DNA of 62,955 nt, the filler included, from Atractiella rhizophila (lineage: Eukaryota): assembly GCA_021432655.1 (NCBI GenBank). It is 6 parts of 6 records of this genome, joined end to end, with 100 filler letters (N's around TTAATTAATTAA, not from the genome) between each part and the next. Parts side by side here need not be neighbours in the genome. Positions count along the whole stretch, not along the records: positions 10,044 to 20,871 come from MU271950.1; 5 more parts are not named here. One strand, given 5' to 3'. The notes beneath the pieces were generated by a model that ran no database searches, was not told the origin of the DNA, and saw only the letters and a program-made list of their open reading frames with translations. Position numbers and translations under genes: made by a program. Positions 1 to 62,955 of this stretch are shown piece after piece; position 1 is the first letter of the stretch, and each line of letters opens with the position of its first letter.

Positions 1-2144
1 CCTGTATATCCCAGATTTCCACCATAGCTGACTGTCCTCCTGTTCCTATTCGCAGATTGCAAAGTGGACTGCTGAGAAAGTGCAAGTGTCAACATATCGG
101 GCGTGATGATGTTTTGCATCGCTGCGGCCACCCTTGTTGTGAAAGCGTCGAGGAGGGCATCCTGCTTGAGGTTATCTATCTCCGCCTTGAAGTTCGCTAG
201 ACCTGAAATATCCTTCCTGAACGCGTCAAATTTCTCGTCAAGAATGTCCTCGATCTGGCCAAGGAGGAAATCTTCTTCCTCCGTTTCTCCCTCATAATCT
301 CCATCCTCCTCCTCATCCTCTTCTAGATCTTCACTAACGGACATCTCAGTCTCCTCCTCCTGCTCTTCCGCATACTTTTGTCTCATCATCGCGACCGTCG
401 GCGTCCTAGCTGACTCCTCTGAGCTGACCATCACGCCTTTATTCCTGGCAATAGCAGGTAATGCGACACCTTCACCTAATCCGTCGTCAATGGAATACCT
501 AGTTGCTTTCATATTGCTCGGACTCGTGCGCTGAGAAAACTGTTCCACTTCGGGGGGATTGAAGAAATCTGGAATGGGCATCCGTTTCTTGCTTTCCGGG
601 CTGGCGGTGTTGAACACATTCTGCTCGTGTTCAGGCATGAGAGTGAGGTTAGGGTTGTTCCTTCCCGGCGTCTGTTTGGAGATGGTGTTGAAATGTTGCG
701 AGGGCACAGGCATAGCTGGCGCTGACCCTCTCCTTTCCCGATCCTCCATTCCCTGGGGATACAGGTACCTCCCAACCGCATAATCCCTCACATCTGCGCT
801 CGTGGGTCTCCTTACGCCTCCCAGGGTGTCATTGAACACGTCTTCGGTATCCGTCTCGCTCGGATTGGGCGATAGCCAGACTCCAGCTCTCGTTGCTTCC
901 ACGGGAACTGGGACTGGTCTCGCAGACGGTACCTGTCCAGGAAGCGGAAGCTGGTTCTGGTTTGGAGGTTGTGGCGGTCCAAAGAGACCAGGGGATATCG
1001 CCCGGATCGGCAATTGCGTTTGTGGAGGAGGAGGAGGATTACTGAAGTTCGCAGTCGGTGCACCTGCCGGCGACGTGAAGGTGAAAGTGGGCTTGAACTC
1101 TTTTGCGAAAGCGTTCAACTTTCCAAACGTGCTTTGAGAGAGCGGATTATTCGTCGGCGGTGCCGGTTGAGGATGTGCTGGAGGAGGAGGGAGACCAGTT
1201 TGAGAGCTGATGGATCCGAATCCGGAGCCACTTCCAAACCTGAGCGTGGGCAGCTGAGGAGGAGGGTCCTGTGTGCTGCTGCCGAAAACGAATTCGGGAG
1301 CGTTGGCGTTGAGTGAAGTTCGTCTCGAATGAGACTGAGCAACAGCCTGTTGCGCCTGCAGAGCGTTTGGTTCGAAGGAATTCGCAGTGGATGGAAGGGA
1401 AGGGGGGACGGGGAGCGGTCTTGGAGGGAAGCGGAAGTTGTTGTTCACCCTGTGGGCGTTATTGGAAGAGTCGGAGGGGTGGTGAGAGTGGGAGACGCGC
1501 AAGTGGAGTTTATGATGGTGTTCTTCATCGCTCGGATTAGAGATGATACTCTCGTCGTCGCCGCCATCAAGCCAATGGTCTGGATTCGGAACTACCTTCG
1601 TCTTCTTCTTTTGTTGTTCCTTTTTAAGCTTCCTCGCCCTCTCCTCATCTGATGGGTTCGAGTACTCGTCCTCGTCCTCGTCCATGTCCATGTCCATGTC
1701 CTCATCATCGTCCTCATCTCTCGAATAAGCACCTTCGCTCACGCTGTAGCTCTTCGAGTGGTGTCTCTTCTTTTTCCCCTCGTCCACCCCATCGCTATAC
1801 CTCCTCACCTTCCTCGCCGCATTGGCCTCCACCTCATCCTCATCCTCCCTCTGGGTCTTGATCAACTCTCCGGACGTCTGCCTCAACCTTCTCTCATCCT
1901 CGACCTCCAAATCCCCCTCCGCTTGCATCTGCGGTCCACCCGCAAAATCATCGAATCCAAAGCCTCTCGCGAGCTCACTAAGACTCATCTCCTTCGCTTT
2001 TCTATCCCTCAACTCCGTCTCCACCATCTCCGCACTCATCGCGCTCTCCGTCAATGCCATGTCCGGAGCAAAAGACTGAGCAAGAGGGTTGAATCCCAGA
2101 GGAGCGCCTCGTTCAATGGTGGGTGAATGTGCCGGGGATGTACA
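1..2144 (-). CDS. Large low-complexity protein with at least three PAM2-like motifs (Upa2-like), partial; runs off the window start
   Basis: Manual translation gives one open minus-strand frame from about 2144 to position 1. It is probably missing from the ORF track because it has no stop in the window. Contains FNPLAQSFAP (2064-2093), LNANAPEFVF (1284-1313), LNAFAKEFKP (1089-1118), acidic and proline-rich tracts, KRMPIPDF and a helical segment (LLGQIEDILDEKFDAFRKDI). In-frame ATG at 2060. Confidence 0.75.
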
Positions 2145-3767
2145 TGTTTATCAACAACATATCGTATCGAATTTTTACTACCGTAATGTGTAGTGTAGCT
2201 TGACCTTGTAACGTATGAACATCGCCTTTTCCACAACAAAGGGGAAACAGGGGTTAGTACCACAATTACAACCCGGGCATGGTGGTATGACAAATCAAAT
2301 ACACGTGTCCCAACAGTCCACTTACTCACAAACGAACGTACTAGTGGTAACAATGGAAAAAGGGGAGGGGCTATAAGGACGACGAAGCTACTATCCCAAT
2401 CCCGGTGGAATCTAAGAAGGGTAAGCGAAGGTGCGTCCTCGTGAAGTGAAGCAGAGCCAAGACCATCGGAGGGTTCGTACCGATGAGGCAAACCCGCGTA
2501 CCAGTCAGACGGTAAACAGCCCACACGTTTATGACTCCACGTACCCTTGTCGGGGGTGCGGCGTGCCCGTCAGGAAGGAGAAGCTGAGGGTGAGGGGTAG
2601 TATGAAGGGCTTGGGGTCGTGGGGGGATCCTGGTAGTAGCGGGCGGCGTGAGCGTCCCCCGTCCGTGCCTGTCAGGGGCAGGGAGCGACCCTACTTGTAT
2701 CGGGGGGGCGGTGTCGACTTGTACCCTTACCGGTTGTACCCTTACAAGTACCCGTTGTTGGTCGGAGGCTGGGGTCCTACCCCTTCTCCTAAGGTGTTAG
2801 GAGTTCCCTCGTACCGATAAGGAGGGCCACCCTTAGGCGACCCTTTAAAATTCTCCCCTCCTGTAGTCTTGTTAGGCTCGAACCGTTACCCCTACCCTCC
2901 GTACGGTCCGTACGGTCCTACCTTGGGTCCTCCGCCAGGTCCAGTAGTTGGAGCGGGAAGGAACAGCGAGTTATGAGAGTTGTTGAAGGCTTACGGAGGA
3001 GTTTTCGCACCGAGAGAGCGGGGAGGAGGATACTGTGGTCCACCACGCAGGTTTCCGAGCAGTGGCCCTTCTCTGCGTGGCAGCTGAGGAGAAGGGCAGG
3101 AGGGGGTTGGCCAGTAGTTTGTCTTTTTTCCACTAGCAGGCAGATGGCTCCCTCTCGAACCTCCGTGACTCAGGCTCTCCCTTACCCAAGTAGTAACGAC
3201 CTAAGTCATACACCTCAGCTTCAGGCTCCTAAACCTTGCTCCCACTCTATCTTCCCTCCCTCCTCTCGCATGGGGGCCTTTAATTCCCCCGACTGCTCTT
3301 AGGCCTTGAACACACACTGCTACCTAATGGCGGATGAAATCTGTACACTCAAGAGTAGAGAATAAATTACTGCCAGCTTGCTCCTCACTACAAACCCCTG
3401 GAACTTCTATGGATGGTCCTTTCGTACGAACCTTTCTACAGGTTAAGGGACTAAACTGCCTTATGGATGTGAGCGCACCCTAGATGCTCAGGAGGCTGCG
3501 GCACGCAAAACGTTTAAGGAGAATGGGGGTGAACCAAGATTGGTCTCTCTGATCCTTTGGCTTCGCGCCCCGTCGTTGAAAGAAGGCAGCGGGAAGAGAG
3601 TGTGAGGCGACGGCGAGCATAGAGGGTCAGAGGAGGGCGGACCGTACCCGGCAGGAGAGGGTGCAAGCGGTCCACCTTGGGGTCGCGAGCGCTAAGGCGT
3701 TGGCGTCGGGTAAAGCGGGAAGAAGCGGCCAAGGTGCAAGCGTCGAGTTGTTGTTCCGAAGCAGAGC
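2145..3767. mobile_element. Unresolved TE-like, non-genic segment abutting the PAM2 gene
   Basis: The coding frame is lost abruptly at TGTTTATC (2145). A polypurine run (AAAAAGGGGAGGGGG, about 2357-2371) is followed by TATAAGGAC. There is a degenerate Cys/His string (CHAEKGHCSETC, minus ORF 2918-3133), no long ORF, and the segment ends in a gap. Class not identifiable. Confidence 0.3.
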
Positions 3768-4495
3768 NNNNNNNNNNNNNNNNNNNNNNNNNNNNNNNNN
3801 NNNNNNNNNNNNNNNNNNNNNNNNNNNNNNNNNNNNNNNNNNNNNNNNNNNNNNNNNNNNNNNNNNNNNNNNNNNNNNNNNNNNNNNNNNNNNNNNNNNN
3901 NNNNNNNNNNNNNNNNNNNNNNNNNNNNNNNNNNNNNNNNNNNNNNNNNNNNNNNNNNNNNNNNNNNNNNNNNNNNNNNNNNNNNNNNNNNNNNNNNNNN
4001 NNNNNNNNNNNNNNNNNNNNNNNNNNNNNNNNNNNNNNNNNNNNNNNNNNNNNNNNNNNNNNNNNNNNNNNNNNNNNNNNNNNNNNNNNNNNNNNNNNNN
4101 NNNNNNNNNNNNNNNNNNNNNNNNNNNNNNNNNNNNNNNNNNNNNNNNNNNNNNNNNNNNNNNNNNNNNNNNNNNNNNNNNNNNNNNNNNNNNNNNNNNN
4201 NNNNNNNNNNNNNNNNNNNNNNNNNNNNNNNNNNNNNNNNNNNNNNNNNNNNNNNNNNNNNNNNNNNNNNNNNNNNNNNNNNNNNNNNNNNNNNNNNNNN
4301 NNNNNNNNNNNNNNNNNNNNNNNNNNNNNNNNNNNNNNNNNNNNNNNNNNNNNNNNNNNNNNNNNNNNNNNNNNNNNNNNNNNNNNNNNNNNNNNNNNNN
4401 NNNNNNNNNNNNNNNNNNNNNNNNNNNNNNNNNNNNNNNNNNNNNNNNNNNNNNNNNNNNNNNNNNNNNNNNNNNNNNNNNNNNNNNNNNNNNNN

Positions 4496-6840
4496 GTCTC
4501 GTCCCTAATAGCCTCGTAGCTGATCATCTCGTCCTCTTTCTTGTCCTCAAACAGCAGCATGATGACACACTGGCTCAAAGCCAAATTCAACTCTTTCGTT
4601 CCCCTTTTAAACTTGGTCTTCAGCGTCACGCTTGTCAACGAATGCTCGAATTGGAGTTTGCGCCCGGAATGCTTCGAGACATAGTAATATTTGAACTTGT
4701 CGAGCTGACTCTGCATGCTTTCCGGAATAATGACGTCCATGGGAGGATATGACGGCCAATTGCCTCTAGAGAGAACGTAGACATGTAGCTCACTGGTTGG
4801 CGCGTGTAATTTAAACAACTTCATGAAGTCGTTCGACACCTCAATATCCTTGAACATGGTCTCAAGTTTCGCTGTCCATCCTGCTCCACACTCTGCAGGG
4901 GTCATTAGAGAAGAAAAAGAGAAAACGGTAGAAGAGCATACCTTCTCGCAATTTAAGCAACAGTCGTCGTTCTGTATCTGTCGAGGCACTCTTGTTTAAC
5001 AGCAGACGCCTAGCTAAATCTCTCTGGAAATGTGCCTCNNNNNNNNNNNNNNNNNNNNNNNNNNNNNNNNNNNNNNNNNNNNNNNNNNNNNNNNNNNNNN
5101 NNNNNNNNNNNNNNNNNNNNNNNNNNNNNNNNNNNNNNNNNNNNNNNNNNNNNNNNNNNNNNNNNNNNNNNNNNNNNNNNNNNNNNNNNNNNNNNNNNNN
5201 NNNNNNNNNNNNNNNNNNNNNNNNNNNNNNNNNNNNNNNNNNNNNNNNNNNNNNNNNNNNNNNNNNNNNNNNNNNNNNNNNNNNNNNNNNNNNNNNNNNN
5301 NNNNNNNNNNNNNNNNNNNNNNNNNNNNNNNNNNNNNNNNNNNNNNNNNNNNNNNNNNNNNNNNNNNNNNNNNNNNNNNNNNNNNNNNNNNNNNNNNNNN
5401 NNNNNNNNNNNNNNNNNNNNNNNNNNNNNNNNNNNNNNNNNNNNNNNNNNNNNNNNNNNNNNNNNNNNNNNNNNNNNNNNNNNNNNNNNNNNNNNNNNNN
5501 NNNNNNNNNNNNNNNNNNNNNNNNNTGGAATAGGTCGCGCATCGATTTGAGGAGGTCGACCCGGCGAAGGAGGGAAGCGAGGCTCCGAATGTCGTCTAAA
5601 CGTCGATCGTCCATCATGCGCGGTAAGCCCCTCTGCAGTATGATCTCACCCCGCGAACCACCTATGAGTTCTTTCAGTGCGAGCTCGACTACCTCTGTTG
5701 GGCTGAGGATCAGTAGCTCGCATCGCGCCCGCTCGCTTTTCAGCCGTGTTTGTGTATGTGAGACGTAGTCCCATGGCGCCAATTCATCCGCTATCAACCG
5801 CTCGGCCTCGGATGAATAATAAGTGGAGGTGGAGGATACGAAGGGGGCGTAGAATAGCGACTGGTGAAGCGAATGGGAAAGACTGGAAAGATGCGACAGA
5901 ACAGATGTGCAAAGAGGGAGAGAAACGTGTGTACCGTCTCGATCGGCGGTGATGAGTGTGAGGAAGGTAGTTTGGAGTTTGGTGCCTAGGACTGATGGCA
6001 GGGATGTNNNNNNNNNNNNNNNNNNNNNNNNNNNNNNNNNNNNNNNNNNNNNNNNNNNNNNNNNNNNNNNNNNNNNNNNNNNNNNNNNNNNNNNNNNNNN
6101 NNNNNNNNNNNNNNNNNNNNNNNNNNNNNNNNNNNNNNNNNNNNNNNNNNNNNNNNNNNNNNNNNNNNNNNNNNNNNNNNNNNNNNNNNNNNNNNNNNNN
6201 NNNNNNNNNNNNNNNNNNNNNNNNNNNNNNNNNNNNNNNNNNNNNNNNNNNNNNNNNNNNNNNNNNNNNNNNNNNNNNNNNNNNNNNNNNNNNNNNNNNN
6301 NNNNNNNNNNNNNNNNNNNNNNNNNNNNNNNNNNNNNNNNNNNNNNNNNNNNNNNNNNNNNNNNNNNNNNNNNNNNNNNNNNNNNNNNNNNNNNNNNNNN
6401 NNNNNNNNNNGCGAAGTGAGGTAAGCAGGGTCGCAATGCTTGAGCTGCTTGAAGCTGGGAGAGCAAGTCGACGATCGCTTATTCTTGATTACCAGCTTTT
6501 TTGGGGGCCGCGCAAACGATCCACTTCTGCAGAGCCTTTGGGATTAAACATTTTGACAACCCTTGAAGCAGAGCGAACACGTCCTTTTTGCTGTGGAGGT
6601 GCTCTTCAGAACTGCTAGAGTGGAGCAAAGTCAGGAGAAACTAAAGACGATACCAAGTCATCCTGCTCACGTGATTTCCGAAGAACCATCGAACGTTGAA
6701 TCTGCTTGGTTTTTCGTCTGTTATAATGCTTGGTGGCCTATAGCAGGAGCAAAGCAGTACGGATCTTGGTGCGTGATGAACAGATTGTGGCCTGAGCTGC
6801 TTCAAAAGTTTGTCGATTGCGCGGCCGTGGCAGCTTCATG
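4496..6840 (-). CDS. Cullin (most like cullin-4), fragmented by N-gaps
   Basis: EAHFQRDLARRLLLNKSASTDTERRLLLKLRE / intron 4893-4941 / ECGAGWTAKLETMFKDIEVS...GNWPSYP...KHSGRKLQF...KELNL are cullin homology motifs. Cullin-repeat-like helices at 5525-6007. The 5' end is approximate and the C-terminal neddylation domain falls in the gap. Confidence 0.85.
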
Positions 6841-7363
6841 ACTGGTCTCATCAGAGTCCGCGCTGCTCAAGAGCTCTCATTGCATCTCCTAACCTTTCCA
6901 TATGATCAATACTTCACTGCCCACTTGAGCATGACTTTCTAGACAATGTTGCTGGCAAATGAATGAATGAATTCCTACGTGTTCCCTTGGCCAGTAGCGG
7001 GTTGGTTCAGTCAAGTGACTGGCGTCATTGGCAGGGTCCAATCCTAGTAAAATGAAGCGTAATATCTTGTGCTATCGAATTTATGGTTAAAGAATTATGT
7101 TCTTGTATCCCATGGAGAATGAATGGAGTCGTTCAACAAGAGTCTGCCAGGCCATGACTGCAAAACGATGCAATATAGAATACAGTTTCTACGTCTCCAA
7201 TCTTGGTCGAGCTGCTTGAAGTGGCTTGTGTGATGTTTTACCGTGGAAGGAGTCTTGCTTGCTCAACTCTCTAATGTATGTCTTGGACTCTTGTTGAAGT
7301 TACTGACTCGTACCCTACCCCATAGAAAAGAAAAGAACTCCCCCGAATATTTCTTTAACAAAG

Positions 7364-8851
7364 ATGAAGGGCCTACTGGCCTCCCTTTTCTGCCTCTTTC
7401 CCAGCGCTCCACCGCCTACACCCGACATCACTCCCCCTCTTCCCCCGGAAATCATTCTTCACATCATCTCCTTCCTTCCTCTTTGCTCTCTTCGCCATGT
7501 CACTCTAGTATCGAAAGCATTCCGTGCACTCTCCCTCCCATACCTCTTCCGACACCTCGAACTCAAACACAAAAACTATAAGTCGCTCCACGACGTAATA
7601 TCCGGCAATGAAGGATACCGTCGCTTTGTTCGGACGCTTAGGATGCAACAGGAGCCAGCAAGCCTCTACGACCACTGTACTACTTGGGAAGAACTAGTAC
7701 ACTTTGCTGGGATGGTGCCGCAAGTGTCGGCACTGGAGATCATCACCTTCTACAAGGCGGAAGGCTCCGATGTTATACCTTTACCAAAGATGGAGAATCT
7801 GTGTCGACTCAAGATTGTGATCTTAACACGGAGCGAGATCGATGCACACTTGCTTCTTCCCCACCTTCATTATTCAAGAGGCCTTAAGATTCTTAATCTG
7901 CGACGAACCATTCTAAGACCTTCACAGGAGACTCCGTTCACGTTCGCATTGGAGAGTTTAACGCTGCACCAGGCCGTGTGTACAAACGCCTTGGATCTGT
8001 TCCAGGCTTCGCAGTACACGTTGACGCATCTTTCGATCGACGATATATCGTTCTCAAGAAGCGCGAAAGATATGTTCGATCTCGTGATGCTCTTCAAGAG
8101 ACAGTTGCGAGAGCTCCGCATCGAATTCTTCAACCACGTCGAGTTCAGCGTCGTCAAACTAGATTTGCGTCAACTGCCAGTTCTGAAGATTCTCAAATGG
8201 TGGGAGTTTCGAATCGACGGAGCTCTTCTTTATGGTGCACCCTCTCTGCTCGGTTGCACTGGCTTGGAGGAGCTCTCGATCTTCAAACTTGGAGTTCAGA
8301 CTCTCCCTGGAACACCGTCTATGCGCCTTCGCAGGATATCGCTTTACGGTCACAGACACCGATACGATGTAGAGACATGCATCGCACTTTTCTCTTCTTC
8401 TAAGCCCTCACTTCGCTCCCTCATGATGGACGGATGCTTCAACGCCCCTGCCGATTACCTTTTTCTTGTCCAATCCATATGTACTACCCGAACGGCTGTA
8501 AGGATGGTCGCCTACGCGCAAGACAAAGGAGTGGAAGAAGTTGTCTCCAAGTCTGACATCCGTTTCTTGTCGATCAAGGGAGCGACAGACACGATAGAAC
8601 TGAGAAGTGAGAGCAAGGTCGAATACCTACATCTCACGCAGGAACACCCGGTAAAGGCTATTCTCCTCCCCAACTTGAGGGTATTATACCTGGATTGCGT
8701 GAGCCCAAATCAAAAGGTAGGGGAGATCGATGCCAGGATCACTCTGGTGAGAGGAGTAGAAGATGAGGCGGAACAAAGGTGGAAGAGCGCGGTGGAGGAA
8801 ATGCAAGATTCGATGTGCAGGGACGACGACCTGGGGAAATTGACTGTTTGA
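7364..8851 (+). CDS. F-box protein with leucine-rich (RNI-like) C-terminus, single exon, 495 aa
   Basis: LPPEIILHIISFL...LVSKAFRALSLPYLFRHL F-box, followed by repeated LxxLxL/I motifs. Confidence 0.85.
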   Translation: MKGLLASLFCLFPSAPPPTPDITPPLPPEIILHIISFLPLCSLRHVTLVSKAFRALSLPYLFRHLELKHKNYKSLHDVISGNEGYRRFVRTLRMQQEPASLYDHCTTWEELVHFAGMVPQVSALEIITFYKAEGSDVIPLPKMENLCRLKIVILTRSEIDAHLLLPHLHYSRGLKILNLRRTILRPSQETPFTFALESLTLHQAVCTNALDLFQASQYTLTHLSIDDISFSRSAKDMFDLVMLFKRQLRELRIEFFNHVEFSVVKLDLRQLPVLKILKWWEFRIDGALLYGAPSLLGCTGLEELSIFKLGVQTLPGTPSMRLRRISLYGHRHRYDVETCIALFSSSKPSLRSLMMDGCFNAPADYLFLVQSICTTRTAVRMVAYAQDKGVEEVVSKSDIRFLSIKGATDTIELRSESKVEYLHLTQEHPVKAILLPNLRVLYLDCVSPNQKVGEIDARITLVRGVEDEAEQRWKSAVEEMQDSMCRDDDLGKLTV

Positions 8852-9943
8852 TTGAAAGGGCGTCTCCATCTCCTCTCCTCCCTTTGCCGTTAACCGACAT
8901 CCCCGTCCCTTCCGGAATTTCCTCAACCAAGGACTGACGCTTCCCTAGTCCACACGGAACAGAAAAATTGGGATTCCACATATCTACGACGATCTCCTGC
9001 TTCTGTCGCCCGTCGCTTCGAACCAAAGAATCCTTCCGTTGCGTCGTCGAAACGATGACGCGTTCATTTCATTTCATTTCCCTACGTACCCGAATATTTT
9101 CGACAGCACGGTCCATCTCGAGCAAAGCACACCGAGATAAAATCCCTTCTCAACTACCACACTCAAGCCCAAAGCGATGCTTGAATGACGCCGCAGAATA
9201 ATCCCCCACAACCTTCCCAAAGTCTTTTCTCTTTCCTTCCCGATGTACATGCGAAAGTCTCTCCCACGCGAATCTTGGTACGTCGGGAACCCTACGTAGG
9301 GTGTCGGACTGGACAGACAACAACCCACGATAGGTTGGAGCACGGGCCGCCTGCTTCTGCTTCTAGATGCAATCCGACGAACACTATCGAAGAAGAGAAA
9401 TTCAAGGTGTGGCATCATGGGGCATAGCGGAGGCGGGATCGTGAGACGATCTGGGGAACATTGGAGGGATCATTTTTAGGACAACAACAAGGGCCTATAC
9501 CCTTATGCCACTGATCGTTCGTTCGCCCTGAAGACTTCTTGCAAGTGCCTTCGTGTGCCTGTTTAGACAAGCGTAGTGCGAATTGGGTGCAATTAATCTG
9601 TCAATGTTCTGTGACACTTCTCGAATAATGTCATCTCAAATCTTTCCGTCCGCTTTCAGGGTGCTCCGCTGCTTTGGGTTGTTCTCCAGGTGTTCTGTCA
9701 TCGATCGGCACAACGTCCCCCAATTTTGGTTCCATTGCTATCTGTGAGAAGTGTCACGGAACCATTTTGGAACAGTATAAGAACGTCGTCCACAAATGTT
9801 CTCTCACCCGCTTCAGCCTGCCTCCCCTGATTATTGCATCTTCTCCATCATATTCACCAATCACATCCACGGGTAGAGAACAATCCACTGCCAAAATTCC
9901 AATCCAGGATATGGACATAAAGACCAAATCCTCGAAAGGTCAA

Positions 9944-10043
9944 NNNNNNNNNNNNNNNNNNNNNNNNNNNNNNNNNNNNNNNNNNNNTTAATTAATTAAN
10001 NNNNNNNNNNNNNNNNNNNNNNNNNNNNNNNNNNNNNNNNNNN
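9944..10043. other. Artificial contig spacer (N44-TTAATTAATTAA-N44); same spacer at 20872-20971, 30162-30261, 44949-45048, 59725-59824
   Basis: Identical 100-bp spacer with a six-frame stop linker. Confidence 0.97.
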
Positions 10044-10870
10044 CGGCCACTGCGTGGAGCTCTTGCCGCTGGCAGCCACTGCGTGGGGCCTTGCCTTCGG
10101 CGAGCACATATAGACATGGGTTTTGGTATGAATCTATATGATTTCATTATAGGTCTACATGCATCCGATTGTGAAAATTCAAAACTTCTCTGTACACTAT
10201 ATTTTCTGTCCTCTTATTCTCTATCCCTTGCACTTGGTGTAAATAAACTCGAAGATTCTTAGCGTTCGAAACTCTAGAAAGTCCTACGTAAAGTTGTCCA
10301 TGCGCAAAAACTGGTGTGTCCAAATACAATCCAACAGTCTCCACCGACTGGCCTTGTGACTTGTTGATGGTGAGACAGAAAGCCAATTTGACAGGGAATT
10401 GAAACCGCTGTAAGGTAAACGGGAATGAATTGGAGACCTTGCTATCCAATGCAATGCGTGGGATGAGGACTGAGGTGCCTGTGAATCCGCCTGTAATGAT
10501 GGTAGCCTCAATGACACGGGAGAGCAGCTGGGTGATGATCAACCGTGTACCGTTACAGAGCCCAGCTGAAGGATTGAGGTTCGTATTAGAATGATAGGGG
10601 CTCCAACTTTGAGATGAAGACGATGAAGAGGGAGACTCATCATATTGAGAGTATTGAGGTATTCAACTGTGAAGCCTTGTTGAATGTTCTCACTGTCCTC
10701 CATCAATCGGTCAGCACTAAGGTAGATACGTTCCTGTCGGGAGACAAATTGTCGAATAAGCTGATCATTTATCATGTCAACATAAACATTCCGGGCCGTA
10801 AGGACCATGCGCTCTTGAAAGTATTGCCTCAACTTGACTGGATTGACATCTTGCGTTATGGTGCTCAGTC
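10044..10870 (-). mobile_element. Helitron 3' remnant: PIF1-like helicase C-terminus plus subterminal hairpins
   Basis: ERMVLTARNVYVDMIN...LPLHRLHLKVGAPIILIR / NLNPSAGLCNGTRL...IPRI...RFQFPVKLAFCLTINKSQGQS...VFAHGQLYVGLSRV...TENIVYREVL is the standard Helitron Rep/Hel C-terminus (stop at 10147). One-base frameshift near 10580. GC-rich triloop hairpins at 10047-10104. Cut at 10870 by element A. Confidence 0.9.
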
Positions 10871-10884
10871 CTACTAACAGTACT

Positions 10885-11345
10885 TTAGGGTTCAACCCTG
10901 CCTCTTTCAGGAATGAGATCCAGGCTGAATCCTTGCCTCCTGGCTGCCTAGGGTACAACCCTCCTTCTGTGAGGAACAAGATCCTGGCTACATCCTTGCC
11001 TCTTAGGCACCCAGGGTACAACCCTGACGCTGTCGGAAACAGAATCCCACCTACATCCTTGCCTCCTCGCCGCCTAGGGTACAACCGTGCCTGTGTCAGG
11101 ACACGATTCTGCCTACTTCCTTGCCTCCTCGCTGCCTAGGGTACAACCCTGCCTGTGTCACAAACAGGATCCTGGTTATATCCTTGCCCTTCCATGCCGC
11201 TCAGGTTCTAAGCCTGCCTCTGCCAGGAACAGGATCCTGGCTATATCCTTGCCTCCTAGGCACCAAAGGTGCGACCCTGCCCCAATAAAAACAGCATCAT
11301 TACGAAAATGTTGGCTCTTAGTCAACCAGGGTACAACCCTGCCAT
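10885..11345. repeat. Outer-TIR tandem array, about 8 units of 63 bp (mirrored at ~13235-13635; also in copy 2)
   Basis: AGGGTACAACCCT-like motif at 10888, 10951, 11014, 11077, 11139, ~11203, ~11266 and 11329. Most units also carry an AGGATCCT-like palindrome. Confidence 0.9.
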
Positions 11346-12477
11346 AGATAGGAATAACAATCCAGTCAAAATGTCATGTACATATAAACACTCGCAGGCA
11401 CAGGCAATGTCCTCTCTAAGACACATCTTAAAACACTTATCCATTGAAATCCTCGCTTCATTGGACAACTCTGGTTCATATTTGGCATATATCTCCAATT
11501 AAACAAAGTACATTCAAAGTTGCAAAATTAATTTATAACAGTTTAGGAAGGTGTTCTCTATACGTTATTACGATAAGTGCAATTTTGGCAAAACTGCGCC
11601 AGATTGATTGGTTATCGACATCAGGTAGAGAGGCGTCTGAGGAGTGCCATTTTGTTGAAACTGGCCCATGTTGATAGGTTATCGACACCTTGTGTAGAGG
11701 GGTCTGAGTTGTGCAATTTTGTTAAAAACGTCCCCATTCGATAGGTTATCGACACAGGTGTAGAGGGGGTCACTGCAGGGAAATTTCGCTCAAAATGTCT
11801 CCATTCAATAGATGATCGACACAGGTGTAGAGGGGGTGCGGAAAGTGCAATTTCGCTCCAAACGTCCTAATCTCTAGCTCATCACCAAAGGTACTAATGA
11901 GGATGTGGAGACAAAGTTCATATATACATGCAATTTCCATATGAATGATATATCACTCCCACAGAGGTGCTCTAGCTCCATATGCTTCACCTGAAAAATA
12001 TTCCTGCAAACCACCTTCATCATTGCATGTTTTACAATCTCGCTCACACTTATGTTACAATTACTAGAAGATGTAAAAATTACAAAGGGTTTAGAGTAGC
12101 GTAACATGCGCCTGTCTTCCTGTAAAATGTTTCAGCAATGATCTTGTTTATTGGCACTAAAACCATTATTGATCTGTTTATCGTCATATTTGACCATAAT
12201 GATTCAAACAAGCTCTTTAATAGGTCACATTTGTTAAATCATTCATAACACATTTTCATTTTAATGGTATTACTATTTTCAATGGCTCCATCATCTTGAT
12301 CATTGGTCATACATTCAAGTTTGTGTATACACCAAATTGATTCTACACAATTCAGCCCCTTGTTTGCTCAAGCATACATCCAATACATGCACTACTTTCA
12401 GCAGGGTATCGATCTATCCATGTCTGTAGCCCCTGTTAAGCGGCTGCCTGGCTGAGTTTATGAAACTTTGGTTCTCA

Positions 12478-12980
12478 GACCCCTCTATACATGGTGTCGA
12501 TAACCTATCGACATGGGACGCATTCAACAAAATTGTACTCATGAGACCCCTCTATACCTGGTATCGATAACCTATCAACATGGGACACATTCAATAAAAT
12601 TGCGCGACTCAGACCCCTCTACACAAGGTGTCGATAACCTATCGACATGGGACACTTTCAACAAAATTGTACTCATGAGACCCGCTATACCTGGTATCGA
12701 TAACCTATCAACATGGGACACATTTAACAAAATTGTACTCATGAGACCTCTACACGAGGTGTCGATAACCTATCGACATGGGACAGATTCAACAAAATGG
12801 CACTCATGAGACCCCTCTACACCTGGTATCGATAACCTATCAACATGGGACACATTTAACAAAATTGTACTCATGAGACCTCTACACAAGCTGTCGATAA
12901 CCTATCAACATGGGCCAGTTTCAACAAAATGGCACTCCTCAGACGCCTCTCTACCTGATGTCGATAACCAATCAATCTGG
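12478..12980. repeat. Inner-TIR tandem array, 8 units of 65-67 bp with palindrome TGTCGATA-ACC-TATCGACA
   Basis: TCGATAACC at 12497, 12564, 12631, 12697, 12762, 12829, 12894 and 12961. About four inverted, more diverged units at ~11600-11860. Confidence 0.92.
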
Positions 12981-13646
12981 CGCAGTTTTGCCAAAATTGC
13001 ACTTATCGTAATAACGTATAGAGAACACCTTCCTAAACTGTTATAAATTAATTTTGCAACTTTGAATGTACTTTGTTTAATTGGAGATATATGCCAAATA
13101 TGAACCAGAGCTGTCCAATGAAGCGAGGATTGCAATGGATAAGTGTTTTAAGATGTGTCTTAGAGAGGACATTGCCTGTGCCTGCGAGTGTTTATATGTA
13201 CATGACATTTTGACTGGATTGTTATTCCTATCTATGGCAGGGTTGTACCCTGGTTGACTAAGAGCCAACATTTTCGTAATGATGCTGTTTTTATTGGGGC
13301 AGGGTCGCACCTTTGGTGCCTAGGAGGCAAGGATATAGCCAGGATCCTGTTCCTGGCAGAGGCAGGCTTAGAACCTGAGCGGCATGGAAGGGCAAGGATA
13401 TAACCAGGATCCTGTTTGTGACACAGGCAGGGTGGTACCCTAGGCAGCGAGGAGGCAAGGAAGTAGGCAGGATCCTGTTCCCGACAGCGTCAGAGTTGTA
13501 CCCTGGGTGCCTAAGAGGCAAGGATGTAGCCAGGATCTTGTTCCTCACAGAGGGAGGGTTGTACCCTAGGCAGCCAGGAGGCAAGGATTCAGCCTGGATC
13601 TCATTCCTGAAAGAGGCAGGGTTGAATCCTAAAGGACTGTTAGTAG

Positions 13647-14425
13647 ACCCATAATAGCTATTTCGCAACAGGGGGTAGGTCACAGCCAGTCGCTAACCCG
13701 AAGTGGTTATAACCAACCTGGAGAGCACTTCACAAGTTGTGGCCCATTGCTGATCCAAAATGTCAATTTGGTGACTGCAGTTGAACTTCACAGGTTGCAG
13801 CCTGTTGCTGATCTGAAATTGCTAATTTGCTACTGGAGGTGCACTTCGCAGGTTGCAGCCAGCAGGCCAACCGAAGTGACCATTTCGCGACTGGAGGGTT
13901 TACTGTCCCACGAGTGTGCTCTCTCGCGTTTGCAGTCTCGCGAGTTTGCAACCTAGCGTTTAGGTTCACCTCGCGAGTTTGCTGTCTCGTGAGTTTGTTG
14001 TCCTGCAAGTTTGCTCTCTCGCACATCTGCTTTCTTGCAAGCCTGCTCCCTCTCAACTACAGAGGCCCTTCGCAGGTTGCAACCCATTGCTGAACCAAAC
14101 TTGACCTTTCGTGACTAGAAGGCACTTCACATGCCAGCCAGTGACCTGAAGTGCCCACTTCGTGACTGGTAGCGAACTGGGCCCCCTCGCAATGAACCTC
14201 GCATGTTTGAGCGAGTTCGCTTCGGGGCTGATCCCACCTCGCGAACCATTTTGGCTGTCGCGTCCCAGCTGACGGGACTCAACGGTGTGTTCCGTCCCGT
14301 CAGGTTAGTTCCGTCAGTCAGAGCCTCGCAACTGGGCTGACGGGACTCACTGGCCCTGACCCTAACTCCGTTCCCCAGCCAACTTTGACTGACGGAATAG
14401 TTCCGTCGCGAAGGAATAGTAGTAG
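13647..14425 (-). mobile_element. Family B TIR element, copy 1 (truncated by element A)
   Basis: Ends GGAATAGTAGTAG at 14425. The reverse complement matches 18476-18706 and parts of 19546-20064. Confidence 0.85.
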
Positions 14426-15882
14426 GTGCGTTAGCAGCATCTGTGAACCGGTCGCACTGAGAAGTATATCTGGTTTGTAAAATAAACGTACGAATTGGTC
14501 CCAGGCAACATTCACTTTAGGGAAACTGGAAGGATTGGGACATAGGATCATTCAGGACAAGGAACACCGTTCGGCCTAGATGCGAGTCAGATCAAGTATG
14601 CTAATACAGAGCACAGAGACGACACCTACCTAACTCGAAAAGGGCCTAAAGAATGTCCAGGTTGAAGCTCTAATGTCCCTCTCTGCGTTGGCATCTTGGT
14701 TTGGCGAGTCACTTGATATGCATGGGCGGAATTCGCCGTCGTGTTCGTGCCGGCGTTGAGCAGCTTCACCATGTTTTCTCCTGCGGCTTTTCTTCCATTT
14801 CTGCAACTCCCCATCTACTATCTCGAAATGTGCCTGTTGAGCTTTCTAAGCGAAGGGTTAGCGGTAAACAACTGTTCATGGTGGTACAACTCAGGAGGAG
14901 GAAGGAACGATCTGAAGGAATACTCTTGTGAGCCGCTCTTTCTGTAACGGGATTGTGAGGGGTCGTTGAAAAGAGTTCTTCTATGCGATTTGTTCATGTA
15001 CCTCATTGTTGAGTTTTAAAAGCACAGTGGCTTGCAACTTTGAAATCCGAGGCCTGCAAATACATCTGTATCTGCTCGTCAATCCGCTGTGGCAGACCTA
15101 AAACTCTATTGATGACTTGCATTGCATGCTGCTACGGTGCTCACCATTGGGAATTTTAGAACACTCACTGCAGAACTTAGGCGTTCAAGTTCCATCTTGC
15201 TCCGTCAGGCAGAGCGAAACGAACTTAATAGTCAATATGTTTATCATCTCCACCTTCTGATAGTACAAAAGTGCCACCGGAATCACCAGCCAATTCCTTT
15301 CCCCACATCTTTGCTTCACGGGTCTGTTCACTAGTCCATTGTCCGAAGAAGAGAATAAGTTTGAACTTGGCAAAGAACCGAGGATCCGGCATCACCATTA
15401 GTACATTTTTGCTACTAAGGAACTTGACATTACAAGTTTACTTGTCTGTATAGTAGTCAGGTGGGATGAATCTATGAGTGTCGATGCAGAACAATCACAC
15501 CAAACTCGGTCCAGTCATGCTACGCTTCCCCAGTCCTTCTCATGAGTAGGTAATTGAGGCTAACCAGCCATTATTTCCAACTGTGTAATCATACGGTACA
15601 AACGAGTGGGTCAACCGTCCAGTCAACCAAAAGTCTACCGTGAGCACGAAAAAGGAGGTGGGACAAAATGGAGGACAACCGAGTCTCTGTCTGCTGCTTT
15701 CGAGGCCACCAAGTCCTCTGCATCGGCTTTTCAGATCACTTCTCGGCCCGCTCTGCAGCTTTGTTTTCAATCCACGGCAATGGTGCGGTCAGAAGCAGTC
15801 AAGTCGTCGCGTTCGCGTTCTTAGATGCTTGGATTATATTACTTCCAGAATCCGTATGTTCTGGTTTCCCCATACGAACGCT

Positions 15883-15893
15883 TATAAAAGGGC
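15883..15893 (+). promoter_or_regulatory. TATA box upstream of the cytochrome b561 gene
   Basis: TATAAAAGGGC followed by a pyrimidine-rich tract. The same 11-mer occurs on the minus strand at 33631-33641. Confidence 0.5.
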
Positions 15894-16118
15894 AATACAC
15901 CCTTCGTCTGTCCCCTTTTTTCCCCTTTTTCTCAGCCAAATCCAGCTGTCGGAAAGGCATACTGCCCTTACTTACCCTATCACTGAGACGAGCCGCTGAT
16001 CAGAACAGATTTCGAATGCAGGTGAGTGACAGTCACGTTTTTTCGGCGTGCGCCGTGAGGATGAGCGAGGTGGCCTAGGGGATGAAACTGATTTGCCATC
16101 CCTTGGTTGGGACACAGG

Positions 16119-17442
16119 ATGCAGCTCCTCTTTTTCCTCCTAGCACATCTACTCACCCAGGTTCTCGCTCAGTATCCAACACCAACACCCAGTGCGTTTT
16201 CCTTTCTGTCTCACACCCCTATTGCTAAGACCCTTCTTTTCTGGTCTTTGTTTCGTGAATTTTCTTACTGATCCAAATCTGCACATTGGGACACATTCAG
16301 CATCTGCACCAGTATCACCTTTACCATTTTGGACCGCCATCGATCACGTAGGATGGACACGATTTGAACGAAAGGTGTTGGGTCACGGTAAGTCTTTCAT
16401 TTCAATTCCATCTGATTCCTCCCTTCCAACTTTCTCTTACTGATTCGCTTTGTGACATAGCTATTCTCGGCGGCCTCACTTTCACCGTGTTCTCTCCCAC
16501 CGCTATCCTAATTGCACGTTGGTTTCGCGGCCGTCGCTGGTTCCCCTTCCACGCCTCCCTCCAGACTCTCACCTTGTGCACCACTCTCACTGGATTCATT
16601 CTCATCAATTTTGCCGTATACGAGAAGGTGCATTTTTACGAGACCTGGAACTATGGACCCCACCACCGGATGGGCATCTTCGTTTTTGGTTTCGTCATGA
16701 TCCAATTCTTCCTCGGTGGTGCCGCGTACATGTTCTTGAAGCCCATCACGGAAAGATATAGGAAGATCGTGAACTGGTGCCATATGGTACTTGGGATCAC
16801 CATCAGCATATTGGGATACATTCAAGGTTCTTTTTTCCCCTCCCTTCTTCGTCATTCATTGATCTAAACGATCCAGTCTACTTCGGCTTTCACCATTGGG
16901 AGAATCTCCCGAACCCACGCGAATCTAAGCACGTTCCCACCGCCGTCCGCGTCATCTACTGGCTTCTCGTCGCCACCGAGATCATTGTGTACTTCTTGGG
17001 AGTTTGGAGGGATAGGAGAAACTATTTTCAACTCCCTGTGCAAGAGGGAAACAGCAGAGGACACCTCAATCCGCCAAATTCGTCCGATAAGGAGAGCTTC
17101 GACGCCAAGAGACCAACGACTGCTACCCCGCTCAAGCAACCCAACCCTGACGCTGGCTCTCCATCAGCGTTCCCCTCCGTCACGGAACACGCCAGTAGCG
17201 CCCCTTATAGAGCGACGCGTTCAGATACTTCGAGTGTCCCGCGCTTCAACATGGTTCCAGAGCTTCAGAGTACAAGTCCGCGCCCTCCGACTGGAATGAG
17301 TGTCAACAATCCGCACTTCCCAGATACCTATAGCCAGTGGGATCATGCCCCTCAATCCTTCAGCTCGGTCGCTATTCCAGGGGCAAACTACGATCAAACG
17401 CAACCAGACACGTACAGCCTTTGGGCACATGGAGCAAGATAA
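16119..17442 (+). CDS. Cytochrome b561-domain membrane protein with signal peptide and disordered C-terminal tail (4 coding exons)
   Basis: MQLLFFLLAHLLTQVLAQ signal peptide. Four heme-type His in TM helices: VLGHAILGG, WFPFHASLQ, PHHRMG, NWCHMVLG. Introns ~16192-16300, ~16388-16460, ~16827-16877. Confidence 0.8.
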
Positions 17443-17766
17443 GGAGGAGAATAAACTTTGGGAACGAAGACGTTCGTTAGTTGACGTTAATGTTTACCTT
17501 GGTCATTGATGAAGGAGTCTAGCAAATTGCCTTGTGAAGTAGTGTACATGCTGTTTCTGCCCAAATTCCTCGAAACTGCCGATTCCTACGCAGCATCACT
17601 TGTTTCGTTTCAGGAGCTGGCACATCCGCTGCTCGGTACTCAATATCCATTTACTTGTATTTGTAAAATTCTGCAGAATCGCTTGAATCCGGGTCCGCTT
17701 TCTTTTGGGCTTTCAGGCACAGTAACTTTATAGTCAAGCTAGTGCTGATCAGTACAATTCGATGCA

Positions 17767-20549
17767 TAACACTACTTTAGGGTTCAACCCTGCCTCTTTC
17801 AGGAATGAGACCCAGGCTGAATCCTTGCCTCCTGGCTGCCCAGGGTACAACCCTACCTCTGTTAGGAACAAAGATCCTGGCTACATCCTTGCCTCTTAGG
17901 TACCCAGGGTATGACCCTGACGCTGTCGGGAACAGGATCCTGGCAATATCCTTGCCTCCTAGTCACCCAGGGTACGACCCTGCCTCCAATAAAAACAGCA
18001 TCATCACGAAACTGTTGGCTCTTAGTCAACCAAGGTAGAACCCTGCCACAGATAGGAATAACAATCCAGTCAAAATGTCATGTACACATAAACACTCGCA
18101 GGCACAGGCAATGTCCTCTCTAAGACACATCTTAAATCACTTATCGATTGAAGTCCTTGCTTCATTGGACAGCTCTGGCTCATATTTGGCAGATATCTCC
18201 AACTAAACAAAGCGCATTCAAGGTTGCAAAATTAATTTATAACGGTTTAGACATGTGTTCTCTATACATTATTAACGATTAGTGCAATTTTGTCGAAACT
18301 CCGCCAGATCGATAGGTTATTGATAAAAGTCAAAGAGGGGTTTAAGGAGAGCAATTTTATTGAAACTGGCTCATGTCAATAGGTTATCGACATCAGGTAG
18401 AGAGTGGTCTGAGGGGTATGATTTTGTTGAAAGTGGTCCATGTCGATAGGTTTTCGACACCAGGTATAGAGGGGTCTACTACTATTCCTTTGCAACGGAA
18501 CTGTTCCGTCGGTCAAATTGGCTGGGGAACGGAGTTAGGGTCAGGGCCAGGATGAGTCCTGTCAGCCCAGTCGCGAGGCTCTGACTGACAGAACTAACCT
18601 GACAGGACGGAGTGCACCATTGAGTCCCATCAGCACAGACGTGACAACCAAATTGTTTCACGAGGTTGGGATCAGTCCCGATGCGAACTCACTCAAACAT
18701 GCGAGGAAGCAGACACGCGAGACTGAGAACTCACAAGAGCAGCCAACTTGCGAGACTGCAAACTCGTGAGGCGCCAACAAACTCACGAGAAAGCAGACAT
18801 GTGAGACTGCAAACTCGTGAGAGAGCAAACTCATGAGACTGCAAACTTGTGAGATAGCCAACTCGTGAGACTGCAAACTCGCAAGATGGCCAACTTGCGA
18901 GACAGCGAACTTGATAGGATATTGCTGGAGCAGTCTTGATTCGCTCCAGCAGTCCTGGCTTCGCTGGAGTGAACTGCACCCCGCCTGAGCGAGCAGGAGT
19001 TCGTCCAAGCAAGCCAGGCTTTGCTTGAGCGAACTGACTTTGCCCAAGCAAGCCTGGCTTTGCAGGAGCGAAGTGCATTTCGCCTGAGCGAGTCTGGCTT
19101 CGCTGGAGTGAGCTGGGGTCAGCTGGAGTGAACTGCACTTCCCTGGAGCGAGCCAGACTTAGCTGAAGCGAACTGACTTCTTCCTAGCAAGTCTCACTTT
19201 GTTAGAGCGAAATGCACTTTGCCCAGACGAGCCAAGCCTAGCTGGAGCGAACTGACTTCTCCCCAGCGTGTCTGGCTTTGCTGAAGCAAACGGGAGTTAG
19301 CTGCAGCAGTCTCGCTTCGCTTCAGCAGTCCTGGCTTCACTGAAGCGAGCAGGAGGTTGCGTAACTGAGACTGCCTTCGTATCTGCACTCCCAGTTTTGT
19401 TGAAGCGAGCAGGAGATCACTACAGCAGCCTCACCTCGCTTCAGCAGTCCCAGGCTTGCCCAAGCGAACCTGATGTCCTTGAAGCAAGGACCACTTCGCA
19501 TCAGCAGTCCCTGGCTAACAGGAGCAAAGCAGGTCCTATGAAGCGGAGGTTGGGATCAGCCCCGACATGAACTCGCTCAAACATGCGAGGTTCATCGTAA
19601 GGGTGCCAAGTTCGCTAGGAGTCGCGAAGTGGGCACTTCAAGTCGTCCGCCAGGTGCGAGTGCACCTCCCGTCGCAAAATAACAATTTCAGATCAGGAAC
19701 AGGCTGCAACCTGCGAAGTTCAATTGCAGTAACGAAATGACCATTTCCAAAGTGCCCTCCAATCGCAAAATACCATTTCGAGTGAGTGGCTGGCTTTGAA
19801 CTACGAAGTGCACCCCCAATCGCGAAATAACCATTTCGGATCAGCAACTGGCTACAACCTGCAAAGTATGCCTCTAGTTGCAAAATAGCCAGTTGGCACT
19901 AGCAGTGGGCTGCAACTGACCTCCAGTCACGAAATAAGCACTTTGGATCAGCAACAGGCCACAACTTGCAAAATGCCCTCCAGGTGCGAAATTACCACTT
20001 CGGGTGTGCAGCTGATTGTGACCTGCAAAGTGTACCTTTGTTGTGAAATAACTATTATGCGTCTGCAACATGCAAAATTCACCCATTTCACAAAAGAATC
20101 ACTTTTGTGCAGGAACTAGCTATAACATGGCCATGACCCCAACTCTGTTCCACAGCCTAATTTGACTGATGGAACAGTTCCGTCATGAAGGAATAGTAGT
20201 AGAGGCGGGGTTGTACTTGGGCAACTAGAAGGTAAAGATTCAGCCAGGATCCTGTTCCTGACAGAGGTGGGGTTGTACCCTAGGCAGCAAGGAGGCAAGG
20301 GTGTCGGCAGGGTCCTGTTCCCAACAGCATCAGGGTCATACCCTGGGTGCCTAAGAGGCAAGGGTGTAGCCAGGATCTTGTTCCTGGCGGAGGCAGGGTT
20401 GTACCCTGGGCAGCCAGAAGGTAAAGATTCAGCCAGGATCCTGTTCCTGACACAGGCAGGGTTGTACCTTGGGCAGCCAGGAGGCAAGGATTCAGCCAGG
20501 GTCGTGTTCCTGGCAGAGGCAGGGTTGAACCCCAAAGCACTGTTAGTAG
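17767..20549. mobile_element. Family A element, copy 2 (internally deleted, interrupted by family B)
   Basis: Left arm 17767-18475 is colinear with copy 1's left TIR but has an eroded terminus. Right arm 20203-20549 consists of 63-bp units ending CTGTTAGTAG. Confidence 0.85.
18476..20202. mobile_element. Family B TIR element, copy 2 (both ends; about 75-bp TIRs, repeat-filled interior)
   Basis: CTACTACTATTCCT...ACGGAACTGTTCCGT...GGCCA at the left end and its inverted copy at ~20128-20202. Interior of short degenerate repeats (GAGACTGCAAACTCGTGA-like at 18710-18910; CAGTCCTGGCTTCGCTGGAG-like at 18925-19540). Confidence 0.88.
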
Positions 20550-20971
20550 CTTCCTCTCGATTGAGATCAGATGCACACACCTCAGCCAGATCCCAGCTTG
20601 GTATCTTCAGCATATGCCTTCTCCCACCATCCTGCCTTGTGCCGCTTGGAGTTCTATATCAATTGAGGAGATCCGTCACTTCCCTGGGATCGAAAGGGAC
20701 TATGAGGTTGTTCTTGGGACTACTGGGGGATGGAGACCATTTTCTTGCTTGAGGAGTGGACGAGAGAGAAGGGGCCGTGATGGATGGGTGAGAGCAACGA
20801 TCCCTTGGGGCCGGAAATGCAAACTCGGAAAGAGAAACAGTTGCAGCATTACCCTGCAGCTGCTGGACAGCNNNNNNNNNNNNNNNNNNNNNNNNNNNNN
20901 NNNNNNNNNNNNNNNTTAATTAATTAANNNNNNNNNNNNNNNNNNNNNNNNNNNNNNNNNNNNNNNNNNNN

Positions 20972-21933
20972 GCCCATCATCCGCAATATATCGCCAAGGA
21001 AGGATGAGGGAAGGAACTGACTTGAAATTTTGCACCCACTCCAAAAACTTCTTCATTCCTCCTCTTCTCAAACAGACCCATCAAAGGAGACTTGACGGCT
21101 TCCATCTCGGAAGCAGGGACCTTGGAGATCTTGCCATCGCGGAAGACGTAAGATCCAGCGATCTGCTTGAATTCCAGGTAGCGGGTCACGTCTGTGTGGA
21201 CGAGCATCTTGGTCAATTCTCCATTCGACATCATAAATTTCGGAATCAGGTCCACTGAGTAGTCGCGATCGCGTCCTAGCTCGGCTGGAGGAGCTGCTCC
21301 GTCGCGGAACTTGCGGAAGAGCTGAATGAAGAAAGAGTCAGTGCTGACCATTGATAAAGTAATCACGTTGAGGAGTTGCCGTCCATGGATCAGAGAGACT
21401 CAGTAGGCCGTTGTGGATAATGATTATACCATCATCCAATCCCATCCGCACAAGTGTGGAAAGTAAGGAGGGATTCAGTTGGGGTATCTCTTCACCGTAG
21501 TCGTAACTTGATCAATACCAGAGAGCTACTTGCATGGAGGTATTGCTGTCAAGCAAATATCACTGCTAATCGGAGCTCCATAAATCCACTTGATATCACC
21601 TCCTTGAAGCAATGGCCTCGAAAAAACGAAGCAAGACATGGGTTGATCCGATGAATATTTCCCAAGACTCCATACTGACCCGTTGCCTTGATATGGCGAT
21701 CGAATGAACATACCTGGCTGAGATTCAAACTGGCTGACTCTCCACCATAATAGTCGTTCCTGTCCATGTGCAGGACCTTCTTCCCCTCAACTGAAAGCAG
21801 GCCGGAGAGGATACATTCCGTGAGTCCCGTTCCGAGGACGATGTAATCGTCTGTTCCCATCCATCAAAGGACACATCTCTTCAGCTTCGTTCTAGAGGCA
21901 AAGAGTAGAACCAAGCGTACAGGTCTCATCCAT
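20972..21933 (-). CDS. GDI1: Rab GDP-dissociation inhibitor, 5' part (3' end lost at spacer)
   Basis: [48 protein letters not shown] / ...[21 protein letters not shown]...[14 protein letters not shown]...LMGLFEKRR. Introns 21851-21920 and ~21322-21713. One-base frameshift near 21057. Confidence 0.97.
21370..21672 (-). ncRNA. Candidate structured intronic RNA in GDI1 intron 2
   Basis: Intron of about 390 nt with nested complementary segments: GGATCA/TGATCC, AGGCCATTG/CAACGGCCT, GGAGGT/ACCTCC enclosing TCAAGTGGA/TTTGCTTGA, AATCCC/GGGATT, GGATGATG/CATTATCC. Family not recognised. Confidence 0.3.
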
Positions 21934-22103
21934 GGTGATTTATGAGGGAGCAAAGCGAGAGATGAGAACAGATGCAGTTCGATGCACTCGATCGTGGTTG
22001 TCCAAAGGCAGGCGAAGGTTCCGAACGTGTTGTTGCGACCATTCCGGATCCGGGACAAACGACAAAGTTGCAAAATCCCACTTCCCCAACTCACTCCTTC
22101 CCA

Positions 22104-23510
22104 ATGTCACTTCCCCTTCCCCTTCCCCTCGCTCGCCCATCCCTTTTTCTCCTCCAAGCGCGCCACCTCTCCTTCGCTCGTACCCGCGGGTCAATACGTC
22201 GCGCAACTCGTCTAAACAGGGAGAAACGGGCACTGGGCTCTTTCGAGCGGCACTTGGCGAATCAGAGGAGGGTGGAAGCGGGAGACCTCACACTTACACC
22301 ACGGTTGCCGGTTACACAGGCCATTAGCAATTGCTGGGTGAGTCTTTTTCAAAAGTGAACAATGGGAGTCTTGCATTTCGACGGCAAGCGAAAGGACAGA
22401 TTATTTACTTTCTTTTATTGTTAAAAGACGTCGTATGACTGTTCGACGCATGCTGTCCCATTTACTTTTAAGAGTTGGTTAAGGTAAAGTTTGCTTAGCT
22501 TGGAAGTACCAGACGAATATGAAGGGCAGTCTGTCCCGAAGTTGGGAATGTCGAATTTAATCACTTTTGCTTAAAGGATACAGTGCTGATACTCGCTAAG
22601 CGGAGCCTTAATGGCTCCTTTCGCAAGAGTACACGCTTTACACACCTCCATGTTCTTGTGCGCATACCTTGACCATATTAGAAATAGCTTGCTTTCCCCT
22701 ATTCATTCTAAACCCTGTCTCCAGTGCTCACTTTGCATCGTTACAGGAGGACAATGAGAAAGTACGGCGGCGTTCCACCTTATACCTCTCGATGCGGGTG
22801 CGTACCGCCAAACAGATAAACATGAATGCGGTGCGAGGACGAATATTCTTGCCTAATCCGCCTTATGTGCCAAAGGGGAAGAAAGGGTGTATGTCGTTTA
22901 CTCTAACTTACTGTACTTCATCTGAATGTTCTATGGGGATAGCGGAGGTGATCGCAGTTTTTGCTGAGGGCAAGAAGGCGGAGGAAGCGCGTGCACTGGG
23001 GATTGAGCATGTTGGTGGTTCAGATATGCTGCAAGAGGTTCGTCCATATCCATACTCCTAACGTGGGCACTGTCGGGATTAATTTGCATGGTTTAGATCC
23101 TACAAGGTCTCATAAATCCTTCAAAAATCATTGCTACCCCCTCTTTCGAGCGCATCTTCCGCGGTGCGCAAGTGGGCAAAATCCTAGGACCGAAAGGTCT
23201 CATCCCCTCCAAACGTCGAGGGACAGTAACCGAAGACCTCGCGAAAGCTGTCGCTGAGGCACGATCCGGCATCGACTTTCAAGCTGATCCTCATGGACTC
23301 ATACGCATGACGTTGAATGGGGATCGATTGAATCCCGTGAAGAGAGAACAGAATGTTCGGCATGTCTTGAAGTTTGTGGCGGATATCGCTTTGGGCGGAA
23401 ATGGTGAGGGTAGCTCGGTGGAGAGGAATACGAAAGGTGCAGGTGCGGTGGTGAGAAGCGCTCATTTGAAGGGGTGGAAGGGGAAAGGAGTGTTTGTCAC
23501 TGATCCGTAG
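22104..23510 (+). CDS. MRPL1: Mitochondrial ribosomal protein uL1m (4 exons)
   Basis: Arg-rich presequence; VRGRIFLP...IAVFAEGKKAEEARALG...VGG...VGKILGPKGLIPSKRRGTVT is the L1 signature. Introns 22338-22746, ~22889-22941, ~23038-23096. Confidence 0.9.
22343..22645 (+). ncRNA. Candidate structured intronic RNA (H/ACA-like layout) in uL1m intron 1
   Basis: A closing stem CAAAAGTGA/TCACTTTTG encloses a multibranch domain, followed by AAAGGA (ANANNA), a second hairpin and ACA at 22640-22642. Confidence 0.4.
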
Positions 23511-23823
23511 TACTACAATATATAAGCATTCCAAACCTTTAGTGTGCAGTGTGACATGATTAATGTGGGAATCTGCGGAAGACCGAATGTCATAGCTCCA
23601 CAGCTCGTCTTCGTTTACGTTAACTTATGGAATGCTCGGTTCGACTTGTGCAGAAAGAATTTCAAAGGTCACTCGCAAGATGATACAAGATGTTAAAGAT
23701 TATCTCTCCGCACCCATCATCGAGACAACCCGTTTATTTCTTCACTGCCAGTGATCATGATGAATGGGCACAAAAACCACAGAAAAATTGTCTACACCTC
23801 CTGGCTTTCGTTTCGATCGTAAA

Positions 23824-24325
23824 TCAAACCAACAACCTCTCAATCTTCTCCTTGATCTTCTCAATCTGGGCCTTCAGTTCCCTCGTTTCATTTGTCGTGA
23901 TGCTAGCTGCGATGACAGGACGGGAGACGCCACAAGCACGTCCAAGAGAGGTTTTCGATGGGAGAAAGACATAAGGGACGTTCTAAGGCTTCATTGAGTA
24001 CAAGAGATGTGTGAGAAGGAGGGGACGAACCTTGTCCTCACACAAAAGGGGAAGGTGAAGTAAAATCTCAATCGGTTCCGTATCAGCAGTCAAGATGGTA
24101 AATTCACAAATTCCTCGATTCAGTGTCTTTGTGACTTCGTTCGCTCCTCGCTTCAGCTGCTTGTAATTCGAAGCCTACGCAGGAGAAACCTAATCAACAA
24201 TCGAACAGGAAAGGGAAGGAACAGGGACTCACCTGCTGCACCAAATCCAGAATTTGGTTCGTCAGTGCTGCGTCAGCTAGTGGGTATGCCTTAGGGTTCA
24301 CTTCTGGGTCCTTTTCTTTCGACAT
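23824..24325 (-). CDS. SNU13: Snu13/15.5K (L7Ae family; U4 snRNP and box C/D snoRNP protein), 3 exons
   Basis: Manual splice: [107 protein letters not shown]...IERLLV. Not in the ORF track. Confidence 0.97.
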
Positions 24326-24445
24326 CGTGGCTAGAATAAGAGGGTAAGGAAAAGAAAGAACCTTGACTTGGTCACAGATTTTTGAGTTTTATTTGTTGGG
24401 TATACCTTCCGGCCTTCCCTACAAAGCTCGGAAGACTGAAACAAC

Positions 24446-24802
24446 AATTCGCGTCAACATTGGATCAAGGGTGCCTCTAAAGCTGTTTGAAGTGTAAGAC
24501 AGGGTTGGGTCGGAAAGTCATTGTTAACAAGCAAAGCACGGTCTTTCAGTGAGTAGGATCTATTTATCATTCTGGGTATGGAGATAGCAGTGGCATGTCC
24601 TTGACTCCTTGAATACCATCGAGGAGCTCAACTATGACTTTGTGGTGTCAGCACCTGCCGACATTTCAGCTCACAGCGAGCGAAGTCCATTTTCAAAGCC
24701 TCAGAGAGTTTTCTCCGCACCTTTGCCATGTTATAGTGTTATAGTGCAGGATATCTCGCGTGAAAGGAGCAGTATTCTCTGACACTTCCTTTGACGCGAA
24801 TT
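24446..24802. promoter_or_regulatory. Bidirectional promoter with inverted 12-mer TTGACGCGAATT
   Basis: AATTCGCGTCAA at 24446-24457 and TTGACGCGAATT at 24791-24802, 121 and 133 nt before the SNU13 and ARP10 ATGs. Confidence 0.45.
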
Positions 24803-24934
24803 CAATAAATACAATGGCAACACTGGATGGTTTTTCAAAAACGCTCCACTTTGTCGCACTCCCGCTTCGCGCGTTTCCTTAGCTTCGTTTCCTTCAGCAA
24901 CCAATGCAAAGCGGAGTGCTAATCTGATTTATAG

Positions 24935-27023
24935 ATGGCTGCACCTCATTACATTCGCCAGCGCACCCCTTCCACCTCGACACTTCGTGGCGCGCCTTCC
25001 CTCACATTACGCACTGCAGCCTCCAACGCTTCTCTTTCAGGCCGTTCGCATCCCTCACCCGCCATCACACCTGCGTCGAGAGGGCGTCATTCGTTGTATG
25101 GAGTGGAGGATCGCGTTGTTTTAGATTTGGGAAGGAGGGCATGGAAAGTGGGGTTTGGCGGAGAAGCAAGACCTAGAGGAGTGGTCCTGGTTGAAGAGAG
25201 CGAAGAGGGTAAAGAGCAGACGGAAGAAGAGGAGGAAGAGAAGATGAAAGAGAGACTGAGAAAGGTATTTTTCGAGTGCGTTTTTTCTTTTCGCAGGCAG
25301 GAGGAGAGACAGGAGGATGAAGTGTTGACTGATATCTACCTCTGGTGTTGCTAGACTACTCATGATCGACCCTAAGGCTAGAAAAGTCATCGTTATTGAG
25401 CCACCGTTAATGCCCATGAAGATGAAGGAGATGATTGCGAGGCTACTCTTTGAGAATCTACAGGTTTGTTTCCTCTTTTGCGAGCAGGAGAAGCTCAATT
25501 ATAAACGTGCAGGTTCCATCAGTCTCTTTCGCTCCCACTCACCTGCTCTCTCTCATCACCACTGGGTCAATAACGGGTCTGGTCGTCGACTGTGGTCATT
25601 GTGAGACGACGGTAGTGCCAGTGAGTTTATATTACATCACGGCACAATCTTAAGATGGTTTATCCAGATCTTCTCCTCGCGTCCACTCTATCCTATCCTC
25701 GTAACCACAGTTGTATCTGGTCGCCGCCTAACTCAACGCCTACGTGCCTTGTTACTACACTTTGGAAAGTTCTTCCCTAACCCAACGAACCTGAATCAGA
25801 TCGCCATGTCTTCCTTCAAGCTCAAAGCGACAGACGTGGTCGGGGTGCCAAAAGAAGTGTTAACCAAAGAAGTGTGCGAGGATATCAAATCCCGTGCGCT
25901 TTTCGTCGGGGAGCCTTTCAACGTTCCGTCATCCAGAGAGAGTGACCTCGCTTCTGACCAGGAGAAGCAGAGGGGAGAGAGACTGTTGCCAACGGAGAAA
26001 CTGGAGGAGGACGATGAGGAATTCCTGGCTGCGCTCAAAGAGAGATATATCGCTAACTCTTCGGCAGCCTCTCTATCAATCCCGATACATTATCCTCAGA
26101 CGGCTCTCGGATCCACTAGCGTGCTGAGAGGAACAATTGTAGTTCCGGGGTGGATTAGGGAGAGGGCAACGGAACTTCTATTTGAGAGAGGAGATGAGGA
26201 TGAGAAAAGCATCACGGAAGCGATACTGGAGTGTCTATTGAAAGTCAGTCTTCCATTCTGCAGCGTTCTTCGCTCTTGACGGGTGTAATAGGTACCAACT
26301 GACCTCCGCATCCCTCTCGCCAATTCTATCCTTGTTGCTGGTGGAACGGCCATGCTGCCAGGCTTCATCCCTCGACTACGACTAGAGCTAATTTCAGCCC
26401 TCGATTCAGCTTCTGTATCTTCTTCTTCCGCAGGAGAAGAACAGACACTCGATCCCTTCGAACGGCCGTCAACTCCATCATCTACCTCCTCCACCTCATT
26501 TCGGCGGAAGCGGAAGCGGGAGGCGCTGGAGGTGTACCGCAAACGATCAAAGTTCACACCGCTTTCATCCCTCGCTGGAAAGAACATTATTGCCATCGTC
26601 AACGATCCATCCCCTCCTCCTTTGGCGGTAGACGAAGCACCTACTCCAATGCCCACCTCCCCCATGCACTCTAGGCATGGTTCCCTTGCCACCCCCAGAC
26701 ATCACTCTCAGCCGTTGCCACCGAAAGACACAAAATCCTATACTCTGCCTTTGCCAAAGGTGCCCTATGCTGCAAATGCGGGGAAAGCACCTCATTTCAC
26801 CCCCAGTTTATTACCTTGGATCGGGGGCAGTCTTGCGGGCATACTAAAGACGGGAGGAGAGGAGATCTTGAGGGAGCGGTGGGATATGGGTATGCCTGTC
26901 GAAGGTGAAGAGGAAGACGAGGTGCAAGAAGACCAGGTTCTCCCGAGCGACAAGCCGAAAGAGCGGAGGAAACTCGATCTCCCCGACTGGACGAGGAAAG
27001 ATCCGACGTCAGGGTCCGCTTGA
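24935..27023 (+). CDS. ARP10: Actin-related protein, Arp10/Arp11 (dynactin) type, multi-exon
   Basis: RVVLDLGRRAWKVGFGGEARPR, DPKARKVIVIE, GLVVDCGHCETTVVP, WIRERATELLFE, SILVAGGTAMLPGFIPRL, PWIGGSLAG. Confidence 0.85.
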
Positions 27024-27261
27024 TTGCTACTGTTTTGCATACCTGAACTCTAAGGATGTAATGAACGACGAGCTGCATTTCCATTCAAAGGCTCCTCGTC
27101 ATGGACAAAGACTTCCGAAATGCGCTGGTTGAACTTTCTAACCTTTTGTCCAAAGTGGTACGTCAGCAGACCCCTTGTTGCCCTGTTACCCTTTGTCTTT
27201 GCCCTTCCCATATAAAGCGATCGAAGCACCGCCTTTGCCACCTCAGCCTATTTATCGCAAG

Positions 27262-27819
27262 ATGAACCAGTGTGCGAAACAGTTGCGACAAGTAGGATCA
27301 AGAGAATTCCGCCGCTATCAGATGGACGATAAGACATCCAAGTGTGAATTAAGCGAACTAGGGCTAGCTGAACTCTACCGCTTTATTCTACACGATTTCC
27401 CTAGACAACAGCTGGAGCAAGAACACATGGAAGGCAAGCGTTCAAAAGGTGTGAAGGAGAAAACTCGTCCCTCGCGGATCACTCTAGACCATCCTTCCGA
27501 GCGATCAGCTAAACCTCCTCCAAAAAGGACATCTTCAATTCTCAGCCAATCCTCTTCTTCAAGTTATTCGAACCCGTACCTCAGTCCATGTTGGACCTAC
27601 AGCACTTCTTCATCCTACTCGAATTCCTCTTACACCTTCTCCACTTCGCCCTCCCCTGCTTTACCCAATCTGTCCAACCTTACAGAAGAGGAAGAGGCGT
27701 CATACTGGCGACACCCTCCACACATGGAAACTTCCACAAACACGCCGAATAAACTTCAGAAAACGCGTCCCAAAGCTAGCAGGAGGAGGCTTGTGTCAAT
27801 GAAGGGTGAGACGAGGTAG
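27262..27819 (+). CDS. Hypothetical serine-rich protein (3' end uncertain)
   Basis: ORF of about 185 codons from the first ATG; no recognisable domain. Confidence 0.35.
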   Translation: MNQCAKQLRQVGSREFRRYQMDDKTSKCELSELGLAELYRFILHDFPRQQLEQEHMEGKRSKGVKEKTRPSRITLDHPSERSAKPPPKRTSSILSQSSSSSYSNPYLSPCWTYSTSSSYSNSSYTFSTSPSPALPNLSNLTEEEEASYWRHPPHMETSTNTPNKLQKTRPKASRRRLVSMKGETR

Positions 27820-28093
27820 TTCTCACTCAGGGAGGTTCGTCGCTGGCAAGTACCTCAAGCTTTGTCTCTGGCTTAGCACATTGATGAAGCATCCAGGCTC
27901 AGAACTAGCAAGGCACGAGCTGAACACGCCTCTGTAAGGGGTACGGGTACACCGTCCACAGTGAACTAAGGGGGAGCCTTGCTTAGATGAGAGGAGAGCT
28001 CGTCTCTGAGGTCCTGAAATGTCCGGATTATGACGGCTGAGCTAGTCCTTCCGGCTTAACTGTTTTCCTCTTGGTACATAACTGTGGAAGACA

Positions 28094-29312
28094 TTACGCT
28101 TTATTTACATAGTCCCATTCTTCTTGAAACTCGAGTGCCCGTTTAGCCGCTAGCTCTCTTGCTGTCTTCCTCCGATTGGACTGACCAATAGCGATTGGCT
28201 TGCCTCCAATCTCGACTACTTCTATCCAAGGCGAATCCCCGTTTCCAACGTTTTCTGTTCGGTAGAGCAGACTGATTCCGAGTTTCTTGCAAATGTTGTG
28301 AAGATCATTCTGGAACCTTTCCTCCTCACGCTTGGGCTTTGCCTGATAAACTTCTAGCGCCCGTTTCGCTGCCATTTCCCTCGCTAGACTTCGTCGTGAG
28401 CTCTCACCAATCGCAATTTCTTCTCCGTCGATTTCCACCGCTTCGCGCCATAGATGGTGCGGGTGTTCCACTTGCTCGACCGTGCGATAGCGAAGGTTAA
28501 AATCCTGAACTTGCGACAGATTGTGCAGTTGGATCTGGTACTTAAACTCGGCAGAGGGTCGTGATGCCATCTGAGGCTGAGGCTGCGACAACTTCTCGAC
28601 CTTTGGCTGTCGAGCTAGGGTCTCTGCGACTATTTCTTTGTTGGCATCCAGGAATTCATCGTAGACTCTTCTGAGCCACTCAGATGTGAATTGAAAACCT
28701 TTCTCGAGCATGAGAGCTCCAACGACGGCTTCGAAGACGTCTCCGATGACGCGCTCGCTCAATTTCATATCAGGGTGGTGTTGAATCTGGTTTGAAAAGC
28801 CGAGAGAAACGCTGAGTTGGTAGATGGCGGAAGCCTCGACTGATTTGGACCGTAGCAACTGCGAGTATCCATATTGAAAAGTAACAGTCACAGCTGGGAA
28901 GACTTACTGCACGTTCCGTTAAGCTCATTTCTGGATATTTTTCATGGATAAGTAAAGTCACAACTGTGCACAAAACAGCATCTCCGATATGCTCCAAAAG
29001 CTCATAATTGTTGGACGGGTCGATGGAGCCATGAGTGAAAGCCTGTCTACGGAGTTCTGGAGAAAGCGAGTGAATAACTTGCCCCAGAGAACTATCGATC
29101 CTAGCATTTGTCGAGGTATATCGCTGAAGTGGGGGACGCGTGAAAGGAAAATAAAGGGGAGGTGTGCGCCTGGTATTGAAGGAAACAGCTGAAAATCTGT
29201 CTGTTCTGAAGGACGACATTGAAATGCAAGAAGGTGAACGGTATGTATAATTGAGACGCGGTTTTGTGAAGAGAGAAAGGGGTGTCGATATTGACCTTCG
29301 AAGTTGCATCAT
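28094..29312 (-). CDS. RNase III-domain protein with two C-terminal dsRBDs (2 exons)
   Basis: QAFTHGS...YELLEHIGDAVL...GDVFEAVVGAL RNase III motifs. Intron 28859-28907. Two dsRBD-like repeats ending GESSRRSLAREMAAKRAL and GQSNRRKTARELAAKRAL. Confidence 0.9.
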
Positions 29313-31852
29313 TTACGGCTAGCGTAGAGAAATCAAGAGTCCACTTCGGTCAAGTGTTGCAATTTTAGGCTGAAAGAACCCAAAGAGCGTTTCAGTAGGA
29401 GACCGTGAGAGGTTCAAGCTCAGAAGGCTAGTATAAACCATTCGAAGACGTCACTCTTTATCGTAGAGCACACGGCTTGCACTTCCGTGCAACATTATCC
29501 ACATCGCCCATCGAACAAATAAATTAGAGGCAATCTCGTCAAGTCTCTGATAGATAAAACTTCTTGTGTTTTGTGCCAACGCCATACAGCTTGAATCACG
29601 GAGGATGTGTGGGACAGTCCAGGCTGCCTGTTTGGTAAGGATCTCTCTCAATTCGTCGCTCTCGAATGCGAATGGTGGCGCTACAGACATTATTCAAGAT
29701 ATTGTATAAACCTCTATAGCTTTATACGTTGCGCCAAGCTCATTGCGCTCGGACGCCCAGAAAATAAATGGTTATCAGATGACTCCAACATCCCTGCCTC
29801 TATCAACGACGTACAAGAATACGCACTTAGTTATCTCGTGCCCTGTCTCATGCCTTCTCACTAGATCTCACTTTGACTCTGGCTCCTGCTATCACAGTCG
29901 TCACGTCACCCACTGATTGTGGTGAATGATTCGGTGGTCCTAACACCGTAACATTAAGCTCATGGGGTAATTGTTCCATGACGTCACCTTCGCGGCGATT
30001 GCACTTTCTGGCTTCTCCTTCGCTCTTTGGTATCTTTAGACTTCTTTAGACTCGGCTCTTTACACCAACGAGTCCAGCGTCTTCTATCCCAGTGCCCAAA
30101 GTACCCAACGTAGGACCTCTTGGACCTCCGATCGCCCACGGTGGAACTAGGTTATGATCTCNNNNNNNNNNNNNNNNNNNNNNNNNNNNNNNNNNNNNNN
30201 NNNNNTTAATTAATTAANNNNNNNNNNNNNNNNNNNNNNNNNNNNNNNNNNNNNNNNNNNNACCTTTAGAGCTGGAACAAACTGGCCAGTCAACAACAGG
30301 CTCCCTCAACGGCCTCAACGAGCTCAACGGCCCCAACGACCTCTGTTCTCGCAACGCAATCTTCCGGACCGAATCCCTCTTCCCCAAGACCCACGTTGCA
30401 TCATCAATCGTTTCCTCATCCTGCCAAGTGATGTTGCTGTTGGCACTATGGATCCCGCTGTGATTTAGGATAGAGATTACTATGGCATGGGAGTATTGGG
30501 CAATGATATATTTGATTGCAGAGAATGAGCTCTACCTGAAATGTATACATTACTCCCACTTTCATCCACGGATCCCAAAAGAGTCCCAAAAGCGCCTTTA
30601 GCTGCACATTGCAACTGAGTAGACTCATCACACCAGAAATCCCAAAACCTCCAGGACAGGTCCAAAAAGTCTACGTGATGGGACAATTTGGGAAGGTTCC
30701 CAAAACCGTCCCAAACTGTCCCAAGTCCCCAAACCGAACTTGACAGGGGTTTATTACCTCAAGTTCCGAGTGGCTGAGATTGATCATATCCTGAGCGTTA
30801 AACAACGCTTTCATTCACATTCCTTTGAAACGAAAAAATACAAGAACGTAACAGTTTGAAGGCGAAATCTAGACACTCTCAAGCATGCAAGATACGCAAA
30901 AGGTAACGTACAATACCACAAAGAAATCGGAGGCAATCACACAAGACTTACATCTGACAAGATTTCTCAAGAATCACCTTCGGAAACAGAACCGTCTAAT
31001 GCAGTCAGAGTCTGATGAACGGAAGATCTTCAAGTTCAACGTCACGATGTTACAGTAGGTGCCCAAGTTGCGCTCTCAGCTCAATATTGAACGTTACGTT
31101 CTGATCAATTGAACAAGGATTCGGACACAATCGAATTCGCGGCGGTCGGTCCACAATCATCACGGCACACTTGAAGGAAGGCGGATAATCAGGGACCGTT
31201 TCTTCTTCATCCTCGTCATCCGGCTCACACTGGAGCTGTGCTCACCAATCCCTCACCGGGGAGGAGACCGAAGGCTTATAAAAGGATACCTCTTCCTCCA
31301 CAATTCAAATCCCATCCGAATTCGCGCGAATGTCGAACACTTCCACTTGAAGCAAGGAAAAAGGGATACGCTGGATGATAGGGTCAAAAGCTAATAATTA
31401 CCACAACCGGCGGACGCGAAGCATTCATACATCCATCCACAACCATCCCAGTCCACCAGTCATGCTTCACAGAGAAGAAACGAGAACAAGGCTGGAAGGG
31501 GGGACGTATGTAGCGAATCGCAACCTCGAAAGACTTGAGAGAAGAATACGAGATAGAGAAGAATCATTAGAACGATTAGACGCTATAAATTACTCGACCC
31601 TTGAATAGAAGAAAGTTAGACGGAAAGAGGCAAGTTAGAAAGAAGGGTAGTCTAGTCTGAAAGGCTGATGAAGACTTGATTTGCTGAAGCTGAAGATTGG
31701 AAGAATTCAAGAAACTTGAAAGCTATTGAAATCGAGACCGGACACTGATTGAGTTGTGGGTCGTAACGCAGTTTGACAATTGATTGATAGTTCGAGAAGT
31801 CGTTAGGCAGGCAGACAGGTTATCGAAGACGTCCCATGGCGAGAGCAACAGT

Positions 31853-34753
31853 CTAAGCGGAAGCAGCGACCGGCTCCGGTTTCTTCTCCTCTGCGGCGAC
31901 AGGGGCCTCCTCAGTCTTTGCAGGTTCCTCAGTCTAGAAAGACCAAATAATTAATGGACACTGCCAGTAACAAACGAGAAGTAACTAACCGCGGCAGGGG
32001 TCTCCTCAACCTTCGTCTCCGGAACATCGACGTCGAGCTTAGGAGCCTCATCCGTCTTCACCTCCTCAGTCTTGGCCTCTTCAGTCTTCGCAGACTCAGC
32101 AGGGGCCTTGTCCTTCTTTCCACTACGATGGATCAACACACGGATTAGCATTCGAAGACAAGAGGAACAGAGCAGGGATACCAACCCGAACAAACCACCA
32201 AACCTGGCGCTCAGCCTCCTGGAAACCTTGGAAGCTTCCTTAACAGGCTTCTTATCCTCCTTCTTTGCCTTCTCGTCGAACTTGACCTTGTCGTTGTCCT
32301 CGGCGGCGGCAGGAGTCTCCTCAGCCTGGATCATGAAAACCATCAATATCGTACTGACGAGGGGAATAGGTACAAACCTTAGCCTCCTCTTTGGCGGGCT
32401 CCTCAAGACCGGCAGCGGTGGTTCCAGCGGGCTAAGAAACAGGAGCGTCAATGCAAGCATACACTAAGGCGACAGATAAACGAACCTCCTCAACGGCAGC
32501 CTTGGCAGCCTCAGCAGCGGGGCTCAGCTCCTCAGCCTTCGTCTCCTCGACGAGGGCTTTGTGCTCGGGATCAGCAGCAGCAGCGGCAGCCTATCCAGGC
32601 ATCGAGCCAAGATCAGCCATATGTGGGCGAAATGGAAGACGTCCTACCTCCTCAGCCTCCTTCGTATCCTCAGCCTTAGTCTCCTCCTTCACAGCCTTCT
32701 TTTCCTTGGGCTCCTTCGGGGCCTTCTCCTTCTTCTCGAAGATGTTCTTGACTCTATTAACCAACCCAGTCAATACACCAACCGTCATCGAAGAAACAAA
32801 GACAAGGGAGATAGGGAACGGAGACTGACTTGTCCAAGAATCCGGCCTTAGGCTTCTTCTCAGCCTTCTTCTCGTCTTTCTTCTCCTCAGCCTTCTCCTC
32901 AGTGGCGGCGGCGGCGGGAGCCTCCTCCTCAGCCTTGGTCTCCTCCTTCGGAGCCTCCTCAGCAGCGACAGGAGCGGCAGCGGGGGTCTCCTCGACCTTA
33001 TCAGCAGCAGCAGGCTCTTCCGCCTTCACAGGTTCTTCAACCTATTGTCAACAAGACATCGCCATCATCATCACCATCGGTCCCAGAGATCAAAGCTGAA
33101 AAGAGATGCGAACCTTAGCTTCCTCCTTCGCCTCCTCAGCGGCAGCAGGGACGGGTTCAGAGGGAACGGCGGGGGTCTGTTTCTTAGAAAAAAATTTAGA
33201 AATCCTATTCGGCTTCTTCTCCTTCAACGGAGTCCTCTTCTCTTCCTTCTTCTCATCCTCCACAACCGCAGTCTCCTTCACCTCCTCCGCACCCTCAACA
33301 GCTTTAGGGGCTTCATCGGTTGTGTTCTCGGCATCGGCAGTGGCAGGCACCTCCTCAGCAGGTACCTTCTCGACGGCAGGGGCAGCGGTAACGGCAGCAG
33401 CGTCAGACATTGTTGATGGTTATCGAAAGGCTTGAATCGAAGGGAAAACTCGAAAGGGTGTTGATGTGATGCGTTGATAAGGGTATTGATGATGCGTTTG
33501 ATACAGCGATAAGGATATACAAGCAGTTTCTTTCGACCCAAAAAGAGATTCAAGGAGGGGGATGTAAAACGAGAGTGTGTGTCTGGCGACTATTGACCAA
33601 TAAGGGGAAAGGGGGCCTCCAAGTGGGTCTGCCCTTTTATACAGAAATAAGAGTATGCAGGGGCGAAATTATGCGACGTTCTAAAACTTCTAGATTCGAA
33701 CCTTAACTCTAGTTCCTCACGCTGAAACGCAATCTGCCTCCTTTCCAACGCATCGGATTCCAATCTCGCATCTTTTGTTGAAAGGTAACAAAGAATGACG
33801 ACAGGAATTAACAACCAGGGCGCATTGTGCCTTCCTTCCTTGCTCCCTCTGCCTCACAACAATGCTCGATTTGAGAAGAGATGTGGCGAGGAGATCAACG
33901 AAGGAAAATGGAGTCGGTGTGGAAGCGGAAATCCACGCGTTCCAAAGCTCTAGGTTGTCAATCGCTTGTACGCTTCACGCTGGTGGCGACAGATGGTGCA
34001 AGTCACGGTGAACACTGAAAAACAAACGCCATGCTCCTCCTCTTATCTCTACTCAGCATGCTCATCATGATACTTGCTGCGATTGCTGACAAAACTCCTT
34101 TCATCATGTCACAATGAAATCTCATCAAACGCCTTTATGACGATACAACTAATCTTTGAAGGCAAACCCATTTGTGAACTGACCAAATCAATCGAGACGT
34201 GCCACATAAGCTGGAGCCTTGATTCTCATCAGGAGAAACAATTGACATAACTGCGCAAGGTCCAAATCATAGCTCGCACTCGAGCTCTGCAAACAAAGAA
34301 ATGAAGTCGACAGATAGGAAAAGATGGAAAGAAAGTTATGCATACTGCAGCCGCTACCGTCACCGTCACCTTACGAGAATCACCTAACGAGAAAGAGAGA
34401 GTCACTCAACCCCACTGACACCATCTCAGCCAACGCCACCGCTCATTCTCATGAAGGAAAGAAGAAAACAAGGATCCAGAACGAGATGAAAAGCGACGCA
34501 CCTCCTCCTGAGTCTTAACCTCTCCCTCCTCCTTCTTCTCCTCGCCCTTCACCTCCTCAGCCGCGGGAGGGACGACGGTCTCTTCGGGGACGACAGGACC
34601 GGGAGTGGGATCGACGGTCTTGGTCTGTTCGACGGCTTGGGGTTCGACGGAGGCCATTTCTTCTGTTCCAGTGGCCCGAGTTGCGTCGACGTCGCGGTCG
34701 GTGGCGGGAGAAGGTGTGGGGGATGAAGGACGCGACCGTAGGAGAGCGAGCAT
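31853..34753 (-). CDS. Ala/Glu/Lys/Pro-rich disordered protein, multi-exon, with two candidate first exons (ATG 34753 and ATG 33410)
   Basis: Series of short, strongly codon-biased exons with EETPAA/EEKK repeats and KVSRRLSARFGGLF; stop at 31853. Confidence 0.7.
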
Positions 34754-35592
34754 TGTCGTTGTGAGTAGCAATTCAGATAGATTTGAAAGTCGAAAGTCAA
34801 CGAATAAGATCAGTATCAAGTAATATCGGTTGCTTAGAGAATGGCTAGAAACTCGAAAGAAAGAAAGAAAACCTTGGTGGATTCTGGGGGCCCTTTGTAA
34901 CAGGCCAGTGCCTTTATATACCCAGAGCGACAGAAATCAATTGGATGAGAATAAAGCGATTGAATAGGGGCTTTCGCGCTACACATCCTCCCGCTCAGAC
35001 GTGGCATGGGAACTCCCATTCTCTCATTCACGGGATCAATTCGCTGAGAATAGGGGTCATGTCGCTCACTCGCACCCAAACTCCCCAAAATCCACAAACT
35101 GCCAAAAGAACTCAGAAGCAGAAACTAACCTGGTAGTGGATAGTAGTAGTTAGTAGATAGTAAGGGTATAGACGTTAGATACTTCGTGCGGATGTCGTTG
35201 GTGCGAGTTGGACGATAAGGACCTTGTCTTGTGACTAGTTGCATGCCCTAACCCTACTGGTTCTAATTTCCAAAACACGATCGATTTCGATCAGGCGCGT
35301 AAAGGATTTTGGAGCGCCTGCAGCTTTAGGCACCTGTGGGTTGGAGAGCTGTATGAAAACGGCGAATTCCAACAGCCTTTTAGACGCAAAGAAATAATCT
35401 GAGAGGTTGCTTCATCACGAAATTGTGCGCGCTTTGAAATCTCTCTCGCGCTGTCAATCGAGTCTAGCCCGTGTTTCTGGTTTCTGGGATAGCTTCATCG
35501 CCTTGGATTTTACGAGTTTGTGAAGTGTATCTCCTGAGCTGTTGATACACATTGCTGTTCTGCTATTATTTAGCTGTTTCAAAGGACTTGAA

Positions 35593-36795
35593 ATGGGCCT
35601 CCTTGTTCTGGACAAAGCAGCCGTGGAGACGATCGAGTCTGGTCTCGAAACCACTGATGTCGTACGCTGTCCTCCTTCCAAATCAAATTGTTGCATCTCT
35701 CTTATACCCATACCCATCACCACAGTTGGACACCATAACCGATGCCCTCTGTCTCTTCTCCTCTCCCCCAACCCCAACGTCGATCGAAGTGCCGCACCGT
35801 CTTGCACTCTCCCTCTCCTCCCACAAATCACTCATCATGCCCTCCCGCGCCGTCCTTCCAGAGTCTCCTCCTCTCTCCACCATCAAGATCGTCTCCGTCC
35901 CACACTCCGGATCTGCTGCCGATGGATTACCTGCCACAGTGTTGGCTATGGATGAAACGACTGGTTTGGTTCGAGCCATTATCAATGGTGGTTCCCTTAC
36001 AGCACTTCGCACCGCGTTCGTCTCCTTCATCCATATTTCAAACAATAAGGTTAACATGGTGTGTGATACAGTGCAGCCTCAGCAATCGCGACCCGACTCT
36101 CGCTCGAGAAATCAGACACAGAATGGGGTCTAGCCATCGACATGTCCATCATCGGCGCCGGGCTACAAGCGTACTACCATGCACTGCTGCTCTCACACAC
36201 CATTCGACGGATCAAGGTGATCCACATCTACAACCGTTCTCTTCCGCGTCTCCAATCCCTCGTCACACTCCTCCGCCAACGGCTCGAGGACGTCTACATC
36301 GAGGGACACCTGTTAGAAGAATTGAAGAAGAAACCGAGGATGTTAGATGGAAGCAGGATCATTTGTACCTGCACTCCCTCTCTCGATCCCATCCTTACAC
36401 CGGGAATCCTCGACCTTTCCTTCCGGTCTAAACCCCTACATATCAATCTCATCGGCTCCTACACACCGCAAATGAAAGAGATCCATCCGTCCCTTCTCCC
36501 ACCTCGCATATTAGTCGACACGCGCGAAGGATGCCAAAAAGAGTTCGGGGAGTGGCTCTCGCTTTCTGAAGATGCCCGACCGGAGCTCGTCGAAGTGGGT
36601 GAGTGGATCAACGGGCTTCCAGACGAGGATGGAGCGGATGGAGGAGGAGGAGGGGAGGGTGAGGGAACGTGGGGAAAGGGCGACAGAGTGACGGTGTTTA
36701 AGAGTGTGGGTATGGGTGCGTTGGATACGGCGATCGCTGGGTTGGTACTTGAGGAAGCAGAGAGGAGGGCGGTGGGGAGGGAGGTGCCGTTCTGA
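35593..36795 (+). CDS. Ornithine cyclodeaminase / mu-crystallin family protein (3 exons)
   Basis: LIMPSR...IKIVSV...TTGLVRAIINGGSLTALRTA/AASAIAT...IIGAGLQA...HINLIGSYTPQMKE...TVFKSVGMGALD. Confidence 0.92.
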
Positions 36796-38391
36796 CCGTG
36801 TGTTGCCGTGAAAGGTCAGTTCAGAATGCCAGCGTTGTGCTGAAAGTAAAAGGGACTCGTTGTCAAAAGGAAGCATTGCTCCCTTTGGAGTCGAGTCGCA
36901 GAAATAAAGTGTTGTTTTGATTTAGTGTTTGTATCACGGCGCAACGTGATAGAACGAAGGTAAAACTTCGCAATTGTATTGTGTACTGTTATGATATGTA
37001 TGCTTTTCAGCGAATCTAGAATCGACATATTCGCGAAACCGTTTTCAGCTTGTCTTATCGACTCTAAAGTAGGACTGGATTTCAATTCTGCGGTTTCCGC
37101 CTCAGATAAGCATTAGACATTAGGAAGGCATGGGGTCTGGATCCCAATGACTGAACCGTGTTGTGGTAGGAAGAGCATGTTTGCGACGCAGAACCAGGAG
37201 CGAGGAGAAAAGCCGAAACGGTCTGCAAGAACTTAACTCGAAGTTTCGAACGAGCAGTTGCCTGCATAGGTCAGGTATCGACCCTGGACTTTCTGGCAGG
37301 TCGTTACTAGCGAGACAACGTGGTAGATTCACTGATTGAGATTATTAGATTCGGCTCGCTGCTGCCATGTGCGACTGAGCGTAGGTGGTTCGAACATGTT
37401 TGGAGGCTGATTGACAATGCAAGGGCAATGGAATGATAGATATTGAACCAAATTAATCCGTTCTTAAATGCGCGAAAAGTCAGGAAGGGTACGGCCAGTC
37501 GATTTCTTTAGTTTGGTAAGGTATGTCACGGAAGAATAGGTGGAATTTATGCCGTCGACTTGATTCTTTATCTTTCGTTCTACACATTGGAATCATCCTG
37601 CCTCCGTTTTCTTCAGTCATTGCAGATACACTGGCTCTCTTCAGAAGTAGGCAAGTTTGGCACATTTCATTCAGAAAAGTAGTTCGATAATGAGCATATG
37701 AGCTCTTTAGTACGTCAAGGCAAGAAGTGCCTCCCGAATGGGTAGAGTCGGAGGCATTTCTTTTCCCCATGGCATTGCTTGTCGAAAGAGGTTGACCTTT
37801 ATCGGTGACAATACTAAAGTAAGAAGTAGGAGGATTGCAACCAATTTAAAGGAATGCAGGAGAACTCAACAACTTCTTCTGCTCCCGCCGTAATAAGCTG
37901 CTGCATCTCATAGTCTAGATCTCATGATATCCTTCCAAAACCAACGACCTCCAAACAGGTTCCTTTCGTTTCGTGTTTCGTTGCTGTGAATTGTGATTGT
38001 CGACAGTCACGGGACCGTCACGGTCACCTCTCCGGCTGGTCAGGCAAGCTGAAGTTGGAAACGATAACGATCAACGACTCCTGCGACTCCAGCTGCAAGG
38101 CTCGCATTGGCTGAGTGCATTGGGCGATTAGAAGAATAGTACAGCGCAAGACTCCATGTAGCACCACGATTATAACATATTACCTCATCTACTCAGTAGG
38201 TGCTCATCTTATCAATCCAGCTGCAGCGAAACCAGGAGCTTGTGTCTTGGATTGCTTCTGCAAAGCGATGAACTAATCATATGCCGATAAGCAGATTCGA
38301 GAGCATTCCATACGTCGCAATCTAATCCGTAGCGGTGGAACCACAAGTCATCGCACCCATCGCACGTCTAAACCAAACACAGGAACAAGTC

Positions 38392-41276
38392 ATGGCCTCC
38401 ACTCCCTCCCGACCACCAGGGCCAGGACACCATCCCTACCCGTCCGGCATCTCCCTCAACACCTCCCTCGCCTCCTTCGACGACGGCGCCTCCCAGCGCT
38501 CCGCTTCACCACCCCCCAGCCCTGCATACACCACCACCCCTAGCGCAGCTCCAACGTCCAATCCGTTCTTCCCCGCCTCCCCGATCCAGAGAGCGCAGAC
38601 GCAGCTGAGCAAGAGGAGCACCGCGATGGATGGTGTGGGTGGTGGCGCGGGTGCCACGGGAATGAAGAGAGCGGCGAGTGCAGCTGGAGCGAGGAAGGGA
38701 GAGAGAGGACGGTATGAGAAGATTGACCAAATCATTCAGGTGCGTCCATCCTATCATTTCGGGGGGAAGATACATCTTGGGTCGTATTACATTACATTAC
38801 ATTACATTACATAAATTGGTCACCTTATCGCTGTCGCTGTAGCTGTTGAATCAGCCATTTGAAGCTTACCGCTCTCCTGACTCGCAGGACTGTTGACTCG
38901 ACAGAGCATTCACTGATGGCTCCTACAGCACTTCTACGCCAAAGTTACCCAAGTCGTTGCCCAATCACGCGTCTCACCGCTCGACTCTTCCACCACGACA
39001 ACCGGCAGGAAAGCCTCGCGGATCGACAAATGGGTTCGCCGCTCTCTCATTGCGGGAGATGAAATGCATGATTGATGGATGGGTTTAACAGTTCAGTCTC
39101 GAGATTGAGGACTCGGATTTCTTCAAGGACGACCTCCGGACGTGGAGGAACATGTCCTCCATCCTTGGTCTCTCCTCCTCCGCTTCCTCGAGCAACAACA
39201 TCGCCGGACCCTCGTCGCCGCGTGTCACTTCTACATTAGAGGTTCCCGACCTCGTCCTTGAAATCCTCGTCGAAGCAGTCAACATGACGCACCAACAAGC
39301 GCTCGTCCTCACGGATCAAAAGGGGCATCGAACAAAAGTAGACGACGCCCCCAACCTCAATGCGGACGTCTCACCAACCACTCCCCTCCCAATAAACCGA
39401 AAGAAGACCCGCGTCGTCCTAGAAAGATGGCGACTGAGTTTCGAACCGTCGATCCCGAATCCGCCGCCGGAGCTTCCTCTCGTGTACAAGAAGTGTATCA
39501 TCCTCTTTAGGACCCTTTATACCCTCCTCAGAACCTTGCCTTCTTGGTCCCTCTTCCGTAGACTCTCTAGACGCTCGGGAATCCGAATATCCAGTCGACT
39601 GGTCGATTCTCGTTCCCCCGAACCCCTCTCCACGGACGAGGTCCCACTTGAAGCTTCGATATTACCGGAAGAAGAAAGGAGCGGACCCTCAGAGACATTC
39701 GAGTTCGGATCCATCCTCACCCCTCTCGGTGCCCTCACTTTACAATGCAGCTATCGTTTGAACGTCGACTTTGCAGTCGAAGACCTGGATGCGATCGCCA
39801 CGTCCAGATTCATAGAAGAGGACATGTTTAAGCCGACCGTTGCCAGGTTCCGACAGGCTGGTTCGTTGCCGACGGGCAAGAGTCCGCCGATTGAGAAGGA
39901 GAGGGAGAAGAAGCAGACTTACGGCTCGCTTTCTTCTCGACACCTCTTGGCCAATGCTAGAGACTCGTCCCAGCCGTCGACCTCGCCAACTGAGATTCAG
40001 CGTCCGAGCGCTCCTGCACCCCTGCAGCGACCGCCAATACCTGTCCCACTCATGGACAAGTCTAAACCGCTGGGAGTCACTCCTCCTGGAAGCATAAGTT
40101 CAGGATCGAATCGCTACGGAAGCTATGGAGACGTCGAACCAGCTTTTGTAGCTTCACGAACGCGAACACAAAGCTTGGGGCTAGGGAGCAGCGGTCGGGT
40201 TCATCGTTTCTCATCCCTTCAATCCTTCCCTCTGACCTAAATCTTCTGTCTAGGACGCAGTCGCGCCCCTTCCGTTGCGCCAACGTCAGACGTCGACTTC
40301 AGGGGGACGAATGAACGCGGTCGGGTCCCCATCTACGTCCGCTAACTCCCCCCTCTTCCGTCCCGGCTCCTTCATCGGCGCTCGACACTCCAGTTCCGCA
40401 TCTCCAGGCTCTGCTTCCCCATCCACCACCTCCTCCGTCAACCGTCCCATCTCGTCCCTCTTCCCACAACCAGCCCGTGCAGGCTCCGTCCCCTCCCCGC
40501 GTCCCATTGCTGGGTCCGTCCCTGGACGAAGGTACTCGAGCGGAAAGTATGCGCAGAGCTATGGCCAAGGATCGTCTCTCGGCTCCAACGAGCCTTTCCC
40601 AACAGACAACTCTCCGTCACGATCGAGTTGGGACGCCGGACAAGCGGCTGAAGGAAGCTCGACCACTTCGGTCGGGAGCAACCTCCCGCTGCCACTGCCA
40701 GTCACGGACGCGGACGACATCAACTCGTTCCTGAGCCTGATCGACTCGAGACCGCAGTTGATGGCGAAGAGCGCGAGGAGGAGCAGGGTCATTTCGAAGA
40801 GTCAGGCGGACGAAGCGTTGCGCAGGATTCAGGGGAATATGATCTCTTCTCTCTCGGCTGATCAGGGCTTTGCCGCTGCCGCTTCTGTACCCGTTGCTGG
40901 TCCTTCTAGGAGGAGTAAGCTGTCAATGGAAGGTGGGAGGGCGGAGGTGGTGGTTGAGGAGGAGGAAGATGCGGAGCGAGAGAGAGAGCGGGAGAGGGAG
41001 CGGACGAACAGTCCAGAGTCGCCCAGGTTTCGGAGTCGTCCTGTGACGCTTTCGTCGAGGAATAATAGCTTCTCGTCCATGCGAGGGACGCCGTTTCCTT
41101 CGTATGGCAGCTCGAACAGTCTCAGACGGTTAGCGGGTGGCGAAGGAGGATCGAGCTCAATAGAAGACGGACCGATTGGACGTCTCGAGCTTAGGGACGA
41201 GTTTGATGCGACGGGGAGCGGAGATGAGAGCGATAGGAGTAGGAGGTGGAACTTGAGACGGCCTTCGGGCCTTTGA
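38392..41276 (+). CDS. ATG13: Autophagy protein Atg13 (N-terminal HORMA domain, Ser-rich tail)
   Basis: KIDQIIQ/HFYAKVTQVVAQSR...DKW/FSLEI...LRTW...VVLERW...VYKKCIILFRTLYTLLRTLPSW...CSYRLNVDF. Confidence 0.92.
38786..38812. repeat. (ATTAC)n pentanucleotide microsatellite in ATG13 intron 1
   Basis: attacattacattacattacattacat. Confidence 0.9.
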
Positions 41277-43067
41277 TTATTCATTATCGTGACTGTACCC
41301 TTTGACTTTCAATATGGATCCTCGTAGCTGCATAACACCTTTCATCATATCATTTCAACTCATTAGTCTCCATTGACCCCTTCTCAACGATTTCGGATAC
41401 TGAGCTCGAGCGACCAATCCATTGTTCAGATGCGGGTCTCTTGGTCTGTAAACTTAGACAACTCGTTTCTAGTGACACAAGTTTGCAGGTGTTCTTCTCC
41501 TTGCAGTTGCATAATCCCGCTCATCCATCATCACCATCATCACAACATGCGCTACAAGCCATGAGTCATGTTCCTCTTCCATACTTCAATGATCATCCAG
41601 CAGTCAACACCATGGCCATTCTGGGAAAACGTGTCGTACGATTTATTCCATACAATTCTAATGAGAGACGAAACAAGACGAGAAGTGGTCTGACGAGGTT
41701 GAGTTCAGTGAGGATTGAACGACGCGGTCGAAGTGAATTTGGAGACAAGCAGCCCGCAGATGGAGCTGTAGATTGAGAGCTTGGTGGCGCGATGTTTCAA
41801 GCCTTTAAAGGCCTGTAGGACGAGAAAGGTAAATGTTTCTGCTTTTGTCTAGGTTCTGCCCTCATCAGCGAGCAAACGATGGCGTGTGGTTGGTTAGGCG
41901 CGTCGTATGAGATTCAGGAGGAGAGTATGTATGTGTGCGCTGTTTCTTTACCCGAACAAAACGTTCTTTTCATCTTTAAAAATAAAGAATCTTTTCTAAC
42001 CAGCACCAGCAGACATTACTGCATAGTATTGCCTGCTGGAAGTTGCTGATTCTGAATAAAGTTGAAGAATCGATGTCTTCCTGCAACTGACTGATCATGG
42101 ATGTGTCACTTTTTTCTCGCAATGATGGAGAGGAAGCTTTCCTGAAGTGGCGCGAAGCTGGCAGCTTTGCAGTACAAAGCCCTGCTAGGAACAACTAACG
42201 TCCCAAGGCTCCACTCCTGATTGTCAAGCATGAAAGGAAGATAACTTGCTTTGCTACCAACATGTACTGGGGGAAACTGTTCTTTGACCCGAAGTCATTT
42301 CGTTTGCTGCAGTACTTTCTCCATAAACGATGGGAACTGTCCGCGGAATGATGTTTCAGACATGGTTAGACAACGCTTACTATTATTTCATTGTCTAAGT
42401 CTAAGCTTGCAGCGCTTGGAGAGTCGAAATCGAAAGCTTCTTCGTTTCTTCCTACGTCGATTGACTTTATCCAGTCGCGTTTGCGCCTTGCACGACCAAT
42501 TCAAGCTGAGGCTGAGCTCGATTTAAAGGACATCCCCTGTTTGCAATGTCTTATGTCCATGAGAATACGTCGCAGCCTTTCCAATACGTTTCAGAAGTGA
42601 AACTTGTGAATAGTGAGGCTCCTGAAGCTGAAAGTAGTGGCGTCGATTTCAACAACTGGGAGTCACGTGCAGGCGACATCTCTTTTTATGGCACCCCACC
42701 ATCTCACGTCAATAATCAGGAGGTCATTTCGTTTGTCAACAAATCAACAACGCTTCATGATCGCTACCCGTGAAATGGTCGATTTTGTTCAATGGCTCCG
42801 TCCCACCCTTGCTCGCCAGGACAGGAGAAGAGACGGTTTTCCGAGGCTGGCACCGGTCCTCGAGCGAACAACTTGAGGACGCGGAGCTCCTGTTGTATGC
42901 ACAGCTTGGAATGTATTGGATACTCTTTGTCACCAAAGAGGGCATAAGAAAGTGGTGATTTGCTGTTTGAGGTTGATTTTCAGTGGCGGTTGTCTAGCAA
43001 GTGGTAGAAAACCCCATTCCTCTATCCAATCCCCTCCTGGTATTCAACATTTTTGTGGCTTTGGAGA

Positions 43068-43856
43068 ATGACCACTCCATCTGGATCGACGCAGGACCTG
43101 CTCTCATACTCCTCCGACCCAAACCGCATACGAAAAGGACCACCTGCCCCCCTTTCCCTCGGTTCACGCTCTCTCCTGCCCTACAAACGCGCGGATTCAT
43201 ATGGCCTCCTCTCCCCTTTTCCTGTCAACGACGCACATGCATCCCCCTCCGCCTCTTCCTCCTACTCTCTCGGCACGGATGAAGACTCAAGAGAGGAAAA
43301 ATGGAGGCGGTACAGGGAAGAGAGATTGAATGAAGTTCGGCAGAACTTGGCTGCGAAAGAAGAGGGGAAAAGTGGGAGGAAAAGCAGCACTCCATCCTTG
43401 TCCCTGTTCTCTTCAGGGTTTGGATGGTGGAAGAGGAAGTCTACAAGTCGAGCGCTGAACACTAGTAACGATGGGCCCACCATTGAGTTGAGACCTTGGG
43501 TATGCTAGTAACTGCTTCTGCAACGAGTAACTGACGGCTGAAACAGATACCATGGCCATTTCGACCTTGGGTACGGGCCTCTGATTTCTGCTAGCTATTC
43601 ATGACATTTGCCGGAAAGGTTGTTGCTCTTTTCATTATATTTCAACTCGCAGTTGCAGTCCTTATCGAGGTTCTCTACGTCTGGTCCAAGGTACTTTACC
43701 CCCCTCACAGAGATGGAAAGCTCATCACAGTCAAGTAGAGAATAAAAGGTTTCGCGACCTTTGCAGACTCTGACGATTACTCCTCAGCCCACTTTCTCTA
43801 CACTGTACCTAGTGTCCTCATTACTTTCCCGTTTATCGGTATTTGGACTTCCATCG
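43068..43856 (+). CDS. DUF3433-like membrane protein, N-terminal part (stops at an inversion junction)
   Basis: Spliced: ...ELRPW/IPWPFRPW/VVALFIIFQLAVAVLIEVLYVWSK/RIKGF...HFLYTVPSVLITFPFIGIWTSI. Confidence 0.6.
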
Positions 43857-44948
43857 GTCGCTATAGTTCCCGGCTCATGAGCAAGACGGAGGTACCTTGA
43901 GGTATATCGTTATTCTACTTGTTGAAAAGCACAAGGGAGAAAGCGTACCGCCTTTGACGTGCATGGATGATGGCCACAAGTAGAGCAGAGATGGCGAGAA
44001 AACCAAATATGCCAGCAAGGACATGGGCGGGTCCTCGCGAAACCCAAAGGCGAGGTTCAACTGACTTCACTGCCCCAGCAATGTCGACTGATCCATCAGC
44101 CCAAGCGCTGAAGTAGGTTTGTGCGGCAACAATGGTGAGGAAAGTTGTCTATCGTAGGGTCACGACCAGTCTCGATATGAACATGCCAAGACTCACATAA
44201 ATTGACGTTGTGTTCGAAAGAAGCTGGCCATTCTGAAAGGCCGAGTCCTGTCCACTAGAGACTGTTTGGAAGATCGCTGCTGCAAGAGAGTTTCTCGCGT
44301 TGGCTATTTGATTTTGGACATGGACGTTTTGGGATGAAGTGTTGAATCCCAACCTATACATTGTTGAGCATGACACCGAAGCAAATGCATGAAACAAGGA
44401 GTTACAACATACCCGTTCAGAGCACGACCGTTCAACGGATTGCCAGAGACTGAGTTGCCCACTCCCGTAATATTGCCAATAATTTGTGCCGCTAAGAGCT
44501 GCTCCTTATTGATGTCGACGCTTGCTAGCACTTCATAGATATTGAGTGTCGGAGCACAAACAATGACCCGTCCACTGTCGACATTCACGGTGCCTCCATT
44601 CGCCAATATAGGGTCGGACGTGTTCAGAATGTAGAACATAACAGGCAAAAATCGATCATCCTCCCCTGCCGCGCCATCGCATACAAACACCCCGGAGCCA
44701 TAAACTTCATCTCCTGTCGCGCTTGGGTGGATTGTGAAAGTGTGATTACATCCAGCTGTGACACTGACTTTGTATCCTGTCGAGATGACCGTTGACGCCA
44801 TTCCCTGCATCGACGCTCCTTCTGCCTCTCTGCAACCAGGTATGGACTGAATAGCCGTTGTGTTCCCAATTGCCGTCCCGTTTTTTGGCTTATCTGGAAG
44901 GAAGAAACGGGCGATGGTCCAGTCTCCTGCTGTGAAACTGGGACCTTT
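43857..44948 (-). CDS. DUF3433-like membrane protein, luminal/C-terminal part in opposite orientation
   Basis: GPSFTAGDWTIARF...VIVCAPTL...GNPLNGRALNG/LGF.../TTFLTIVAAQTYF...RLWVSRGPAHVLAGIFGFLAISALLVAIIHARQR/RYLRLAHEPGTIAT. Confidence 0.6.
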
Positions 44949-45721
44949 NNNNNNNNNNNNNNNNNNNNNNNNNNNNNNNNNNNNNNNNNNNNTTAATTAA
45001 TTAANNNNNNNNNNNNNNNNNNNNNNNNNNNNNNNNNNNNNNNNNNNNGCAATGTCTCACGTCATTTCGCAAGACCAACGAAACTCGGTGCATTCCTTGA
45101 TGCACTCCTGTCTACGACGTGGACGTGACACGCACCGTGGCACCATATTCTCGAATGTGTTCAAGTTGACCCAGGCGGGTAATAATGCATTAGTTCAGGC
45201 ATTCGATAATGATGTGCTTTCGCTCTCGTCGAGGCAGAATCATATCGACCATGCCAGGACTCGGAGGAACCCAAGTCGTAATAAACGACAGCCTTAGTTC
45301 ATCACTTCGAGCGCACACTCCACCTCACTTTGGCTCGGAACACAGAAATTCCGCGACAAAAACCGTCGTACCTGAAAGCAGGTTTGAGGCAAGCAATGCC
45401 TCGGCAATGAGTTTGCCGCGTCAACTCGTTACAGCAGCACAACCTTGATTACTGATTACTGTGCGCTTCCACTAATCATCCAAGCGCTGAAATTCAGATC
45501 GTTGGAATATAGAGGCTTTGATCGATATTAATGAATTGATCTCGTTTGATTTGGTGGTCACGTGGCTATACCAACACTAAACAATGATAGGTATCAATGT
45601 TGTGCAGTTTAGAGTCAGAACCTCAACGGCAGAACAACCTAGAACAAAAGCAACACAATTCACAACAAAATATAAGTACTAGTGAGTTTGCTTGTGAGTT
45701 TTGTCAATGTCAACTATACAG

Positions 45722-47335
45722 CTAAACCGACACCAACACCATGGATGGCCGTTTTCTATCATCTTCCTCCTGAAAGACGACGGTTTTCCAGTTCCCCTTC
45801 GTCTCTCTCAGCAAATTTTCGGTCTCATTAACCAAGATATCCAGCTCCTTCTGCTCATTTTTCCAAAAATGATAGAACATCCCTTTCAATTCCAGTATTT
45901 TGAGGCTCTCGTGTCCTTGAAACGCATCCGAAACGTTCTGCATCAATTCAATTGCAGCATATCCCCTCAGAATCAACCTCTTCAACCTCGGGGTCGCTAT
46001 TGCCAGGCGTCGAAAAACATCGAGCTGGTCGCGTGGCAGGTAGACTTCGAGGATCTCCAAGTTTGGAAAACCGTCTAGAGCACGAACAAAGGTTTCTTCT
46101 GCAGGAAGGTGATGTTCATCATCGATCCATCCCATGCCGCTAAGGTGTTCAAGGACAACAAGTCGCTTCAATGTCTTCACGCCTAATTTTCCGAGATCTT
46201 CGATGTGATTCCTCAGGCCAGTAAAAGACTCAAGAGACGAAAATGCTCCGGTTTGGATGCCTGCGAGAGGGACAGTTTGTTCCGGGTGGAGGTTGTTGTA
46301 TTCGAGGATGTTCCTCTCCGAAGAAGTGATCTGAAGAGTTCGGAGTTGAGGATGCGCGAGGAAAAATCTATGAACAGAGGGGGAGGGACCGTAACCAAAT
46401 TTCTCCTGGATCATGTCGGCGTCGTGACAGTATGCACCTAACAAAGAGAGGTGAACGAGCGAGGGCCAGTTTGCAGTCTCAAGCAGGGAAGCGATGGATG
46501 CGAAATCAGCGGTTGTCCTTCCCTCCCGATCATTGTGGAACATAAGATGGAGGTCCAAAGACGTGAGAGCCTTATTTCGGACAAGCCAGTCAAATAGATC
46601 CTTTGTGTAAGGATCGTAGTCGGCGACGGTCTCATAGTCTGCACATACGTGTCACTGTAGCCTATATGTAGGCAATTAATGGAAGCTTACCCCTGAAAAC
46701 ATGTTCGTGCGTTTCCAACGAAATCTTCTTCCAGAATGTGAGATTGTGTAGCTGTTCCAGTTTCAGTGATAGCCCTTAACGAGAGGAGATATCACACAGA
46801 GTTAGGGTCTTCTGGCGATCCATAAGGGAAATTTCGAAGCTTCAACTCGTAAAGCCGAGTAAAGTTTCCTGTTTCGATCGTTTCCCAGATTATATTGTCT
46901 GTCAAGAGGTCCTCAGGGAAGTACCATCCTTCCACACATGAGGCCAGCACCTCATCTCAATCTAAATAAAGTTGACGTACCATCAAAATCACTTGGGGCA
47001 GAATATGAAAAGCTGAGACTTTCCAGATTGTGTTGCAGCACATCATTCTCCAACAAAGCAATGACACTGCTATGGACGTCATCATTTTCTGAAGGCTTCG
47101 CACCATAAAGCCCTAAATGGGTAATATGTTGTATCAACTCCGGCTTCTCCAGGACTGTCCGCACTGCTGAGCATCGACCCTTATTGAAGCCCACAATCAA
47201 GCGATAAAGAGTAGGGGTAGAAAGGTCATGCAAAGCTTTGCATACGCGATTGAACCGTGACAAGGAAGGAAGGGGGAGATAGTCCGCTATTAGGATGCAG
47301 ATTTCGACTGGAAGGCCGAGAAGTCCGCCTGTCAT
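45722..47335 (-). CDS. F-box protein with leucine-rich C-terminus, multi-exon
   Basis: LLGLPVEICILIADYLPLPSLSRFNRVCKALHDLSTPTLYR F-box; WPSLVHLSL, HPQLRTLQI, FPNLEILEV, TPRLKRLIL repeats. Confidence 0.8.
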
Positions 47336-49209
47336 TTCGCTTAAATGCCTGGAAGAACTAAAGAGTTGCGCGTTTTACTTGACTGAGAGCGACTTGGCTG
47401 AGAGCGATCCTTTCCCTTTATAATGGGAGCCGTACCTAGGCGGTATGTGATGGAACATGACAACATATGTCTGCCCTTACTGGCACTGCTCAATAATGCT
47501 TCTTCATGGGAGCTTGCAGCGGAGATATGATTTGGAACTTGGTCACTGCCCAACTCATCGACCCTTGTGCCGGGAAAATCAAGGTTTCCAGCAACGCCTC
47601 ACAAGAAACCTGCGCGCTTCAGTGTCAGCGTCCGGAAACCGCGGGTCAATAAGGCGGAAACCACGGGGCAATATCACCAGTTTCTTCCAAAAAGGGCAAG
47701 TAACACGTTGTGCCCAAGTCCACGTCTGGCATTTGAGGAACTCGCTAGGTATCTGTCCGTACTTTTATTACTGGATGAGAAAGGGTACGGGTACAATACG
47801 TCTCGTCCATCAAGGATGAGGATCTGTGAAGCACTGCCAATGCAATCATTGAGCTACACAAATAGCGATAATTCTCGGTTGCTTTGAGGATTAGGATAGT
47901 CTCAAGCAAGAAAGCTCCACCGTGAGAGTCCAAGTCCAATTTTTTAGCAGAAACATCCTCGTATAATGCAATCCACTTCACGGTTTGCTCATTAGCTTAC
48001 CCACCACAGCAATCCAATCGTTTCACAATCATATCTGTTTTATAGATCAAGAATGAAATGACTGCTGAAAGACGAAACAGTGCTTGTTTTTGTTAACTAT
48101 CCTATAGCTATACTTTGTACTGAAGCCTTTAGATCGACAAGGAGGTTCCTGCGGCACGTTTCGATGTGTTTATGTGTAGGGATCGAACCATCCAGATTGC
48201 AACATCTAGGTCTCAACAGAACATTTATTTAGTGAGGGTTCCTGTTGGCATCAGATCTTGAATTATTTTGACGCTTAAAGAGGTGGAGTTGATACAAATA
48301 AAAGGTAAAAACACTGTGCTAGGTGGCAGGTTGCAGGCCTTCAGCGAGCCTTCGTGAAGAGTGACAACAGGGACTCGATCACACAGTAGATCATTTCACA
48401 AGCAATTCGCTCACTATCTGAAAGGAGCTGCAGGACGCGAGACGCAGAACGGCTTGTCATGATGTCTACTTTTAAAAAAAATCGATTCTTCCAACATGGT
48501 TGCTCCTCAAGCATGAAAGAGGCACGGTTGGAATGGTGTCAAATCTCGTTTGTGCCTTTAGGCAGCTTAATCTGCACAGTAAGCACCTCGGAAGGCGCCT
48601 ACGCCCTAAAAGCTTCCAGACTGTTCACAGCCCCTTGCATCAGAGCAAAAGTAATGAAAGCTCACATCGATGTCCATTTAGCCGACATTTCAGCCTGGCA
48701 TTCTGCATCTCCTGAATCTTCGCACAGTTCTCTCAATTTCCCGTATTTTCCCCCTGCCGCTCCTAACAGGCTCCTAATTCTCCTCCATATAACGACAGAG
48801 TTTCCTCTCATGCCATGGTTCTTTCCAACCATCTGCAAGGTTGAGCCTTCTCACCACACTTTCGATAAGATCACTTCTTTTCCCAACCCCATCCCAGAAA
48901 CACCACGAATAGTATATTCACGCGTCTAGACCGGCCGTACAACGTAATCTTCTAGAAAACAAAGGTCCACGCCTCCTAATCGAGTGTCGCAGCGTGGGAG
49001 AACGGGTGGTCCTCCACTTTTGTAAACAGCCAAGTACATCCATAATTCTTCATCCCAGTGTCCCCCAACTCACTTCATGCGCTATTAGAACTTAGTATTA
49101 TCCACCGCCAACAACTTATAATTCAAAGCTACACATAAAAGCCGACGTTGTTAGTATTTCTTCCAGAAGCTCCTTCAAGCTTCAAGTTCGACCTGACACT
49201 GTCACCAAT

Positions 49210-50556
49210 ATGTCTCAATTTTTCAGTCAAATCTCCCGCCTGGCCAATTCAGCGGTCTCCTACATGCTACCCAACTCTTCTCAGACCTATACACTTCTTG
49301 TAGGAACGCATAACTCCAAGGTCATTGCACTCAGATTCGCCCCACCATCCTCGCTGTCCATCCTGCACACAACAGACCTTTCCGTCGAGCCATGGACGGA
49401 CGCGAACCCATCGTGGATCGAGAAGTTACCTAAAAGCTCGAGCAAGCTCTTGGTCGCTGACGAGAGCGATAACGGAAAGGTTCTCATCGCTCATATCAAA
49501 GACGGAGGGAAGCTAGAGTTCGTGGACGCTCACAGCTCGGAAGGAGGTGCTCCCAGCTATATTGGGTCGACGAAGGATGGGAAATGGGCTTTTGGTGTAA
49601 ATGTACGTCTGCACATCTTCGACCGCGCGATATTGAGAACCGACCTTCTGCTTCAAAGTACTCTGGTGGTTCCGTCTTGCCAATTGCTCTCTCCGAGAAA
49701 GGATTTCAATCGACTTCTCAGAAGGTCATAAAATTCCCGGGTTCTTCTGTCAACAAGGACCGGCAGGAAATGAGCCATCCGCATCATCTGCAGGAGCATC
49801 CCACGACTGGCACTGTCTTCATTCCTGATCTTGGAAGTACGTTTTCCTTTTATTATTATCACTCTCACAAACTGACAACGATTGATTAGCCGACCAGATT
49901 CACGAGTTAGCGTTAAGCTCAGACGGAGTTTGGGAAGTGATTGGATCGACGAAAGTAGACGCTGGTGCTGGACCTCGCCATATGAGGTTTACGGCAGACG
50001 GTTTGTCTTTCGACTTTTCTCCTTCCTGGCAATGACGAGAGGAAACAGGCAAAACTGCATACCTCGTCACGGAAATGGGAAACGCTCTAGTTGTTTACGA
50101 TGTCGAGACGATCAACGGAGCCGCCACCAAACTCAATCAAAGGTCAACTCATTCTATCGTTCCTCCAGGTGCCGAGGGTGGAAAGATGGGAGGCGGAGAG
50201 ATTCTGCTCTCGAAGGACGAAAAGACCATTTTCGTCAGTAACAGGTGCGTGATCTTACGTCCCCTCTCCCATTGTGCTAAATTGTCGCGTCTGGTAGGAA
50301 TGAGGGTAACCCCAGTGGGGACGCCATTGCAGTATTCTCCCTGCCTCCCTCCGAGCCAACATTTTACCGCTCTGGCGGGCAGCATATTCGTGGTATGGAA
50401 CTCGACCCCACAGGCAAATATCTCGCTGTGGGTAACATGAACAGTGCAGAAGTCGCCATCTTCGAGTTCAGTAAAGGAGCGGCAGAAGAGCTCAAACCTA
50501 CAGCAAGGTTGCAATTTGAAGAAGGGATCAAGGCCACTGCTTTCGTATGGGTCTAA
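49210..50556 (+). CDS. Lactonase-family 7-bladed beta-propeller (6-phosphogluconolactonase Pgl/YbhE-like), multi-exon
   Basis: LLVGT, NPSWI, VNYSGGSV, RQEMSHPHH, FIPDLG, GAGPRHMRF, AYLVTEMGN, IFVSNR. Confidence 0.88.
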
Positions 50557-50694
50557 AGACAAAGAGATTGCTCCAGACGTTCGAGAAGGTGGAGATAGAA
50601 TGTCTGGGTTTGTAGATAGATAAAGAATCTAGACAATTGTATATATTCTTCCGTATACCTCTCGTACTTGTACATTTATTGTGAGCTTCAAAAC

Positions 50695-52071
50695 CTAGTA
50701 TCCTTTTTTTGGATCGTAAGCGTTCCAAACCGGTTCACCGCGCTTAGCTCTCTCCACTTGCTTTTCGAACAGATCAAAGTTCCTCGTCGCGTATTTTGTG
50801 CTTCCTCCAGCTGTGTGTGGAGTGAGGAAGACCCTCGGGTGGTTGAACAGAGGGTGGTTGTCAGGAAGCGGTTCAGGTTCAGTTACATCCAACCCGACAC
50901 CCAGTAACTTGCTATCGGGGCATCGAGGTGGGCTAGGAGATCGTCGGTATTAATCAGGGACCCACGGCCGATATTGACGAGGATGGACGAAGGCGGAAGT
51001 AGGGAAAGGGTGTGAGAGTTGATCATGTGTTTCGTCTGAGGAGTAGCGGGGAGGCAGATGACCAGGATTTGGGATCGGGACAGGAATGAGCTTCAGATTG
51101 CTCTCAGTGTCGATTTATCGGGGGAAATGGGAATGACGAACTGGAATGAATCTTTATCTTTCGTTGAGAACCAAGATGTTGGAATGGATCCTGTATAGAG
51201 GTGAGGTTCACATTCCTTTCCTGGACGGAAGACACACCATCGGCGTCTCCTGTGCCGGGTACAATAAAACCTTCCTGAGGGCTTTTCTTGCCGCTGCTAG
51301 TGCAGGCAAGAATCTCACATCCAAAGGCTTTTCCTAGTCGTCCAATCTCCCTACCGATCTACGACACTATTAGCCACTGCGATGTTTTAGTGACTTGGCG
51401 GCTCACACTTCCATAACCAAGTACCCCAATTGTTGATCCACGGAGTTCTCTGTGGGATGCGAAGTCTGCTTTGACCCATTTCTTGTCCGTTTTGGCAGCA
51501 ACAATGTATTCCTGAAATTTACGGTTGATCGCAATGATGTAGCCGAAGACTTGCTCAGGTATCTTCCAAGAAAAATCAGTCCTCGCTCGCTCACGCTTAA
51601 CGGAGAGAGGGTAATTTGACAGACCTGAACGACGTGAATCCCCGACGACGAGGTGATGATCACTGGATTCTCATCCTCTGGATTGTACAGGCTAGAGCGG
51701 ATACCAGCTTCGAATCCTGAAGAGAAGTGATTTGTCTTGTATAGTGAAGCTACACTCGAACGACGTACCAGCGCTTGCAAGCTTTCATTCATGATCCATC
51801 AGCACAATCGACTGGGAGTGAAAGAACGACTCGCCTGAATCCACTTTAATGAACTAAGTTTCTCCCTGTTCCAATCTTTGGGCAGAACGCCTGGCATTCC
51901 ACCACAATATATGATTTCGATTTGCGAGAGAACCTCTGCAGGGACATCCTCTGCTGATTTGTAGCGATAAACATTTGATAATCCAGCAACTTTGATGCGT
52001 TCCTCCTGCTCATCCGAAAACGTTGGAATGAGAGACAAAAGGGAGTTCACGTTCCGAAGATCCACAACCAT
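50695..52071 (-). CDS. D-isomer-specific 2-hydroxyacid dehydrogenase, multi-exon
   Basis: LKWIQ, TSSSGIH, RGSTIGVLGYGS, CLPATPQT, LVNIGRG, LDVTEPEPLPDNHPLFNHPRVFLTPH. Confidence 0.92.
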
Positions 52072-52848
52072 AGCTACAATTTTGTTTAGACGGCGAAATT
52101 TGAGGTTGCTAGATCAAGCTCAAGGGTATCTTGGTGAGTTCCTCGCCGTCAAAGAACACGGCAGCGCAGATCGATCACGCCATTTCAAATATCTTGTTGT
52201 ACCTGTGCTCGAGGGACTGGCTCGAGCAGTGTAGCAGAGTTGTGAAGTGAAGAAATCGACTCGGAAAGGTGAAGCCCTGACGTGCTGCTGCAAATGACAT
52301 TCGTGCACGTGGATGGCATTTGATCTTTGCGATCCAATAAACTAACTGTTCTTAATACACGATTGTGAAACTGTTGCGAAAAACGTTAGAATGAGCCATC
52401 AAACTTAATGAACAGTAGAAAGGGATGTTCGCAAATGATCAAGTGGAAGGCTATCTTCAACAAAACGAAAGAAACTAGTGTATGGAGCCTTCCATGATGA
52501 CCAGTAACTCGAAATCGCAGAAAGAATAAGGGCAATGCTAGAGAAAGATACGAACAAAGGCTTGATTAACAGAACTGAAGATACTTCTTTCGTCAATTGA
52601 TCATTGGTTGGAGTGGATGAGTCGTTTAAACGTAAACGAAGAGTTTGGACATTAAAGGGCAACAGAGAAAGAAGACGTAACAAATCTGCGATGCGGATTC
52701 GTCAAGCAGAAAGCAGCCAATCAACGTCCATCCGAGAGCCCTGCAAAACGTCCAAGAAAATAGAAGCAATAAACAAAATGAATGCAGTTGAACACACTTG
52801 GTTAGGAGATACTCGATAGCGATATCCAGAGTGAGAAGTCCTTTGAGT

Positions 52849-55800
52849 CTATGAGATAGTGCAGTCGCTTCCGTCTTCCGACCTTCTGCCAGGTTTCTTG
52901 TCTTTTTTCTTGCTACTTTTTCCAGGTGAAGCATCCAGGCTCAACCTTCCAGGTAAAAATGGTGTCAAAAGCGACCCCCTCTGCGGGTTGGTGGGCAATG
53001 GAGTGGGAGCGTCCAACCGTTCTTGTGCAGATTCACTCGTGAGATCTGTCATAGAGAGATCACCTGCCGGAAAGCTGAGAAGAGGAGCGGAAGCTCGTCT
53101 GCCTGCGCTACTGGACTCCGAAGTTGCATGACAATCGGACTCAGTGGTTTCACTTGGTCGCGCCGAGACGTCGTTGGAATTGCTGACTATGCTGGTTGAA
53201 GAGCCGATGTTATGAAAGGACACGGCACCACCTTGCTTTGAGTCCCTCTGTCTCCCCAGCAAATTAGGTAGGCGATATTTCGGAGGACTCGAGCTGAGGG
53301 GTAACGCATCCGCTGAACGGTTAGAGAACGACATCTTCGGCATACGTGGTCGGATTCCAAGATTAAACTTCGAAGGTACCAGAGTTGGAAGACTCGGTAG
53401 GAGTGACGGAGATGGTGAATGCATGGGAGGTATAGTTGTTGGTGAGTTTCTGGCATTAGTGTCGAAAGCAGCACGAATATTGCAGGGGAGAGGTGCGAAT
53501 TCTGAACAAGAGTGATGACAGATGAGACCGCAGGCCTCACAAATGTACGCATGCTTCTTGACTGGTTTCCGACAGAGACGGCAATCGATGGCTGAACCCA
53601 AATTTAGGGTCATTGGAAGGTGATTGATTGAGAGGACAACATACGTTTACTGAATGTGGTCTTAATGAACCCATGTTGGTGAATATAATCACTCGAATCC
53701 GTGACTGTCAAGCCATCTGAAGTTGAAGCTGGTGCAAGTGGGACCCGTGAAGGAAATGGCTATATTGTCATGATCACTACAAGCCCGCCTAAAGAATACA
53801 GAAATCTCACCACTCCAAACTGAGGCGCAGACTGTGAAAGCAAGTCGGTAGGCGGTCCAGACACTGCTCGCATGGCAGCTAAATGCTTTGAGAATGGAAA
53901 GTCCAAAGGGGGACTAGGAGCCGTCGCTTCCAAGCGAGGAATGGGTATCGAAGGAATTGGTTCCAGCGTGGTGTCTGTGTCAACAGAGGCAAGTAGACCA
54001 GTGGGATGTGGGGATGATCCAACGAGATTATCCGTCGATGCTGCGAATTCCTGGAGGTCAATCAGCTGGAAGTTCTTCACCTCGCTGCTGATCCTTCGTG
54101 AAAACGGTATGCTATCTTGAGGATTGAGAGTCATCTGGTGATACAATTAGCATACAAATGGGGTGGATACAAGCGTACCCTAGAGCTTCCATCCCAATTC
54201 CTTGCAACCCAAGGGTGATGACAAAGCTGCTCCGCACTTGGGCGATCATCGGGATCTTTGGCAAAGCAGCTAATGAGAAAGTCGCGCAATTCGATGGAGC
54301 ATTCCGGCAGCGGGGGATAAGGATCTTCAACAATGCGAAACATGGCTGACAAAGGTTGCATCTCTCCATATGGCGGTCTGCCAGATATCAGTTCGATAAT
54401 AGTGCAGGCAAGCGACCATATGTCTGATTTCGGCGAGGAACCGCAAAGCTGAATTATTTCAGGGGCCACTAATGTTTTGCGTTAGCTTTATATTTGCAGC
54501 AAATATTTTGCTCACTCCAATTAGGGGTCCCAGCGGCATCAGCTTGATTTGAAGTTTTCTGGACAGCGTTCATGTTTAGAGATACTCCAAAATCCGACAA
54601 TTTGATGTTTCCATTCTTTGTCGTCAGAATGTTCGCAGCCTTTAAATCGCAGTGCACAACCTGTTCGGAAGTTCAGTTAGATACAGAGAAGGAACTGAAA
54701 ACACACTTTCTTGCTGTGAAGGTAATGCAAACCTTCTAGGATTTTGAAGGTGTAGTTCGCAGCGAGTCCTTCTGGTAGATTACCGAATGCTCTGATGGTA
54801 TGAAGAAGGGATCCATTTTCGACATACCTACAATTGCATGAGTTAGTTGTTAAATGGGAGAGCAGACTGGACATACTCCATTACGATGTTGAAATAATGA
54901 TCCGTGCGAAGAAATCCCTCATATTTGACTACGCTAGGATGGGACAAACTCCGAAGAACATCAACTTCATGCGTCAGTTGCCTGATTTCTGATTCGGATC
55001 TATCCTCCAGTTTGATTCTCTTGACAGCTACAACTCGTCCACTATTGAGATTCAGGGCTCGATACACAGATCCAAATTGTCCGCGTCCGATGTTTTCGCC
55101 AAGTTGCTAATAATCATTTCAGCCAATGAAGAAGAGACAAGGTTGGAGCATGACTCACATAGGTCACATGCTTTTGTCCCGGTTCTCTGATCACCAACTT
55201 TTGCCGAGTTGCAGCATTTGACACTCTCCTTGATTGATGAATAGATCTACCTCGTTCCTCCCCAATACCCCCGCGACTTTCCCGTCTTCGTGCCTCGCCA
55301 AGATCCGGCTGAGGGGTATGGCGACCGGTGTACATCTCCTCAGGTTGAATGCTATCATGTCGCGATCTTAGGGGCATTATGGGCTCCTTGTCTCTACCAC
55401 TGGCCAAAGGAAGGTCCATATAGAGCTCAGAATTCCAGCGTTTATGCTGTTGTCGAGGTCGAACGTGGTGGACGCGAGATTCGAGACGTTCTCGTCCGCT
55501 TGAATGCCCATTAGCCGACGGGTTTGGGGATTCTGAGGCTGCTCTCGGGAATGGTACACGATTGCTTGATGCCTTCTTCCTCACAGCTGGAGCTGGCGAA
55601 TGAGAGCGAGATGCACTGGGAGATCCATTGCTTAGGGACTGGACTCTGCCTCTGTCCAGAGAAGAGGAACTTCTGTTGTGCCCAAGCACACTCATGGGTG
55701 ACGGTGTTGTTGGTCGACTACCTCCCAAATCACTCGAATGACGAAGGCGCGTCTTGATTCCAGAGCGTAGAGGACGCTCAACCTGGAGTGTGTCTGTGAC

Positions 55801-58800
55801 AGTGGACATGTCCACAATGTCCTCGTTGAATTCTTGGCTTGGGATGGAAGGGAATTTGAAGTTTGACAGTGGAGACGGTGGCAAACGGTGGGAATTGATG
55901 ACAGGAGGTGACATTGACATAGCTCTTTTGGGCACAGCAACCCGGGCGTTCGTTGGTTTTGGCTCCGAGGGGTTTCGCTTTGGACTACTGTTCGCAGACG
56001 TTCCTTCGTCTGACTCGTCCACCCTTGTCAATATATCAATGGCAGACTCCGACATCCTTCGATCGCCATAAATGCGTGTGGACATGTTTTTTCGGGATGG
56101 TGGCGAGTCAACTTCTGGGGCGAAGGTGACAGAAGGCCCTGTTGTAGATTCGGGAGTGCGCAGCGGAGAGGGTCGATTTGGACTGTGGGCTGAAGGCAGG
56201 GTTGGGGACGTAGGGGGAGAATAGGGAGACGATCTCGAAGCGTGATGGGACGCATTTCGTGCGATAGACACTCGTAAGCGTCGGGGAGAAGTGGCAAGGA
56301 ATTCTCTGTCTTCCGGTACCCCTGTGAAGTAGTCCGTCGGCAATCTTGGAGATTCAGCTGCGGACAGAGTCTTTTTCCTTACACCTCCATTCAAACTCGG
56401 GGCAGAAGTCGTGGCTGTAACTTGGGATATCCGCGAGTCTGGTCTGCTGTCAGTGGATGACCGCTCCCAACTCAACCGTGAAGATGCACCACTCGACGAA
56501 CTGGGTTCTTGGTTCGAGTTCCTCGCCCTGACCATTTTGGTCGAACTTGTTAATAAGGAGTGACGGGAGGCTAGTGATGAAGGAGTATGAGGAGGAGGAG
56601 GGGTATGTCGAGGGGAAATAGGGAAAGTTGGTTCATCGTCGCTCCTAGGAAACTCGACGGATGATCGTCCGCTATCGCGATTTATCTCTGGAGGCGGTTC
56701 CAGCGATGCCTTGAATGGCACATCAGTTCTTTGTTCGTAACACCATTTCTCTAAAGCGAGAAGGCATCGAAGAACGGTGTCCCAACCATCAGCACCACGT
56801 CGGCCCTCCAGATCCTCTAGTTGGAAACGATCTTGAGGTCGTATTCCTAGGGTTTGCACACCTTGAACAAAAGAGATGATATTTTGCCTTCGAGCCATCG
56901 GCAGATCGCGACGGTCTGGATCTGAACAGTCCCAGATACGGAGCTATGTGGATGAGGAGTCTGTGGTTCCGGAGTGAGCAAAGAGAAACGTGGTGAAGAC
57001 TAACTTACCGTACGAGGACGACACCATCAGCAATAGCACTCCACAGCTCCTTTTCATCGCTCTCCAGTCGACGCATCTGCTTCCCCTGCAAATTCCCGGT
57101 ACTTATGGCTACTCCGCTCATTCTGCTCAAGCAGCCGCGTCCTAATTCTTTCTTGATGAAATCGCTGACCCTAGCCCAATCGGGAACTTCTATAACTCCG
57201 GCCAGTTCTCGTCCTTTACCTTTCCCATTTGAGCCCCTGTTCGAAGAGCTCCTCCGCCGTACTCGAGGTGCTATTGGCAGTCCGCTCTCACTATGCAGGC
57301 TGGGGAGCCTCGACCAGGGCTGGGGTAGCAGCGGGAAGGACGGGTCGAGGGAAATCGAGAGGATCGGAGAAGTCCATGTCAAGCTCGTCATCGTCCACGG
57401 CAACGTCATTATCATCCGAGTCCGAGTCTCCCAAAGTACCTCGAATGCTGGAGCCAGTTTCGGAACCTCCTTCTAAAATCGACAACGCCTGAGCCCTATT
57501 ATGCGTTATCTTATCCGCCTCAATTTCTGCAGCTGACTTGGATCCATTAGAATCTTTCGATGAAGAGGGTTTCATTTGAGCTGAAGCTTTGAGAGCTCCA
57601 TCATTGAGGATACGAGAGTTGGCGGCTGAGCTGGGCAGTCCCAACCCGAGGCGTATCATGCTGTTCACCTGTTTAGAAGGACTATCCGGTATCTTTGGCT
57701 TTTTAACTAGCTTTGCTGGAGTTGGAAGTGGGGTCGAACTTCTCCGTGATCGTTCCGAGATGTTGGACTCTATCGACATTGCTCGACTGCTTCTGCGAAT
57801 TGGCTGACGGCGGGGCTTCTCCGGGGAAGATGAGGGAGTAACTGGGCTGGACGGCTGACTCGTTCCATCATCAAATGCGGATGGCGTGTTCGTGCTCGAT
57901 TCTTCAAGTGAAAGGCTGGTGACAATCGGAGGCGGCGTGGGAGAAACGTTGCCACACAAAGTGCGAGTCCTGCTGGAAGGTCTCCTCGTGCGCACAGCAC
58001 CAATGACTGAATGCAGCGCTTCTGAGGGGGAAAATCTGGAGCTGGTTCTCTTGCGAGACCCGGACATGTTGCTTCCATCTTCTGTAACAGGGGTTGAGAC
58101 CTGCGGAGGCGTTGGAACTGAGTTCAATGTTGTAGGTGACGGTAGTCCGCCAAAAGGGAAATCCGGCGAATAGGATGAAGTCGAGGAAGCAAGCGCTGGT
58201 TGTTGGTACATTTCGCTATCCTTCCTGTCGTCGACAACATCATGCTCGGACTCGGCAGGATTGAGGATCTGTACGGATACTACAGACTCTTGCTTCTGGT
58301 GCACCCTAAACCTTCCGCCTTCACGGTTCTCCACTAGCTTGTCCAAAGCTCTCTCGCTCATGCTACCTCGTCGTCCAGCATAGAGAGACGCTTTCCTTTT
58401 CGGTATGACTTGTGGTGAACCAGGCTCTTGTTTCAACATTCCAAAATCGTTAGTAGGTAGTGATTCTTCTGCTGAAGGCTGCTGAATGCGATTCCGCTTA
58501 TTAAGTTTGTTCGCCGACTTCTTCTTCTCGGCGCTAGGGTTGCTTCTGAAGAGCTTTAAGTTGAGCTTTGTAGGATGGGAGTTCGACGACGGGATTGGTG
58601 TCCCGGCGCGTTTCGTGGTGAAAACGGAGATGATGTCAGATGCTCGGGAATCAGAACGCTGAGGCGATTGAGGCTGCAGCTGCGCGAGCGCTCCAGCGTT
58701 GGGGGAGGGAGGAGCGGATCTGTCACTCCCTGTCGAGGAGTCCTTCGTTCCGCGTCGGAGGAGAGGCATGACCGCTGCAGCTGCAGAAGTAGCTACGGCG

Positions 58801-58934
58801 ACCAACGCTGGATCAACGATGGGAGGATCGGAGAGGACAGTGTTAGGTACGGCTGTATTGGTGGATGTCGTTGACGTCGTCGCGAGATTCGAGAGAAGAT
58901 TAGGAGGTGACGATGGTGAAACCAGTAGTGACAT
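52849..58934 (-). CDS. Cdc15/Cdc7/SepH-like STE kinase with long disordered N-terminus, CH-like domain and C-terminal C1 domain
   Basis: IGRGQFGSVYRALNLNSGRVVAVKRI, HCDLKAANILTTKNGNIKLSDFGVS, MAPE, DIWSL. CH-like LWSAIADGVVL...NIISF...RFQLEDL. C1-like HGF...CRLC...CEACGLICHHSC...C. Apparent one-base frameshifts near 57350 and 56932. Confidence 0.88.
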
Positions 58935-59824
58935 TTGGAGCGTCGAAATACTGAATCCCTTTGGATTGACCCGTACACGCTAGCAGACAATCAGCTCAGG
59001 AGCAGGAACTGCGTGAACCAGGCGGCGCTTACTGTTCGGGATCAGAAAGGGAAAGAAATGAACAAAAAGGGAGTAAAGAATTAAACGATACTTCGTCACA
59101 AGTGCTTCTAGACCCAAGCTCCACCTCTTAACTGGGATAAAGAAAAGTCTTAACAATAAATGACAATAACTACTATGATATGCGCTCCAAATCTTGTGTT
59201 CACTATCTCGGTTTTGAGGTGAGTGGTAGGTATTGAAAGAAAGTGATGACTTGTCGTATGTCTCGTTTTCGGGTTTTAAGGTATCGTAAGCCCAACCTGA
59301 TAGCGAGGTCACCAATAGGCGGGAGCGAGGGCTGGCGGATTGCGACGAGGATAGGATTTGACGCAACAGGGAACGAGGGCAAGCGACTTCGACGCAAATC
59401 GCGATCCTCTGTTCAACACAAGTCGTTTGAGGTAACGACAACGCTTTGTGAGCACCCCAAGTGAGCACGACCCCCTTTTACCGACGATGAAGCGTAGAAT
59501 GAAAAGGCTCACCCTTGCAAGAATGCTCCAGGTACTCCCGCAAAATGATGTTCTCAATGGGAACGAACCCCTTTGAGTGTGCCCACAAGACCGTAGACCG
59601 CTCTCAGTCGATTCTCGCGGCTGAATCGAAGGGAGAATGAGGTCAAACAGATAGAGGGTATATCTGCTCAGCTCAGGAGCTTCGATGCTAGCGGATGCTA
59701 GGGGACGTCAGGCCTCGCGTCAGGNNNNNNNNNNNNNNNNNNNNNNNNNNNNNNNNNNNNNNNNNNNNTTAATTAATTAANNNNNNNNNNNNNNNNNNNN
59801 NNNNNNNNNNNNNNNNNNNNNNNN

Positions 59825-60509
59825 ATGGCCACCTCTTCAGAATTCGTGAACCCTGTCAACTTCTTTCCAGCAACGAGAGCCTGGCCGTTTGAGAGGGTGA
59901 CATTCGTGAAGACGCCGGGGCCATGGCAGACTGCCGATACGACCTAGAAGGGAAGGAGAGGTAAGCAGAGAGCACGGGGCTAAGGAAGTCGATGAAGACG
60001 AACTTTATCAGCTTCCCAAAATTCTGTAATAATTTTTTGCGAGGTTGCATCAATGGCCAAATCGAATATTGGCCCTGAACCACCCGCATAGAACACGGCG
60101 TCGTACTCCTGCGCTCTTCCCAGGAATTCTTTCAGCTGAACAGTATTTTTCCAGACAGACTCCTTTATCGATTGATTAGATGAATTCAACGGGAGAAAGG
60201 AAAGTGGTTTACCGTTTTAAGGAATTCCAAAGATTCGGTATCCTTCTGATCTGTCGACACCTCGATGGACCACGGGTCCAAAGGTGCCTCTCCTCCCTTG
60301 ATAGAGGCGAAGCTCATTTGGTATCTTGCTTGCTTGAACACGTTATAAGGGTGGGCCAGCTCGGGCTGTTTATACCACCAATTAGAACTCATTTGAGAGG
60401 AAGTGATGGAAGAGGATAGGAAGGCACGAACGAGAAACCATCCTCCGAGTGAGGTATCAGAGCGAGGATGTGAGGTCAGGACGATGAGGATATTCTTGCT
60501 GGAGCTCAT
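59825..60509 (-). CDS. DJ-1/PfpI (Hsp31-like) protein, 3' end lost at spacer
   Basis: ILIVLTSH...GWFL/PELAHPY...GGEAPLDPWS...YDAVFYAGGSGPIFDL...SAVCHGP...LTGFTNSEE. Confidence 0.93.
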
Positions 60510-61318
60510 TTCTTCTTATCCTCCTTTGATCGCTGGATCTTGTTGTGCTTGGTGGTTGGTTGCTGGCTGCTTGATGGATGGATGAGAGACATAATGCTCG
60601 CTTTTATAGAATCAGAGACCGATGTCTGCTCCACTTCAAGGTTCAGAATGGAGGTAATGGAGCTACGCTTGAATTCTGCGGTGAAAACGATGGAGCAGAT
60701 GGTACAACCGCGAAGTTGGAGAGGAGAGGTGGAGTGGTGGTGGAAATTTGTGGTCGCGGTGGTACTTCGAGTCCTGGTGAGTGCCGTGCTGCGTCCTTTT
60801 CTGTTGCTATTGGCCATATCTCCATGAATCTTTCTGTAACATTCAAGGTGTTCTCCATGGGTCGTCTTCGAGTTTCTCCATGCCGCATGCCGATCAACTG
60901 GTTTTTCTGAACATTACGAAGTAAACCATTTCCTTCTAGCCCAAACAGTGCAATTCAAAGATACCCTTTCACTTATATTCGCTAACACTTTCGATACACA
61001 TTTGGCTACAAAGGAAGAGATCAAAGACAGAGGGAAAGACTAGCTAGAAAGAGATAACTTTAAGAGAGGGAGAGACTTCTTCTAAGCATGAGACACTTTG
61101 GAGTCGACAAATCCGTGGACACTAAAACATGAAAGCATAGCACCTGACAATCCAAAATTTGTTGATGAAAGAGAGGGTCCGTACTCATTGTAGACAAAGA
61201 GAGGAAACAGAGAAGACCCAAAATCCGCACACGAAGGATTAGCTAATTACTTTTATCACTGAACACTGACTATTGATCACCTTGTCACCCATTGAAGAGG
61301 CCTTTAAGATTTAATTGT

Positions 61319-62871
61319 CTACCTTGATTTCTGTGCAGACGCCGCGTTTTGAGCTTCGATGGCGCTGGCGAGTCGTGACACTGATTCTTCCAATTTCATG
61401 ACCCTCGTATCAAGATGTTGGACGTCCTATCCATCAACAATACCGTTTAGCATCTGAACAAATAGACGGACAAGGGGGATGAGGAGGGACAAACCTTCGT
61501 AAATCCCGACTGCAACTCCTCCACCCTCTTCTCCACGCCTTCCATCCATTCCTTCTTCTCCGCCTCAAACACCTCCCAAACCGTGCTCATCACATTCATC
61601 CACCTCTGTTTCGACGGCGAAGCCGCCAAATGAGGTTGAGATTGAGGGTTCATCTGCATGCCAGCCATGCCCGCCGCACCTGGCATCTGGATACCAGACA
61701 TCGCAGTGGGATAGGTGACGGGAAACTGGAGCGGTTGTGGAGCCGCCGCATGTGGGTGGGGTACGAGTACGCCAGGGACTTTTGGAGGCGTGAGCTGGAC
61801 GGAGGGGACGACCATGCGTCCCGCGCTCCCCGTCCTGTTTGTCGCACTCGCACCGGTTGCATTGACATTGGAATTCGCGTTGGTGGATGAAGAAGGATTC
61901 GGCGCGCCGAGCACGGTTTTAGAGATTGCTCCTCCGTGTAGCATGAGGCTGGGGGTGTTTGGTGGATAGGGGTTGAATACGCCGGTTTGAAGAGGTTGGG
62001 CTGGGTTGTTGGTCATGGGTCCGGCGAGTGGAGGACGAGGAATGGAAGAGATGTCGTGCGTCAATCTAGTCGGCGGTGCGGATTGAGGATAGTTCGACAT
62101 AGAAGGATGGGCGGCGTGTGAGCCTTGGATTGTGAGGTGCTGAGGACGATGTTTGCGCTTTCCTCCTCCTGCAGATGCTCCGCCAGGAGGTTTGGAAACC
62201 GTCGGTACGTCCTCCCTCGACTTCTGCATCCTCGTCTCGATCAACGCCTGCTGCTGGGCCTTCAAGTCTAGGCTCTTTTGGTACTGAGAGGAGTACTGTT
62301 CGTTTTGGAGCAGGGAGTGGTCGAATCCCATCATGATGGGAGAGATGGGTGGAGGGCCAGCACTGGGGATAGGACGGGGTGCGAATGCTGCCGTAGGGAG
62401 GGACGGTGCTGCGATGGGAGCGGAAGGGTCAGATGTGCGACTGTTGATACGACGCTTCTTTCTCGCTCCCCCTTCTTCTTCCTGGTCTGATAGGCGCTTG
62501 TGAGGACTTGTGGATGGACCTGATGTTGGTGGTTCCTGCGGAGGGAGAGAAGCTCGAGGTTCGTCTTTGACCGCTGAAACATGCGAAAGGCTATTTCAAA
62601 CCACATCAGCTATTCTTCCACTTCCTCGAGAAGAAAGAATGAACCTGGAAGGGGACACGGTCTTCCTTCCACCTGAAACTCGAGCTGGAGACGCCGCGAC
62701 CGTTTCAGAAATTGGAATTGGAGCTGGAATGTGCGGCAGCTGGGGATGGGCAGGGTTGTTGAGCGTCATGAGTATTCTCGCTGGTGCGACGGTGGAGGAG
62801 TCCCTGAGCCTGTGGTTCTGAGCATCCTGCGTCTCCAAGACTTGGTTGGCAGTTTCCACTTGAGTCGTCAT
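61319..62871 (-). CDS. Hypothetical Pro-rich, probably nuclear protein with C-terminal coiled coil (3 exons)
   Basis: Spliced frame with RKKRR, PPISPIMMGF, KAQQQALIETR and a heptad-like end (VEKRVEELQ...VMKLEESV). Confidence 0.65.
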
Positions 62872-62955
62872 GATCTTTCGATCAGAGTTGTTGATTTGGG
62901 ATATCAGCTGATATCAAGAACGGCAACACAAAGGGAATAAAAAGGGAGAAAAAAA

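What the first reader, a model, noticed from the sequence alone, without database searches (positions are those of the whole stretch)
10871..20549. Two different non-autonomous TIR families share CTACTA...TAGTAG ends and nest in each other without an evident target-site duplication
Seen: family A ends read CTACTAACAG (10871, 13646, 20549) and family B ends read CTACTACTATTCC (14425, 18476, 20202); the interiors are unrelated. A sits in B at 13646/7 and B sits in A at 18475/6 and 20202/3. At these three junctions the host can be reconstructed from the sister copy, and it already has CT at the join (B copy 2 reads TATTATGCGTCT|GC at 20064; A repeats read GGGGTCT| and GCCTCT|). Known: CMC/EnSpm ends are CACTA with 2-3 bp TSDs, and Tc1/mariner duplicates TA. 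Inference: one transposase mobilises both families. The ends are either CTACTA with no TSD, ACTA inserted next to CT, or CTA inside a cTA target. I recognise none of these as a standard superfamily signature.
Basis: partly seen in the sequence, partly recalled or inferred. Interest (0 to 1): 0.7.

Follow-up and report, generated by a model that had tools for sequence, protein, structure and literature searches.

The report
Chromosome-end units grafted by one end
These repeats are not nested cut-and-paste transposons but the sharply defined inner ends of fungal chromosome-tip units, one carrying a telomere-linked helicase gene with a hidden DNA recombinase domain, that get joined by one end to almost any C in the genome and pile up pointing toward the telomere.

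Summary
The CTACTA ends and the CT at three joins are real. Nesting of two TIR families is not supported. Genome-wide, neighbouring ends point the same way (60 of 63 pairs). Copies run from 14 bp to over 5 kb, and the interrupted host never resumes (0 of 19). The reconstructed target is N|C(T): C in 48 of 51, CT in 36 of 51, CTA in 2 of 51. Five of 27 telomere arrays abut such stacks on the CTACTA strand. [quoted passage not shown] Long A copies lead toward an SNF2-like gene. Window A1 is a true foldback (arms ~99% identical) that joins unrelated DNA; B2's 'TIR' is a fusion of two copies. Best reading: the TLH recombinase grafts these ends onto N|C(T) sites, replacing distal DNA (mechanism inferred, ~0.5). 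Main rival: template jumping by the Coprina-like reverse transcriptase in the same stacks. This scan earlier noted the TLH recombinase fold (at least 9 genomes) and stacked TLH units in another genome; the junction rule and polarity were measured here.

The parts
10147..10870 (-). Helitron PIF1-helicase fragment, cut off at 10870 where the A end is joined; target read N|CA
   Evidence: Pfam Pif1_2B_dom; 40 scored genomic relatives; sister continuation
10871..13646 (.). A1: two-ended foldback form of family A. Arms ~99% identical over ~820 bp (one 63-bp unit missing from the right arm); 63-bp arrays 10886-11279 and 13322-13631; inverted 67-bp arrays 11576-11867 and 12477-12975; unique middle 11868-12476. 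Joins a Helitron on the left to a B interior on the right
   Evidence: no TSD
10871..10899 (+). A terminus: CTACTA, a built-in TTAGGG seed, and a 13-bp palindrome (6-bp arms) that recurs in the 63-bp units
   Evidence: sequence; palindrome scan; a 14-bp A end directly capped by telomere at L158
13647..14425 (-). B1: one-ended 779-bp B copy starting at 14425, cut off by the A end at 13646 (target N|CT)
14426..17762 (.). 3.3-kb single-copy segment with a cytochrome b561-like ORF (16352-17442, +); stacks point away from both of its ends
   Evidence: 79% paralogue on C361
17763..18475 (+). A2: one-ended A copy with a decayed terminus, cut off in the 67-bp array by the B end at 18476 (target N|CT)
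18476..20129 (+). B2-long: the upstream part of the TLH unit (terminus, 19-bp palindrome in B ends, 16-bp and 20/40-bp repeat arrays); sister copies continue from here into the TLH gene
20126..20202 (-). separate 77-bp B copy from the opposite direction, fused to B2-long at CATG; mimics a TIR
   Evidence: join bridged by a Logan contig
20203..20549 (-). A3: one-ended 347-bp A copy, cut off by the B end at 20202 (target N|CT)

Best explanation
A and B are the inner (centromere-side) ends of chromosome-tip units. B is the start of a TLH unit: repeat arrays, then a zinc finger + tyrosine recombinase (YR)-fold + RecQ helicase gene read toward the telomere. A is a partner with the same end, whose long form leads toward an SNF2-like gene. 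SHOWN: ends are fixed at CTACTA; they join at N|C(T) without TSD; everything beyond the target is lost; ends stack in one polarity and can be capped by TTAGGG on the same strand; a TLH-domain homologue has a YR fold with conserved R-K-R-H-Y. INFERRED: the TLH YR nicks the unit end and a target, and ligates the unit's 5' C(T) end to the target's 3' end, needing only 1-2 bp of identity next to the nick, as IntDOT does. Helicase-driven copying then replaces the distal DNA, and telomerase caps it. New grafts land on older ones and truncate them, which builds the stacks. Stacks become internal when such ends later fuse to other DNA. Facing ends arise by fusion of two stacks (B2) or by snap-back copying from A's inverted 67-bp array (A1), after which the new end is grafted to an unrelated site.
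For: Polarity: 60 of 63 neighbouring end pairs in the same orientation; 44 of 45 element-derived flanks in the same polarity, 24 of 24 in non-palindromic hosts. Target: C 48/51 (background 0.26, p 5e-25), CT 36/51 (background 0.08); no other strong bias from -6 to +8. Host resumes 0 of 19. 5 of 27 telomere arrays abut A/B stacks in the same polarity. All 4 close TLH copies (C40, C779, C11, C260) lie downstream of a B end on the same strand. PF12013 + helicase architecture. Invariant or near-invariant R129, K163, R252, H282, Y291 in 31 sequences. Model pLDDT 83; best match XerA Z 12.9, rmsd 3.4 over 172 residues; ranks 1-29 are YR, topoisomerase IB or YR-fold proteins. N-terminal part resembles integrase SAM domains. 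End length is constant: extra CTA unit in 5 of 125, p 0.09 against chance. No hammerhead in A or B, one in the Coprina-like element. Genes carried by A and B are sense on the CTACTA strand, so their mRNAs cannot template it. M. oryzae TLH regions have a discrete boundary at the first or second C of HAR-C, with palindromic and TTAGGG-bearing repeats (PMC1635262, sections 13 and 22). IntDOT needs only 1-2 bp identity at the first cleavage (PMC2817482 abstract).
Against: No activity is shown, and all TLH copies read here are broken. The first catalytic Arg codon reads Gln in two copies and a stop in one. The fold was predicted for a homologue (P0018, ~24% identical), from 31 sequences. Foldseek gave no E<=0.001 hit and the sequence profile found no PDB chain. 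20 of 27 telomere arrays have no A/B sequence within the ~2 kb read, and 64 of 125 intact ends run into other DNA, many after under 100 bp; this needs frequent later breakage and fusion. Three distinct terminal clusters contain inverted AGTAG pieces that look like polymerase fold-back. A divergent TLH copy on C71 has no detected CTACTA end. A has no recombinase of its own. A1 and the L094 pair have near-identical arms, as a foldback transposon would. Many scored targets lie in the elements themselves, so junctions are not fully independent.
Confidence: 0.52

Rival explanations
1. A and B are non-autonomous terminal retroelements. An antisense RNA ending in UAGUAG is copied onto broken chromosome ends by the endonuclease-less Penelope (Coprina-like) RT, priming on 1-2 nt and jumping between templates.
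For: A Coprina-like RT + DEDD exonuclease element with a type I hammerhead lies in the same stacks in the same polarity. Very short copies (14-60 nt), variable truncation and fold-back pieces. A stem-loop plus (TAG)n resembles a LINE/SINE 3' tail (recalled).
Against: Every Coprina-like junction carries TTAGGG (14 of 14 rows, 13 loci), while none of 148 A/B flanks ends in it. No hammerhead in A or B. Tail length is constant. The cargo genes are on the wrong strand for an mRNA template.
Confidence: 0.2
2. Host break repair does the joining. The TLH protein, or telomere loss, only releases a linear fragment with a defined CTACTA end; broken chromosomes then capture or copy it by end joining or microhomology-primed synthesis.
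For: Many telomeres here sit on unique DNA. Duplicative capture of subterminal DNA by failed telomeres and internalised relics are documented in Pyricularia (PMC8381367 passages). The B2 fusion uses a 4-bp microhomology.
Against: End joining would be expected to nibble the element end and use variable microhomology (general knowledge). Here 125 of 148 ends are intact and 48 of 51 targets share the same first base.
Confidence: 0.16
3. One reading: TIR/foldback DNA transposons of an unknown superfamily, nested in each other, with partner ends later lost by adjacent deletions.
For: A1 and the L094 pair have 98-99% identical arms. Subterminal repeat arrays resemble CACTA or foldback elements (recalled). 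Several facing A pairs exist (window, L082, L094, L097).
Against: 0 of 24 opposite-polarity junctions in non-palindromic hosts, where half are expected. Flanks of facing pairs are non-contiguous in 3 of 3 testable cases (window A1, L082, L094). B has no second end. A genuine TA-duplicating TIR element inside A in L094 does show TSD and host resumption. No transposase seen in the fetched extensions (output was cut).
Confidence: 0.08
4. HUH/rolling-circle one-ended transposition of Helitron or IS91 type.
For: One fixed end, variable far end, no TSD, a palindrome near the end; Helitrons are abundant in this genome.
Against: The host should resume after the element but does not (0 of 19). The target is N|C(T), not A|T. 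No Rep domain was seen in the extensions.
Confidence: 0.04

Closest known systems
TLH region I/II of Magnaporthe oryzae (PMC1635262; passages and sections 13, 22 read)
   Same: Repeat arrays with palindromes and TTAGGG motifs upstream of a TLH gene; a discrete inner boundary at a C (HAR-C unit CCTAACCAGTAATA, close to A's start CTACTAACAGTACT); variable distal truncation; a second unit with its own discrete boundary further in.
   Different: Described as a subtelomere domain, with no joining mechanism or target rule in the parts read; all 11 copies are telomeric. Here ~150 ends, mostly internal, stacked, with a measured N|C(T) target and a partner family lacking TLH.
TLHcr of Fusarium oxysporum (bioRxiv 10.1101/2024.02.27.582403; parts 1-3 of 4 read)
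   Same: 6-13 kb TLH units, whole or truncated, single or in arrays; C2H2 + TLH domain + RecQ.
   Different: There the units are flanked by telomere repeats on both sides; here there is no TTAGGG at the inner junction. The TLH domain is left without a function in that paper.
Coprina/Athena endonuclease-less Penelope elements (PMC8557442, PMC13159263; passages read)
   Same: One fixed end, telomere-directed polarity, truncated head-to-tail stacks; such an element shares the stacks here.
   Different: A and B have no RT, no hammerhead and no telomeric repeat at the junction; their genes face the other way.
IntDOT of CTnDOT (PMC2817482 abstract) and fungal YR elements, Crypton and Starship (search listing and recall)
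   Same: YR fold; no true TSD; 1-2 bp identity at the first exchange is enough for IntDOT.
   Different: Those integrate two ends into one site and the host resumes. Here one end is grafted, distal DNA is lost, and the YR is fused to a RecQ helicase.
MoTeR relics of Pyricularia (PMC8381367; passages read)
   Same: Short truncated terminal elements internalised and linked to rearrangements.
   Different: MoTeRs are retrotransposons that insert into telomere repeats.
Foldback (FB) and CACTA/EnSpm TIR transposons (recalled)
   Same: Long arms made of subterminal repeats (A1).
   Different: No TSD, flanks unrelated, most copies one-ended.

Membership tests
TIR DNA transposon (CMC/EnSpm, Tc1/mariner, foldback) | Target-site duplication | tested here: not met
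   0 of 7 pairings with a direct repeat of 2 bp or more; CTA target 2 of 51; positive control with TA duplication in L094
TIR DNA transposon (CMC/EnSpm, Tc1/mariner, foldback) | Two ends inserted into one site, host contiguous | tested here: not met
   host resumes 0 of 19; 3 of 3 testable facing pairs non-contiguous
TIR DNA transposon (CMC/EnSpm, Tc1/mariner, foldback) | Terminal inverted repeats | tested here: inconclusive
   met for A1 and the L094 pair (98-99% arms); not met for B or for most A copies
TIR DNA transposon (CMC/EnSpm, Tc1/mariner, foldback) | Autonomous partner with a DDE transposase and the same ends | tested here: inconclusive
   none seen in the extensions read; no genome-wide transposase profile search was run; no Repbase/Dfam available
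Fungal TLH unit | C2H2/PF12013 + TLH domain + RecQ helicase gene | tested here: met
   long B copies; (gene frameshifted; absent from the window copies)
Fungal TLH unit | Repeat arrays and a discrete boundary upstream of the gene | tested here: met
   4 of 4 close copies start at a B end
Fungal TLH unit | Position next to telomere repeats | tested here: inconclusive
   A/B pieces abut 5 of 27 arrays, but none of the 4 TLH-coding copies was seen next to a telomere; the assembly has 1998 contigs
Tyrosine recombinase | Catalytic-domain fold | tested here: met
   homologue P0018: XerA Z 12.9, rmsd 3.4, 172 aligned; Foldseek best E 2.6e-3 to lambda integrase
Tyrosine recombinase | Conserved R-K-(H)xxR-H/W-Y residues | tested here: inconclusive
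   R, K, R, H, Y conserved across homologues in the right order, H-to-Y spacing 9; not superposed on the solved active site; first Arg altered in the 3 copies of this genome
Tyrosine recombinase | Cleavage through 3'-phosphotyrosine | not testable with these tools
   needs biochemistry
Coprina/EN- Penelope (for A and B) | Reverse-complement telomeric repeats at the RNA 3' end | tested here: not met
   none of 148 A/B flanks ends in TTAGGG, against 14 of 14 rows for family C
Coprina/EN- Penelope (for A and B) | Hammerhead near the 3' end | tested here: not met
   type I descriptor hit only C among 13 reference pieces, both strands; Rfam gathering found none anywhere, including C
Coprina/EN- Penelope (for A and B) | RNA intermediate | not testable with these tools
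   no RNA holder listed
Helitron | Insertion at A|T with the host resuming; Rep-helicase | tested here: not met
   target N|C(T); host does not resume

The most novel reading that the evidence does not exclude
Fungal TLH units are a so far unrecognised class of selfish element: a tyrosine recombinase-RecQ fusion grafts one defined end onto N|C(T) sites anywhere in the genome, replaces the distal chromosome arm, seeds a new telomere, and also moves partner units (A, with SNF2-like cargo). It would act as a chromosome-truncating, translocation-making, one-ended transposon.
Probability: 0.4. Interest if true: 0.9.

Novelty: new variant of a known kind. Interest (0 to 1): 0.72.

Why it matters
TLH genes sit at most chromosome ends of many fungi, and the papers read leave the function of the TLH domain and the way the units spread among ends open. 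This genome preserves about 150 junctions, enough to read a target rule (N|C(T)), a strict polarity and the loss of distal DNA. Together these give an exact substrate and a predicted catalytic tyrosine, so the question becomes directly testable. If right, it names an enzyme for terminal truncations and translocations in fungal genomes and a mode of transposition not among the known ones. It also warns that facing pairs of such ends are easily mis-annotated as TIR transposons.

Tried and rejected
cTA/TA target: rejected. Simple nesting: rejected. My own interim idea that A1 is two independent copies fused: rejected, the arms are 99% identical. RT-type tail slippage: not supported. Rfam scan of the window and 11 loci: 0 matches. 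Pfam on single frames of the broken TLH gene: mostly no hits. PDB sequence searches with the RT and with the TLH alignment: nothing significant. PF00270 search of the genome did not reach the TLH copies and was uninformative. Cross-species DNA: A end in viral contigs 0; B end in metagenomes 0; TLH homologue P0025 in metagenomes 0 confirmed; so no outside junctions were examined. No RNA holder listed. Scan look-ups by sequence and one by words returned nothing. Literature searches without a paper linking TLH to a recombinase: 'telomere-linked helicase'+'tyrosine recombinase' 0; 'TLH domain'+'recombinase' 0; five- and six-term searches listed 5 and 1 papers, of which three were checked by passage search without such a link; one search listed 30 of 81, none read beyond the listing except the ToxB preprint; 'Atractiella'+'telomer'+'transpos' 0. 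Subscription papers (e.g. the 2009 TLH-motif paper), Repbase and Dfam were not available; figures (junction alignments in PMC1635262 Fig. 3) and supplements were not seen.
Full report
OBSERVATION. The six ends are at the stated coordinates with the stated sequences, and A and B interiors share no self-BLAST hit. Sister copies continue with CT at 13646/7, 18475/6 and 20202/3. The window is fungal; a protein from another contig of the genome carries the label Atractiella rhizophila. The nesting is not as described. The far end of A1 (10870/1) abuts a Helitron PIF1 helicase fragment. Of 11 sister Helitron copies, 9 continue CAGGG, 1 CGGGG and 1 something else, and none of that continuation occurs at the window's other outer flanks. 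The two A pieces around B2 are 82-84% alike and non-contiguous. B2's right 'TIR' is a 77-bp copy from the other direction, fused at CATG (20126-20129), exactly where long B copies go on into other sequence. It is 85% identical to B2's left end, against a 92% median for other B ends. No pairing of ends has a direct repeat of 2 bp or more (0 of 7).

GENOME-WIDE ANATOMY. Pattern searches gave 96 A ends and 68 B ends (reversed controls 35 and 7). I mapped 85 and 64 of them, leaving out the window's contig and 9 isolated weak hits. Of 63 neighbouring pairs under 3 kb apart, 60 point the same way, 1 faces inward and 2 are back to back (a few contigs are segmental duplicates). In the fetched loci, 154 ends collapsed to 148 distinct junctions, 125 with an intact CTACTA. 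Of these 125, 42 run into the next same-direction end, 64 into other DNA, 15 to the end of the fetch, 3 into gaps and 1 into telomere; lengths run from about 20 bp to over 5 kb (facing pairs are counted under 'other DNA'). Where the flank is itself element sequence, it reads in the same polarity in 44 of 45 cases, and in 24 of 24 for hosts without internal inverted repeats. Two-ended insertion would give half in each direction. For hosts other than the A/B repeats, the host never resumes downstream (0 of 19; three had under 400 bp to search and one of these is A-like).

TARGET. For 51 intact ends with at least two sister sequences, the base that followed in the unbroken host is C in 48 (background 0.26, p 5e-25) and CT in 36 (background 0.08). 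A at +3 occurs in 8 and CTA in 2, and no other position from -6 to +8 is strongly biased. The target is N|C(T) with 1-2 nt shared with the element end. T appears at the junction even when the host lacked it, so the element supplies at least TACTA. End length is constant (A two CTA units, B three; an extra unit in 5 of 125, p 0.09). As a control, a TIR element inside an A copy in L094 duplicates TA and the host resumes.

TELOMERES. Of 27 telomere arrays inspected over about 2 kb, 5 abut A/B-stack sequence on the CTACTA strand (L158, L075, L086, L104, L041). In L158 only 14 nt of A precede the telomere, at A's own TTAGGG seed. One more array has B-long sequence 1.2 kb away, one is an internal array facing an A stack, and 20 show none.

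WHAT THE LONG COPIES CARRY. B continues into a gene with a PF12013/C2H2 region, a middle domain and RecQ helicase motifs, read away from the CTACTA end: a telomere-linked helicase (TLH). All four close copies (C40, C779, C11, C260) lie downstream of a B end; a 40%-identical copy on C71 has no detected end. Homologues conserve R, K, R, H, Y in YR order. A model of homologue P0018 (pLDDT 83) matches XerA at Z 12.9 (rmsd 3.4, 172 residues), and ranks 1-29 are YR, topoisomerase IB or YR-fold proteins. Foldseek agrees only weakly (best E 2.6e-3) and the sequence profile finds no PDB chain. The copies here are frameshifted, and the first Arg codon reads Gln, Gln and stop, each one transition from a CpG-containing Arg codon. 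Long A copies pass through an inverted 67-bp array into a shared extension (L093, L113, L152); in L152 this is followed by an SNF2-like ORF on the same strand (feature score 0.95). A third family, C, in the same stacks is an endonuclease-less Penelope-like element: RT, DEDD exonuclease, a type I hammerhead, and TTAGGG at every junction (14 of 14 rows, 13 loci). It is antisense to the CTACTA strand, as a retroelement should be. I built no RT tree; 'Coprina-like' rests on motifs and layout.

THE WINDOW. From the right, B1 starts at 14425, runs 779 bp and is cut by an A end. From 17763 an A copy is cut by B2; from 20549 an A copy is cut by a 77-bp B; these two stacks are fused at CATG. The 3.3-kb cytochrome b561-like segment between them is single-copy, with stacks pointing away from both its ends. 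A1 is different: its arms are ~99% identical over ~820 bp, far above the best other copy (92.5%), and diverge inside the second 67-bp unit. That fits snap-back copying from A's inverted array (inference). The L094 pair is similar (98%); the pairs in L082, L097 and L115 are 77-84%. In the three testable facing pairs the flanks are unrelated, so even two-ended A bridges two sites.

MECHANISM. Best reading (0.52): the TLH tyrosine recombinase joins the unit's 5' C(T) end to a nicked N|C(T) target, the helicase drives copying toward the tip, distal DNA is lost, telomerase caps, and later grafts truncate earlier ones. The anatomy is shown (about 0.85); the enzyme assignment is inferred. IntDOT, a YR, recombines with 1-2 bp identity at the first cleavage (PMC2817482 abstract). 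In M. oryzae, TLH regions end at a discrete boundary at the first or second C of HAR-C, whose unit resembles A's start, and carry palindromic and TTAGGG-bearing repeats (PMC1635262 sections 13, 22 and passages). Rivals are template jumping by the Coprina-like RT (0.20), host repair capturing a released end (0.16), a TIR/foldback transposon with adjacent deletions (0.08) and HUH one-ended transposition (0.04). Against the best reading: broken genes, a fold from a homologue, most ends internal and short, most telomeres free of A/B, and three fold-back clusters that look polymerase-made.

NOVELTY. TLH units are known (PMC1635262; bioRxiv 2024.02.27.582403, parts 1-3 of 4; PMC5576322 passages). 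My searches found no paper assigning a recombinase to the TLH domain (subscription papers, Repbase and Dfam not covered). This scan's earlier notes report the YR fold in at least 9 genomes, and stacked TLH units with a sharp CCTAAC start in another genome; these are unchecked and not independent support. Verdict: new variant of a known kind, interest 0.72; categorically new if the one-ended YR mechanism is shown (probability 0.4, interest 0.9).

Noticed in passing
L141 (G000:C2:220500-230499, -) and L090:1411-4809: Endonuclease-less Penelope-like element with a 649-aa open frame, frameshifted RT C-terminus, DEDD exonuclease ORF, type I hammerhead and TTAGGG at its junctions; interleaved with A/B stacks.
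   Followed up: partly
L158 (G000:C113:1-110): A telomere sits on only the first 14 nt of an A end, suggesting that A's internal TTAGGG seeds telomerase.
   Followed up: partly
L062:1230-1560 (G000:C11): An A stack is fused face to face with a 15-unit telomere array, whose inner side is TLH 3' sequence and an A-like seed.
   Followed up: no
L066:1174-1199, L114:5566-5610, L074/L124 terminal cluster: Terminal clusters with inverted AGTAG pieces and an 18-bp perfect palindrome; could reflect hairpin intermediates or snap-back synthesis.
   Followed up: partly
L094:4840-8683: 3.8-kb TIR element with a TA duplication inserted in an A repeat; served as a positive control.
   Followed up: partly
L066:2653-5884; L111:3033-3482: A ~450-bp module found inside many A/B copies matches the flank of a gypsy-like element in L066, probably a solo LTR.
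   Followed up: no
L166 (G000:C1044): Another Helitron copy breaks off at the same position as window 10870/1 and joins unrelated DNA starting with C.
   Followed up: no
L150:2870-4050 (G000:C71): A divergent TLH-like copy (40% identity) without a detected CTACTA end.
   Followed up: partly
L105, L114, L118, L099: Some B copies run through more than 5 kb of tandem repeats instead of into TLH; their far end was not reached.
   Followed up: no
L083/L084 (G000:C116): Two near-identical 6-kb stretches 10 kb apart, each with a divergent A-like end; possible tandem duplication or further family.
   Followed up: no
window 3514-6478, 7307-8851, 20977-22327, 24935-27023, 28094-29312, 38326-41276: Ordinary-looking fungal genes around the locus (cullin, F-box/LRR, Rab GDI, actin-related protein, RNase III, Atg13-like); names recalled from ORF translations, not searched.
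   Followed up: no
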